The notes below the pieces were generated by a model. The model saw nothing but the letters and a program-made list of their open reading frames with translations, searched no databases and was not told the origin of the DNA. A stretch of 63,852 nt of DNA, counting the filler, from Hausera hauseri (taxonomy: Eukaryota), in NCBI GenBank assembly GCA_046269625.1. It is 12 parts of 12 records of this genome, joined end to end, with 100 filler letters (N's around TTAATTAATTAA, not from the genome) between each part and the next. Parts side by side here need not be neighbours in the genome. Positions count along the whole stretch, not along the records: positions 23,858 to 28,746 come from JBJURY010402479.1; positions 28,847 to 33,481 come from JBJURY010495464.1; 10 more parts are not named here. The stretch is one strand, 5' to 3'. The position numbers were made by a program, and so were the translations under genes. Below are positions 1 through 63,852 of the stretch, piece after piece (the first letter of the stretch is position 1; every line of letters begins with the position of its first letter).

Positions 1-1642
1 AAATTGGTGTATGTGTGTGTGCACCGATGTACTCATTTCGACCCATCTCAGATATGGATCGATATAGTTCGACAAGTCCAAACCGATAAAGTTGATTGAA
101 TCAAAATGACTTGAAATGGGAAAAGTGAACAAAACGGTAAGTGGGACCTTGTGATAAGTCGGAAAGAAAATGACCAAAGACCGGCTCAAGTCGTATGTCA
201 AACGACCGAGCACAGTGAGCAGAATCTGAATTGATATTCTGAACGAAAATTAACCACGTATAATAGTCCGTGAATCCCACATTTCGTGCGTACATAACGA
301 AAAAAGCAGAATTTTGCAACATAAAAACATGAAAGAAAAAAAATTGTTTCATCGAGTTAATGTTCTTTTTAATATCCGTCTATATTGTATTCTTGATGTT
401 CTATCAATCTATTATGTAATCGTCTAATTAAAAAGCATATTCTCTCAAATTTTGATTATAAAAATAAATTACCCCCCTGGGTGGTCTGCAACCAATACGA
501 AGCATTCTTGATGCAAAGGACAATTTTAATAATTAGAAAGCACACAAGTGAAATTCAGATTATGATACACTGTCAAAGCGTCGTTTGTATTCTGTCAGTA
601 GATTCAAAATTAAATGTTGACAACAGAAGTACATTATATAAAAATTACTCAATTTAAATTTGTTACACCTAAACAGATGAAACGGAAGTTTTTTTTCCAG
701 AAATGCTACCGTAAATATCATATTTAAAACGCTTTGTTAATTGTAAATCGGTATCAGAATTATATCTCGCAGTTTGTTTTTGTTAAACTGTTCCATTGGC
801 ATAACAAAGTTTCATACGATATGTGCACATTATCGACTTTGGACCAAAACACACGTCAAAAAATAGTTTGGCATTTCGAACTATTGCAAAATTTGTCTGG
901 AGTAATATTTAGTTTATATTTTCAGTTCGTTTGTTCAACTGTGGAAAACAGCTTTATCTGATTAGGAATTTGTTTTAATAAATTTTTAATAAATTTAATC
1001 AAGACTTATTATGATTCTACTAAGCAGGAGCTTTATCAAATCTGTGATTTGTAGTTATGTTGTACTACTAGTATGACGACGATCTTAATAAAATCGAAAT
1101 ATCAGTTTCGAAAATTCACAACATTATTGTCCTCAGAAAGACGTTACATTATCTCAAAAAATGTTGCTCCAAAAGAATTTCCGTATTCTCACTTTAAAAA
1201 AAATAATTTTTTATATTATCCTACGTATTTATGTTTAATGGGATTTGATCTATATTTACATTTCGAATAATCGATATAATCGTTTTACTATCGGATCAGA
1301 AAAAAATATTGCATATTGTTGACATAGAATCGTTGTCAACTAATCACGTGATTTCGACATTCAACGAGACTACGATATCTTTTTTTATAAATAGAAATGT
1401 ACACAACTTGTCAAATAAAGGTGTGCCACAATAAAGCTGGTTTTCTTGATTGGTTAAAATATGAATTTCAGCACAAAACTTAACATTATTTAAACGCATC
1501 TAACTGTAAAATTAATATTTAAAATTCGTTCAATAAATCAGAATGAATAAGGTTAATATACTTATTTTTTGATTTAAAGAATTTACGTTATATATAGTGC
1601 AACATTTATCAACAATATTGCAATAATTCCATCCATAATGAA

Positions 1643-4600
1643 GTGCAATGCCATTGGATTATGCAAAGATATTATGGAATTAAACATGATGCACGTCAAT
1701 ATTATTTGTGCCCGGAATGTAGAATTGCAAATGGTTCTTCTTATTTGGAATTCTATGAGCAACATGGTGAACATTTAAAACAATTTCTTTCAGTTAGCAA
1801 GAAACAAATATTTCAGTCAATTATATCACAAAATCAATCATCTCATGAACAAATTGATAAATATTATTCATTAAAATACAATGGAACTTTATACTATATA
1901 TGTCCTATTTGCAAAACTGGAGATATAGTTCATTTTTCTAATTTCTATAAACATCATAAGGATCATTTAGTGAAATTTCAAAACCAGAAAAAGAAAGACA
2001 TTTTAATATCATATCTTATGAGTCAGAAAACTTTACAAGCGTCATCATCAAATCTTCAACTGCTGTCCAATTCAAGTCAAATACAACCTTCAACACCTAA
2101 ACCATCGAGTAATAACAGAAACAAACGACAGTCACAGATAGATTTAATAAGTACCAATAAAACAGCGAGAAAAAGAATAGCTGATAAACATGCTATGAGC
2201 AAAAAAGTTACATTATTTTTTATTCATGCCGATGATGAAGATAAAAGTATTGCGGAATTTCTTGAAAATAACAAACCGGAAATAAGAGGTATAATTGAAG
2301 ACGAATTACAAAGGCTTAACTCAATCAAAATCAATTTTTTTCTGGAGGCCAGATACACTAACGTTGATGGGGAGATTTCTCGACAGGCGTTCAAAACATT
2401 CTGCAAGGTCGTTTTGATGGATACAGATATCAGTATATTTATTGAAACTGAAAGTCACAAACTAATCAATGAAGCTGATGAAAGTGAGTCGAAGAAAAGT
2501 GGTTGGTCTCTATCAGATATCAGAGGAATAAATATCAGAATCAACAAATATAGCCCAATTCGAGGATCTTCATTCATACCGTTACCAGATTGGATAGAAA
2601 ATACAAAGTCGTGTGTAAATGTCCAAAACTATTACGACAACCAGTGTTTCAAGTACGCCATATTAACAAAACTCGTGATCGATCAGAATATTGGTCATAC
2701 TTATCGGTTAAAAAAATATGAAAAAATTCAACATTCATATGATTTTGCGTGCATTCCGTATCCACCAAATATGCACGATATTAGGAAATTTGAGAAAATT
2801 AATAGAATATCTATTAATATATTTGCTGTCGACGAAAACAACAAACTTTATCCATTAAAAGTCTGTAAGAAAGAACAAGATGACCATAGAGACATTCTTT
2901 TGCTCATTAATAAAGTGTCAAATCATTTCATATACATTAGAGATTTTGAAAAACTTGTGGGATCTCAAGTAACAAGAAACGAGCATAGAATTAATGTCTG
3001 CAAGAGATGTCTATTTCACTTTAGAGATCAGTCAAAATTGCTGGAGCACAAACTGTACTGCAACAGTAAACAAGTTACTCGACCAGAATTTCCAAAAGAA
3101 GACTTTATACAGTTCAAGGAGTATGAAAAATTGATTCGAGTGCCAGTCGTAATCTACTGCGACTTTGAATCAATTCTCAAACCAGTCGATACATGCAATC
3201 CGAGGAATGACATGTCGAGCACTACAATCACACATTTTCATGAACCAATGTCGTTTTGCATGTTTGCAAAAGGATACAATCAAGTACCTTATCTATATAG
3301 AGGACCAGATTCAGCATTCATGTTTATGAAAGAGTTAGAAAAAATTGCAACAGAAATAGAAGTAATGGTCGACAAACCAATGTAAATTTCTAAAACCGAA
3401 GCTGATCAACATGAACAAGCAGAAATGTGCTACCTTTGCAGAAACAATTTTACAGAAGGCAATTACAAAGTTCACGATCACTGCCACTTTACTGGCCAAT
3501 ATCGAGGTGCTGCCTGCAATAATTGCAATCTGAGATGCAAGCGAGTTCGATTCATACCAGTAATATTCCATAATTTATCGGAGTACGATTCACACTTTTT
3601 CATTCGTGAATTGGGTAATACAAAGGGTAGAATATCCGTAATACCACATAATGAAGAACGGTACATTACGTTCTCAAAATATTTTGGAAGAAAGGAGCTA
3701 CGATTCATTGACAGTTTCAAGTTTATGAGCAGTAGCTTGGACGAGTTGGTCAGAAATCTCTCCGACGATGCATTCAACGAAACAACAAAATACTTCAACA
3801 ACCAGAAATTGTTCAGTCTAGTTCGAAGGAAAGGAGTGTTTTCATATGAATACATTAGTGGATGGAACAAACTGGAAGAAACATCGCTGCCGTCAAAAGA
3901 ATGTTTTTTCAGCTCTCTTTATCAATTAGATATATCAGATGAAGACTACAAACATGCTCAAAATGTTTGGCGTGCATTTCGATGTGAAAACATCGGTGAG
4001 TATAGTGACATCTATTTGAAAACAGATGTACTATTACTCACTGATGTGTTTGAGCGATTCCGTGATGTCACGATGGCGTCGCATAAAGTAGATCCAGCAC
4101 ATTATTTTACGGCGCCGGGAATGTCATGGAGTGCCATGCTCAAAAAGACCGGAATTAAACTGGAAATAATTAAAGATTATAATATGGTACTAATGTTGGA
4201 GCATGGAATAAGAGGTGGACTTTGTCAGGTTGTTTATCGGTACGCAGAAGCAAATAATAAGCATATGATGGACAAATACGATGCAATCCAGGAATCGACG
4301 TATATAACTTATTTGGACGCAAACAACTTATATGGCTGGGCCATGTCCTTTTACCTTCCGTATGGCGATTTCAAATGGACTGAATGGAAATCAGAAGATT
4401 TTGACGAAATACTGAACATTAGTGCGACAGCATCAACTGGTTATATTTTATAAGTTGATGTTGAATATTCTGATTATTTACATGCATCACATGTACAATT
4501 ACCATTTCTCCCGGAAACAGTTAATCCACCAGGCAGTAAAATAAACAAATTAATCCCACACCTTGGAAATCGGCAACGGTATGTTGTTCATTACCGGTAT

Positions 4601-5432
4601 CTAAAACAGGCCATGCAAAGCGGACTAAAAATTCAAAAAATCCGCAGGGTTATTCAATTAAGTCAGTCGGCTTGGTTACAGAAACACAAAACTTAATACC
4701 AATTTACGGACAATGTCTACAAATACATTTGAGAAGGACCAGTATAAATTATACAACAATGTTATGTTCGGAAAAACGATGGAGAACATCAGAAAACGAA
4801 CACACATTGAAATGGCCAGTGAATGGAAACGAGCGAAGAAACACATCGCAAAACCACGTTTCCTGCACTCACAAATTTATACTGAAAATCTCGTGAGTAT
4901 CCATCTTCTAAAAACTCACCTGGAATTCAATAAACCAATATATGTCGGCCTCTCTATGCTGGATCAGAGCAAGATACTCATGTATGATTTTAATTACAAT
5001 ATCATGATACTAAAATTTGGTCTTCAACAACTACAAATTCTGTACATGGATACAGACTCATTCATGTACAGAATTAAGTCAGCTGACTTATTCGTAGACT
5101 TGCAGGAATTGGGGGAGCATATAGACACAAGCGACTATCTACCGGATCATCCGAATTACTCAGCACAAAATAAAAAGATTTTGGGGAAATTCAAGGATGA
5201 AGTGAAGGGTGAAATCATAACAGGATTTATAGGTCTCCGTCCAAAAATGTATGCTGTGGATGTCGGCGGTGTTGTGAAAAAGCGTGAAATAGGCGTACAA
5301 AAAACAGTACTCAAACAACAGATTACATTTGATGATTACATCAGTATATTAACAGCCGATAAATCAAAAATCAGTACAATGCATGCAATCGGGTCTCATG
5401 AACATGTAATAACAACGGTCGAACTCAGAAAA
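1643..5432 (+). pseudogene. Polinton/Maverick-type protein-primed family B DNA polymerase with an endonuclease VII/HNH-like insert; cut by the contig end
   Basis: Exonuclease motifs YCDFES, FHNLSEYDSHF and YLKTDVLLL; VHDHCHFTGQYRGAACNNCNL; polymerase motifs YLDANNLYGWAM, KLYNNVMFGKT and YMDTDS. In-frame TAA at 3383-3385 and 4451-4453; frameshift near 4690. Confidence 0.93.
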
Positions 5433-5532
5433 NNNNNNNNNNNNNNNNNNNNNNNNNNNNNNNNNNNNNNNNNNNNTTAATTAATTAANNNNNNNNNNNN
5501 NNNNNNNNNNNNNNNNNNNNNNNNNNNNNNNN
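5433..5532. other. Artificial 100-bp contig-joining linker (N-run/TTAATTAATTAA/N-run). Also at 14272-14371, 19156-19255, 23758-23857, 28747-28846, 33482-33581, 39035-39134, 43399-43498, 48688-48787, 53596-53695 and 59322-59421
   Basis: Identical length and core 11 times; the core gives stop codons in all six frames; the flanks are unrelated. Confidence 0.98.
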
Positions 5533-6250
5533 CTGTTTGACAGAAAAGTGAACTGTTTTTACAGAACAGGAAATGCAGAGGTATTTAACATTAAAAGCGG
5601 AACAGGTTTAAAGTTTCTCCTGCTCTGTTGCAGATGTAACATCTCACCAAAAGCAGCTCAGCTTAAAGATGTTTTCAGCTGTTGCTGCTGACTGAATAAA
5701 AACCTCTTTGTTCTCCGAGAGTTTTGATAGTTTTTTTACTCCCTTTCTCTTTTCTTCCTGTATTTCCTACCCTCTGCCATCTGACTGTCTCATGTTTTTA
5801 CCCACCACCAAGATTACCCAAACAACATCCCCCCTCCTCCTGTCAAATAAAGACTATCTTACCAAATTTACCAGCAGGTTTTCCTGTAGTTTTAAGTTAT
5901 TCAAAATGGGATCTACTCCACATCCTCGTGGATATAAAAACACTCTTCTCATTCCAGCACAAATATCTGAAGAAACTTCAGGCGCACTTGCACATTGGCA
6001 AACCTCCAGGTCTTTTGAATGAGCGACCATCTTTTCCTCCAGACCTCCATTGTAGCCCCGGCCAAGTAGAAGAGGGGGGATTGGTCTGTGCAATCAGATC
6101 CTCGGATCCCTCTTGGCATTTGTTTCCCCGGCTTGTTTTCACTGTCAACACACCACTTGAGAGAATTAAGGGGAGCCAAGTACCTGCAGCTCAGGAGGTC
6201 AGGTCCACTTCTAACTCACCTCCTTCCTATTCAAGCCATGTCTTGAATTT
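5533..6250. other. Compositionally distinct, CpG-poor, vertebrate-like segment at the contig start (possible host carry-over or chimera)
   Basis: Higher GC than the rest of the contig, with an abrupt switch to AT-rich DNA near 6250. No recognisable protein. Confidence 0.4.
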
Positions 6251-6297
6251 AAAAAACACAACTCTTTGCATATCTAAAAATATGTTTATTACACTAT

Positions 6298-7275
6298 GTT
6301 AATTACACATAATATATAAAAAAATAAACTAATCTTTTTTATCATTTTTTACAGAAAAGTTTTCATGTTAAAATTTGATGATCGACAGTTAAACTTTGAT
6401 GATCGACAGTGCTACTAAAATTTACAAATTATAATCAATATTCACACATTTTACCAATAAAAACATACCAAATTAATAACTGTATGTAATTCTGATATTA
6501 TATTTAATACAAATAGTAAAATAAGTTGGAAATAAATCATACCAAGTTAATTTGTAAAGAAAAGAAAACAATTCATTACTACAATTTAATTAAGAAAAAG
6601 CAGAACTCCTCGCTGCACCCTAAGGGGTAAAAAGAGGGCATCAACAGGGCCATGGGGGTAGTTTTCATGTGCGCTCATTGATGACTTTCAGTACTAATAT
6701 TAAAAAAATACGCTGATGCAATTTATCAGATTATCTGTTTCACTGTTTTTTTTTCTTTTTTTTCACTGTTGAAAATAGGGTGACTAAGTCCTTTTTTAAA
6801 TTTACAAATTACTTTTGATTCGTATGAATGAGATGAAATTGAGCTCTTTTTGACACCGAATTGGAAATAATTTAAGTAAAAGAATTAATACATTTCGATC
6901 AGTTGCTGCCGGTCAGTGGTATATTGGATTTGATAGACAAGTATATCTATTTGTACCAATTTCCGAAGTTATCATTCGTGTACCAGAATTTAAAATCTAT
7001 TTCAAATATTTTAATTACACAGTATATAAAAATCTTGGATGACTGGTTGTGTTATATTTTTTTCATTAAAAAATGGTTTCTTTAACTTTGTTACTTTTTT
7101 CATAAAATTAATATAATAATCATGACTGAATAGTAGTTCAATAGTTATCGATTATAATTGCAATAGTTATTTGTACTATTAATCATCAAATTTTAACGCA
7201 AAACATGAACATTTTTTGTAAAAAAAATGAAAAAAAGTTACCTAATTTGTTATTTGTCATATGCAATTTAGGTAG
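6298..7275. mobile_element. ~1-kb non-coding MITE-like element with imperfect terminal inverted repeats
   Basis: gttaaaatttgatgat (6367-6382) is the exact reverse complement of atcatcaaattttaac (7182-7197). Weaker inverted similarity continues outward for about 70-80 bp. Confidence 0.6.
6501..6711 (+). repeat. Dispersed repeat, copy 1 (copy 2 at 13866-14066)
   Basis: Shared tagtaaaataagttggaa...ctcctcgctgcacccta(a/c)ggggtaaaaagagggcatca(a/g)cagggccatgggggt...catgtgcgctcattgatgacttt. Confidence 0.9.
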
Positions 7276-7560
7276 TTTTTATATAAAGCACAATTACAAT
7301 ATACAAATCTTATTCACAAATATTTAGAGAGATTTGAACAGTTTCAAAGGATTTAGTGATGACAAAAAAATTATTATATTTCGTTTGTTACGGATTCACA
7401 TTACATTTTAACAAATAAGAAATTTGAGCAATTTCAAAGGGAGTAATAATAATGTTGTATGCATTTTTTAACAGTCATCTGAAGTTCACTAGCTTCAAAA
7501 AATTATTTTTTTCCAACTATAAATAAAACAATTTAATGATCACAACTAAAATACAACTTT

Positions 7561-10500
7561 TTATAGTATATGAGCTGTAGTCCGAATTCCATCCGATTGT
7601 ATTACGCGTTTATCATCATATTTGTTCAAACTGATCTTCTGAATTTGAACAGTGGATATTACATGAGCTTCAGATCTAATGGCATGCATTCTACTAACCA
7701 TCTTTTGATCACTATAGAGAGCTGTAAAATAATCGTTAAATGTTAGTTGATTTTGTACAACTGCCCGTTGAACACCTTTGGCACGTTTTTTAATTACACC
7801 ACCGTTAACATCTAGCGCGTACATCTTCGGTCGAAGACCAACGAATCGTGTAATTATGGCACTCTTCATCTCATCTTTGAATTTCCCCAAACCTTTTTGT
7901 TGTCAGTGGAATAATTTGGATGGTTTTGAAGATAGTCACTAGTGACCATGAAACGTTCAATTTCTTTGAAATCGATAAATATGTCCTTTGATTGTATTTG
8001 ATACATTAATGAATCAGTATTCATGTAGAGAAGTTGTAAGTTGCTCAAGTTAAAAGTCGGTATTATGATGTCATAATGGAATTCATACATTAGGATTTTA
8101 CTCGAATCCAAAATGCACATTCCTACGTATATTGGTTTATTGAATTTCAATTATGTCTTCGACAGTTGAATACTTACAAGATTTTCCGAATAAATCTGTA
8201 AGTTTAAAAGTTCGATTTGGCTGTGAGTTTCTTTGCCCGTTTCCACTCATTCACTAATTCAATTTTCTGCCGATTTCTTATATTTTCCACCGTTTTTCCG
8301 AATACTGCATTGTTGTACAGTTTAAATGGGTCCTTTTCGAAATTATTCATAGCCAATGTTCGCCGATCGGTATTAAATTTGATATATGATTGGAGCCATC
8401 GTGACTGACTGAATTGAATTATCCGGTGGATTTTCTGAACTTTCAATCCATGACGTATAGCCTGCTGAAGAAACTGATAGTAAACAATAGTAAACAATCC
8501 GATTTCCTAAATGAGGAATTAATTTTTTCATTTTTCCTTTACTGTTTCCGAGCACTGTAGTTGCTTCTGGAAGGAATGTAAATTGATCATGCTCTTGATG
8601 TAAGTTTTTTGGATACTCTACATCTACGTCAAATATGTACCCAGTAGATGAGGTGGAACTGATGTTTAAAATATCTCTTTCCATATCACCGGTCCATGTT
8701 ACCCACTGAAAATCCCCATATGGTAAATAATGTGACATGGCCCACCCATACAAATTATTTGCGTCCAGATAAGTTATGAATGATGAATCCTTATTTTTGT
8801 CGTAATCGGTTTTCATATACTTATTATTCGCTTCAGCATAACGATGGACAACCTGACACAATCCTCCACGAATTCCTCTCTCCAGCATAAGTATCATATC
8901 ATAATCCTTTATAATTTCCAATTTCACTTGGGTCTTCTTTAACATTGCACTCCAGGCCATTCCAGGTGCAGTAAAATAATGCGCTGGATCAACTTTGTGT
9001 GATGACATCGTTACATCACGGAATCTTTCAAATATGTCTGTGAGCAGCAAAACGTCGGTTTTTAAATACACATCGCTGTACTCACCAAGATTTCGACATG
9101 CAAATGCACGCCATACGTTTTCAGCATGTTGGTAATCTTCGTCGGAAATATCTGATTGATAAAGTATACTGGAAAAGCATTGTTTCGGAGGGAGTATTAT
9201 TTCTTCCAACTTATCCCACCCTGTAATGTACTCATATGGAAATATGCCTTTTCTCTTGACCAAGTTGAACTGGTGACTATCAGGAAATTGTTTTCTGGTT
9301 TCGATGAATCCATCTAATGGCAGGTTCTTGGCTAATTCATCGAGACTGCTGCTCATGAATTTAAAACTATCGATAAATCGTAACTCCATCCGTCCCACAC
9401 GTTTCGTAAACGTTATATATCTTTCTTGATTGTGGGGTATAAGGGTTATCCATCCTTTTGATTTACCGAGTTTCCTAATGAAAAAATGTGAGTCATAACC
9501 CGACAAATTGTGAAAAATAATTGGAATAAACCGGACTCGTTTGCATCTCAAGTTACAGTTTTTACATGCAGGACCGCGGTATTTTTCTGAATAATGACAA
9601 TGGTCGTGTACTTTTTAATTGTCATCGCTGAACGGATTCTCACACAAATAGCATGTTTCCGCCATGATATGTTGTTGCTCTGAATCCCTTGATAATGGCT
9701 CCATTAGCTGGTCTGTCATTTCTCCAATGTCTCTAGCAATACACGCCAACTGCTTCATCATTTGTACCACTGCGTTTGGTCCTCTGTACAGAAGCGGATC
9801 TTCATTTCCGTATCACTTCACCAACAAACAGAAAGACATAGGTTTATGAATATTAATTTCAGTTGAGATTGATCTACTGTTCTGTGGATTACATGTGTGT
9901 ACCGGTCTGAGTATTGCTTCAAAGTCGCAGTAGATGACTACCGGGATACGGATAGTTTTTTCATACTCTCTAAATTTAATGTTATCTTCATCGGGAAATT
10001 CGGGTCTCAGCAGTTGTTTCTGGTAAAGACAATGCATTTTGTGTTCATCCATCTTTATTTTTTCTCCGTAGTGTGTTAAGCACCTTTTGCAGACATAAAT
10101 CCTATGATCATTTCTCGATATTTGTGATACAGCTAGTCTCTCAAAGTTTATGATGTAAACAAAATGCTTACGTTTTTCGTCATTATCACTAAGCAGAAGT
10201 AGGTCTCTGTTCATTATTTGCTTCATCACACACCTTCATTGGGTATATTTTATTCAATTCATCTACTCCGAATACATTGATGGACATGTTGTTGATCTTC
10301 TCGAACTTTTTGATATCATGCATATTCGGTGGGAATTTGATACAAGAAAAGTCATAGGAGTGCTGAACATTTTCATATTTATTTGCTCGCTGTGGCTTGC
10401 TGACATTTTGATCCATGAGAATTTTTGTAAGTATGGAATACTTGAAGCACAAATTATCATGGAAATTTTGGACATTGATACAGGACTTTGTGTTTTTTAT

Positions 10501-10992
10501 CCAATGTGGTAGGGGAATATACGACGATCCACCGATTGGAGAATATTTGTTGATCCTGATACTGAGGTTAATGACTGACTCCAACGTCCATCCACTTTTT
10601 TTCGATTCACTTTCATCAGCTTCATGAATTATTTTCGTACTTGCGTTATTTATGAATGAGCTGATATCCGTACCTAGCAATACCGCTTTGCTTGTTGTTT
10701 TGTATGCTTTCTGTACGACTTCACCATTTATGTTGGTGTAGGAAGCTTTCAGGAAAAAATTTACTTTTATTGCATTGAGTTGTTGTAATGAATCCTCCAG
10801 TATTTCACTGATTTCTCTTTGAACATTCTCCAGAAACTGTACAATATTTCGGGAATCTGTGTTGTTTTCTGGATAGATATTGAAAACCTGCACCTTACGC
10901 TTCATTGCATGCTGTGTTGCAGACCGATTTCGTGTTGTTTTGTTCAGAATAGGTGTTGGTGCTACCACTTTTCGTTTTCCCCTGCTTGTCAA
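7561..10992 (-). pseudogene. Second protein-primed PolB, paralogous to 1643-5432, with several frameshifts
   Basis: Collinear ORF pieces 10189-10992, 9813-10229, 8373-9551, 8204-8497, 7866-8150 and 7561-7890. Motifs YCDFEA, FHNLSGYDSHF, YLDANNLYGWAM and KLYNNAVFGKT; motif C is mutated to YMNTDS. Confidence 0.93.
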
Positions 10993-11364
10993 TGATCCTA
11001 CTCATACAATTCTAAAAAATTAAGAATTCTTAATAAAAATAACAATAAAAATAATTTATAAAACAAAAATAACAAATAGTAAAACAAATAATTAATGTTT
11101 TAAATTCTCTATTACTAATCAATGACGTATTTCCAATCAGTGATAAATTCACTTCAAATATCCTAACTGTACGCTAACGGTAATTCATTCGATAAATGAA
11201 TCAGACAAATTAATTAATTGTCACGTCTACTGACTGATTTTTCCATCCACTCGACAAACAGGAAATACGCAATCGACTATAAGCAACCAGTGAAAACAAC
11301 GCACGCAGTACACAGTTGTTTACAATACACCTCAGCAATAACCGAACAACTCACCGAGAATAGC

Positions 11365-11604
11365 AGATGCCGCTCCCCCATTCAGTCTCATATCGACCAT
11401 CGGAAACTGTCGATCTTCCAATTCCTGTTTGACAGCAAGTATAAAATCCTTTATCGTTATAGAAATTGTTGGTAATACACTATCCCCGCAAATGATCAGC
11501 GTGTCGTTTAAAACCGAATCCAATCGGCATGCTTCGGAGTAGTTCAAGATCTCATTGTTATTCGATTTATCTTCGACAGAAAAGTTGTTGGTGGCGGTCA
11601 TCAT
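11365..11604 (-). CDS. TENT5: TENT5/FAM46-family nucleotidyltransferase, N-terminal exon
   Basis: RLDSVLNDTLIICGDSVLPTISITIKDFILAVKQELEDRQFPMVDMRLNGGAASAIL resembles the FAM46 RLNG(G/S)AAS motif. Similarity ends at a GTGAGT splice donor. Confidence 0.78.
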
Positions 11605-13865
11605 ACAAATACAAATTTTGTGAAAAATCGGTCTACATACACAATATGTATATATTCGCTGCAATCCATTGATTGCCCCAATACTGAAACGTCATTGGTC
11701 GGTTGGACTGACGTCACTTTTGTACACTATTCATAGTGAGAATGTGTGCATGGATTCAACTGTTCTGTTACTGTATTAATCGATTTATGTATTATAATTA
11801 CCGTCTGTCTGTAGTAGTAATTACGTTACTTCCGTTTTCTTGACACTGTAAACAATTTCAATTTTATTTACCTGCATAACTTAATAATTCACCACAACTG
11901 ATTTTTGTACATTTATCTCATATTAGTTATTATGAAAAATTACATATGTATGCGTATAACATTATCTGTTTGATGAATAAATAACCAAATTCAGCCGCTC
12001 CAAATTATCATGATTTATGTCGTTTTTGTTTAAATCTCCAACATGAATGTAACTCAACATGGTGATCTGTGACACACACACACACACAACATGAAATAAG
12101 CTATTGTTCTAAAACAAATGTGACTCACTCCATATTGTTTCAAAGCCAGACAGATTGATAAAAAAACAGTAGTTTGCATTTTGCGTAGCGTCTGTAGTTA
12201 GCATCAAGTATCCTAATTTAGGTGGTCTACAGTTTTATAGTTTGTACCAAGTACGATAGAAGCAACCCTTAACAATTCATACGAAACAGATGCACTTGTG
12301 ATCTCTGTAAAATGTTGCGTAGGATCTGGTTAATACAGTCAAGTGGATTAACTGCAAAACGTAACGTTATTGATTTAATATTATTTTAAAGAACGTTAAG
12401 TTCAACAGTCTTCTAATCGAATGAAATACCATGGTATCGGATAAGTGACCAAGATAAATTTGTTTGAATTGCAACTACACTAATTCATATATTTTAACAA
12501 CTTCATATCGTAAGCGATATATTTCGATATATTAATTAAAATAGAGAATGGAATAGTCTAACGAGAAGTTGGCGAACCCTACTTACGATATTTGCTACTA
12601 GAAAATTTAATGACAGTAATGGGAAACAAGGCTAATTCCCAATTAATTATACAGATTTACCGTATAATGAAATAAAATCAATGAACATTTGGTCAATATT
12701 TAGTTAAATAACCACTTTGTCCAGCATTTTAGATACGGATTGTATCAAACCATCATAGTTTACGGCATCAATTAGGTTTTCTCGATTTCTTGGCCATGGG
12801 ATTATGTCAATATTGAGTGCAACCAGCATGGTCCCGAATAAGGAATTTCGAGTTATAACTGAAATTCCGGCAACGTTTTTTCTTCATTGATTTTTTGATT
12901 TACATTTGAAGTGATGGCGTAGCTTTTTGGACTAAAAATGTGATAACGTCTTTCATGACTACAGAAGCAGTTCCAGACCATTACGTTTTACATGAGACAC
13001 GTAAGTCTGTAATTGACGTACTGCAGTGTCGTCACGCAATTTTCTCCCACTAACAAATTCCATAAGTAAATTTCGATGGATTATTTTCCTTTACTTTCCC
13101 CTTTCTGTTTTCTACCTAGCACCACCAAACTGTCATTGCGATCGATTGTCTTTGTAAATAAAAGAAACTTGACAAATGGGATTAATGTATTTTAATGATT
13201 ATTTTAGTTCTAATACTTTCTGCATTGTTTTGACTTGGGTTATAACAGAAATGGATCTATTACGTTTTCATTTGTTTACGACACAAAAATTTTGTAAAAT
13301 GGTACTTAATAGCATTTTTAATTTTGTTGGAATGTGACCAGAAGAAAGTGCCGTGGGAGGTTATTGATCAAGTTCCTTCTGATAACGCTTCTTAAATTTA
13401 CGCAGAATAAAGAATCTACCGGTGACAAACAAGGAACACTTCCTTTGGACGTGCTAATAATTGTATCGTAATTTTGTATATTGATTTTTTGTTTCATATC
13501 GAGGAACCATTTATGCAGGAAGTGTCGATATTACAGAATGGCTTTGGCCACTCAACGTTGGTTAATCTTTCGGTTCCGTTTTCATACGAAATAATTTCAT
13601 AAATTTACATGTACTGTTTCATGTGTACTAAATTTTATTAGCCAACATTTAATCACTTGTTAGTTTTCAAATTAATTTGACAGAAATTGCGGCACTTGAA
13701 CAAAATAATCCCGCCTAAGTTCAATTATTTGGCTATTATTAGGCCTCCATTGTACCGTATTTCAATACATCTAGGTGCCGGCCTAATCCAAATGGAAATA
13801 TATCACCACGCAAAGCTGTTGAATTCCTGAAATCAAGATTGGTATATTGTATTAGTGTTTTTTAT

Positions 13866-14066
13866 TATTTAATGCAATTAGTAAAATAAGTTGGAATTAA
13901 ATCATACCAATTCCATATTAACGAAACGAAACGAAAAAAAATTAATTTCTGCAGAACTAACTCCTCGCTGCACCCTACGGGGTAAAAAGAGGGCATCAGC
14001 AGGGCCATGGGGGTGGTTCCCATGTGCGCTCATTGATGACTTTTATACTAATAATAAAAAAAATAC
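13866..14066 (+). repeat. Dispersed repeat, copy 2 (direct orientation to 6501-6711)
   Basis: Near-identical ~110-bp GC-richer core plus a shared AT-rich 5' part. Confidence 0.9.
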
Positions 14067-14371
14067 AACATGACTAGATGAACCGCACAGAGAAAAAGGC
14101 AATATGTCCATTGGTTCCGAAAAATGTACAATATTTCCCTAATCCCTCTACTCAGCCGTGGTGAGTCTATCGAGTCCATCCGATTCGTCTTATTATTACC
14201 TTTCTAATGATATGTAACTTGACGCCATAGTCACTACGGTTACGAAGTTATTCGGTTTTTTCCCGTTTTCANNNNNNNNNNNNNNNNNNNNNNNNNNNNN
14301 NNNNNNNNNNNNNNNTTAATTAATTAANNNNNNNNNNNNNNNNNNNNNNNNNNNNNNNNNNNNNNNNNNNN

Positions 14372-15682
14372 CTTGCAAACAGACGAATGTTTGAACATTG
14401 CGAAGGTCAAAGAGATCTGTAAGAAGTTTTTACAGAATTAAAGCTGGCTGGTGCAGTTTTATGATGCGGAAATAAACGAGTCGGGATTGTGGAAGGAGTT
14501 GGAAGTTTATATTCCCAATATTGTCAATTGGTAATTGAAGAATCTGACAAAAACTTCAACAGACAGTAGCAAAAAGACCGTTGTTGATATTGAAGAAAAT
14601 ATATGGTCACTATGCTATGGCGTGAAATGTAAAATCGATGTTACACTTCAGTGTAATTATAGAAAAAAATCTTTAATTCCGTTGAAATTAAAAATAGGAA
14701 AAACATCTTTCTCAAACGATCATTCTGTACAAGTTTTGTTGTATATAACGATGCTCAATGAATTGGAGGGATGTGTTAATCAAGGTCAATTATTGTACAT
14801 AAAAGATTGCCAGGAAAAGACGATTGTCTCACAAAGACCTACTACAAAAAGTCTCATTCAGTTACGAAACGAATTGGCAAGGTGTTTGGATAAGTTTGTG
14901 ACAATCAATTTTGCCTATAATCATTGTCTACCTCCAGTTATAAATAATGAGAGATTTTGTTCTAAATGTGAATATTTGTCATTATGTGGTTTGTTCTCCA
15001 GATTATCACATTCTCGAATAACGAAGTGCGATTCCGAACTCATTAAAGGTTCTATCGTAGCCTTATCAGACAAAGAAATTCGTTTCTTTCATTCGTGGTC
15101 TTCGTTGATTATATTAGAATATTTTGCTGAAAATAAAACAGAGGACATTGTCAAAAATATTGTATTGCAAAAATTCGACAAGTGCGTTCGAAATGTCTTG
15201 TTTGAATCTTCTTCTCATGATGGTGTTAATCTGACGATTAATTTCAAATTTTCAGCCGAGTATTTGCCTAAATTTCCGGATGGAAACCCATTAATTGTGA
15301 GTACTGATGATGGTCGTAGAGTTGCTATGTTGATAGCATTTATTGTCGGGCCTGTTACTAGTCATTGCTTATTGGTTACTTCAGATAAACCATTGCCATG
15401 TTCTAGATATACTCCTTTGAGATTTGATTTGTATCACTCCATAAAAATGTCCTTAAATCTGTCGGTGTTGGGATGTCTTATGTCGGAAAATAAGATCAGT
15501 CAGCATTTAAGGAAACTAATTATCTTTGGCGAAAATCCGAAATCAAACTCTACGCTGTCTCGATCTTTATTACAAAAGATCAAGCTGGTTGTACAAAAAT
15601 GCAATAAAGACCAAAGGAATGCCATAGTAACTGCGCTTTTGTCAAATGGTTACACGTTAGTCAAAGGATATCCAGGAACGGA
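14372..15682 (+). pseudogene. DNA2: DNA2 nuclease/helicase fragment, intronless and degenerate
   Basis: DIEENIWSLCYGVKCKIDVT, PLKLKIGK (canonical PLELKTGK), HSVQVLLY, IQLRNELA, Fe-S-type CSKCEYLSLC, and NKDQRNAI...LVKGYPGT broken inside Walker A. Stop codons upstream. Confidence 0.85.
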
Positions 15683-17399
15683 AGACTACATGTATAGTTA
15701 CTTTGATTGAAGATTTTCATATTATGGAGAATATTTTAAAGAAAGTAAATATGGACGTTACATCTATGTATTTAAATGGAAGTGGTATTCGTTCGTCATT
15801 CGACGGGGAAATCAAGGATTTACTGGCCCAATTTCCACGGAACAAATGTCAGGTACCACTTAGACCATTTACGACCAATGTGGACAAATCCACGCGGTAC
15901 CAATGGGTGAAACTAACGCACAATGGGGTAAGTTATGATGTTGTGTATCATTTTGTCGGCATCCTTTTTTATACATCTTTTAAGGATAAATTTTCTTCCA
16001 TGATATTACCATATTTTTTCCTACAGCTGTACAGTCGATTTTTGTTACTACACACAATGTCCGAACCGCGATAGCTACTTACCTACTACTTCACACGAAG
16101 CCACAGAAATCATTATATTCCGTCATTCCCTTTTTCCCCTGTAACTATCGTGATGAAACCTTTTACGGATTTTCAGTCTATGTTAGTACGAAATAACCCA
16201 CTGTATTCTTATATTGTCTTATCCGTATTGCTATCTACCGATGTCTTACAATCATTGCCAACAATCTTTACCTTGTACTATCGTGATAATACGTTCAAGT
16301 ATTACGTTAATGACTAGCTTCGTCCCTTGTTGTCGCTTCGGAACGGATCAATGGCGCACTTTCATAGTTTTCGGGGTACTCCAGTCCCCAAGATTGGAAT
16401 TCACCATTTTATGAAAACATCAGCTCTGTCAACACTTCTGAACATATTAGAATATTGGGGCATTATTACAAACGATAAACTCCGTACATCTCTTCTCCGT
16501 ACATTCTTCACGCTGTTTTTGAACTTCAACTCCGGAAATTTCATTTCTGACTTTCTTACAGTATCACCTTTTGTTGTCGTTAAAATTTCGTTACTCTTTG
16601 AACCGGTGTACCACATTTTTTGCATGGAGGGCTACGTCGTTCCGCTTACTTTACACCTGTACACATTCCACAAAATATTTTACAATTATGGCCCAGTTGT
16701 TAGCTTTCTACCAACATATTTTGTACGTGACGTTGATACTCATAGCGGGCGTTTTTTTGATGACATTGAAAGGTACTCCAAGTTTACAACATTTTGTTCC
16801 ATACTTATTCACTTTTACCCATGTTGGAGTTTTACTACCATGGAAACTTTCGTTAATGCCAAGGAAATTGTGATACCTTCAGACATATTTTATCATCATC
16901 TTGTTTCGCTTTCCACTACCTGGGCTGATACGCCGTTTTGCACCCGTACACACCTAATTTGGAATAAATTGCTCCTTTTTTGACATTTCATTTTTAAATA
17001 ACCGATACATACCTAAATCGAGGTTTATCCCTGACTAGGCCCACCCGAGAGAACTCAGTTTCCCCGGATCTGCCGGTGCGTCACAGTGACCGACTACCCA
17101 ACCGTTTATCCAATGTCAATGAGTCCCATGACTTGATGTGTTCCGTCACCGCACCAACCACTTAGGCTTACACCGACTCTTTCCTTTTTATTCTTTCTCA
17201 ATAATTACCATGTACTCACACACAGAATAACACATCTCATATATGCATCCAACTTGCACAATTATGCATTACAGGTCACCAACATCTCTGACTTTTATCT
17301 CAAATACAACAACCTACCCGTAACTAATGTCAACCTTCGTAATCTTTCTGTTCCTTCAACCTATTGTATCATCATTCACATACATATTCGCATACGTGG

Positions 17400-18757
17400 T
17401 GGAATGGATTCTTCACCACCATCGACATCACTGATAAAATTACCTCTAAAACATCATATTTTGCTTTTCACCAAAAATCGTCGACCGTCACCTAGCCATC
17501 TACTTTTATTAGCTGTACACCTTCCGTTCCGCCAACCAAATACACTTTTTTTCAGTGCACGGAGTATTTTATCAATCGCGAAAAATCCAGCCAAACCTGG
17601 CTTAGCTTTCACAAACTTTGGCTGCAGTCTAACAACATCACTGATCCGCTAAACTAAGCTCATAACCTACTTTGTCTTTTAGCGACAACTGTAAAAACGT
17701 CCATTCATGATTTCCTAGACATCTTACAGCAACCAGATTTATACACCCATCTTTACAGTGCCGTTTTAAAGCTTACCGAACCATCTATGGACTCGATAAT
17801 TCATCAGTTCTTCAAGGACAATGCTATGGAGACGCAAAAACCATCACATTTCCTTAGAACTTCACTCGTTCAACTTCAAACACTTGGCGTGACTAAACAA
17901 CATAACGCCGATCTTTTGCGACGCTACTTTCTGAACGCTTCGCCCATACAAATTTGGGCCTTATTTACTGTCGTCGAAGAATAGACGACACTTGATAAAT
18001 TTGCCGAACTGGCAGACAAAACATACGAAGTTTTGAATGTACACACCCGACCAGTCATTTCTGCAGCCATTACTACCAAAAACGCTACATTCGAACAGCA
18101 TTTAAATCAATTACGAGCCGAAAATGCGGCCCTACAAACAAAAATAAGTAATATTAACAATAAACTGAACGAGATTTCATTGACTCAATGGGGGGGTTTC
18201 ATTCGTGACCGTAACCGTTCAGTATCTCCTGGTCGTTCACCCTCAACTGTACGATCACTGATTTGCTATTTCCACGGTAGGTATGATAATAATGCACAAA
18301 AATGCCACCTACGGTGCAAATTTTATAATCAAGGATATCATACAGATAACGTCATGTGTATATATCATGCAAAATTCCGACATAATGCACGCAAATGCAT
18401 TCCTGGTTGCACTTTAAAAAACAAATCTCATCATGCAAATGACAAAAACACAAACCTCCCTTCTAACAGACGCCCTGTTTCTCCTTTTTCAAAAAACTCA
18501 TTTCGCCGCCAGTACTCATGGCAGAGTCTGGCAAAGGCAACTTCTTTAATACTGCCTGCCGACACTCTTCTTTTGCAATCTTTACACTAAAGGCTTCGAT
18601 AACAACACCAATAACTCAATTCATATATTTCCTCATCGATACAGGCGCTACGGTTTCTTCGCTACCACTCACTTTCCCTGTACAAAATTCACCAATTAAA
18701 GCTAAATCGTTATTGACGGCTTCAGGAGAACCTTTAGGCATTTCCGGTACGTCTAAA
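17400..18757 (+). mobile_element. Degenerate Gypsy (CsRn1/Kabuki-like) gag-protease fragment
   Basis: QKPSHFLR...LLRRYFL...AELADK gag pattern; two CxY/IxxH-type knuckles (ICYFHGRYDNNAQKCHLRC, MCIYHAKFRHNARKCIPGC); protease FLIDTGATVS. Confidence 0.8.
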
Positions 18758-19155
18758 AGTAGGGAGGAAATGTGCTTTCGGTCCCACCCGGACGGGGGGG
18801 TAATCGATCACTCGGTTTTGCACATATGCCGGTAGATAGTGCACACTGTGCACTGCCGATCCACAGAGTGCCTAGCAACGGTGCCGCTAGGCAAGGTTCC
18901 TATGCACATTTTGCACTTTTCATTTATCGATCGCTGCACAGTGACTATTGATCGAATCGATCGGGACAAAGTGGTAATCGATAGACCACATCGAGATGCA
19001 TCGATTCGTGCACAGTGCAAGTGTGTAGCACATGTGCAAGTGTGCAAAACTCAATAATATTGGATTTTCGACATTTTAAAAATCGATCATTAACACTCGG
19101 GACCGGGTGCAATCAGTAGTGCACGTGATGTTGTATGTGAATGTGCAATTAGAAT
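18758..19155 (+). repeat. Palindrome-rich (GTGCAC/ATCGAT) repeat that interrupts the Gypsy protease; homologous to 48570-48687
   Basis: gggtaatcgat...ttttgcacat(a/g)tgccg...gatagtgcacactgtgcac...cgatccaca(g/a)agtgcc is shared between the two contigs. Confidence 0.85.
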
Positions 19156-19255
19156 NNNNNNNNNNNNNNNNNNNNNNNNNNNNNNNNNNNNNNNNNNNNT
19201 TAATTAATTAANNNNNNNNNNNNNNNNNNNNNNNNNNNNNNNNNNNNNNNNNNNN

Positions 19256-22200
19256 CTGGATAACACATTTTAAACAAATTAGCCAACATTTCTTCTTAAA
19301 ATTGACAGTAATTTCAGTTTTTATAAGTTCAACTAAGATGAAAAACTTTAAGATAAAGAAAATAAAAATGTATTCTTGTCAAAGAAACTTTTTGACTACA
19401 CTTTAAATTGAAACACTCAGTTTAAATTAATCATTCTAAATGATTTTATCACACATGGGAAAGGTTTTTAAATATTAAGAGCTGTTTAAACTAATGTGAA
19501 TATCCGTTGATATTTAAAAAATGTTACTAATATAGTTTTGAGTTAAAAGTTAAAGCAAACAAGCTCTTTTCCAACAATTAAATGCTTTATTAGAAGTAAT
19601 TTTCCAGCAATAAAGGTTAACTACACACACCAAAACAGTTAACCCCTCAGAAGTAAAAGCACATTTTAAAGTTAAAACCTAACTTTGATGTTGTTTTGCT
19701 TAAAGATGTAAATAAAAAGTCACAAAAATGACTTTCAGCTCTAAAGAAAATGCAATAGTAACTGATCCAAGCTCCTGAAGGAGGTTACAAGCTACCAAAG
19801 TCTAAATTATCTTTAAGAGCTAGATAAAATAGCACTAGATTATTTATATGAGCAACTATTCTAATTGCTAAATAACATTGTGAGTCCAAATAAATATTCT
19901 AAGAAAAATTTTAGGACATTGTTTATAATAGAATATTTTACGATGATCAATAGGGTATAGGGAATTTGGCTTTGATTTTGGTTTCAGTGTTAAATGAATG
20001 TTTTCACTTTTTATATAATTGAGCGTTTTCTAAAGATCCGTTGTGCAAACCAGGATGCGGGATGGCTCTGTTGAAGGTAAACGCTGATGTTGTCTAAAAT
20101 AGAACTTGTTAACAGATGATTATCTTTGAATCTGGTTTTTTAATATTTGCATTTTGTATTATTTTTCCTTCTCAGCAGTCTGAGAAGACAGAGTTTGTGG
20201 ATCTGGGAGATAAATCTGTAAGCCCACAGAACACACATACATATAGCTTTCACTAGGCTTGCAGCTAAAGCAGACACATACAGCATCTGAGTTTTGCATC
20301 TTGAGCCTCTGGTTTTTGGTTGCCAGAATGGACATCATGTGTACAGGTTGACGCTGAAACTATCAGCCAAGCAATGTGACTTGAAACAACAGCAAAGAAC
20401 TGTCAAGCCAAGCAATGTGACTTTTCTGAGAACTGAAACAACAGCAAAGAACTGTCAAGACTGAAACAACAGCAAAGAACTGTCAAGCAAAGCAATGTGA
20501 CTTTTCTGAGAACTGAAAGAACAGCAAAGAACTGTCAGCCGAACAACAAACTGGAATATGTGCCACTTGAACTTTTATGAAACTGTCCAGATGGGGGCTC
20601 CTGGATTTTGGTCAACAGCAGGATCCAGTCAACTCTCGCTGTATGCTGAGCTATGAACTGCTGCACATAGCTGAACTGGTCTCCAGACAAAGGGGGACAA
20701 CCTGAAGACAGAAAAGCTGGTGGTCCAACTGTCCAAAGTCACTGACGACAACTGCAGTCTGGCGGAGGTGTCAACCCCACATTTGGTCTGTGATGGTCAT
20801 CCAATGACCTTAGTATCATGATCAAAACTGCAGTTTGCTCTGACAATAAACACTCACATAGGCTCATTTTTAAGACGTGCCATAGCATGACACATGATTT
20901 TTAGTGGAATAGTTTAAAACTGATGTGGGTTGCTGGATTACTTTCCCTTTTTCTAATTACTCTGTGATGAAAATTGTTTATTACCTCAAAACCTTATATA
21001 AAGATGAATCATACATTTAACTTTTTGTTTTTACAGGTTAGTCTCATGAGTCACAAAGACTCATTCACAAGAGAAACCTGTACCTGAGACTTGGATGGAT
21101 TGAGTTTGCTAATGTTTTCTAAAGTAAATATATGATTGCCTTTGCTTTTGAAAGAGCTCATTTAGTGGGTCTGGTTTGCTGCAAAGGATGAAATTTATTT
21201 AATGGTTAAATTTTTTGAAGGAAATTATATAAGAACTTGTTTCATATTTAGCTTTATGCTTTTAAAACCTAGATTGGTTATTTGTAGTAGGACTGTTACA
21301 ACCATACCATTTTATTTTTTATATTTCTGAAACTATTACTTGGTAAATTATAGCCTGTAAAACTTAGGTGAAACAGAAAACTGTTTCAAAGGGGGGAGGT
21401 TGAAAACTGTTCTTAGAAATAACTCATAAAAAAAATGTTAACTCATAAAAAGGAAACAGCTCATAAAAGGATTAGATCATTATTTATACAAAAATAACTT
21501 CTTAGGTTTTTATATTCAAAACAAACAACAAAAAGCCAATCTTTAGCCTGAGGCGTTTAAAGAATCATTTAAGATAACCACATTGACATTTATACAAAGG
21601 CCTTATGCAACCTCAAATGAAAAAGGACACATTGTACTGTTTTAGAAAAAGTAGGAGAAATCAGAAGCCTACAAACCACATTGCTCTTGTATTATATCAT
21701 TTAACAAAAGTATTTTCTTTTTCTTCTGTTGAAATGTGTAGATTTCAGAAGCTCACAGGTCCAAAGGGGGACGCCCCTACCTAGCGACCTAGCTAGACAA
21801 CAGGATCAAAACACAGAACCCTGAAGTGGATTTGATCAAAGGTTAATTAGAAATATGGTGGTTCTGTATTTTTAAATACACTTGACTTGACTTGACTGGA
21901 CTTGACTTAAACAAATTATTGGGCTAAAAAGAAAAGGTTTCATGAACAAAGTATTTTAACCACATGTTTTACTACTGATGGACAGGCTTAGTAGTTATGT
22001 TTTGTGAACTCTTTCCTCGTTTCTTTCTCACCAAACAGGTACCTGGAGGGAAGATTAAACTTCTTTTTATTTTCTACAGCTTTATATGCCAATGGTTTGA
22101 AAATTTTATGAATTATATTTTCTGCGCATGCGTTAATGAAATTCCTTCCACAGGCTCCGTGAGGAGGCCAGTATAAGATGTATCATACTAACCCCAATTA

Positions 22201-23757
22201 CAATGACAGGTGCCAAGGAGTATCCCTGAAAACTTTCTTTTACTGATTACTTGTTTTCACTGAAAAATGTATCACTTATTGCTGTGTATTGTTTATTGTG
22301 TTGTGTTGTTTTTTGTGCAGATAACTTTGCTTATTTCAGGTAGATCCATTGAATACAAATGCTTCAAGTGGTGGAGAATGGAACTGGATTACACAGGTAT
22401 CCCTGGAGAAGTCCAGTATATCCTTCATTTCAGGTTCACATTTATAGATGGATGTAAGAATGGAATTTTATTTATGTTTACAAGTACTGTTTTATTATAA
22501 CCATTACAGTGTAAGAGTACACACTAGCAGTAGCTATAATGACCATTAGGGTGCCCAAATAATTAGGAAACAGGTTTTACTCACTATGAGTTAACCAGTC
22601 AGGCCTTTTCCAGGCCCACAAATGGGCCATGGTTTCCACAGATAAAAACAATCAAAAAGGCCATACAGTGTATTTAACAATTCGAAAGCTTTGGTGTCCA
22701 GCTTTTCTCATCAGGAAGGAGAATCCCTGAAGGAGGAGACTGACAACGGACCCCCACACCAGATTGGGCCCTGCTGAATGTGATTAAACGAAGGTGGACA
22801 GGACCCCACCAGGTGGTGGAAAGAACATCACATGCCGTCTAGAACATCACACGCCGTCTGCCTCCAGAGGAAGAGCGACACCTGTTACGGCTACAGCCAG
22901 TGCACCGCTGCAGAGGAGCTGAATCAATCGCTGAGCCAGGTTGAGACTGATCTGGTCGAGCAGAGCACCCCATTTTGTCAGGACAAGTGGCCTGACTACT
23001 CCCACCCCCAGAAAGCCACAATACACCCCCTTCTACCCTACTTTGTCAGGACAAGTGGCCTGATACAAACATAAAGAACTGAACTTATTCTTTATTCCCC
23101 CAAGAAGAAGCAAGAAGACGGACCCACTGACTTAGGGCTCTCCAGCGCACACATGTCACTAGAACTGTTTAAACCATACTGATATAGAGACTTTGACACA
23201 CATGAAGACATCTCCGCGGTCCTAGTGGTTATACCGCTGAGCACCAAACGGACCCCTCACCTGGGAGGGCCTCCCAACTCATCGAAGCGCCGAGACGCCG
23301 AGGGAAAGTGTTGAAAATTGATTATTGTCTTTTATTTGATCATTTTAGGAGTACAAAAAGTTTTTATTAAAAAGGCTAGATTTGTGAAAAGACCCTGTCC
23401 TGAGTTGCCTTCATAGTGATGCTGAGGTGAGCCTGAAAAGGTCGCTGCCAGAGGGGCCTGGGGCGATGGTGTGTTTTCCTTCCACAAGTTTAACATCTGC
23501 CCCGGGGGGGTTTTCCACACCATTCACTCAGAATCCTTATAGACTAAACACTCAGTAGGACAACATGTTATTTACCTATTTTTCTTTTGAAATCAGTTTA
23601 AATGATAAACGGGATGGAGCTGTTGGATGAATTAGACATTGATCATTTAAACTTATATTATTTTATAGTGCTTTGACATAAAGTATCAGCCAGCCTGCTT
23701 CAGTAAGTTTCTGTGTGTGTCATCTCCCACTTATCTAGCACAGGATGTTGTTTGATG
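19256..23757 (+). mobile_element. Vertebrate (fish-type) endogenous retrovirus remnant, mostly non-coding, with an integrase C-terminus and the start of a 3' LTR
   Basis: About 22750-22940 reads PTPDWALLNVIKRRWTGPHQVVERTSHAV.../RTSHAVCLQRKSDTCYGYSQC, like retroviral integrase C-termini. Purine tract gagggaaag is followed by TGTTG at 23309. CpG-poor composition. Confidence 0.65.
20366..20540 (+). repeat. Imperfect tandem repeat
   Basis: gaaa(c/g)aacagcaaagaactgtca four times, interleaved with agcaatgtgactt three times. Confidence 0.9.
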
Positions 23758-23857
23758 NNNNNNNNNNNNNNNNNNNNNNNNNNNNNNNNNNNNNNNNNNN
23801 NTTAATTAATTAANNNNNNNNNNNNNNNNNNNNNNNNNNNNNNNNNNNNNNNNNNNN

Positions 23858-26800
23858 ACGTATGCACCATCGGGGCATCGCGCATTCCGGCATTTTTCAC
23901 ATAGAATATAGCTTCTTTTAGTTTCTGGTGGCTGCAGTATTCTGCTGTAATTAATACCTTGGGGTAGTCTTTACTTGTCGAGTAATGGATGTTTTCTTGT
24001 GATTTTTTTCTTAAATACATTTACTTCAGTAAACATTTGTGTAGAATCGTTTTCTGACTTCCTTCTTGGTGCTGGGATTTTAACTTTTCTCTGAACCTTC
24101 TGGGACTAGATTACATCTACTTCATTTTGTGATTCACTACTCCTAGAATTAGTTTGGGAATATCCCACTGTTTTCTTCTTTTCCTTTTGCGTCTCTCCTT
24201 TCCTTGGAATATGTTTTTTTTTCGGGCGATTTTATTTCCTTTACTGATTTCTTCTGTCCTTTGACTTCTTCACGGTTTCTTTTTTTAAAAAGCTAGTCGT
24301 AAAGTGATTGTTTCCTCTTATTGACAGTGACTGTGGTTTCGGTTTTCTTCTTTTTTGAGTAATTACCCCTTTCACGGTATATTTTGGATTTTTTGGTGTT
24401 TTTATTTGTGGCCTTATCGCTCCTTGTGTGTGTTCGTAGTTTTTGTAATACATCCGTATTGCGAATGTATAAGTGTTTCCATAATTTATGACGTAACATC
24501 TCTCTTGAGCTCCATATGGAAGATCACAATGGATAATCGCCTGCTTATTCGCGTTCCAGAGAACTACTTGGTATTTTACTGCTCTTCTAACGGTTCTGTC
24601 GGTTCCAAATAGAGCACAGCTTCTTATTGGATGTATGCTTCGGATATTGACCTGCTTTAGACCCAAGGGCCAGTAGTATTTGTTTAGTACCCTATCTAAC
24701 GTCTTTTTTCCAGGACATGTGTCCAGCTAAATACGAATCATGTTCATCCATTAAAACTTCTGTTCGTACATTTTTGGTATCGCTACTAGTTTCCTTCTTT
24801 TTCGTTCATAGTACGGCACACTTTCGTTACCTTTGTTTGTGGAAACACAATATTTGTGTCCATGTCGCTGTAAGTGCTTCGTTAACTGGTGACCTTTAGG
24901 CATTACGTCAGTTTCAGCATGCTCAATGATTTGCTGGATAATCTTACTTTTCTTTTGTTCAATCGAGATTTTGACTGCTTTATCTAACGTTAGGATGCGC
25001 TGTAGATTTACGAACTCTTCGAGTTTATTTTTCTTCATTGTCATAATAGCACTCGCTTTTGTCTTGCGCCTTGATAATGCATACGCATCAATATGTTTAG
25101 TACCAGGATTATATTGAAATTCGATATTATACCTCAAAATTTCTTTGATCCATCTATTCAACCAGCATGTAGGGTTATATGCTGGTCTTTTTAAAGTTGT
25201 AACTACTTTGTGGTCCGTAACTATTATTATCCTCTGTCCATATATGTAGACATTTAAGTGTCTTAAGGCTTCTTTCACAACTAACGTTTTTAATTCCGTT
25301 ACTGAATAATTTTTCTCGGCTTTCTTTAAGGAGTGCCCTCCATAAGCGATTGGATGTTCCAGTTCTTCGTCCTCGCGTTTCTGTGCTAACTCATTCTATA
25401 CCTTCTTTACTTGCGTCTGTCTTAATGATAAATAGTAAACTAAAATCGGGGTATCTCAGCACTGGTTCACTAGTTAATATCTTCATCTCGTCGAAAGCTT
25501 TTTGTTCAACGTCTGTAAATTTCCATTTGATACCCTTCTTCAATAATCGGTATAATGGCACATATATTTTTAAATTATCTGGTACATAAGTAGCGTAATA
25601 TCCACATAGGCTTAGCCAATGTCTTAATTCTTTTTGGTTCTGAGGTTCCATACAGTCCGAAATTTTGTTCAATAATGATTTATCTGGTTTTGATCCTCCT
25701 TCGCCAACTATATGACCAAGGTAAAATATGGCATTATGAGCCCATTTACACTTCTTTGGATTTACTTTTAACTCAGCTTGTTCTAATCTCATAAGTGTGT
25801 TTTCCATGTCTTTTAGATGCTCTTTTTCTGTTTTTGATGCTAATATTACGTCGTCTAAGTACGCAAATGCATGCTCGAGTCCCATTAACATTTTTCATCA
25901 TTCTGGTGAAAATAGCTGGATCGGTGGTAATTCCTAACGGCATAACGTTAAATTCATTTACCCCATCTTGAGTTTTAAACGCTGTTTTATAGCGATCCTC
26001 ATCTTCAATTTCTACTTGCCAATATCCGGATTGTAAGTCCCGAATGGCAAACCATTTTGCTCCTAAGAGCCTATCTAGAGCCTCTTTTACGTATGGTAGG
26101 GGAAAAGAATTTTTCATAATAAGAGTATTTAACTCTCTGTAATCGATACAAAACCGATGTTTTGTGGTACCTTTCTTTTTGATCATAAGAATGGGTGAAT
26201 ACCAAGATCTAAAACTTGGCCTAATTATATCGATCTTAAGCATTTGTTCTACTTCCTTAGTTATTTCGGGTCTTAAGGAATGTGGTGCTGGATACCATTT
26301 TGTCATTTTCTGCTCTTCAAGATCAATTTCCTCATTGGAATCAGGCTTTTTCCTAAGTGGTATAGTCAGCTTTAACGCTTTTGCTCGACAGATGTCTTCT
26401 TCGTCCTTTGCAATAATTGACTTATATCGACATAGTAATTCATAAAATTGACAATAGGCTTCTGGTGAGAATTTAGTATCTACGTGCGGTGGAAATTCAG
26501 CATATTTATATGGTTTCTCTTCAACAGTTATTGCTGATACTTTGTAAGTGTGACCCAAAGTAGTGTTAGCGTATAATTTTACTGGAATTTGTGCATTGTT
26601 CACTATTCTGACTAGTATTCGACCAGATGCTACAGGGGTTAATATACTACTCAGTATTATACTTGGGTTTAACGTTTCTCTCGCCTCGAAATATTCTGGT
26701 AAGTCGTTGTCTTGACAGATATGTGCAAATATTAACAATTCCGTTCTAGATGGGATATTTTCTTCAACAGAATCCATACTTCCCCAAATTCTCTTTATTA

Positions 26801-28746
26801 ATTTTTGTTCCTTTTATCGGTCCGAGTTCAATTAGCTTCGAGGTGTTTAAGTATACCGCTATATTTGGTAGACGCCTTAATACATCGCATCCTAATACTA
26901 CGCCATCCGTTAAGTGTTCCATTATAGAAAATTCATGTTGGAATGTTTGTTCCATTATCTTGATATTAGTATCCCATTTAAATTTCGGTCTCGATCCTTA
27001 TCCAAAAGCTCCGATGCTTCCGGGGTCGGTTGCTAGCGGTAACAGCAGTTGATTTCGTAATGCTTTTGGTACTGATCTGTCATTTATGAATGATTTCTCT
27101 GATCCAATATACTAATTTTGGCGAAGGGTCTACCTTCTTTTATCCTAGACTGTTTAACAGAGGATACCTTGTGCCCATTTATACTTATTTCTGGTATGCG
27201 ACTAGTATCTTCGGCTATCTGTCTCAATTCATTAGAGGGATATAATCCGTTATTTACGCAGTTTTCATCGTCTCGTTCTTGCGTACTGATTAATGGTTCT
27301 TGATTGTTTGAATTACGAAAAGATTGCATATGTGGACTATCTCAAATCGATGATTTGGTTTCTACGTTTCGTGGGATCCTTGGGAAATATATTACCCTGT
27401 GATCGATGACAAAATTCCGATTTTTCTCTAGTTCCGTACATCTTCCGTAACGCACCGTATTGCTTTGTCCCTTCATAAGGGTCTTCATAGCTAAAAGGTT
27501 TCCTATAGATTTCCGACCTGTAAGAGTTAATTGATCTTTTATCACAGTCCTCATATAATGGCGCCGAAGGGCGCAGCATAAGGAGAGATGGTTTTATAAC
27601 CGAGTGTGCCTTATGTTTACTTATTTTTGAGACCACGTTTCCTCACTTAGGTTCGTCGTCATCTGATTCGTTTCTTCGTAATTTTATATCCCTTTGTCCT
27701 ATGAAGAATACGTGTTTTCTCTTTCGTTTCCGATTATAATAGCCAACATGTCTTTGAATGTTGCTTTTCCATTTGCTGTCTTCATAAGCCTTCAAAAATT
27801 TTCCGAAAGGCGTTATAATTGCTGTCAAAATTTTAGACGAAAATCCAGTTAAGGTAAATATTTCATAACCATTTATAACGGATTGAATTACTGCCTTAAT
27901 GAGTTGTACTAAAAAATATATAGCTAAAAATCCAGATGTAGCTTGTACGAAAATTAAAAATATTCCCCTGATCTTGTATAATATCTCCGTGGTGACTCTT
28001 TGATAATTATTGGCACCAAATAAAGATTCCCGTTTTGCCTGATAGTGGTATCGTCTATCACTGTTGATATAGCTCTATTCAAGTCATGTGTACGCTGATG
28101 AGGAAAAGTTAGAAACTGTCTAAGAGCCTCAATTTCCTTTGATCTGTAAATTGCGTTACTCGTGGTGTCAGCGAATTTATCATTCGTTATACCCTTTAGC
28201 AAATTCGTTCCTGTTAGTTTGTTAGGTGTATTTGTTATTCATCCATTTGGCAGGCTTACCCAATCTGTCTCACTTATCCTAAACATACGTTCTCCCAAGT
28301 CTGATTTACATTCCTTCAGAATTGTTCTTTGCTTTGAGTTTTCCAGTAAGACTCTTGTAAGTAGCATAGCTAATCGAGGTACGTTATGGTATAGGATTGG
28401 CAATTCTTGTCTACAGCGTTTTTCGTCTACATTTTTCAATTTCGTATGTTAACGGAACTTCTCCGGCAACTCTTTCGAAAATACCTACTTTCATTGTAAT
28501 TACGGGAGAAGCTAATTCCGAGTTGGCATATATTAAGGCCAATTTGGTCCTCATGATTTCTATGTCAAACTTATAGTCATTCGCGATCATTTTGTGATAT
28601 AAATCTGCTATCCCGGCTTGCCATTAATAATAAAAGTGATGGTCTCTGTTTCTCAAGTAGTCTTCTATTCTTACGTCTTGTGTTTCCAACGTAAAGGTAG
28701 TTATTGCAGCTTCTGCTACAAAGAATGCTCCGTAATATGTGGCATA
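23858..28746 (-). mobile_element. Gypsy-type element A: env C-terminal half, linker, degenerate PR, RT, RNase H, start of integrase
   Basis: Env RVAGEV...CRQELPILY...AIYRSKEIEALRQFLTFP and TM VQATSGFLAIYFLVQLIK (about 27640-28746); RT RFCIDYRELN, DLQSGYWQV, YLDD; RNase H KTDASKEG, TDHK; integrase Zn region GHMSWKKTLDRVLNKYYWP. Confidence 0.9.
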
Positions 28747-28846
28747 NNNNNNNNNNNNNNNNNNNNNNNNNNNNNNNNNNNNNNNNNNNNTTAATTAATT
28801 AANNNNNNNNNNNNNNNNNNNNNNNNNNNNNNNNNNNNNNNNNNNN

Positions 28847-31800
28847 AACATGCAACTGAAACCAATATGTTTACCGGCGTATCCAAGTCAGCATTTTATA
28901 ATAAGAAAGAGATCGGTTTGTTTGTGAAGTTTTTGGCATATCCAAAACAAAGAGAACAAATCGTAAATCGAGGGGTACATCGAGTAATAGATGACACAGC
29001 AGGAGAAGGAAAATGGGATTGATTATGGACTCCGGATGCCTATAACAAAATTGTCTCAAATTTGTGGTATAAAATGTGAGGAGGATTTCTAAGATTTGGC
29101 CAAGTAACCTCAGGGTTTCTGGCAATCTACTTCATTATACAAATTTTAAAAGTTTGTATCAACTCTGTACTGAATGCTAATAAAATTTACAATCTAACAG
29201 AACTATCGTTGAGTATAATAGGTGCTTTATTTTCTCCAATTGGCAAATTCATTAAAGCCTACCATGAAACACAATGGCGAAGTAAATTAGAAAAACATGT
29301 TGACTACAAGTCAGAGAAACAATTTCCAAAGGATACCTCATCAAGTTCAGATGATAATACTGCCCCTGAATATTGTCGTACAACAGGGATTCCTAAGAAC
29401 AAGAGAAGACAATTCAAATTTATGAAACCGAAGACAAAGAAAAAGCACAAATTACCTGCTGCACCACATGAGAGTAAAACAATGCCTATTTGTAAATTCC
29501 CTAACCTAACAGATTTAACGGAGTCTTACGCGAAGAAAGAAGATTACATAAAATTACGTAGCTTACCAAAACACTATCAGGAAGAGATACGTCAATCTAT
29601 TATTACACGAAATATGGAAAATAATCGAATAACATTACCAATGTCACCTAAACTGGGCATGATACCACCAGTACCTTATCACCAAGTAACCAGATTAATA
29701 GAAGTTCAACCAGACAGAAAATCCCATTTTTCAACTTCAATATTTAAACCCAATAATAAGCAGCAGACAATATCAAAGCATTCAACTCGCTACCCAGACT
29801 TGACCGAACTCAAGGATAAAGCCAAAGGGTCAGAAAATGATACACAATCACAAGAAAGTCTAACGGCCATATTAACTAACGGCACTCCCCGATACTGTTC
29901 AGCCAGTTATACCTTGATGGAACCTCACAGATGATCACAACGACGTCCTAACATTTCTCGAATTACTAAGAGATAATCGACCTCACACTACAGTTCATTT
30001 CGGTACTTTTGACCTTAACACTATGGTAGATACGGGAGCGAACGTGGCATGATTAGCGAAACAGTCAATTCCTGAAAATTTACAATATCAAATAAAATTA
30101 GCCACCAAGGATTCGCTCAGTACCATTTCAGCCTTCCAGCAGTGTAACAAACCTTATGGATAATGGAAATGTGAACCATGAATTTTCGGACAAAGAATCA
30201 AAATAACTTTCGACGTAATGACCACCTTAGATCCAAGATGGATCCTAGGGATGAATGTCTTACGGAAATTACAGGGTGTTCACATAAATCTACAATCTGG
30301 ATCAATTATCCCTAATAACGAAAATATTTCTCATACCTACGATAAAGCAGACATATGGGTAGGACATGCTGAGAAAATACAACCCAATTCCAGGATAGTC
30401 ATACATGCTAGAACGATATTTTCAGACAATAGTGTAATCGAGTTCGTACAGAAAATACTCCAAAACTGACTTATACTGCCACATTATTGCGTTAACGTAG
30501 TCGGAGGATCTATCCACATAGAAATTTTAAATCCGACACCAAATATGCCACATTATTCACTAAGATGAAACTTGGACGGGCCCTGGAAACTACTCATCAT
30601 GAGGAATACAACAGTAAAATCGCAATTACCTCAACCCAAGGTGAAGAAAAGGAAGAAGATGTAATTGATATTGTTCTCGCAAAAGCGAAGAAAAACTTAT
30701 TATATGAATATCTAGAAAACTTCTTCGATCTCATTTTTGAGTATCTTGACATTTTTGCCAAAGACGAAACAGATATAGGACTAACTGATTTGGTCAAATT
30801 CAAACTATCATTTATGATTGACCCATTATCAGGAAAAGAAATAGACTTGTTGCGACAACCCATACCAAAGTGGTACCCTCCTCCGAAAGCACTCTAAAAG
30901 GAAATTGAGGAACAGATTCAAACTATGTTAAGCAAGGGTATCAGAGCCTAGTCAATCGCCATGGACGTCACCTATAGTAATGGCTACAAAGGTTAATACG
31001 GCAAAACACCGTTTGTGTGTAAATTACGTTACCTTAAGTAAGCACTTAATGAATCACGCTTATCCGATTCCTCGAATACGAAACATTATAGACGAACTAA
31101 AAGATTGTAAGTATTTCACTACATTAGATTTACAAAGTGGTTTTTGGCAAATACCCAAAGCTGCAGAAGATCGGTGGAAAAATGCGTTTAAGACCCTACA
31201 AGAGTTTATCAATTTACACGTATGCCATTTGGTTTGAAAACGGCACCCACCTTCTTCCAAAAATTTATTCGTTTGGTATTAAAAGGAGTACGAGGATTAT
31301 CATACATTGACGACATTCTAATCGCATCCAGGACATGGTCGGCAAATCTAGTAGAGTTAAAAGAAGTATTTGAACGAATTAGGCTTGCAAAATTAAAGCT
31401 AAATCTGAGAAAATGTGAATGGTGCAAGAAGGAAGTGAGATACCTTGGATTTGTTGTCTCCCACCAAGGTATATCTACCAGTCCTGATTTGATATCTAAA
31501 ATATTGGAATATCCCCCACCAACTAACGTACACGAGATGAAAGCTTGGTTAGGATTGGGAGGATTTTACGCTACCTTTATAGCCGACTTTGCAGAAATTA
31601 ACCAGCCTCAATATAAACCATTAAGAAAGGACCAAAAATGGGAATGGACAGAAGAGAAGCAGAATGCTTTTGACGAGATCAAAAGGCGAATGGTATCAGC
31701 ACCGATACTGAGATACCCGGACTTTTCACGTTTGTTCATTCTGAAAACTGACGCAAGTATAAAAGCTATTAGTTATATATTAGCTTAGCAAGACCCCGAC

Positions 31801-33481
31801 GAAACAACTGAACATGTAATTGCCTATGGAGGACGAAGTTTAAATAATGCAGATCGAAAATACTCAACCATTGAATTAGAGCTACTAGCCATTCAGGATG
31901 TATTGCGACATTACAAATATTTTGTTTATGGTCATAAAATTATATTTACAGATCACAAAGCACTGTTATCCCTACGCTCCGACAATAGGCATGTATCAAG
32001 CCGACTCGAAAGATGGAAGTTAGAGCTTCTGAACTATGACCTTGAGTATCGATATCGTCCAGGAAAAGAAAATACGGATGGAGACGCCCTTTCGAGAATA
32101 CCATACGAAAGAATAGTCGCAGCAGCCCATAAGCCAATAGATAACGGAAGCGATAAACAATTGAACGAAAAAATTATCAACGATATGTTACAAGAACAAC
32201 GACAAATTCAGGTCCGGAGTATAGAGACTTTACAAAATCAAGATCCATTCATTGTTGAAGTCAAATAATTACTCAATGGACAGTTAGTTGGCCCAGTATC
32301 TAATTCAATTCAACAATTTTATACAAAACACAGAGAGAATCTAGAAATTGAAAATGGCATTTTAAGACTAAAAGTCGGTGAGCGATAACTGATCATTGTT
32401 CCCACACCAGCAATTAAATCTGTTATACTTCAAGAACATGATTCACACTTAGCTGGACATCCGTCCTTAAATAAGACTCTGAAGCGTATAACTGCAAAGT
32501 ATTATTGGCCTCAAATGAATAAACATATTGAAGGATGGGTTCGTTTGTGTAAAATATGTGATACACGAAAAGACAGAGGGTTCCGTGTTTAACATTTTTT
32601 GGCCAGTCTACCTGAAGCTCGGAAACCAATGGAAGTGTGTTCAATGGATATCTCTGGACCCTTTCCAATTTCCGATTCAGGATACAAATATATATTATCA
32701 CTTGTTGACTATTTCTGTCTCTATGTTGTACTAGTACCCTTAATAACATGACTAGTGACACCGTGGCGGAAGCCTTTTTCTATGCGATTGTAGCCGTACT
32801 GGTCGCACCGAAGCAGTTATTAACTGATCGCGCTCCATATTTCATCAGCGAATTATTCGAAAAACTATTGAAAATATTTCACTGTAAACATCTGTTGACT
32901 ACATCCTACCATCCGCAATGCAACGGTATGGTTGAAAGGATGAATTGTACAATCCCAGGTATTCTTTTTACAAAAGTAGCACATGATCAAAAGGATTGGC
33001 ATAATCATTTAAAAACTACTGCCTTTGCAATCAATACTACACCAACTAAGGATACTAATCATTCACCTTTCGAATTAATGTTCGGACAATTACCTTTATT
33101 ACCATGAGATACGGAATTATTACCATCATCCTTATTGACAAGTGACCACATGCATGAGCAATATCAGAATTTGAATACTTCCAAAAAGAAGCGAAAGAAT
33201 TTGAAGAAAAATACAGAGCCGGATATAAAAACAATTTAATAAGAAGGCACGACCACATACCTACAAAATCGGCGATTACATAATGGTTCATTATCACTCT
33301 GCAAAGTAAAGTAAGTTGTTAAAATTAACACGTACTGGACAAAGACCATACAAAGTTGTTGATGTGCGCCCACAGACACTTTGTCCAGAATGGACCAAAC
33401 AAATACGAAGCGGTCTCTGTTCAACGAGTAACGCGAGCCCCTGCACCATACAACGACTTTATTCGGGAAACAAATACTGAT
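28847..33481 (+). mobile_element. Gypsy-type element B: env C-terminus, linker, PR, RT, RNase H, integrase
   Basis: GGFLRFGQVTSGFLAIYFIIQILK (about 29080-29150) runs into ORF 29209-29934. PR MVDTGANV near 30025; RT LDLQSGFWQI, YIDD; RNase H KTDAS, TDHK; integrase H...GHP...YYWP...CKIC, LTDRA, YHPQCNGMVER. Confidence 0.92.
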
Positions 33482-34051
33482 NNNNNNNNNNNNNNNNNNN
33501 NNNNNNNNNNNNNNNNNNNNNNNNNTTAATTAATTAANNNNNNNNNNNNNNNNNNNNNNNNNNNNNNNNNNNNNNNNNNNNCATCAAGTTCACGAATTCT
33601 TGCGAGTGTAAGGTATTTTGAAAAATCATGTCGTGGACAAAGAATAAGATGAAACAACTGTTGAATGGAATAGATGAAATTTATGATCTGTGGTATAGAA
33701 ATAAAGTAATGTTTTACTCAAATGGTTTAGGATTCCAGAGGCGGTAGGAGTCGTGTCAGAATGATGGCAATATGTCACCAAAAAACGTCTTCACTAGGTA
33801 ACAATTGTAAGTCAAATATGCAAAACGATCAAAAACGGGTGAAATCATAAACAACAAAGAGTAAAGGTAATGTTGCCAACATGGACCGGTAACAATTTTA
33901 ATAAAATTGGAGAAGCTAATAGAAATTACAATGACCAACTTTTGGGCGGCCTCTATTCTCTTTACCTCAGTGTAAATATTGAGAGTATCCTGATAGAAAA
34001 AGGCCAGTGTTGTTAAATTATGATTCGAAAAGGGTATAAGTTGGAAAATTA

Positions 34052-35330
34052 TCAAATAAATAACGCCGCACCGTAAGTTTTGTGTTTCAGGTAATTTCTT
34101 GTGGGAAAAATGCAGAGAAAAGTTTGCATGGTCTTAAATCGCCAATTTGGAAATACGTGTTTGATACTTAACAGAGTCACATGGGGATTTATAATCGAAA
34201 CAGTTTTATTATTCACGACTCCAACAAAACCTCGTTTATATGCGTCATACTGGGTTTTACAATCAACGAGAGAAAAGACAATAATTTCTAGTTGATTATT
34301 TTCGTCCGTTTGTGACTTTACTATTAAACATACAAGCTCGCCAACTGTTTTCACCGATGCTAGAAATGTAGAATGTTTTCCTTCCAATTGATCATCATGC
34401 AGAAAAAGGTTTATATGTATGGTCGTATTGTACAATGAAGCATGATCGGGCATCGTATAGAATAAAGCATTCCGTACTTCAAACGGACTATTCTTCTCAA
34501 CACTGCCATACTGTTCAATCGTACTAAATCCCTTGTTTATAGACAAGGTAGATACACATGACGTTTGCGCATGATATGTGTGATCCTGTACTAATTTCAC
34601 ATCTACGGCCACATAAAACAGAAATACCACGTCGTCAATATAAAATGATGAATACAATCTATTAGAATAATCCAATTTTCTCCATGATATAATGTTTATC
34701 ATATTACTCACAAAATCTCGTAAAGAATAACTGAATACTTCCATAAATTGCGTACTATTCAAATGATTATTATTATTAAGTATAATTCGTATGTGACTAT
34801 TTGTTACGACTAAATTTGTAACTTTTACGGGATAGTTGAAGAAGTTTAAAATCTGTTCCGTTAGTATTCGAATATTACCAATGGTAAAATGAGATTTGGA
34901 TGTGAACCCACATACAGGAAATAGCTTTTCACTGACGTCTTGATTTTGACAAATGACAAACAGTAGACACATAGTTAAAGGTGTACTGAAATCATTAATC
35001 GCTTTATTTTCAAGGAAATCTAGAGATTGGAATATAGTTTTGAAAAATGGTTTAAGAAGGTTTGTGAACACATAATTAAATATCACACAACGAATGGTAT
35101 GGACTAAACGTTTATATGCACGTAAGGCAAGTCCAAAACCACTTTTGTGACCATGTAAACAAGATTCAGGTATTTTCCTACTTACAAAACCAAGGGAAGG
35201 CGATGTTGTGTCAACTATATAATGGGCAAAGGAGTAGTGGAAAAGTGGGTAAGAAATATTGTGAATAAAAAATGTATGAAAAAAATAATCGCCGACCGAA
35301 CAATGCATAATGGAGAATCTCACCTCGTCA
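34052..35330 (-). CDS. Unidentified ~425-aa open frame continuing in frame from the SSRP1 Rtt106-like domain
   Basis: Long stop-free frame in AT-rich DNA. It is not the acidic/HMG tail expected for SSRP1. Confidence 0.4.
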
Positions 35331-36600
35331 CTGCTCAAAGCGTATTTTTTTGCTTTTATAAAGTCTATAAATCTGGAATACTCGCTCTTGTCTATTCCAC
35401 TGGGCGTATGTACCGCACCATTCTGAGTTTCGGTATCAGAATCGAATGACCGTTGCGCAACTGAGGCTCGGGATAGGTTTACGACTGATATTTCTACGCC
35501 ACGCAAACTAATACATGGCTTCGAGAAGAATATGAAACTTTTTTTGATAGGGTTCAGGAAACTAGACAGTTTTGTAAATACCAGAAATCGATCTGGTCTT
35601 AGTCTTGCTTTCAAATTTGTTGGGTACTGTCAACCTTAGATTGTACAGATTCTTGAACAATTTTGTCGTAATTTCGTATGTCAGTCCTGATAATCTGTGT
35701 AAAATACTCTCATTATAATTCTCTTTTAAAAAATCCTCCTTGCACTGTAACTCCACTGTTTCCTCGTTTTCATTATTAAGCGACAATATAATGTAATAAC
35801 ATTTAGTTTGGTCATGTGTTAACAGAAGGTTAACTTGCATCACAAAGAATATGTGCCTTTCGTCCAAATATGGCAACAAGAAAAACCGTACAAAATGATC
35901 TTTTGACACACTGTAATAATATATTTTACTACGCAAATGTATGAAATTTTGACACAGTTTGATAATGTATCGCTTGCGAGGTTGTAGGCAGTGCATTTTC
36001 TTCAAAGTAACCAGAGAATCCGCCTAATTATTTACGGTGTTTGTCTCGCTTTTTACGCGCAAGTACAAATCCTCCATAATATTTTCTTTCTGTGAAACTG
36101 TTGCAAATTGCCTTACACAAATAGGAAATGCATCTTCGGTAGATTGAAATTGTATTGTTAATTGGTTCTTCGACAGATTGACATTAATCACATCTTGGAA
36201 ATTTATGTCAAAACAACGCAGATTGTTAACTAGAAATTTTATATATTCGTCGTTAATGTTTGGTTTCCTCTCATTCCGGCCTACCACACAATTATCAATA
36301 TTGACCACAGAAATTTCATAATTTACTTGAAAAAATTTCGAAACTTTGTCACACTCATTTTCCGAAAATCCATCAAAATAAACTCGTTTTTTATTGAGAA
36401 ATTTTAAGCACAGTCCGAATCCTCTAGCACGAAAGAACCATTCTGCAGAACGAATTTGTTTGGACTCAAAGTGACCGCTTTTCCCGGTTTTCTCATTTTT
36501 ATAATAAATTGTCGGCAGAGTTAATTTGACTTTCATTTCGGAACACGATCCAAGCTGTTCGTAATAAAGATTGTCAAGTACATACGTATTCTGCACTTGT
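35330..36600 (-). pseudogene. SSRP1: SSRP1/POB3 (FACT subunit) divergent copy covering the PH and Rtt106-like domains
   Basis: YKNEKTGK...YFDGFSENECDKVSKFF; CLQPRKRY...RFFLLPYLDERHIFFV...SGLTYE...TVPNKF; FIFFSKP...QRSFD...IDKSEYSRFIDFIKAK. In-frame TAG at 36024-36026 and a frameshift near 35570. Confidence 0.88.
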
Positions 36601-36828
36601 CTTTGAACAATGGCGAACTTCCTTTTCAAATTGTACTGTAATCTTGATATCATTAATAAATAATCATCCGTTGAAACTCCCATATCGTTGTAATAACTCG
36701 TTAATTTCGGTGAGCAGTATTTCTGAATTGGTTTCTCTTCAGTCGATTTTTGAATTGGATAGAAAAATATGGAATAGAATCGCTCAAGGTTCTTGTTAAG
36801 CATTTGGACCATTTTACAGCTGAGAATA

Positions 36829-37545
36829 TTAGTCTTCAAAATTTGGTGTTGGGAATAGAATTTTCATTGATTCAAAATTTTTAAATTCGTGTCTCTGACA
36901 GAATTCAAACAGGGTATCTATCAGAGGTCTCAATCGGTGATATGTAAAGTCATTTTCATAAAATTCATTTTCCATCTGACTAACCGGTTCAGCCCACAGA
37001 GGTGTTTCCGGATAGTTTTGCGGTACCTTGATAAAAAACAGAAATTTATGATATCCATCTGAATCCGAAAAGACATTAAGTTTCAAACTGACGTTGAGTT
37101 TCAATTTTGTAAAATCCATCAGTTGAATTAGAATATTTTTATGGTAGTTTTGATGTATTGATCGAAATAACACTGATAATTCATTGTTTAATTCTTGGCC
37201 ATACTCTCTCATTAATACCATGAAATCGATGGATAATAATACATTAAAATAATATAACAATACATTAAGACTGCCTTTGTTTGTTGCGTATGTAAGAAAA
37301 GTTGATGTCGATTCGAAACTTGTAATGTATTCATTGGAATGTGCTTGGTCGGGAAACGTTTTTCTTGGTCGACCATTCTTTCGGTCATTCTCACCAGTAT
37401 TTTCCATCAACTGCAACCTTAATTTTCTATCATACCACGCTGCAGCATAATTGTCATTCGACTGAAGTTTTGTAATGTTCTTAATGAATTCTTGTTCTGA
37501 CACCAGATGTTGTTTTATTAATATTATATTTACAAGTAATAGCAA
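36829..37545 (-). CDS. Hypothetical protein with a possible RWD/UBC-like fold
   Basis: 238-aa ORF; FFIKVPQNYPETP resembles the PxxYPxxP motif of UBC/RWD folds. Confidence 0.35.
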   Translation of the reverse strand: MLLLVNIILIKQHLVSEQEFIKNITKLQSNDNYAAAWYDRKLRLQLMENTGENDRKNGRPRKTFPDQAHSNEYITSFESTSTFLTYATNKGSLNVLLYYFNVLLSIDFMVLMREYGQELNNELSVLFRSIHQNYHKNILIQLMDFTKLKLNVSLKLNVFSDSDGYHKFLFFIKVPQNYPETPLWAEPVSQMENEFYENDFTYHRLRPLIDTLFEFCQRHEFKNFESMKILFPTPNFED

Positions 37546-39134
37546 AAGATCTGAGAAAACAAAAATTATATTTCAAAATTTAAAAGAAAAATCATAATAA
37601 TGAAAGACGTGATACAGACAATGTAGATAAATTTGACTTTGTTGTTGTTGTGGGGGTTAGGACAATCAACATTGTTCTGCAATGCAAATAGAAACACACA
37701 TTGTAAAGACACATGTGGTAGAAATTCAAATTACCTGACAGCTATCTCTTCCTAAACTTTATTCAGCTTATCTTTTTTTTTATATTTGGTTTCAAATAAA
37801 ACTCCAATAAACTGTAGACATTGATTATTGAGTGCCCAGTACTGTTAAATACTGTACAACAAAATGTTGCACATTTTGTATTACATTCTGAATACATATT
37901 AGAAAAAAAACTGTATTTCACATAACTAAAACTTGGGCCTTGATTGTGTTTTGATGCCATTTCACAATTAAATAATTCACAATTTGGTAACCATCGGTTC
38001 TCATAATAAACACACCATATATTTCTGTATTATGACATCTTGACAGATAAAACAATCTTGTTACTGAAAGATAAAACAACCTTGCTAGAGATCAGTCACA
38101 CCCGATTAACTTTATCACTGAATTAGATCACAAGACACAACATCTGAATCCTTAGCATCAAACTGAATAATTTTCCTTAAATATTATATATAATGATTTT
38201 AATTTATTAAGCAAAATTCTATCATCGTTAGATATAAATATAATACATAAAGCGTAACTGTGAAATTCCACGTTCATTCACTAACTAACTACTATGCCAA
38301 TGTTTATGATTTTGTCTGTCTTTATCAATACACAACTGACCTTGATCACAAAACACAAAAACAAGTTACGCAAACACATTATGTTTTAAAATAAACAGAC
38401 AGTAAATCAAAATTGCACTCTGTGACAGAAGATTGTCAGAAACTGTCAGAAAGGTCCAAAAAGTCTGACGATCGCTACAAGACAGACTGCACCTCTGTAT
38501 GATAATAGATTTGTTGTTTAAAGTGTGGCTGGAACAAAATGGCTCTCTCCATCGGTTGAGGGGGGGCTAGCTTGAGTTCTCACTATTCCCACCCTCTCCA
38601 CCTTAATGGAAGTTTCACACTAAGAACCACTTGTATGTTAAAGCATTATTTTCTCATGCATGGAATTGAAATTAGTCAATAGGCTTAAAACGTAAAAATA
38701 ATGTTTGATTGACAGTTCCCCAAAACATACTTAATTAACTGTTTAGTTTGATACAAAGTTGCTAAACGTCTTCACTTTAGCGACTCTCGCCCAGAGCTGC
38801 AGCAAATAGAGTCAAATGCTGAAGCCATTAAAATAATGCAGGGAGTGGAAAATGTAAGAAATTATCCAATCCATGATTTTTTGCCACTCAACAGTTCAGA
38901 AGATCAGGATTCTAATACAGACCCTGAAAGCACAGCAGATATAGAACATGTATATGAAAACCAAGGAATGATAACAAGAGCTCAGACATATGAGTCTTTG
39001 AACCAGCCTGTAACTTCAGCACACTTTACATACANNNNNNNNNNNNNNNNNNNNNNNNNNNNNNNNNNNNNNNNNNNNTTAATTAATTAANNNNNNNNNN
39101 NNNNNNNNNNNNNNNNNNNNNNNNNNNNNNNNNN

Positions 39135-40220
39135 CATCAGGGAATTCGGCGGGATCCTTTATTATTCCGTCCGATATTGCTGAGAGATATATCCTGTTTC
39201 TGATTATTTCTCTTAATTTTACAGCCATTTAGAATTATTTCACGGTACATTGTATAAATATTCTTTTGATGAAAATGATAAACAAAATCCCACTAATTAT
39301 CAAAGTATAGATGTCGTTCCACTTCTGATTTATCAATTTTTCTTTTTGCATCAACTATTATAGTTGTTGACAAAAATATTCTTTTAGAGTACGTTCGGTA
39401 TATTACCCGGTTACATCTCTTTGCATCACTTTTTATTTTGAATCTCATCCTTTTGTTTGAGTCTTCAGAGTATACAATAGTTGGAATCTCAACCATATAT
39501 GACACTCGATCTAATCTGCTTTTCGATATTTTTTTCTTATACATTTGTCCTTCGGTTTCATTAAACTTTCCGCATATTCAATGGCATTGATATTTATCGA
39601 CTTCGTATCCAATGTTGATTCACCTGTATCACATTTTTTGTTGTAATAATCACACTTAAGGAATATCATAATTTTTCCTTATTCCAATTCGAACACGGCA
39701 TAATATTCTCTCAACTCAATTTGATAACCCTCGATAGCTAATACATTATCCAGAATTTCCCCATTTATATTGTAATATTCTCCCTTACAATATCCTGTCT
39801 TATCAATTGCTCCAGCTACAAAAATTCTTTTGTTAATAACTTTTCCTTTTTGAGCCTTTAACCGAATACTTCCGATATTAATTTGTTTTGTTACAAAAGC
39901 CTCGATACTTACTTCAAACAAAGTAGCAGGTTCTATTATGGCTGAGTTTTTATACCAGTAACCACAAATAAAGTGAACGTGATTCTTTCGCACGAAACAT
40001 TCTATAACTTTAGTTTTCGCAAATATCGATTCTTGATAAACGTGATATTCCTTACCGAATGTTGTAGTTAGCGATGCCGGATTGGCATATGTACATTTCT
40101 CTATGTCTAGCAATAAGTATATCGGACCTTCCTTTTCCTGACTATAGTAATATGCGATGACAGAAAATGTTTTCTGAATAAAATTGAATAACAGAAGTAC
40201 ATGTAGGACTTTAATTACCC
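39135..40220 (-). pseudogene. Chuvirus-like envelope glycoprotein, N-terminal half (element D)
   Basis: Hydrophobic WVIKVLHVLLLFNLF, then SVIAY...LLDIEKC...YQES...KVIECFV...FICG...AGAIDKTGYCKG...KCDYYNKKCDTGES, a Cys pattern like chuviral-type G proteins. Confidence 0.72.
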
Positions 40221-42100
40221 AAAATAGATCAAGATCTCGCTATTGGTTCTGCTGTCTTTCTTGTTCGCGTGATGGAAAATTTTCTGTTTATCTCTGGACT
40301 GCCGATTCTTGTATTGTTATTTGAATCAGGCTACTGATCCATCCAACTGTACATTTTAACCATCCTTCTACATTAGCTTTTAATGATCTTATGGCTATTT
40401 CTATATTTCTCTATATCTCCTTTTGGTTTGGATTTATACCATTCATCACCATTACTTTATACAGGGGGTACGATACAGTCGTTACAATTTTACTTCTAAA
40501 TATATTCGTTCCTATCATTCTGGAAAGTATACCTCTTCCTGGTAACTTGTTTATTTTCTCATCCGTATGAATATCTGCAAACTGCTCACTAATTTTTGCT
40601 ATTTCATTCCCAATGATCTGCATTAGTGAGTCTGGTATTTGCAAATTTGTATTGAACTAAATGAATGCATTGTGCATTCTTACTAATAAGGTTTTCAGCA
40701 TTGTTATCAATGAGACATTACTTGCATCATGATCGCCTTCAGTTGTTAGCAATCTTCGGACAACTTCATCACCTCTTGCTTTTCTGCCTTTCAATTTATG
40801 CAGCTTTGCCGTTCATTTATGTCCATCTCGATTCCTTTTATCGATCTGAATCTGTTCTGATATAGGAATATTTGCTTAAATTCCTGTTTGTTGAACTTCA
40901 TAATTTACTTCAGTTCTTGCATACCTTTCTGTCTGACTTCAATGAAAATTTCTTCTAATATTTGTTGTTCGGTTTATCTAAAAGACATGTAAATCGGATT
41001 ATATCTTTTTCCCACATACCTACTTTGTACATGGTTTCATAATCTCCCAACATCCGTCCGCGGAAAGTAAACATGAATTACTTCATTAATATTGTTTCAG
41101 TGCAGCTATTATATCGAACGACTTCAGTCTCAAAGCATGAAAATATTGATTATATTGTTGAAGGGTAACCACTACTATGGTTTTCACTAACCATTCTTAT
41201 TCTATCTGTGTTTCAATAAATTATATATCGTACAGAATTTTGGTGTGAACTCTTGTTAGCAGCGTATATTAACAACAGGTCCAATAAATTTGGAAACTGT
41301 TGATGTCTAACTGTAGGTAATAACAACATTTTGAGATCCTATCTGAATTGAGTGCCTTCATTTAATTCTTGATTTGCGGAAATCGTCATTTTTCATACTA
41401 TTTCTATGCCATCTTGGTCCAAATCTATAGGTGAAGTTTTCAACTGTTGAGGTAATTCTTTCACTTTCTTATTCTTTTTAGCTTCTCGACTTGGGCACTT
41501 TTTTCACTACCTGAGGAAGGAGATGACTCAGGAGTTCCTAATTCCTCTTCGTATATAAGAGGTTTGTTTTTTCTTTTAATCTTTTCATTTCGACATCTGA
41601 TTCTGATGCAGGGTTCCTTTTAGGCCTGTATACCAGAGCGATGATTGAATTATTATTATTCATTTTGTGCCACTCTTCGCAAATTTATTGCTCTTTTAAC
41701 TCTATATATAGCTGCTTTAGCTACTTTATACTCATAATCTTTTATCATATTTGTTTTACTTTCCTTCAGCTTAGCTCTAATCTTTTCTTGGAGCTTTTCT
41801 ATTGCATCTCTGAATCTGTATTTATAATTTCGTGCTCATTATCTGTATCGGATATATTACCAATTATATCAACACTTTTCTTTTTCAAGCTTGACTGTCC
41901 TTGACTGGACCAGGAACGCGCCATGTATCTTACAGGCAAAGCATAGTGGTTGTCATCCTGATTAACCATGGCTTCTCCATTGTGGACTTTTGAGTTTGAC
42001 TCTGAAAAGTAACATTCTTCTGCTGTCGCTGAGGCTGATTCTGCAATTTTTGAACTGGCGTTTTAAAATATTTCTTTTGGTGAAAATTTTTCACTTTCTT
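40220..42100 (-). pseudogene. Degenerate ORF1 of element D (gag position; identity unresolved)
   Basis: Purine-rich coding-like strand with scattered stops between the PBS and env. Charged N-terminal part; no CCHC knuckle seen. Confidence 0.5.
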
Positions 42101-42269
42101 GTCATCATTTTTAGGAGGTTTTTTGCATTCTCAAGCCTTTCGTAATTAACTTCTATATTTCTGGCTTCACTAACAGCTTTTTGTCAGTGTCAGGGTCAGT
42201 AACGATAATTTAATTTTAGATTTCTTTTTTAGGAATCTGTACCTTAAAGCAGGCCTTGACTCGATCCCA

Positions 42270-43080
42270 TAACCTCGTGGCGCCAAACAATAAAACAACA
42301 CGGAGACAACAAAATAAATGAATAAAACCGGATAATTGTTGGAACATTTATTTTGATAACAATCGCCATCCGCGGAGGCATACGACTCCTCGGTAGTGGA
42401 ACGAGACGATCCGAACCTGCGAAGTCGACGTGGACGGGCTCGAATGTCGTCCGAGCTGGAGCTTGACGTCCGTGTCCGCGATGCTTCGATGGTTCGGCGG
42501 CATGGTATTAACTGACTCTCCGAGGGAGCCAATAATTCGTAAAGGCAATCGCTTGTCGCCATCAGTCTAAGGAAGACTGGCAGGAAAACCGACGAGTCAA
42601 AAAGGCGTTAATTTTCCCCGTCCTCGTAGAACCGATGAAGCGTGTTCGTCGGTAAGGCGTAGGGGTCGTATTGCCCTAGACGGGTCAAGTGCCGTACGAA
42701 ACGGCTCCGTTGTAGGAGCTCCCGTACCGTTAGAAAGTCCAAATAAGACCGGTACGGGGCTCGCCTGTTTGTACCGCGACGGCGTTTTCCGCTGGAGACC
42801 GTATTCCGTTTGGTGATGTGTCGCCGTGCATCTGGTCGACCCTGGTCCGGTGAAGCGGTGCGGCTGTCGGCGTTATTGTCCGCCTTGGCATGTACCGGTC
42901 GGGGTATCTTGAGAATGCGATACCCCGTAATCGGCATAGTCTTTCTGCACTGAGGGTGGTTTTCGGTTGCGTTGCTGTGTCGGCCGGAATGGCCTTTGTA
43001 TCGTTCCGGGCGATTGGGTCGCCGGGTTTTGTCGTTTGGCTGAGCTTAATTGGGGGATTTTTTTTCCAAAAGGCATCTCT
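42270..43080 (-). mobile_element. Putative 5' LTR and primer-binding site of element D
   Basis: GC-rich non-coding block. The minus strand shows AATAAA near 42350, then a GT-rich tract, then TGGCGCCACGAGG (about 42273-42285). The outer LTR boundary is uncertain. Confidence 0.6.
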
Positions 43081-43189
43081 GTGGCATTTATCTACCAAAC
43101 ATTGTTCATATTTCAAAGAGTCAGGGTTTAAGAAAGTGAAAATAATCAACACCATCTTGTCTTGGATTTACTGAAAAAAGTGAACAAAC

Positions 43190-43398
43190 TATCAATGTTT
43201 CCATGTTTTTTCCCTCTAGGCAATGAGAGATCAATTCTGGGCATTTCAAATTTGTCAGCTTTGACTTTTGGACCTTGAAAATGTACGTTTCCTTCTGGAA
43301 TTTTAACGCTGGGTAAGTCGATGTCTACAGAGGGAACATTGAATCCAGCCATTTTACCTTCACCATCAAAAGCAACGTCAGCTTCCAGTGTTCCTTGT
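43190..43398 (-). CDS. AHNAK-family repeat fragment (vertebrate-type)
   Basis: FNVPSVDIDLPSVKIPEGNVHFQGPKVKADKFEMPRIDLSLP is a typical AHNAK/periaxin repeat. Confidence 0.8.
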
Positions 43399-43498
43399 NN
43401 NNNNNNNNNNNNNNNNNNNNNNNNNNNNNNNNNNNNNNNNNNTTAATTAATTAANNNNNNNNNNNNNNNNNNNNNNNNNNNNNNNNNNNNNNNNNNNN

Positions 43499-44180
43499 GC
43501 TTTGTCCAATGAAATGTCAACAATATCCTTAGCCAGTTCAAATTTAATGTACCCATTTGCATCTGACTCGAAAACATTAAAATATCGCTTTGAACTTTTG
43601 ATTTGAAAAATGTTAACAGAGCTGTGCTGCAGATTCACAATAGACATTGTCGCCAATTGATACGTATGACGTTGACACCCTGCCTGTTGTATAGGTAAAT
43701 TTCACCGTTGTCTGGTAATGTACGGGACTTAATCTTGGACCAACTATATTTTTACTTTTAATATTTGTACCTTTGTACTGTGTATTTGTGAATCCAAATT
43801 TCTGTGCCATCTCAGAGGACTCAAAGGTAACAGTAAATTTTAAATCTGACATAAAATGTAATTACTCCCCTAAAATAAGAACACCGATCTTGCCGAATAT
43901 ACCGTAATTTGCTTTGGTCGTGAAAAAGCCCGATTCTACAACTGTTATTTTATTGTTAGTAAGTGTTTTGGTTTCAGTAACAGTCTTGTTGTACGTTATT
44001 TTCATACTACCTTTCAATGTCACTGGTGCGTAGGGGAAGTTAAATTCTGTCAGTGCAACCTCCCATTGTGCAGCAGATAAATCCAAAGGATTGTTCCAAT
44101 CTACAAAGTAATCACTAGCGGAATTGTTCGGACGAGTCGTAGGATAACTGTTGCTCAGCAACACCATGTAAATACTCATG
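43499..44180 (-). pseudogene. Polinton-type minor capsid (penton)-like gene 2, cut by the contig end
   Basis: MSIYMVLLSNSYPTTRPNNSASDYFVDWNNPLDLSAAQWEVALTEFNFP fits the Y.xL.SN...P.N...F...L....WEVAL.E penton N-terminus. Confidence 0.8.
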
Positions 44181-44609
44181 ATCTTGATGATAATGGTGAT
44201 AATGATTGATATGGTTATAACAACTAAAATCAGAATCGTAAAAACTGTATTTCCCATTCAAACATTTGTAATTATAGGTCAACTTCAGGGGAGTTGTTGT
44301 GCGTTAGTTATGAGGCAATCTTGAACAATCATTCATACGTAAATCCAATCAATCCTATCAGACTACCACTCAATAAAGTTATGCAAACATTATTACATCA
44401 CATACTTTCAAACACACGTTTTCAATATACGACATGCATACATACATTTCCACTCAATAAAGTTACGCAAGCATTATTATATAACATACTTCCAATATAC
44501 TCCAAGCATACTTACTTCTTTCCACAGCTATTCAACTTATTATAACAATTCCCATTGCATCTCCCTAATAATAATAATGATGCAGTTTGTTTATTATCGA
44601 TGTTGACGA

Positions 44610-45650
44610 CATCGAAAATGTAACGTCAAATGTGTCGTTGACCCGCACAAGAATTTAATGGGTTCCCAAAATTTATCAAACATATACACGAAATACTGTG
44701 CATAATATTGTGAGACAATAATAAGTACATGGGTCTGAACATAATAGCGCGAACAGTTTCACCAGATGTTTTGTACGTGTCAAAATCTAGTTCGATAGAA
44801 GCCAGCAGTTGTTTACGTTCTCCGCCAATGAGTACGGATTCGGTTAAGTCCGTTAAAATGTTGATTCTATGAAATGCTCCATAGAGTTATGGTTTGTATT
44901 TGGCAACAATAGATCGTCCAACAATGTTTTTTATAGAATTCACGTTGTGAAAAACCCAGATTTTAAGCCAATAATTCATCAAAGGCAAAATATGTAACAT
45001 TTTCATGGAGTGTAATCGAAATATGACCATCTGAGTTTATTTCGCATGTCCTCCCGGCTAATGTAGCCGTTTTCTTGAAGTACTCGCGCTATTCCACTTT
45101 CGTTTCCATTAATAAATAGTGTGGTATAATATATGAGCGAAAGACTGATTCTGACTTAGTCCACTTTACTATAATATCGGATTCCGCATTGGAAAGGCCC
45201 AATTTTTCACCAATTATAACATGCCCACCTAGCCGTAAACGTTTTGAGTGTACATTGACTGATTGAAAACCCCATGCCTCAGCATCAGCTATAGAATTAA
45301 ACTGCATTTCAATGGGATTTCGATGAATTAGTTTCATACGGTAGTTTGAAAAATAAGCATAAACCGAGAAATTTTCTCGCGAATAATTGCGAATAGTATG
45401 TCAGTTATTGTGTCGGATTGTCCGCAAATGACTTGAAATAGGGTACGTTTCATGTCGGGTAAAGTAAATACCACTGTTCTGACGTTTTGTCATTGGTGAA
45501 AATGTAAATATGAATTCCATGCTCCGTGGCGTAAATCGACCGGTTGGTTTAAGTGCATGGTAAACTGTTTAGCGGTATTGTCATTGTCGTCATGTAGTGA
45601 TAATGATCTGTTACTATCAAGTACCAAGTAAATGCTGCTGCTACTCATTG
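44610..45650 (-). pseudogene. Polinton-type minor capsid (penton)-like gene 1
   Basis: N-terminus IYLVLDSN...NTAKQFTMHLNQPVDLRHGAW; C-terminal DLTESVLIGGERKQLLASI...RPMYLLL...ISCICLINFGNP. Confidence 0.72.
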
Positions 45651-46680
45651 AATCTGTGATGCAAAAATCCAACTCGGTGCAGTGTATCCGTGGTGCTTGA
45701 CGAGATATTGTTATTAGAACCTTTGCCACGTGAACGTAGAATTTTCTGAATACGATACATATCAAGTTTTTCCGGTAGTAGCTGCAGTTCTTGTTCGTAG
45801 AATTTACCGCGTATTTCCTCACCGTTTTCATCATCTAAAAAGGTCATGACAGGTGTTTGTCCTGTGTTGATTGCCGAAATGCGGAAAACCTCGTCTCTTT
45901 AGTTCTGATTGAAATTCTTAATGAGTGGCGTCCTACTTATTTTCGAAATACGTACGCTAGCACCGATTTTATATATTTGGCGTTTAGTTGCCTCTCGTGT
46001 TCGATTTTGATAAAGCATATCTCCAAATCATCGATTACGTCAACCGGGTGCATTTCGTTGATTCCATGATGTGTCGAGTGATTGTATGCATGAATAATAT
46101 CCGGCAGTACGTCTGTCCAGCGTTTGTTGCCTTGCTTCGTAAAGAATTTGTTTATGCGACCGCGCAATCTTCGATTAAATTGTTCAACGAGTGCAGCCTT
46201 GTATTGGGAAAACCGTGTAGTTGTTTACGTCGAACAGTTTCAAGACCGCTGCAACGTCGGCGTTGTAGAATTCCTTACCCAAATCCGTTTGTAAATGCTT
46301 TGGGTGTTGTTGTATCAGTGTCTGAACAGCGTCGGCAATCTCTTTACGGGATTTAGATTTCACGGCAATGGCACGTGCAAAACGACTAAACACATCAATA
46401 TATGTCATCACGTACCAATACCCATCGTTGATGCTAGCGTACGGAATCATTCCATCAGATCCATTTGCCATACATTATTGACACCGGCAGCACGGTATTC
46501 ACGAGTTGGAAACCGCCTTCTTATTGGTTTGTTTAGGCTGTATGCTAACTGTTTCACGAGCCAACGTTTGATCTGTTGCCGAATCTGTTTGACAGTCTGC
46601 CAGTTTGTCGACGCCAGTATACTTGACAGGATGACGCGGATCGAACCACACCTCTCCCATCGTTGGTGCCGATGATGTCG
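45641..46680 (-). pseudogene. Polinton retroviral-like (rve) integrase with a C-terminal chromodomain-like start
   Basis: NDGYWYVMTYIDVFSRFA, HLQTDLGKEFYN, RWTDVLPDIIHAYNHSTH, GEEIRGKFYEQELQ, YRIQKILRSRG; frameshifted. Confidence 0.92.
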
Positions 46681-46804
46681 TTTTTGTTAGCATTACAATA
46701 ATTTGAACGAAACGTAAATGAAAGATTCGGTAAACTGGGACAGAAGGATGAAAACCATACACCCATAGCGCCGAATTATCATATACTTACCGTCATTGTT
46801 TATA

Positions 46805-47128
46805 CTAAACTGTACCACCAATGAGTCCACCCAGTAATGACGTGACAATCGGTAGAATTGCATCAAGGAATTCTCCGTCTTGCTGGTACATGACCTCTCG
46901 TTTCAGTCGTTTACTACGGGCCTTGGCAAGGCCAATGAGTCGTTTTCGATACTTTAGTAAATTCCGCTTTTCACTACCAATGTCAACGTGACCCACAACG
47001 ATATTGTACAAAATTTCCATAAAATCGTCTACTGCAAATTGTGGGAATGATTGCAGCATGTTTCGCTTATGTCTCGTAAGTGCCTTGGGCAAAGCAATAA
47101 AGTACATATGACTACATTTGAATCGCAT
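46805..47128 (-). CDS. Small basic Polinton/adintovirus-type virion protein with a C-terminal amphipathic helix
   Basis: EILYNIVVGHV...LLKYRKRLIGLA...KREVMYQQDGEFLDAILPIVTSLLGG resembles the QxGGFL..IL pattern of these proteins. Confidence 0.6.
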   Translation of the reverse strand: MRFKCSHMYFIALPKALTRHKRNMLQSFPQFAVDDFMEILYNIVVGHVDIGSEKRNLLKYRKRLIGLAKARSKRLKREVMYQQDGEFLDAILPIVTSLLGGLIGGTV

Positions 47129-47379
47129 TTTTGGACGTATTGATATTGATGAGACGTAGTTGTTTATAACCGTTGCCACTGTGACGGTAATTTGCGTCTG
47201 GTTTCTGCTGCTCTTGTTCGAAGCATAGAATTGATTAGTCGCTTGACTATATCGCATCATTTTGATACACGTTTTTTGCCGAGCACCCGCTGGGTAGGTT
47301 TACGTTTAACAATTGTTTTTCTAAAATTCTTTATTTTATCGCTATCGTGTCGATATTTGAATTTGTTTATAGCCATACA

Positions 47380-48401
47380 CATTTCTGATTGAATGGATTT
47401 CAATATCATCGGCATCCAGCTTTCATTGAAATACAATTCGGAAAAATATTTCTGATACTATTTTGGACTAGATGCACTATGTCTGTCCACTTCGTCATAT
47501 TTTAGTTCCGTCGGAATACTGTAAAGAAAACTGTATTCATCGTTAGTATTTTTTACATTCACTACCGCCAGAGACTACTTCAGAGCTGCATGTGTCGGTA
47601 TGAATGATCGTCCAGACAAATACATTATGTCATTCGACTTTGTTACGATAAAGCCGAGGGTGACAGTTCGTATAATTCGACATCCACTATCCTTTTCGGT
47701 GTCGTTGGCGATTTTCTCGAGCTTTTCGCCTACGTCGGTACTAAAATCATTGGTATATGGTACAGCTTGATGTGACAGGTCCCATTGCTTCCTGTCACTT
47801 TCAACGCTTTCAAATTTTGAAAGGGCATAATATTGCACTTTGCAGTTTTTATGTTGGAATTTGTCTACTTCTGATTCGAAAGGGTTGCGCACATTTTGCG
47901 GAACATGTCTCAATTCCGTTGTTGTTGCTGTTTACACCGACATGTTCGATCTGTTCAGATCGTACTCGACATTAATATCGGGTTCCTGTTGTATCTGTTC
48001 CTCTTGCTGTTGCTGCTCCTACTTATCCTGTTGTTGTTCTACTTCTTGCAGCTCAGTACTGGTTCTGATGTATTTATCCAGACTTGTTGATGTCATGCGT
48101 TTCCTACCGGTTGTTGTTGTTGTTGAAGGGATGCTGCTGCTGTTGATTTTTGTTTTTTCGACCACCGCTGAAACTGTTTTAAGTTATCCTGGTGCTCATT
48201 GTAAAATTGTTCATAGTTGATTTCATCAACTATTGAACAAACGGGACAAATACAAGCCCGTTTATCGTGCACCGTTGTGGCGCCATAGTATTGCTCCATT
48301 GCACTATGGCAACCATCAACGTCGTGCACTGTACATTTATAGTACTGTAGTAGGGGGAATGGAGGACATGAGGCCAATATAAATTTCCTATCTCGAGACA
48401 C
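47380..48401 (-). pseudogene. Truncated N-terminal part of a third protein-primed PolB
   Basis: DSGCRII...LSGRSFIPTHAALK*SLAVVNVKNTNDEYSFLYSI aligns with SGWSL...RGSSFIPLPDWIENTKSCVNVQNYYDNQCFKYAI of ORF 1643. Its N-terminal Cys/His domain also matches. Confidence 0.7.
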
Positions 48402-48787
48402 CCTCCCGACTCAGGATTGGAAATTAATATTCAGAAATCAATGTTTTCATATGGGGAAAATTTGGAAATCAATATATTTTATGATATTGATTGGCCTTAT
48501 CGTGGTTTCACTATTCCCACCCCATAAAAATCAATATTTTATATGGTAAATTTTGGCATGATCGTCGTTAGTATGGGGAAAATGGCGGTTCTGCCCTACT
48601 CCTGGGGAGGATGGGTAATCGATAAATCGATTTTGCACATGTGCCGATCGATAGTGCACACTGTGCACAATCGATCCACAAAGTGCCNNNNNNNNNNNNN
48701 NNNNNNNNNNNNNNNNNNNNNNNNNNNNNNNTTAATTAATTAANNNNNNNNNNNNNNNNNNNNNNNNNNNNNNNNNNNNNNNNNNNN

Positions 48788-51700
48788 ACAGAGTAATCCA
48801 TTATTATACTGGGTCAGTGGCACCACTCTATTCTTCTTTGTAATTACAAGTGCAGGTACATTTTGATGAATGTAGTATAGGAATCCATCTTTCTCTTCGT
48901 ACGCATCGCAAAATCTGATAAAATTACGACTTAATTTGCTATCCTTTGGTATAATTTTGTTTTGTATATAATTTCTAATGCTTTTATTTCTTCATCTTCT
49001 CGTTGACTTTTTTTAGTATCTCTATGGATCCATTCATACTCCGTACAGCTGCAATTGCCTCTTTCTTTTCTACCTCTTTTTGCGGCATTCTTGATAAATA
49101 ATCCGCGTTCGAATTTTGTGTGACGGTCTTGTACTGAAAATCTAACGTATAAGGTTGAAGTTTTAAAGCCCATCGTAGTAGTCTATTATTGGGATTCTCA
49201 TGTTTCTTTAGCCATTGCAGTGGTCGATAATCTGTACAGATTACCAGCAGTTTATTCTCACTGATATACGGTGAGAATGCTTCAAAGACGAATATTACTG
49301 CTAGCAGTTCTTTTTCAATAACGGCATATTCCTTTTGATGTTTGTTTAATTTTCTCAACGCATAAGCAACTGTATGTTCTTTGCCATCTTCGCCCTTTTG
49401 TGATAATACCGCTCCTACTCCACAATCACTTTCATTCGTTGCCAATATGAATGGTTTGGTCATATCTGGGTAAATCAGAATAGAGGCGTTCTTTCAGGAC
49501 TTCGAAAGCCTTTTTGCAATTACTTATCCATGTTACCTTCTCTAAATCTTCACGTAATAATCCATATAGTGATTTGGCTATTTTACTAAAATTCTTTATA
49601 AATCTTCGATAATAGTTTGTGAGTCCTAAAAATCTGCGTAATTCATTAACATTAGTTGGTTTTGGGAAATCTTTAATTTTATTCAATAGTCTACCCTGGA
49701 ACTTTTCACCACATCTATCGACTCGATGTCCAAGAAAATCAACTTCGGTTTGGGCAAATGAACATTTCTTCGGGTTTACTTTTAAACCCATTACTTCGCA
49801 TCTATCAAAAAGGTATTGTAAGTCCTTCAAATACTGTTGGAAATCCGATGACGCTATGATTACGTTATCGATATATACCATAGCATGTGGTGCGTCTAGA
49901 AGTAATAATTCTGTTCCTCTTTGAAAAGTCGGGGGCTCATTATTTAATCCAAATTGCATTCTATTGAATTCCCATAACTCTTCGCCTATAGAAAAGGCCG
50001 TTTTCGGCTTAGCCTCTTCCTTTACTTCTACTTGCCAATATCCTTTCTGTACATCAATTTTAGTGAATATGGTTGAGCCATGCAACTTATCAAATATTTC
50101 GACAATCTTTGGTAATGGGTACGTGTCTGTTTCCGTTATTTCGTTTAATGCTCTATAATCTATACAGAATCTCATAGCTTCATCTTTTTTACCATCAATA
50201 CTGTAGCCGTCCATGGGAAGCAGCTGGGTCGTATTATTTTGTTTTTCCTCATATCATTTATAATCTTAGGAGATTCTTCCTTTTTGTCGTATTCCAATCT
50301 GTATGGTCGTTTCTTAATAGGTTTGTTTTGACCCTTCGTCAATTTGATCGCATGTTGTATTACGTTCATCGTTCCTAAATCATAATCATTCCGAGTGAAT
50401 CAGTTATTGTTTTTCTCTAACAGTTGGCTGTGCATTCTTCTTTCTTCATTAGATATATTACAATTTTGTAATTTTTCTTCCCAATTAAAGCTGGTAATTT
50501 CCTTCTCTCTGTTTTCATTTAGTTTTCCTTTTGGTTTCTTCGTCATAAGTTTCTCGATTTCCTCTACTTCTGACATTACTGAATTAATTGCTTCTTTTGG
50601 TACTTCTTAAACATCTGTTGCCTGCCCAAGTCTCATATTCTTTTTTATCCGCTTTTCTATTGCTCTCGTATTACAAATCCTCAAATAAATTTTTCCGTTC
50701 CTTATCCTATATGTGTGTGGTGCGACAAGGATATTATGCTTCTCCATTATTTGTGGAAACGGTTCAAAGTGCACACAGCTTGTCAGTGATCTGTACTCTA
50801 TTTTACCAGGCACTACTATCTCTGAACGTGGCAGAATTATAACATCTTTAATTAGTGAAACTGATCCTTCATATCGATCTTCAAACCTTCTTAGTTGTCC
50901 AGTTTTGACATCTATATACACATTATCCAATTGACACAATACATCACATCTGATTAGTATTTTGTTTGTTAAGTTTTTGGCCACTCTTATGGTATGGTTT
51001 ATTATTTGGCCACAGATTTTAATTTTTGCATCTAAAACTGTCTTTATCTCTACCTCCATACCAAATGCTCCCACATTAATCAATGTTTCTTCTGGTTTTC
51101 GCAATCTACTCACCAACTCCTTGGGTAATTGACTCTTCCCCATTATAGTAATAGTGAATTTCGTATCTATTAGGGCCTTTAATGGGTGTCCATCTACTTT
51201 AATGTCGATCTCAGGTCTTGTTGCTGACTGGGACCCGTTCTTACTACTCGTTTTGCACGTAGGTTTACGATTATATGATGTGGTATTCCCTTCATAATCC
51301 TGTTTCAAGCGTAGTACTCGATACGTGGGGTACATTCCTCCATGTTTCACATATTGAGGAGCTGATGGACTTAACATTTGTTCGTTATATATTTGTCCGT
51401 GATATTCATCTGCAGGATTTAACTGAGGTAAATCAGTAACCAGTTTTCGTCTATACTTCTGTCTTCGTGATTTTAATGAAAATCGTCTAAGTTTTATTAC
51501 ATATCTACCACTTCTGAATTTGATATTCAAATCATTTTCGTCCTCGTCATTTTTACTGTTTAGAGTACTATATGGCGAATTCTTCTCGATATTGTTATTT
51601 CTTTCTTTAAGTATTTTCCTTTTCCATCTTGCGTCATGATTTGCTAGGAAACAACTAGCAACTGCTGGTATTACCGCCATGAGGACTTTGCATGAGCATC

Positions 51701-52840
51701 CTACTGCTGCATGTATTCCGTAAGCTTTACCAAGTGCAGTGAATATCGTCCGTAGGGCACTGATGATGAAATATATTGCTAAAAATCCTGAAGCAGCCTG
51801 ACCAAAATGCAGGAATTTTCCCCACATCTTTTCCATAACATTTCTGGTGACTTTCTTCAAATAATCTCTTCCCATTAAATTTTCCCATTGTGGTGAACCT
51901 ACTCCATCTCACATCAGTCTTCTTGTTAACTCCGTTATTACTCGTTGTCTCTGCTGGGGAAACAGTAACATTCGTCGGTAGTCTTCTAAATTCTGCTGTG
52001 TATAAATTCCTCCTTGTGATATGCTGGTACGTGGTTCAAATTTCTGATTTCTTTGTCATTTAATTATACTTAACGTTTCTGGTTTTGCTACCGGTTCTCT
52101 TTTCGTCATTCTAATCCATTTATAGTCCAACTTATACATCGATGACATTGAAAGTAAATTATCCAATTGGGTTGGTCTTGTGTTAGCGTCTAATAATATT
52201 ATTGTTACTGGCATCACGTATCAAGGTAATTCCAAAATACATTCCTCCATAGGTCTAATAGCTACTTCTACCTTTTTACACTCAATAGTTATCAAAACTT
52301 CGCCCATTACTCTTCCAATCACCCCATCGCCAAATGGCATGATTGAAGATACCATGTCGGAATTGGTTATTACTAATGCCATCTCATTCCGTATTATTTG
52401 ATAATTCAGTTGGCATTCGTTCAGTATAATTTCTCTGCATAGACTTCTGATCTCTTTCCTGACGTAGTTGATTAAAAAGTCGATTTTATTACCAAAGTAT
52501 TGCATAAAATTTATATCCTTCTTATCTATTTTGGTTTTAGCTTGGGCTACTTCCTTAGACGAAAGGTATATGTCTTTGTAATTAGTTTTGGATATTTCTT
52601 CATTACACTTATTAATCGCTCCAATGATTTTAAATTGCATTATTTCTTCGGTATTTTCTTAATATACTACCGTTGCTACTTCCATCATCTTTACTTCATT
52701 AACTCTTTCCTTATATGTTGTCGAATCTCTTCCGGCCGTTTTTCCTACCTTCTTATTAAATTTTCCTTCCTTTAATAACGTAAGATGGTATTGATTCGAA
52801 CTAACGTCCCATGTCATTTTAGATTCTGTAGTATCACATT
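48788..52840 (-). mobile_element. Gypsy-type element C: env, linker, PR, RT, RNase H
   Basis: Env GVIGRVMGEVLITIECKKVEVAIRPMEECILELP and SQGGIYTQQNLEDYRRMLLFP. ORF 50607-51875 joins TM WGKFLHFGQAASGFLAIYFII to PR ALIDTKFTIT. RT RFCIDYRALN, YIDN; RNase H TNESDCGVGAVLSQ, TDYRPL. Confidence 0.92.
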
Positions 52841-53295
52841 TGGGATGTCTTCTGGTGCTACCGTTATTTGGTAGTAGGCTTTTTCGAGATCTATGGTTGA
52901 ATAAATCGTAGTCTTGTGTAAAAAATGCAATATATCTTTAATCAAAGGTAGAGGATAAGCGTCCATGGTAGTGACGTTATTTAGTTGGCGATAATCGCCT
53001 CATGGATAGAATGTGCAACCTTTTTTCGGGACGACGTGGAGTGGTGATGCCCACGGTGATTTTGATCATCTTATTATTCCAGCTTGCTCGAGTGCGGAGA
53101 ATTCCGCTTGGACTGCCTGTTGACGGCGTAGTGAAAGTGTGCGGAGTTTTTGCCTAACGGGACTGGGGTTTTCTGTGATGATATGATGTAACGTTGTTAG
53201 CCGGTCAAAATTCTGGGTCTTTTTTAATTGTATGGAAACAAGACTTGACTAAATATTATTGCATTTCCTGGCTAAGTGTAGTGAAGATTGTTGTC
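52841..53295 (-). mobile_element. Separate CsRn1-like Gypsy RT N-terminal fragment abutting the env of element C
   Basis: AEFSALEQAGIIR*SKSPWASPLHVVPKK...GDYRQLNNVTTMDAYPLP...IDLEKAYYQITVAPEDIPK. Confidence 0.85.
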
Positions 53296-53859
53296 NNNNN
53301 NNNNNCAGTGTCTTGCGTGGATTTAGTATGAGAAATGGTAGAATTCGGGCAGTAGGTAGAAAGCAGTGCATGAGATCAGACCATTACCTCCCCCCAGGGA
53401 AGGAAGGAAGTCAATGAGAAAAGAACACGTCATCGAAGATGGAAAAACAGGCCAATGAGAGGAGGACAAGTCATCGTGGGGGGGGTGAGAAAAACTGACC
53501 AATTGGAGAGCAGTATTCGGTAAAACAAACATTATGTGATTTGGTCGTGGTGTCACTATTCCCACCCCTAGAACAAAGCGATCTGTTCGTGGTTTNNNNN
53601 NNNNNNNNNNNNNNNNNNNNNNNNNNNNNNNNNNNNNNNTTAATTAATTAANNNNNNNNNNNNNNNNNNNNNNNNNNNNNNNNNNNNNNNNNNNNCTGAA
53701 GACTCTGAAATTTCACTTCGACAAATTCAACAAAATACAGGCATAACAAAAAGTACGGCCTAAAGAATCCACATTTAATGCGGCAAGAACGGTCTCAATA
53801 CAAATTCAAAATTTATAGACTGGTATATTAAACGGCCGAGTACTAGCTCCAATACAGCT

Positions 53860-54540
53860 GCCAGAAAATTTAAACCGAAAAAACTATTTAGAATTTCTCC
53901 GAAATGATTTACACGATTTATTGGATGATGTTCCAATCAACATTGTGCAACGGATGTGGTTGCAGCACGACGGCTGTGCAGTCCATTATGCTCGTCGAGT
54001 AAGGGAAAATTTAAATAAAGAGTACCCGAATAGGTGGATTGGTCGTTTTGGCCCAATCCAGTGACCAGCACATTCGCCAGATTTAAACCCCATAGATTTT
54101 TTATTGGGGACACATGAAGGAAATTGTGTATCAAAAACCAGTGGAAAACATAACTGAACTACGGAGGAGAATAAATGAAGCTGCAGATCAAATAAGCAGA
54201 AAAGGATGTGCTAGACTCATGAAAAGATCTTTTTTAAGAAGATGTAGAGCATGCATTAGAGCTGAGAGAATACAATTTGAGCATTTGCTTTAAGTTAATA
54301 AATGTTTTAAATTAGCCTGTTGATTTCTTTATCAGTCTCCTTTATTTCTTGTCTTACTGACATAATCTTAGGAGTCAAAGTTTAGGATTCCTGAAGGTAG
54401 TGATTTTTTAGAATTTTATTAAAATGGCTGGTACTTGAGAACCGTAGAATATAGGACGCTAATTTTTTTGTTACGAGATCGGCATAAGTAGGCCTTTCTC
54501 CTATTGTCGGCTTGTCGTCACGTTCTGAGTCACCCTATAT
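53860..54540 (+). mobile_element. Tc1/mariner-superfamily transposase C-terminus with its right terminus
   Basis: MWLQHDGCAVHY...YPNRWIGRFGPIQ*PAHSPDLNPIDF...RRCRACI...QFEHLL*; ends CACCCTATA followed by a TA run. Confidence 0.88.
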
Positions 54541-54553
54541 ATATATATATATA

Positions 54554-57480
54554 TTAGGATGCATCTCATCCCCCACAAATTTTAGTATTATATATAAATC
54601 TTCACTCCCTTACTTAAATTTATTCACATGTCATACAAAATATTTGGGCAAAATTTGAAGAACTTTGGACATTGTCTGTGTGGTCCACCGCTCGCTTGAA
54701 TTATACATTATCCATTAATAGCCGAAATTGCACGAAATTGTTAACATTTTCACCTTTTTTTTTCTTTGTATTTTTTGATATTTGAATAGGCAATACACAA
54801 GTAATTACTTTAATAACATCTGCAAATACAATTCAAATCTGTTACAAATCTGTATTAGACAAAACTTTATAAAGGAAAACACTAAAGTTATCATTAAGTG
54901 AATTATACAGCTTTTACAAAATGCACGTTGATAATGTTGTCACTCAATGCCACAGCTGCTTGGATACCTTGCGCTTTCGCAGGTTTGGCATCTGATTACG
55001 GTCCTGGTCAACTATTTGGATAACATTCTGATAACGTTCTTCGCTCCTAACTGATGACAAAAATCAGAACTTAGTTTTATGCCCCCTCTGAACAGTTATT
55101 GATAATGTTAAGCGCTTCCATGTCGACAGCCGACGCCTGATAAGCAGCAAGGTGTGGCCAGTCGGAAACATAAGCTACCAGAAACTCTGAAATCAGCTGC
55201 AAAATGTGAAATGTGAACGACGAATCTGGCCCAGCCAGATCAGCTGAAGTAGTTGACATTATGATTGCGGGTGGAAACACTGGCTTGCCGAACACAGTCC
55301 CAAAGCGGTTCAGAGGTGATGTTTGCTCAGTTGTGGGCTTTACAACAAAGAGCTTATCAGCCAGAGCACGTTTATGTTCTGGTGGGACCTTGCTGCTAAA
55401 CAATGCTAGAGGCACCATTTCCTCTGTTAAGGTACCACAGATGCAGCCTTAAAGTTCGAATAGCATTTTTAGACGTCATTTCATTCAAGATCTCGTAACC
55501 CAGCAGATCCTGGTATAGTTGCATATCATTCCATGGTGCATTAGTTGCAGACCTACAACTCATCCACCAGCGGCTGTAAACGAAAACAGAAAAAGTGACG
55601 AAGTTCCTGATTTTTGATACTTGATACGGCATAATCAAAGTTCCGCAAGGCAGCTGCTGGATGTTCTTCTCAAGCAAGCATATTTTAATTGAATATAGCA
55701 GTTTGGCCATCCACCTTGCCTTGTGAAGAGCGCCCGCTCGCTTGAAGATTACTGGCTGCTCAGGCATTTTATCACTGATGAACACTGCGCACAATTCAAC
55801 AAACTCACGGTAGTCATCTTTGCGCAGTGACAGTTCCGAGTGCAGCAGCTCAAGAACTCTGATTTTCTAGTCTTTGAACAAATGCCATGCTATATCAATG
55901 TACTCAGTAGGATCATGTCTTTACAGTGAATGATGTGACAATAATTTAAACTTTTTACGAAACCGCACAAACAATGTTATATCATGTGACTCTGAGGCTT
56001 CAATCTGTAAATCAGCGAAGATATGGGAAAGAATCACTTCTCCAACATGATGTCTACAGGCCGACCGAAGAAGCACTCGATTCAGTCATTGCTGGATAAT
56101 AACACATGCTGCACTGATGTGCTCTGTGTTTGCTGCTGTAGTGTCATATGTAAAATTTGTGATGGAGTATACACAATGCCATGACTTTAGCAGATAAGTT
56201 GTCGAGTCGTCAGTAATGTCGTCCGATTTTTTATCTGTGTCCGGCTGGTACGATAGCACACCTAGCAGTTTCAGTTCATGCGTATTTCCTACCACAACAG
56301 TAAAACTTTCTTCACTATTATTCATGTTGTGGAGTGTAGGCATGAGCTTCAAGTCCCAGTGTAGCGTGGCAAGTTTCGGAGCAGTCCACTGTTCTCTGCT
56401 TTTGTTGACTATCTTTCAACCAACTTTGCGCCGAGCTTTGTCTGCTGTTGAGTAGAACAAGTAGATTTTGGATGGGCTGCCTCCGACCTTTGAAATCAGC
56501 GCTTGTGTGTAGGCAGCCTGCTGAGCTGGAGTCATTTTTAGTCTTGTTGCTAATGCTACAAGTTTGAGTTTCTGTAAAATGTCTGGTGGAATAGAGATTG
56601 TTGTTCTTATGCGGACAGTTCAATGATGACTCTTCGAATTACTAGTTGACGGTTTATCTCCAGGTGACGCAGGACAAACAGGATTAGAGTCTTTCATGTC
56701 ATTGTCGTCAGTCTCGTCACTACTATTGAAAATGTTTGCAACAGTTGTGGCTTTAGCAGCAGAAATCTGGTCATCCCACTTCAGCCGCCTTGCAACCTCT
56801 GACTGCTGACGTTTCCACCGGCGTTCGATTTTTGCTGTCAGCAGCTTGTCATATGACCCGAAACTAGCTGACCAGTCATCTTTCATTGATCGCAGGAACT
56901 TGCGATCTTCCGAATTCTTGACAAGCTAATCAGCATTGGCAGGCCGCAGAGGAAATGTCTTAGCAAGTGTATCTTCCATTCGTTTAACCTTCGGAAATGA
57001 GGCTGCTGTTGATCGGCTCTTACATGGTATGGCTCTAATATTCGCATTTTCGTGAAGAAGTTGGATCATTCTCTCACATGCTTTGCGGTCCGAGATCATA
57101 GGAATGTTTGCTATCCGGTAGAATGGCACTACTTTGAGAGAACGAGTTTAGCCGACTCCTACTTTGTTAGATTTTCGCATTTGTCTTCTTGTAGATGAGA
57201 CATAATGCAGCACAACACTTGCCCATTTGTTGGAAGACGTTCACCAATAATCACCGAGTCGTCAATAGTGGTTGCATACGCAGTCCGAAAACAATGGTGA
57301 ATTGTCGTGTCTTTCGATTACAATTTTTATTATCTGAAAATGATTTCAATTTCTCAGTAGTGGCAGTGAAGGTGGTTACAGCTGCTGCTGGCAAAGGAGA
57401 CCGACATTCCGAGGTTGTATGTGGTTTACAACTGTCTTCAAAAGCAGACTCATCATCAGCACCATGTTTCTCTGCCATCT
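54554..57480 (-). mobile_element. Degenerate DDE DNA transposon, hAT-like (probably hATm type)
   Basis: YDTTAANT, ACRHHVGEV, GALHKARWMAKLLYSIKI, HLWYL, INNCSEG; many frameshifts; terminus TTAGGATG near 54554. Confidence 0.75.
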
Positions 57481-57766
57481 GTCCTAAAACAATTTCAAAT
57501 AGTAATTGGCATGTGCTACGTTGAATAGTGGATTAAAATACAATTAATAAAAAGACATTACATTACAAAATAAATACACAAAAAGTTTCAAATACTCAAG
57601 ATACGATGCATGAAATCGAATTATGATTTATTCTGTTAAATAAACACTGCTCAACATATACAAAATTCCTATTTAAATCTGGTATTCATCTAATAGTTCG
57701 AGGTGGCCATTGTAAATGAATTCAGAAATGAAAAATATTTGTAACAATCACTTTTTAGAGTTATAT

Positions 57767-59185
57767 ATAAGGGTGGCCTGAAATTTTTTCTAATTTTAGT
57801 ATCGCACACCATGTAATTTGAGGAGGTTTGACGTAGTTACACGACCAAAAAATTTATGATAATATTATTACTGGAAGTTGTCCCACGAGGCAACTGAAAA
57901 TAATGAAAATTAGGACGTTTTCGTTGTTTTCTGCCATTTTCGCAACGTTTTGTGTAACCGGTACCACCAGTCCATAACATAATATTGCTCACTACTGAGG
58001 CTGACTTTATTTAATGCAAACAGTTAAATAAAGAAAAAACATTATCATTAGTTGAATACCAATTTAGATGTATATTAACAACATAAAAATACACATCGTC
58101 TTAGCAATGTCAAATAGCATTCAGTCGAGTCCAGCAGTGCTGCACTATTCCCTATTACGCTTGGTGCACTGTGTGTACGTCGAGGCAGACTGTGTTTTTT
58201 GGTTGCATTCGTTGGAAGGATCTTACGATGGTACTCTACGACTTGGTAGAGCAAATCACGTTGCTCTGCATTCTTGGTCAAGACTTCATTGAAGTCGGTT
58301 GTCAACTTTACCGCTCTTTCAGCACAATCATTGACTACTTTAACGGCTCGTACAATCTTGCAGGCAGTGTTGTAGTCAACTCGATCTCGCCACGTACTTA
58401 CAGAAGCGGTCAAAAAGCCTTGAGGTAAATGCAAAACTTGGAAGAGTTGAGTGAACGTTGTGTGACAAAATTTGTAAGACGTGTTTTCTGAAATTTAGCT
58501 ACTTTGTTTGGTGCAATACGACGAAGATCGTCAGCAAATGGTTCTTTCTGCAAGACATTTACGATTTCCTCCTTGATATCTTCATTGGCATTATCACTGA
58601 GCAATGGTAGTGCAGCAAGATCTTCACTGATATACCATAAATGTAGCATCATCTTTCGGCCAGCAACTGCGACAATTTCCTTGTCAACGTCAGTATACTG
58701 ATCAATCAGTAACGACATCATCACGTCATTCATGGGGGCATCAAATGTTATGAGGACTGCTAACAAGAACCTTGCATAAATTGTTGTAACAAATAAACAG
58801 ATACTTCGCAGTGAACTGCTCTCATGCTTCCTCGTGTTGAGCTCGTGTCGAAAGCCACAGATCTTCATGCAGTAAATTGCCTTCGCCATCCATCGCACAC
58901 GGTGGTATGCGCCTGGAGCACCAAACCCTGACCCAACATCCTCATTTTCTCCTAGGAGACGAAGGACAAGCCTTGCCAGTTCACGATAGTCTTCTCGGGG
59001 TTCTACTTCTTTCAGGTGTCGCCGCAAGTTGTGGATTACAGAATCTCGTTTAGTTTCAAGCCAAGTTTTCTCAGCAATAGTGAGCCATCCTTCGTCAGCC
59101 TCATCGCTGTCAAGTGAATCAAACTTTGACTTGTCAATTAAATCCCACTGAGACTTCACCTGACTGAAGATCTGTATATCAGGTC
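57767..59185 (-). mobile_element. Second hAT-like transposase, C-terminal part, with a terminus
   Basis: PREDYREL, PGAYHRVRWMAKAIY, HLWYISE, VVNDCAERAVKL; terminus TAAGGGTGG near 57768. Confidence 0.8.
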
Positions 59186-60248
59186 AGTAGGTAAAAGTGT
59201 CCTCTCCGCCGCACTTCCCAAAAAGTGCTCAGATTGACCTGGGACCAAGTTTTCCCCACCTATCTCGCAATTCTGAGCATTTCATGTTTTGGGGTCGGAG
59301 ACCCCCCAGGATTGAAAACATNNNNNNNNNNNNNNNNNNNNNNNNNNNNNNNNNNNNNNNNNNNNTTAATTAATTAANNNNNNNNNNNNNNNNNNNNNNN
59401 NNNNNNNNNNNNNNNNNNNNNTTGTCGACCTAATAAATATCCATCTAATATTTGACTAATTGTGTTTTGTTGATGTTTTGTCGACATAATAAATATCCGT
59501 CTAGTATTTGACTCATAACATGTCATTGTTCATGAGTAAAGCCAATTTTTATATAAAAGGAAGAAATATTAGTGACGTGTTTGATAATTAGACGAATACA
59601 TTGTACTTTGACATAACATGAATGACAAACTAGAAATTCAGTATTAGTGAAATGTTGGTTGAAAAATGAAACGAAAATTTTATGAAATTTAAAAATTCCT
59701 TAGGGGGAAAATTGAAGAATTTCAAATTGGCGCAACATTTTAGATGGCAATATTGCATCATCTTAGCGTTGTTTGCAAAAACATTTTTCATATTAATAAA
59801 CGTAAAATTTTGTATTTGTAGAACCTGTAGAACGTGTAAAACTCCGACTAACAGTAAGGTGCTTGTAGATATGTTAAAGAAATTTAGACACATACTTATG
59901 CTCCTTAACTAGCGACAGTTCATCTCTAATTATCTATTACCCAAAGACTTTGTCAGTCCTAGAGAGAAGCTTTCGTAATACATGTATATTTCATTCATTC
60001 TTTTTCATGGCATGGAACTCACACAAATTACTTTATTCGCTTAGCTGCTTGAACAGACAGTTTTAGAAGTTTGAATTGGGAATTCTTCCTTTTTGATTTT
60101 GAATTGCATGTTTTATTTTTCTGACGTCTTCTTCATTCGAGTTTACATTATTTTACATTTACTTATTTCTCAACCTCAGAGTATTCATTTTGTAAGACAC
60201 TTTATTTGGTAAAAGTACTCGATGTGTCTTAATCGTATTATTTCGTAG

Positions 60249-62361
60249 GTATGTAACGAAAACAGTCTCTTTAAAACCGAAGCACGATACTTGGTTCGTC
60301 GTAAAGATCCTGATCTCTGGTGTGAAGTTTTGGGCGACAGCAATGAGTACAGACGTCAGCTAATTGACCAAGTCGTCCAAACAGCGTTGTCCGAAACTCA
60401 AGATCCCGAAGAAATCTCCATTGCTGTCAAAGCATTTATGGCCGCCGATATGCCCAATGAATTGATTGAATTGCTGGAAAAGATCGTTTTGGATAATTCC
60501 GTGTTTAGTGATCACCGGAACTTACAGAACCTGTTGATTTTGACGGCAATTAAAGCCGACAAAACGAGAGTTATGGAATATATCAATAGACTGGACAATT
60601 ACGATGCACCGGACATTGCAAATATCGCCATCACCAATGATCTATTCGAAGAAGCATTTGCTATTTTCAAGAAATTCGAAGTAAACACGTCAGCTATTCA
60701 AGTGTTGATTGACAACATAAAAAATTTGGATCGTGCGTACGAATTCGCCGAAAGGTGCAATGAACCAGGTGTCTGGAGTCAACTTGCATTGGCCCAATTG
60801 AATTCTGGGTACATCAAGGAAGCCGTTGATTCATATCTGAAAGCAGGAGACCCCAGTCAATACATTAAGGTTGTTGAATGTGGCAAAAAAGATGGTAACT
60901 ATGAAGACCTCGTTCGATATTTGCAAATGGCTCGCAAGAAAGCACGGGAAACATTCATTGAAACCGAATTGGCATATGCGTATTCAAAAACGAATAGACT
61001 AGCCGATCTGGAAGAATTTATATCCGGTCCAAATCACGCTAACATAACTCAAGTTGCCGATCGGTGTTTCGACGAGAAATTATACGAGGCAGCAAAATTA
61101 CTGTACAACAACGTGTCAAATTACGCTCGTCTGGCGATCACTCTCGTTCATCTCGGTGAATATCAGGCTGCCGTCGATTCAGCACGGAAGGCAAATTCTA
61201 CACGAACGTGGAAAGAAGTTTGTTTCGCATGTGTGGATAACGAGGAATTCCGATTAGCACAAATGTCCGGCATGCATATCGTTGTTCATGCTGATGAATT
61301 GGAAGACCTCATCAATTACTATCAAGATCGCGGGTTTTTTGAGGAACTCATTGCGCTGTTGGAGGCCGGATTGGGTCTGGAACGAGCTCACATGGGAATG
61401 TTCACCGAATTGGCTATCCTCTATTCCAAATATAAACCAGCAAAAATGAGAGAACATTTGGAGTTGTTCTGGAGTCGAGTGAACATTCCAAAGGTGTTGC
61501 GTGCTGCTGAACAGGCACATCTATGGTCAGAATTAGTATTTTTGTACGACAAATACGAGGAATACGACAACGCTATCATTACAATGATGAATCATCCAAC
61601 GGAGGCATGGAAAGAGAATCATTTCAAGGACATAATCACAAAAGTCGCCAACATCGAGCTATATTACAAGGCCATCGGATTCTATCTGAACAACAAACCG
61701 CTGTTACTTAACGATCTTCTGAACGTGCTCATCCCTCGACTAGATCACACACGAACTGTCAATTATTTCAGCAAAGTTGGCCAGATTCCACTGGTGAAAC
61801 CGTACTTGCGTCACGTGCAACAACACAACAACAAATCTGTCAATGAGGCTCTCAACACTCTGCTGATCGATGAGGAAGACTATGAGGGTCTGCGAGCGTC
61901 CATTGAGAATTATCACAATTTCGATAACATCTCTCTGGCTCAAAAACTCGAGAAACACGAACTGATCGAATTCCGTCGAATTGCAGCGTTCCTGTACAAA
62001 GGTAACAATCGATACAAACAGAGTATCGATTTGTGTAAGAGGGACAAATTGTACAAAGATGCAATGCAATACGCCAGTGAATCACGAGAAATTGATGCTG
62101 CCGAGGAGTTGTTAAACTGGTTCTTATCGGAGGGTCTGTACGACTGTTTTGCTGCCTGTCTGTTTACGTGTTACGATTTGCTACGGCCAGATGTCGTTTT
62201 GGAATTGTCATGGCGGTATAACATCATGGATTTTGCAATGCCATTCATCATTCAAGTCATGAAGGAATACATTGAGAAAGTTGATAAACTGGAGAAGGCC
62301 GATGCTATTCGGACAACGAACGAGGAAAAAGCCGAGTTGGAACACAAACCAATAATGATAA
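60249..62361 (+). CDS. CLTC: Clathrin heavy chain, large internal exon
   Basis: [24 protein letters not shown]...[14 protein letters not shown]...[21 protein letters not shown]...[12 protein letters not shown]. Acceptor tttcgtag ends at 60248; donor GTGAGT starts at 62362. Confidence 0.97.
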
Positions 62362-63852
62362 GTGAGTAGTTTGATTATTCGGTTAACGGAATTTGCGATT
62401 TTAGGATAACTTACCCTTTCCTCCTTATTTTACACTGTTAATATTTATATGTATACAAAACTCTGTAATTTATTTATTTGATACAATTTTGAATATTTCG
62501 ATCAAATAAAAATATTATTTAGGAATTTTGTGGATTATTAAATTTTGGCTGTCAAGTAGAATAGTGTACCAAATTTTTCACAATTTTTATTGAAATATTT
62601 TTTATACTACAAAATCCAGTATTCTCAGATATTTTATTAATAAATTTCTCTACATTTTCATTGTTTAAATACATTATTTAAATGAATTCCAATAGAATTT
62701 TAAATATTTGACCTTGGTTACTGTTTTACAAAATTATGTCTCGTAATATAACACTAATTTTCTTACGATTCATCCAAGTCTACTAATTAAGTGTTGAATT
62801 GTAAACAGTACATTTGAGGAAAAATGGACAGAAAAATGTATGTCGACATTCTGAATGAAAGTCTTCGAGCGTCGGACAAAAAATGAAAATAGAAAAGAAA
62901 TTCGTGCTACAACAAGACAAAGCTAGCAAAGTCGAACGGGAATGTTTAAGGAAATCGAAAACTAAAATAGCTTTGCGAAACATCAACCAATGCAGAAATG
63001 TTGAAATGGATTTCATCATGAATATTCAGTTGAGAATTAACCGATGAATGATGATTATGTGAACAGAATGAGCCCATTTTTAAAACCAATGTATTGACCT
63101 GCAACATTACTCATTGGAAATTTCTCTTAATGTTTACTGATAATCGTTTATCGATTTAAAATTTTCATACACACTATTTCTTGTTCTTTGTGTGTATATA
63201 TTTGCTTAAATTTTGAACTGAAGTTTCACCTTTATTAACTTTCCAACAAAAATACTAAAAATAGCGCGCAAGTAATTACTCAAAATTAATACATTTAAAC
63301 AAATCGATACTAAGATATCCTCTAGCAAACAATATTGAAAACGTCAGATTCGACGTTAGGTATGTACACAATGTAACTGGCATGGTTTTCAGTGGTTTTC
63401 AAGTACTATATGAAAAGTATTTTACAAATGCACACATTGCATTTTCCTGTAGACTTTCCGAAATTTAATGTCTCGGTTTGATTTTTTCTGATCACCGTGT
63501 ATATTTTATGAATATAAAATTTCACACGTGAGAGAGAGGAATCGTCACTACCGAACTAAAATTTTACAAATTTGCAATTTCAGTATGGAAGCCATTTTCG
63601 ATTTGTGATAAATAATCAACATGATTAGTAGTGTTATTGCCAAATTTTATAAAAATGCATTGACCCCTATTCGAATACTTCTCTACTAAGTGAAATTGAA
63701 TTGACTGAAAACGAAATTGAACTGGGCATGGTGTATTAAAAGGTCTAATTGTCGTCTGGTTATTTAAAACTGGCATCCTTTTTGAATCCGGTGCTTATCT
63801 CATAAAGACCCGTTTAGATGCCAGTAAAAATAAATTTCAATTCAAAAATAAT

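Follow-up and report, generated by a model that had tools for sequence, protein, structure and literature searches.

Can the envelope protein of a retroelement carry its own budding signals? P(T/S)AP binds TSG101 and YPxL binds ALIX in the budding of enveloped viruses, and such late domains are usually reported from Gag, matrix or nucleocapsid proteins. An earlier note on the DNA analyzed here (the window; 63,852 nucleotides from Hausera hauseri) had placed motifs of these kinds between env and the protease of three retroelement copies, as budding signals on an Env tail/Pol linker. The env in question is of the gB type.

Results

Three decayed Ty3/gypsy copies with env before pol

The window consists of 12 separate contigs joined by N spacers, and contigs 5, 6 and 10 hold copies A, B and C, respectively, three decayed Ty3/gypsy copies in which env precedes the protease and, in all cases (3/3), lies upstream of pol (Table 1). 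The Ty3/gypsy assignment is based on the order protease-RT-RNase H-integrase, which is complete in B and is followed in A and C as far as their contigs reach, and on Pfam matches to RVT_1, RT_RNaseH and Integrase_H2C2, with no BEL-type family matched. Profile searches place env of all three copies above the PF24664 cut-off of 27 bits, and we therefore class it as gB-type (class III; Monjiviricetes fusion). No Gag was found within the window, and neither Gag nor LTRs on the contigs of A, B and C, which measure 4.6-4.9 kb and end inside the elements; a gag upstream of env was seen only in relatives within the tree group of copy C, for example P0010 and P0012. The window's own copies are broken and unable to make particles. 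The family on contig 10 is highly repeated, with 13,557 and 1,619 contigs matched at 80% likeness in two sequencing runs, and a search for long homologues of copy C's ORF or env part found none at E 0.001 among 3,179 and 2,818 candidates, respectively, which is weak evidence.

The env-before-pol order has been published for GAG-ENV-POL HSV/gB-type errantiviruses of Platyhelminthes, Bryozoa and Nematoda (Chary and Hayashi, eLife 2026, PMC13524379). These elements share the Ty3/gypsy Pol, the gB-type env and the gene order with the window's copies, which differ in being broken and in having no Gag or LTRs on their own contigs. That study covers the ectodomains, and its main text contains no mention of late domain, ESCRT, PSAP, cytoplasmic, budding or polyprotein.

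Table 1. Positions in the window of env, tail, motif and pol features of the three copies
Copy	Feature	Position	Strand	Evidence
A	C-terminal part of gB-type env, three pieces, cut by contig end	27805..28746	-	PF24664 50 bits; tblastn pieces
A	Membrane anchor	about 27874-27930	-	hydropathy
A	Predicted cytosolic tail, anchor's frame, interrupted by in-frame stop	27340..27777	-	
A	In-frame stop within tail	27643-27645	-	
A	PSAP	27559..27570	-	translation
A	LYPSNEL (LYPx3L pattern), other frame past a break, shortly before protease remains	27225..27245	-	
A	Decayed protease end, RT, RNase H, start of integrase region	24667..26979	-	
B	End of env ectodomain and membrane anchor, cut by contig start	28849..29268	+	PF24664 40.7 bits
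B	Membrane anchor	about 29116-29172	+	
B	Predicted cytosolic tail, open with anchor, ends at stop	29269..29931	+	
B	PAAP	29455-29466	+	translation
B	FPNL	29497-29508	+	translation
B	YPDL	29791..29802	+	translation
B	Decayed protease, RT, RNase H, integrase (zinc finger and core)	29969..33149	+	
C	Env ectodomain (in-frame stops) and membrane anchor	51633..52838	-	PF24664 77.6 and 57.2 bits
C	Membrane anchor	about 51729-51785	-	
C	Predicted cytosolic tail	51219..51632	-	
C	PSAP	51357..51368	-	translation
C	MYPTY, non-canonical YP motif, not canonical YPxL	51321..51335	-	
C	Decayed protease, RT, RNase H	49011..51215	-	

Motifs in the three tails

Every motif listed in the earlier note, i.e., PSAP in A and C and YPDL, PAAP and FPNL in B, translates as claimed, and late-domain sequences are found in each copy (PSAP in A and C, YPDL in B, and an LYPx3L pattern in A). 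The YPDL of B and the PSAP of C share the open frame of the anchor. Copy C has a single open frame (ORF 50607-51908) running from anchor through tail to the degenerate protease, and in B the protease follows the tail's stop in a different frame. The PSAP of A is in the anchor's frame, but behind the in-frame stop. Two YP motifs, LYPSNEL in A and MYPTY in C, are additions to the earlier list, the latter 12 residues downstream of PSAP and 55 upstream of the protease aspartate.

The same note had described the linkers as otherwise unalignable. The tails indeed gave no significant alignment (A against C p 0.31, B against C p 0.09, and A against B p 0.028, the last owed to the 18 residues adjoining the membrane), yet the best local match of A and C is 9 residues around PSAP.

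Single motif matches are cheap. Across its six frames the window contains YPxL 19 times (besides 4 matches spanning a stop) and P(T/S)AP 3 times, and the chance of any P(T/S)AP, YPxL or PPxY in a shuffled tail is 0.047 for A, 0.114 for B and 0.061 for C, with a product of 3e-4 that is a post hoc figure.

Motifs are enriched across Env tails

With a query that covered the ectodomain and the anchor but went no further than 28 residues past the latter, and that lacked the motifs, we obtained 150 hits and from these 134 tails (12 rows fell short of the anchor end and 4 had tails of <20 residues, 16/150 in all). P(T/S)AP is present in 20 of the 134 tails and YPxL in 34, where residue shuffles give 1.1 and 1.5, and the hydrophobic-YPx-hydrophobic form [LIMV]YPx[LIVM] is present in 44, against 0.8 in shuffles. 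All three counts exceed the maximum of 1000 shuffles, so that the comparison with shuffled tails, set beforehand as a check, came out 18- to 57-fold in favor of the motifs. The excess persists against shuffles that keep dipeptides (3.6, 5.3 and 7.1 expected, in the same order) and against local shuffles over 12 residues (1.6, 2.2 and 1.2). An unbiased scan of 20,944 short patterns returned YP.L, LYP, IYP and PSAP as its top four. The 134 tails form 133 BLAST clusters, and on a tree that leaves out 3 short rows the motifs are scattered, with at least 19 and 34 changes. In a second set (10/88 rows dropped, leaving 78 tails, and 34 after de-duplication), 7 of the 34 tails contain P(T/S)AP (0.25 expected) and 11 contain YPxL (0.5 expected). 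Judged from these tail sequences, the motifs are kept across the Env family beyond chance, though both P(T/S)AP and YPx-hydrophobic are missing from 71 of the 134 tails, and 48 lack even relaxed forms.

Other candidates, namely PPxY, PAAP, FPxL, FPIV and acidic dileucine, are not supported as enriched tail motifs by the family counts. PPxY has a weak excess in the 134 tails (9 vs 3.0, or vs 4.3 in local shuffles) that was not replicated in the second set (1/78 tails), and PAAP and FPxL occur in none of the 134 related tails, so PAAP and FPNL in copy B are not supported.

The motifs belong to the Env tail

Is the position before Pol needed? The 123 tails not classed as protease-fused, of which 121 end in a stop within 300 residues, contain P(T/S)AP in 19 cases and YPxL in 30, the same as the overall rate. 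P(T/S)AP is also found in the tail of 8 named chu-like or related virus glycoproteins, two of which also have LYPxI; a single chu-like G searched against viral contigs gave no match. On this sequence evidence the motifs belong to the Env tail and not to Pol, because they are present on stand-alone Envs and on named chuvirus glycoproteins; among the stand-alone Envs, those with a name are the ones that can be assigned a source (viral, BEL/Pao, gypsy or host-domesticated). The placement on the Env tail is thus supported, and the Pol linker is not needed.

In the intact relatives, Gag, Env and protease form single reading frames. Among 12 Env-protease relatives of copy C's group, YP is present in 10 and YPx-hydrophobic in 7 (0.66 expected); 8 of the 10 have YP at 30-56 residues ahead of the protease aspartate, and with one more at 53 there are 9 in all, as in copy C (55). 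PSAP occurs in only 1 of the 12; YP is missing from 2, and of the 10 that have it 3 lack a hydrophobic residue at +3, which is also the kind of YP seen in copy C. In 9 polyproteins, only 2 of which have an upstream region resembling a whole Gag, the stretches ahead of Env add up to 3,152 residues; these contain a single YPxL and neither P(T/S)AP nor PPxY.

A disordered tail facing the cytosol is a prediction from three features: one anchor, coil in the model, and a protease following in frame. A first hydrophobic segment >1.6 is present in 94% of the 134 sequences and a second in 12%, and the model of relative P0015 has a disordered, low-confidence coil after the anchor. The modelled fold of P0015 matches herpes gB at E 1e-15, whereas by sequence alone the matches to gB in the PDB were no better than weak (E 0.04 or worse).

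Discussion

We consider it likely, with a probability of roughly 65%, that the motifs on gB-type Env tails act as late domains, i.e., that the tail of the fusogen recruits ESCRT; the recruiting partner would then likely be Env, in place of Gag or a matrix protein. Binding to TSG101 or ALIX, and particle release, we infer from motif identity only. An intact element would make one polyprotein, in which Gag stays cytosolic, a signal segment sends the Env ectodomain into the lumen and one anchor helix brings the chain back to the cytosol. Directly beneath the membrane, the disordered tail would offer TSG101 its P(T/S)AP and ALIX its hydrophobic-YPx-hydrophobic motif, with protease and Pol trailing after it. 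Env-coated buds, formed at the plasma membrane or endosome, would then be severed at their neck by ESCRT-III. A chuvirus-like virus probably donated the tail motifs along with the glycoprotein, and in that donor the G tail would serve where other viruses use a matrix protein.

HIV-1 p6 contains PTAP and YPx(n)L late domains and the ALIX motif of EIAV p9 is YPDL, as given in passages of PMC8402826; the retroviral motifs resemble ours in type, in often being paired and in lying on a disordered stretch just before the protease, and differ in sitting on Gag, whereas the motifs here come after the Env membrane anchor. Passages of PMC8700025 and PMC6949946 describe transmembrane proteins whose motifs recruit ESCRT, namely Toxoplasma GRA14, with PTAP and then YPx(n)L on a cytosolic tail that recruits TSG101, and bluetongue virus NS3, with PSAP and PPRY late domains; neither is a fusogen, NS3 being non-structural and GRA14 not viral. 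The Chuviridae (Jingchuvirales) have the homologous glycoprotein (PF24664), with tail motifs in named members, and differ as free RNA viruses with G, N and L and only 2-3 major ORFs (PMC4384744). The literature searched yielded no description of motifs on chuvirus G tails, and the open literature searched no report of late domains on gB-type Env tails.

The most serious alternative, unlikely but well short of negligible, is that the motifs bind ESCRT adaptors and direct Env to multivesicular bodies, exosomes or lysosomes, so that the fusogen is withheld from the cell surface or delivered where assembly takes place, with scission left to Gag, nucleoprotein or ubiquitin. The same adaptors also sort cellular membrane proteins into vesicles (PMC9511404), the absence of motifs from about half of the tails means that they may be dispensable for release, and in an artovirus late-domain-like motifs are reported on other proteins, those of ORF I and III (PMC6394706). 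Against this, the Gag-side regions of the nine polyproteins are almost without motifs, and TSG101-type and ALIX-type motifs, which are independent, occur together in 12 of the 134 tails, as they do in HIV p6 and GRA14. Sorting and budding are also not exclusive.

It is improbable that the tyrosine motif serves endocytosis as a YxxPhi signal for AP-2/AP-1, like those on the tails of retroviral Env and herpes gB, and that PSAP arises simply from tails being rich in proline. In form YPxL does fit YxxPhi, sorting signals of the tyrosine and dileucine kinds are established on Env tails (in passages of PMC1592117), and YxxPhi without proline is in excess in the raw second set (52 vs 23 of 78); this excess comes from two large clusters of 23 and 18 tails and is gone after de-duplication (12 vs 9.4 of 34), and the first set has no excess of plain YxxPhi (41 vs 36) or of acidic dileucine (11 vs 8.3). 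In addition, L/I/V/M stands directly before YP in 61 of 77 occurrences and at +3 in 58 of 77, and P(T/S)AP survives the dipeptide and local shuffles, and P[TS]xP lacking the alanine shows no enrichment (19 vs 15).

We regard as very improbable that the motifs reflect chance or a general compositional bias of disordered invertebrate tails and have no function. Short motifs match often in the window, and P[^TS]AP likewise shows a mild excess (14 vs 5.8), but the excess over dipeptide shuffles is still 5- to 6-fold, the enrichment was replicated in the second set, and there is no excess of reversed motifs (0 and 3 in the 134 tails) or of the motifs in ectodomains (P(T/S)AP 0; YPxL 4 vs 8.7); the controls were shuffled tails, reversed motifs and ectodomains of this Env family. 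Least probable of all is that the linker is an old p6-like end of Gag, stranded ahead of the protease by an insertion of env between gag and pol. YP does lie at a fairly fixed distance before the protease, where lentiviral p6/p9 lie, but tails not classed as protease-fused and named chuvirus glycoproteins carry the motifs too.

Late domains on the fusogen tail remain our preferred reading. A wider version of it, which we put forward as speculative, would extend it to the whole class III fusogen family, i.e., chuviruses and invertebrate gB-type endogenous retroviruses. The glycoprotein tail would be the budding engine, standing in for a matrix protein in chuviruses and for the Gag late domain in the retroelements. 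With a single captured gene a retrotransposon would gain both entry and exit, which would account for the gene having been captured repeatedly, and the tail of Gag-Env-Pol elements would also tether Pol to the bud.

The finding bears on whether env-bearing invertebrate retroelements leave cells and on the budding of chuviruses, which have only G, N and L. A short tail peptide is directly testable against TSG101 and ALIX. The retention of the motifs in otherwise unalignable tails points to selection for a function in exit or sorting, and a fusogen with its own late domain would, if true, be a new placement for such motifs.

Late-domain-like motifs in the three window copies

The window, from an animal host, is made up of 12 unrelated contigs of 4.3-8.7 kb each with N spacers between them, and three of these contigs carry the Ty3/gypsy copies A, B and C, in each of which the end of env is present as a Pfam match to PF24664 (Monjiviricetes fusion) and is followed by protease, RT and RNase H, with an integrase in copy B. 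Stops and frame changes disrupt all three copies, and the copy C family has a high repeat number in two public sequencing runs. The motifs that an earlier note placed between env and protease all translate at their positions. The tails of A, B and C, the predicted cytosolic stretches after the membrane anchor, show no significant alignment; between A and C, the highest-scoring match surrounds PSAP. The frame of the anchor is open and contains YPDL in copy B and PSAP in copy C, where it continues into the protease and MYPTY lies 12 residues past PSAP. In copy A, PSAP shares the anchor frame but is downstream of a stop, and an additional LYPSNEL lies beyond a frame break. The three copies by themselves are little proof, because YPxL matches are frequent in the six frames of the window.

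Coordinates of motifs and other features in the window
Feature	Position	Strand	Contig
Protein-primed polymerase B + endonuclease VII ORF	3386-4453	+	
Protein-primed polymerase B + endonuclease VII ORF	8373-9614	-	
Dna2, long intron-less host gene piece	14535-15710	+	3
PSAP, copy A	27559-27570	-	5
YPDL, copy B	29791-29802	+	6
SSRP1, MEIOB, WDR19, stacked, long, intron-less host gene pieces	34052-37572	-	7
Fourth env piece, N-terminal half	39140-40578	-	8
PSAP, copy C	51357-51368	-	10
Extra RT fragment	52841-53218	-	
Clathrin heavy chain, long intron-less host gene piece	60249-62369	+	12

The contig of the fourth env piece ends before the tail, and the stretch upstream of this piece resembles the start of P0009, an intact relative among the database matches. 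The extra RT fragment adjoins the upstream end of the copy C env and may reflect a nested element or recombination. The two polymerase B ORFs, on adjacent contigs, are 74% alike across 552 nt and, by resemblance, are presumably Polinton-like.

Enrichment across the Env family

Using the copy C ectodomain, anchor and next 28 residues as the query, with stops as X, we searched 1.84 billion representatives; the motifs were omitted from the query, and the ranking was therefore unable to favor motif-bearing proteins. Tails of at least 20 residues (median length 61) were obtained from 134 of the best 150 matches. P(T/S)AP was present in 20 of 134 tails versus 1.1 in shuffles (maximum 6), YPxL in 34 versus 1.5 (maximum 8) and [LIMV]YPx[LIVM] in 44 versus 0.8 (maximum 5), so that the first two, both listed for counting in the earlier note, are well above shuffles across the family. 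Enrichment of PPxY, also on that list, was unsupported, and no excess in the 134 tails was seen for PAAP or FPxL (the pattern of the FPNL it had reported), nor for reversed motifs, plain YxxPhi or acidic dileucine. P(T/S)AP was absent from the ectodomains of the same set. YP.L, LYP, IYP and PSAP took the top ranks among 20,944 patterns in an unbiased scan. The excess was 5- to 6-fold under dipeptide-keeping shuffles, which, like local shuffles, always fell below the observed counts. These controls (shuffled tails, reversed motifs and family ectodomains) all come from within the Env family. The 134 tails form 133 BLAST clusters, and the motifs are dispersed across a FastTree tree (132 rows).

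A second set of 88 new proteins, those with names all hymenopteran, gave 78 tails, with P(T/S)AP in 16 and YPxL in 11; reduced to 34 clusters, the counts were 7 versus 0.25 and 11 versus 0.5, respectively. A YxxPhi excess in the unreduced set was gone after de-duplication. Large hymenopteran-type clusters in this set (P0155-P0242) have a proline-free tyrosine-xx-leucine-xxx-leucine tail stretch, possibly a replacement signal.

The motifs accompany the glycoprotein

Copy C falls inside a supported 12-row group of the tree, almost all Env-protease fusions. Intact members such as P0010 and P0012 are single reading frames that run from a capsid-like region and a zinc knuckle through a hydrophobic segment to Env, followed by its anchor, the tail and the protease. 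YP occurs in 10 of the 12 linkers of this group, 30-56 residues ahead of the protease aspartate in 9 of those 10, and PSAP in only 1 of 12. Upstream of Env, 9 polyproteins (3,152 residues, with only 2 whole-looking Gags) contain no P(T/S)AP and one YPxL. Among the 123 tails outside the protease-fused class, the motifs are as frequent as in the whole set, and 8 of 20 matches chosen for their motifs are named as viruses: Soybean thrips chu-like virus 2, Neuropteran chu-related virus OKIAV150, Fushun oxya chinensis chuvirus 1, Wufeng shrew chuvirus 2, Wenling fish chu-like virus, Hubei lepidoptera virus 4, Sanya chuvirus 1 and Amblyomma dissimile mivirus. As this choice was biased toward motifs, it demonstrates presence on virus-named proteins and not frequency, and part of these records could be endogenous copies. 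Since tails outside the protease-fused class and chuvirus-named glycoproteins carry the motifs, these go with the glycoprotein and not with Pol or Gag; of the proposed "Env tail/Pol linker" location, the Env tail is retained and the Pol part is not.

In the intact relatives P0006, P0007, P0008, P0009, P0012 and P0152, at least two retropepsin-like D[TS]G motifs lie behind the Env tail; this tandem arrangement might allow the proteases to dimerize within one chain while the polyprotein is tethered to the membrane. A further polyprotein of the family with Env and Pol, P0005, is filed under a Flavobacteriaceae MAG and probably derives from animal DNA within a bacterial bin.

Past the ectodomain come two hydrophobic segments. 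Of the 134 proteins, 94% have a first segment above 1.6 and 12% a second one above this value, so a single crossing plus a helix lying on the membrane is likely. A protease in frame behind the tail would require the cytosolic side. The model of the relative P0015 (mean pLDDT 77) resembles herpesvirus gB by structure comparison, and its tail is without structure.

Published context and proposed role

The env-before-pol order of such elements is already published (PMC13524379); its main text has no mention of late domain, ESCRT, PSAP, cytoplasmic or budding, and its supplements may mention tail motifs. In the mostly open literature covered, we found late domains described neither for errantivirus Env tails nor for the G tails of chuviruses, and passages of PMC1592117, PMC7923801 and bioRxiv 2024.11.25.625296 add nothing further. 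In an artovirus, such motifs are located on ORF I and III rather than G (PMC6394706). Chuviruses encode G, N and L, with only 2-3 major ORFs (PMC4384744, where the word "matrix" does not occur), and some have an additional "viral particle protein" (PMC7642597), which could be matrix-like.

The identity of the motifs leads us to predict adaptor binding and scission, and to this extent the earlier interpretation as budding signals is partly supported: tail motifs under the membrane would draw in TSG101 and ALIX, and ESCRT-III would then sever buds coated with Env, a reading to which we assign a probability of about 0.65. YPDL is the ALIX motif of EIAV p9 (PMC8402826), and Toxoplasma GRA14 (PMC8700025) and bluetongue NS3 (PMC6949946) are membrane proteins able to act by such motifs. 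Counting against ESCRT-dependent budding are the 71 of 134 tails with neither motif, several non-canonical YP sites in the copy C group, the lack of PPxY support in family tails and the restriction of the controls to the Env family; the main rival, that ESCRT serves to sort Env with no role in scission, we consider unlikely. The motifs themselves are confirmed, and the partly supported interpretation now covers a fusogen family instead of three dead copies alone.

Follow-up and report, generated by a model that had tools for sequence, protein, structure and literature searches.

Contig 8 of the window carries what is very probably the dead 5′ half of an LTR retroelement, likely Ty3/gypsy, of the Burro or GAG-ENV-POL type, with remnants of gag, a ubiquitin-like domain (UBL), a domain predicted to have the Bcl-2 fold, and a fusion glycoprotein of chuvirus/gB type (env, or G), in that order. 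The window, the whole stretch of DNA analysed here (63,852 nucleotides, filler included), is made up of 12 short contigs with N spacers between them, and the finding occupies all of contig 8 (Table 1). Because this layout has already been described in planarian flatworms, the element is probably one more instance of it, in a more compact form, and not a captured virus nucleoprotein.

Read 5′ to 3′ on the minus strand, contig 8 holds a GC- and CpG-rich block (about 43100-42400), a decayed coding region of about 2.0 kb (42227-40240), a hydrophobic stretch and the N-terminus of a glycoprotein. An earlier note on this DNA, made from the sequence alone, had described an ORF1 followed by env with no pol in between, and this description held: the decayed coding sequence, the hydrophobic stretch (from 40233), the N-terminus of a glycoprotein of negative-strand-virus type (PF24664) and the quoted peptides are all present. 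No pol was found between ORF1 and env, and neither pol nor a second LTR lies on the contig. A Pfam search of the three whole minus-strand frames of contig 8 returned 0 families, and Rfam gave three matches, all at chance level. A single frame is kept from 40911 to 39610, spanning the Bcl-2-like domain, the signal stretch and G, and its 434 codons contain seven stops. With the capsid nearly all lost, the zinc knuckle split by a frameshift and about 13 frame changes along the decayed coding region, this copy is dead; it is a front half only, and is unable to perform any of the functions proposed below. In run X1, possibly the window's own source, the element family occurs in numerous, diverged copies: 3241 X1 contigs align to it, 68 of them at a likeness of at least 99% and 1886 less than 90% alike, and no X1 contig spans the whole stretch.

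Table 1. Features of contig 8, in minus-strand order, with the evidence for each.
Feature	Position	Strand	Evidence or remark
Contig 8	39135-43398	minus-strand features	4264 bases
Putative 5′ LTR or leader, unpaired, ends not fixed	42286..43080	-	GC and CpG content, X1 coverage
Second primer-binding-site candidate	42550..42561	-	9/12 bases, same Ser_GCU tRNA end, ungapped
AATAAA, then G/T-rich tract	42347..42352	-	would fit R/U5
Preferred primer-binding-site candidate, tRNA-Ser(GCU)-like, 2-base insertion	42272..42285	-	TGGCG start at 42285
End-of-capsid remnant (Gag)	42121..42227	-	matches P0001 153-188 and P0002 154-189, 48-71%
Broken CCHC zinc knuckle (nucleocapsid)	41910..41952	-	P0001 194-220 matched in two frames
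Gag tail, charged, low-complexity, frameshifted	41476..41906	-	52-69% to P0001 212-363
Conserved helical domain, about 75 aa	41180..41428	-	local profile, common to 7 relatives
Ubiquitin/SUMO-like domain, frameshifted	41003..41175	-	local profile matches window, E 4.7e-25 and 6e-4
Bcl-2-like domain, two in-frame stops	40306..40710	-	profile and predicted fold
Signal-peptide-like internal hydrophobic stretch, before glycoprotein	40162..40239	-	hydropathy
Chuvirus/gB-type fusion glycoprotein (env), N-terminal half, cut by contig end	39135..40161	-	PF24664

Relatives were searched among 1.84 billion representatives, which gave 1369 matches at E 0.001, and the best 150 of these were examined. The env piece of the window found P0001 (73% identity, E 9.8e-85), an unbroken natural relative of 1130 aa in one ORF, which is about 45-75% identical to contig 8 and colinear with it from residue 153 (42227) to residue 1124 (39242). 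Repairing ORF1 from multiple copies, as the earlier note had suggested, was unnecessary once one long natural relative had been found. A single-sequence model of P0001 was unusable (pLDDT 34). In one frame, P0001 encodes a capsid, a CCHC knuckle, a small helical domain, a ubiquitin-like domain, a Bcl-2-like domain, a signal peptide and the chuvirus/gB-type glycoprotein; about 790 aa separate the start of Gag from env, and P0001, like contig 8, ends within G.

The P0001 capsid (residues 18-180) matches the Arc/gypsy capsid (dArc2, E 0.0068), a six-sequence capsid profile matches dArc1 (E 4.9e-5), and the CCHC knuckle (residues 197-212) matches PF00098 with a score that exceeds the cut-off (E 2.5e-4). 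Through P0001, the end of a capsid and a split CCHC can be seen on contig 8, where no gag hallmark and no knuckle had been reported. P0001 residues 1-152 have no match on contig 8, and the match begins about 60 bases past the primer-site candidate, so that most of the capsid was probably deleted in this copy. The suggestion that ORF1 is a highly diverged gag was thus right as to gag and wrong as to divergence, since the gag of the contig-8 copy is mostly deleted. In four relatives the linker carries an RGRP motif, which we take to be AT-hook-like.

The conserved helical domain that follows the Gag tail matched nothing in the PDB significantly and no Pfam family consistently; a TFIIS-N/LEDGF-IBD-like identity was considered and is unsupported (best PDB E 0.34). 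For the UBL, our profile (A2) matched the ubiquilin-2 UBL in the PDB (E 6e-5) together with many SUMO and ubiquitin chains, and the Pfam ubiquitin family matched P0001 (E 0.031) and P0016 (E 0.0046). The helical-plus-UBL module is found in 7 of the best 150 relatives (3 seeds, with P0010 a borderline eighth) and in the window at E 4.7e-25. In the ESM Atlas, the leads for residues 380-570 were all below 0.9, with two ubiquitin/SUMO-like clusters at 0.75, and residues 600-785 had no match. The UBL and the Bcl-2-like domain, both in frame with env, make up the rest of ORF1 and had been missed by the earlier note; the ORF1 peptide quoted there falls inside the Bcl-2-like domain.

Profile and fold searches together predict that this last piece of ORF1 is a Bcl-2-like domain; each score is modest, and all agree. 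The Bcl-2-side profile (A1) matched Bcl-xL in the PDB over BH1-BH2 (E 1.8e-5), and all 60 of the matches listed belong to the Bcl-2 family. A local Bcl-2-like profile was matched by 8 of the best 150 relatives (6 seeds) and by the window (E 3.3e-31). Pfam PF00452 fell at the same place in five relatives (best E 7.7e-5; P0001, E 0.055). No Pfam score for Bcl-2 or ubiquitin reached its curated cut-off, and the pieces from the window itself had no Pfam match for either. No homolog was found with A1 among proteins of 3437-5000 aa. When the window's domain was modeled with X at its two stops, it formed six helices (pLDDT 59, pTM 0.46). Bcl-2 folds rank first in three fold searches, with modest scores. 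Foldseek against the PDB gave Bcl-2 proteins in 44 of 44 matches listed, none of them at E 0.001 or better, and in VIA the first 26 of 50 entries were Bcl-2-fold chains (Z 7.5-5.6, rmsd about 4, 102-123 residues), the best Z of 7.5 being under the level that the tool calls safe. The G and W of the BH2 motif W-x4-GGW are invariant in all nine aligned sequences, with one substitution in the window. The BH1 motif NWGR is degenerate, though the region aligns to the BH1 of Bcl-xL, and BH3 binding is therefore not assured.

Our best guess for the role of the Bcl-2-like piece, which we hold to be somewhat better than an even bet, is that it would hold off the death of the host cell during replication of the element. 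The processing of viral polyproteins with internal signal peptides is known and forms the basis of the scheme that follows. An intact element would make a single polyprotein; its internal signal peptide would direct the glycoprotein into the ER, the Gag side and the Pol side would stay in the cytosol, and signal peptidase and the element's own protease would release the pieces. The start of the mature glycoprotein lies 50-80 residues past the Bcl-2-like piece, which may then remain membrane-bound via the signal peptide, an arrangement that would resemble tail-anchored cellular Bcl-2 proteins. On contig 8, mean hydropathy is 2.08 over 15 aa from 40233, and a similar stretch is present in seven relatives, where it lies inside the 52-79 residues separating the BH2 motif from the first conserved cysteine of the glycoprotein; given this spacing, the hydrophobic stretch could double as a Bcl-2 tail anchor.

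The same type of element could instead use its Bcl-2-fold domain to damp innate signalling, a role known for some poxvirus proteins of this fold, or merely as a structural spacer ahead of the signal peptide, and we give this reading about one chance in three. It would fit the degenerate BH1, and in VIA the vaccinia proteins B14, A52 and N1L, which we take to have the Bcl-2 fold, score within about 1-2 Z units of the apoptosis regulators. It would also fit the absence of the domain from several relatives that have gag and G, the cargo being patchy: P0005 has the UBL without the Bcl-2-like domain, and P0008, P0017 and P0025 have neither. Against it, the BH2-like W-x4-GGW is retained in relatives just 12-19% identical to the window piece, and Burro1 has another anti-apoptotic cargo, an IAP with a shown anti-apoptotic role and a shown role in stem-cell survival, according to the part of PMC13465017 that cites this work. 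For Bcl-2-like cargo itself, the passage on these elements in PMC6431247 names the blocking of cell death as a possibility to be confirmed. Survival of the host cell stays our preferred role.

The glycoprotein of contig 8 matches PF24664 twice (E 3.8e-11 and 3.5e-6), covering model positions 7-207 and 249-355 of 653, and is 60-61% identical to that of P0001, in which PF24664 begins at residue 793. In a glycoprotein tree of 29 sequences, with the shorter G matches left out, the window groups with P0001 at 100/100; 13 of the 26 inner branches are open, and the Bcl-2 carriers do not form one group (3 changes, poorly resolved). Elsewhere in the window, contigs 5, 6 and 10 carry the C-terminus of a Monjiviricetes-type glycoprotein (PF24664) followed by protease and RT, with an integrase in contig 6. 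We read these three contigs as the elements A-C of the earlier note, which had tied contig 8, its D, to them by a seven-residue env motif. The kinship extends beyond that motif, with 46 of 121 residues identical between D and C in the G overlap (E 1e-23), but the tie cannot be stretched to one element: at 38% identity, and by homology only, D and C are different families, kin rather than parts of the same element.

In an intact element, pol would follow env, as it does in relatives. Gypsy pol after env is seen there at 27-39% identity, and the relatives show a gypsy-type capsid, RNase H and an integrase with a GPY motif. P0003, the nearest relative extending past G, has the Bcl-2-like domain, G and protease in one frame, and P0010 and P0017 have CCHC, G, PR, RT, RH and IN in one frame. 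P0030 (gag-UBL) and P0003 share the same longest contig of 14848 bases and could represent the halves of a single element. Among the 154 proteins compared, no single one joins capsid, UBL, Bcl-2, G and RT, and no DNA loci of the relatives were found in viral or metagenome contigs.

Upstream of the coding sequence, the LTR and both primer sites are putative. GC content is 0.47-0.62 in the block, which is also CpG-rich, vs about 0.33 downstream, and 730 X1 contigs, many of them diverged, align over 42150-43250. X1 coverage is absent from 43038 to the contig end; because a filter drops records, the LTR end is not set from this gap. At 42285, 11 of 12 bases match the 3′ end of Ser_GCU (supplement file 2 of PMC13524379), by eye and with a 2-base gap allowed; the window contains no host tRNA genes, and the primer sites were compared with the PMC13524379 table only. 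For the LTR and primer site claimed earlier, the sequence shows the GC- and CpG-rich block and two imperfect Ser(GCU)-like sites; no second LTR copy lies among the 12 contigs of the window, and no TG...CA ends were seen in the sequence of the putative LTR.

Contig 8 might also derive from a non-autonomous gag-env element, mobilised by its relatives, so that D never had a pol. A capsid deletion immediately past the primer site and the many diverged X1 copies would suit such a derivative, and pol has not been seen for exactly this family; however, the decay runs along the whole frame, in frame changes and stops alike, as in an old dead copy, and P0003 continues past G into protease. We consider a pol-less origin improbable and keep to an element with pol after env.

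A negative-strand RNA virus as the donor of ORF1, its nucleoprotein or matrix gene having been captured along with G, can be dismissed with near certainty: the glycoprotein is of Monjiviricetes type, the window alone shows no intact gag motif and the 75-aa helical domain matches no assigned family, but the capsid and knuckle of P0001 refute the idea, the best relatives of the contig-8 G are retroelement polyproteins, and the capsid end, CCHC, linkers, helical domain, UBL and Bcl-2-like domain fill the span of ORF1, leaving no room for a viral nucleoprotein core of several hundred residues. P0001 had no nucleoprotein or matrix family in Pfam at E up to 1, and none appeared among the best 60 of 234 PDB matches or among the fold matches listed. 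The earlier note, which had raised this option, had itself named a capsid fold as the finding that would remove it, and the N-terminus of P0001 matches the Arc/gypsy capsid; with the nucleoprotein or matrix gene falls the RNA-virus/retroelement chimera built on it.

The closest published layout is that of Burro/GYPSM1, giant gypsy-like planarian elements that, as outlined in the passage of PMC6431247 devoted to them (which cites Jurka 2007 and Grohme 2018), have in turn a Gag with CCHC knuckles, a Ubi2/SUMO-like domain, a BCL2-like domain, a mononegavirus-like env in frame, and a protease. Compared with their published description, the contig-8 family shares with them the Ubi2/SUMO-like domain between Gag and the BCL2-like domain, the BCL2-like domain directly ahead of env, and an env in the gag frame (one ORF in P0001; 40911-39610 in the window). 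In contrast to Burro, P0001 is compact, has one knuckle where Burro has two or three, and gave no MATH, BIR, ankyrin or Smc Pfam match between its Gag start and env. With the giant Gag region, its MATH/Smc-type domains and the two or three knuckles missing, we file the element as Burro-like and not as Burro proper. The Gag-UBL-Bcl-2-env-pol layout is thus already in print, and the new part is the compact member. Our literature search found no paper joining Bcl-2, retrotransposon and errantivirus; compact elements of this sort may already be described in Sacco 2022, in Grohme 2018, in the Dev Cell 2026 paper on Burro1, or in their supplements.

A front end of about 790 residues lends itself to experiment far more readily than Burro's ORF of 4,873 residues, and whether the Bcl-2-like cargo of a retroelement prevents cell death could be tested directly on residues 620-760 of the natural protein P0001. 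A host other than a planarian would also widen the range of the Burro-type layout. A bolder proposal, to which we give perhaps one chance in four, is a compact Burro-type enveloped lineage in hosts other than planarians, conceivably a parasitic flatworm, that would use its env signal peptide twice, to load the fusion protein into the ER and then, after cleavage, to anchor an anti-apoptotic Bcl-2. Were this dual use true, the helical-UBL-Bcl-2 cassette would form the lineage's ancient core, and Burro's giant size would have been added later.

GAG-ENV-POL errantiviruses with an HSV/gB-type env are known from Nematoda, Bryozoa and Platyhelminthes (Chary and Hayashi, PMC13524379, citing Sacco 2022), the flatworm elements described in the relevant part of that paper being nine, from Macrostomum, Prostheceraeus and Schmidtea. 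To judge from that part, they share with the contig-8 family the glycoprotein class and the order of gag and env, and with its relatives a chuvirus-like G beside gypsy pol; in the family, Gag comes first (P0001; remnants in the window) and the gB/chuvirus-type env directly after. The words 'Bcl', 'ubiquitin', 'fused' and 'polyprotein' do not occur in the main text of PMC13524379. Troyka was rejected as a match, as it has no envelope in the account excerpted from PMC12440569. The top structural neighbours of the Bcl-2-like domain include viral Bcl-2 homologues of the same predicted fold (avipox CNP058 and FPV039, herpesvirus M11 and BHRF1, and adintovirus Bcl2), whereas the contig-8 domain lies within a retroelement polyprotein, is 5-17% identical to them and has a degenerate BH1. 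Anakin, as summarised in PMC7642597 and PMC13524379, is likewise an LTR element carrying a chuvirus-like glycoprotein, but its backbone is BEL/Pao, whereas the contig-8 relatives have the gypsy-type capsid, RNase H and GPY integrase.

Among the relatives of the element found as natural proteins by database search, P0151, P0005 and P0006 are polyproteins that carry the chuvirus/gB-type fusion glycoprotein (G) and in which protease-like sequence occurs more than once, in several copies. In P0151 (4844 aa), six such stretches are accompanied by ankyrin and C2H2 matches. Its longest contig, of 23498 bases, is also the longest contig of P0047, a relative with gag and a ubiquitin-like domain (UBL); this is probably a giant element. 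On contig 10, the 5′ side of G is truncated, and ahead of it lies an RT fragment (PF00078, E = 0.002), which is probably a nested piece of a different element.

Directly upstream of the element itself, the dead 5′ half of a probable Burro-like LTR retroelement on contig 8, the minus strand holds an open stretch that we take to resemble AHNAK/periaxin repeats; a Pfam scan of this stretch returned no match. The stretch may represent a scrap of a host gene or of vertebrate DNA sitting where the putative LTR lies, or else flank or a chimeric join.

Other features of the window
Feature	Position	Strand	Remarks
Rtt106-like (SSRP1-type) and MEIOB N-terminal OB domains	34055-35629 (contig 7)	minus	single 525-aa intronless frame
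Clathrin-like frame	60249-62369	plus	706 codons, intronless
DNA2-like gene piece	14535-18835 (contig 3)		intronless; Pfam Dna2, E 1.7e-6
G and RT fragment	52841-53300 (contig 10)	minus	
Open stretch upstream of the element	43182-43397 (contig 8)	minus	72 codons
75-base repeat, two copies 87% alike	18798-18872 (contig 3); 48613-48687 (contig 9)		near contig ends
DNA polymerase B-like gene, two copies	1598-5432; 7561-11001	plus; minus	

The frame on contig 7, which matches both the Rtt106-like domain (E = 2e-11) and the MEIOB domain (E = 2.2e-11), looks like host-gene pieces fused, and is preceded by additional frames that are presumably SSRP1-like. The likeness of the clathrin-like frame is, we assume, to clathrin heavy chain. 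The DNA2-like piece shares its contig with gag/protease-like frames of another retroelement, their motifs read by eye. Finally, a Pfam scan of one piece of the DNA polymerase B-like gene gave no useful match; its motifs are presumably those of the Maverick/adintovirus type, and the two copies are 67% alike across 3.2 kb.

Follow-up and report, generated by a model that had tools for sequence, protein, structure and literature searches.

Ty3/gypsy elements with the order GAG-ENV-POL and an env of the HSV/gB type are described from Nematoda, Bryozoa and Platyhelminthes in the available text of Chary and Hayashi (eLife 2026, PMC13524379), in which GAG-ENV-POL was searched for only in non-insect genomes. 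Nine flatworm elements are given there, including six of Schmidtea, and copy numbers reach 215; Sacco et al. (2022) are cited for a flipped ENV-POL order in nematodes (NERV). Mosquito Anakin elements (Dezordi et al. 2020, PMC7642597, in the sections available) are LTR retrotransposons with a chuvirus-like glycoprotein. Unlike Anakin, which is of the BEL/Pao type, the elements studied here have gypsy-type RT relatives and no BEL/Pao-type pol. Troyka was rejected as a counterpart because it has no env according to the available part of PMC12440569. A literature search for GAG-ENV-POL retrotransposons gave PMC13524379 as the sole match, and a planarian search gave nothing relevant.

The window, the whole stretch of DNA analysed, comprises 63,852 nucleotides of Hausera hauseri and consists of 12 short contigs with N-spacers between them. 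Element C is situated on the minus strand of contig 48788-53595 (JBJURY010428252.1), and elements A, B and D are found in the same window. The canonical place of env is after integrase. The sequence-only reading knew of no described element with env upstream of pol; this novelty was not borne out, as the order had already been published (PMC13524379, available text). Element C is a real feature with a correctly recognized fusion and a known layout, probably a decayed member of the GAG-ENV-POL kind. It resembles Smed_errantivirus_1-6 (Platyhelminthes clade C1a), as far as these are described in the available text of PMC13524379, in the position of env before pol, the gB-type fold, the multi-copy state and motifs of env domains I-II, and differs from them in being broken; no gag and no LTRs were seen in this copy. 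An env-pol in one frame is not stated in the available text parts of PMC13524379, and the words 'polyprotein' and 'in-frame' are absent from the available passages of the bioRxiv version.

Element C and its surroundings

The features of the env-bearing elements and of the adjoining RT fragment were determined as follows (PR, protease; RT, reverse transcriptase; RH, RNase H; IN, integrase; TM, transmembrane helix).

51822..52840, minus: element C, C-terminal two thirds of the env ectodomain with four in-frame stops (PF24664; stops in frame)
51732..51821, minus: element C, env TM (hydropathy and a motif common to A, B and relatives)
51222..51731, minus: element C, amphipathic segment followed by a basic cytosolic tail, both without stops (reading frame)
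50610..51221, minus: element C, aspartic protease with a degenerate motif, followed by the PR-RT linker domain, both in the frame of the TM (RVP, E 1.3e-5)
49483..50609, minus: element C, RT (RVT_1, E 5e-27)
49077..49490, minus: element C, RNase H (RT_RNaseH, E 8e-34)
48791..48985, minus: element C, probable integrase start, where the contig ends (weak tblastn segment)
52841..53290, minus: RT fragment of an unrelated gypsy family, directly adjoining the truncated env (tblastn, 33-38% to the RT N-half)
24466..28746, minus: element A, C-terminal half of env, TM, PR, RT, RH and IN with many frameshifts (tblastn and profiles)
28864..33381, plus: element B, end of env, TM, tail free of stops as far as 29931, then PR in a different frame, followed by RT, RH and IN (tblastn and profiles)
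39194..40233, minus: element D, signal-like helix and N-terminal half of env (40218-39194) on a separate contig (tblastn and profile)

The uninterrupted ORF from the env TM into the protease, proposed earlier at 50607-51875, was confirmed on the minus strand. The stop-free frame extends over 50610-51908, with 433 aa from stop to stop and 422 aa when counted from the ATG at 51875. In Pfam searches, this frame matched PF24664 (Monjiviricetes_fusion) at aa 9-119 with an E value of 1e-15 and the RVP protease at aa 230-327. When stops were written as X, the frame could be followed from 52838 to about 50185 through the ectodomain, TM, tail, protease, linker and first RT motifs; its PF24664 match reached an E value of 2e-58, and a single collinear alignment of 906 columns was obtained with the natural polyprotein P0075 (27% identity, E 6e-95). 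The env profile matched the contig at 52871-51537 (E 4e-91), and the PR profile matched the region 50610..51221 (E 5e-27). The RT starts in the frame of env and continues in another one, and the RNase H is back in the first frame. RT and RNase H were detected by Pfam downstream of the env-protease frame, which agrees with the earlier reading and gives the pol order PR-RT-RH. For integrase, tblastn gave only a weak segment, corresponding to its probable start, where the contig ends.

This copy is a fossil with stops in env, frameshifts in RT, a degenerate protease motif (no intact catalytic motif is present) and no gag. Against the limit of Chary and Hayashi for an intact ORF, at most 5 stops and no large truncation, the frame 52838-~50185 contains six in-frame stops before RT, and the frameshifts and the truncated env are added to these. 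The contigs of the window end inside the elements, and no LTR-like self-repeat was found in the related metagenome loci L001-L004.

The 5' third of env and gag are missing from element C because env breaks off at ~52840 against the RT fragment. No nucleotide match of this fragment to the RT of element C was detected, nor any preferred match to the env-bearing group, and the DNA upstream of 52840 is part of the RT of an unrelated gypsy family in place of the remaining env. Of the contigs of run X1 that leave the element C stretch, 16 do so at 52839 and 3 at 52845; no piece bridging the ~52840 junction was found among the 16 pieces listed from this run, 1493 more being outside the list. The fragment at 52841-53290 belongs to a second high-copy gypsy family and may have arrived by nested insertion, recombination or misassembly. 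On element C itself, 11,591 contigs of run X1 were placed at ≥85% identity and only 673 at ≥99%, all 30 bins being covered, a contig depth that does not equal copy number. This distribution suggests that the family of element C is large and diverged, although run X1 may itself be the source of the window; the word share of run X2 is small. No common joint or indel between the TM and PR was listed among these contigs.

The sequence-only reading had also assigned the order env-PR-RT-RH-IN to elements A and B. The order was found again by tblastn and profiles, and the two elements are clearly diverged; the in-frame fusion, however, was seen only in C, as stops and frame changes are present between the env tail and the protease of A and B. 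Apart from one 87-base match, hardly any nucleotide similarity exists among elements A, B, C and D, which consequently represent separate families. The three frames of element D had no match in Pfam. Gag was detected neither upstream in element D nor anywhere in the 12-contig window by Pfam, motif and profile searches.

Several other features were observed in the window. Polinton-like type B DNA polymerases that carry endonuclease VII domains are located at 1598-5432 and 8376-11001, and a 391-aa frame with a Dna2/Cas4-like nuclease match at 14535-15707. On the minus strand of 34055-37572, degenerate pieces of WDR19, SSRP1 and MEIOB are closely packed with few or no introns; these are possibly captured or retroposed fragments of host genes. 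A clathrin heavy chain exon of 706 codons at 60249-62366 is a usable host marker. The contig 19256-23757 contains no 120-aa frame and is strongly depleted in CpG, with an observed/expected ratio of 0.29 versus about 1 elsewhere.

Relatives with env, protease and gag in one frame

A full HMMER protein scan with the fusion ORF (E ≤ 1e-3) resulted in 61 relatives. The env TM was followed by the protease in one protein in 13 of them, including 11 of the 12 relatives with E ≤ 1e-10. A TM without a protease after it was found in 35 of the 61, mostly short fragments: 26 end within 60 aa past the env match and 9 have a longer tail. Three of the 35 form a separate, more distant branch. One relative stops short of the TM, and 12 contain the protease only. 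Judged from these proteins, the env-protease fusion is not an accident of the element C copy.

The RT search, which admitted only proteins of 1751-5000 aa and thereby left out close relatives lacking env, gave 52 matches among 461 candidates. All of them were gypsy-type, and PF24664 was present in 6 of the 52. Among these long proteins, P0005, P0006, P0007, P0010 and P0011 were closest over the full RT (50-54% identity), and four of the five are single-ORF env-PR-RT-RH-IN polyproteins. P0006 starts at the protease and P0076 is a gag-env-PR protein; since the same longest contig of 21,743 bases is listed for both, a single element may have been split into the two. The only matches with names were the nematode protein P0039 and P0075, a 2627-aa env-pol polyprotein in a record labelled as a Flavobacteriaceae MAG protein, which is likely animal DNA in a bacterial bin.

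Of four metagenome loci, L003 is a fragment, and L001 (3703 aa) and L004 (2693 aa) each encode gag, env, PR, RT and IN in a single frame. L002 has gag, one in-frame stop at 3058-3060 just before the env signal, and env in the same frame; the stop may be a read-through site serving regulation, or decay. Several relatives consist of a single Gag-Env-PR-RT-RH-IN frame of 2,600-3,900 residues. Gag was detected upstream of env in 9 of the 14 relatives tested, in 8 of them in the same ORF; in the other 5 no gag was detected, the ORF starting 150-420 aa ahead of env. The Env-Pol polyprotein of the sequence-only reading was therefore correct in its in-frame env and protease and incomplete in missing gag; with gag in the same frame in 8/14 relatives, the product is likely Gag-Env-Pol.

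Word-indexed searches among longer proteins gave no match, either for the fusion ORF or for the env-PR frame. The locus scans of metagenome and viral contigs with the single fusion ORF were blank, as was the scan of viral contigs with alignment A1, and the atlas contained no usable match for the fusion ORF. The polyproteins P0005, P0007, P0073, P0076, P0133 and P0039 each contain between two and six protease-like motifs, some of which are located after integrase. Downstream of the L001 polyprotein, ORFs at 11375-12040 (222 aa) and 12085-13470 (462 aa) were found, neither with a Pfam match.

In 9 of 10 integrase-complete relatives, two hydrophobic segments corresponding to a signal and a TM follow integrase, with an ectodomain of 100-350 aa between them. 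The window contigs stop before this region. A signal-ectodomain-TM protein in the same ORF was found in P0007, P0010, P0011, P0073, P0075, P0133, P0136, P0006, L001 (~10006-10950) and L004; P0014 and P0039 have no signal-TM pair after integrase. Diversity among the ectodomains is high, with BLASTP matching only 2 pairs in 10 regions; that of P0010/P0011 is of a short Cys-rich type. A short motif common to seven of the segments was presumed to be fibronectin-III-like. The PDB entries matched by a profile of these 7 hand-picked segments were for the most part FN3 proteins, with a best E value of 0.005, and the atlas gave an fn3 score of 0.80 with low recognition; in Pfam, none of the 7 had an fn3 match. 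The apparent FN3 likeness is weak and partly circular. The available text parts of PMC13524379 do not mention a membrane protein after integrase, and a literature search for gypsy env-like proteins with fibronectin type III gave no paper.

Env fold and position among known elements

That the domain upstream of the protease is a viral glycoprotein was corroborated by the PF24664 match of the element C frame and by the model of a related env. The L004 env, which aligns to the window env at 23% identity (E 6e-30), was modelled with a pLDDT of 76.6 from an alignment of 29 sequences, and all its listed fold matches were herpesvirus gB (best E 8e-15). The TM-scores to gB, a class III fusogen, were low (0.21-0.29), which would be expected if the domains are placed differently; the identity to gB in the modelled comparison was ~10%. 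Element C's own env was modelled poorly, with a pLDDT of 36. Searches of PDB sequences with env gave nothing significant. Pfam PF24664 is the one basis on which closeness of the element C env to chuvirus G is suggested. The scores with this profile were 198-327 bits for envs of the window type versus 45-47 bits for nematode elements.

In all 16 env-bearing relatives examined the ectodomain starts with a hydrophobic run, a small-residue site and [AG][FY]DC. The run is located 150 to 1200 residues into the ORF, and it exceeded the hydropathy threshold in 9 of the 16.

In the quick env tree, element C was nested among the fused relatives with an SH-aLRT of 96, apart from P0014, P0039 and three unfused envs. 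The quick RT tree, from which P0009 was left out as too short, grouped A, B and C with the closest fused relatives (SH-aLRT 81). The careful RT tree, which included 26 of the 52 proteins and the three window rows, left the placement of A, B and C without resolution.

Of the characters of the GAG-ENV-POL kind, the Ty3/gypsy order PR-RT-RH-IN was found in A, B and C; env upstream of pol and an HSV/gB-type env, the latter by the PF24664 match of element C and the gB-like model of a relative, were found as well. NERV elements reportedly contain a continuous gag-env-pro-pol frame, and monophyly with the nematode elements is said to be their membership criterion. P0039 (Aphelenchus) is NERV-like: in a single protein of 2943 aa, its gB-like domain precedes PR-RT-IN. 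It ends soon after integrase, and it is distant from the window elements in RT (37%) and env. This one nematode representative was outside the window env group, and with an RT tree without resolution the window elements were not joined to NERV. The env patterns YxVYQE[ST]D..EC and CxTGxS of six Schmidtea envs are present also in D, C and relatives, and are lacking in the bryozoan and nematode env rows examined (all compared by eye, on the rows available from PMC13524379). Element C is likely near the planarian clade, as its env patterns suggest.

A putative membrane-spanning Gag-Env-Pol polyprotein

Element C is most probably a decayed, 5'-truncated Ty3/gypsy copy with a gB-type env in frame before the protease, likely of the GAG-ENV-POL kind, whose active form would be expressed as one Gag-Env-Pol polyprotein. 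By the threading rules of membrane proteins, Gag and Pol would face the cytosol and Env the lumen. Gag would be made in the cytosol, and an internal signal helix would then direct the chain into the ER. Such an internal signal peptide is indicated by the hydrophobic run and small-residue site before [AG][FY]DC in the env-bearing relatives. The host signal peptidase would free the N-terminus of Env from Gag, and the Env TM helix, the one clear TM after the ectodomain, would bring the chain back to the cytosol. PR-RT-RH-IN would stay tethered to the Env tail until released by the protease of the element. The earlier proposal of such a membrane-tethered Pol holds as a reasonable one, given the single frame of env, TM and PR. 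In this way a single membrane would bring together Gag, Env and Pol, which is needed for an enveloped particle. We infer the Gag-Env fusion of element C from its relatives, gag being absent from the window. To judge by its env stops, RT frameshift, degenerate protease and missing gag, the element C copy itself cannot follow this scheme.

Excess Gag would be permitted if Gag were separate and Env-Pol were obtained by read-through, by frameshift or from its own start, an arrangement close to the Env-Pol model of the sequence-only reading. The stop of L002 directly before the env signal would fit this arrangement, as would the five relatives whose ORFs begin shortly before env with gag undetected, as it is in the window; single stops, however, are also produced by decay, and gag within the same stop-free ORF in 8 of 14 relatives makes a separate Gag quite unlikely. 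The elements could also belong to an independent env-before-pol lineage of an unreported host group, e.g. an arthropod, outside the flatworm clade. The restriction of the eLife search to non-insect genomes (PMC13524379, available text) leaves room for such a lineage, the env is nearer to the chuvirus-like profile than those of nematode elements, and the careful RT tree does not place the window rows. Nevertheless, the env motifs fit the Schmidtea set and not the rows of Bryozoa, Nematoda and Insecta available for comparison by eye, and an independent lineage is considered unlikely.

A free-standing chuvirus glycoprotein inserted beside a gypsy pol, or a chimeric contig, has very little probability. 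Chuvirus-like glycoproteins in arthropods are often flanked by gypsy fragments, as stated in the available part of PMC10084718, and the contig has one chimeric-looking junction at ~52840. Against this stand the collinearity of element C with P0075, the same order in A and B despite almost no nucleotide similarity to C, the 13 fused relatives, and the coverage by run X1 contigs in all bins with no common TM-PR joint or indel listed; this explanation has already been largely refuted.

Within a single Gag-Env-Pol polyprotein, the segment after integrase allows a further, tentative suggestion: two surface proteins might be released from one polyprotein. Between Gag and Pol this would be a fusogen of the gB type, and after integrase a type I membrane protein serving for attachment, often with an FN3-like head on a Ser/Thr-rich stalk. 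If true, fusion and attachment would be combined in the entry system of a retrotransposon, a new entry design for retroelements.

Element C as found is one more, broken, example of a printed layout. For the family, a Gag-Env-Pol product of 1:1:1 composition raises the puzzle of how Gag is supplied sufficiently. The family further raises the questions of how one membrane-spanning protein is threaded, processed and kept in balance, and whether the elements pass between cells. The relatives make this testable through their conserved internal signal ahead of Env, their protease domains, numbering one to several, and their second membrane protein, which follows integrase.
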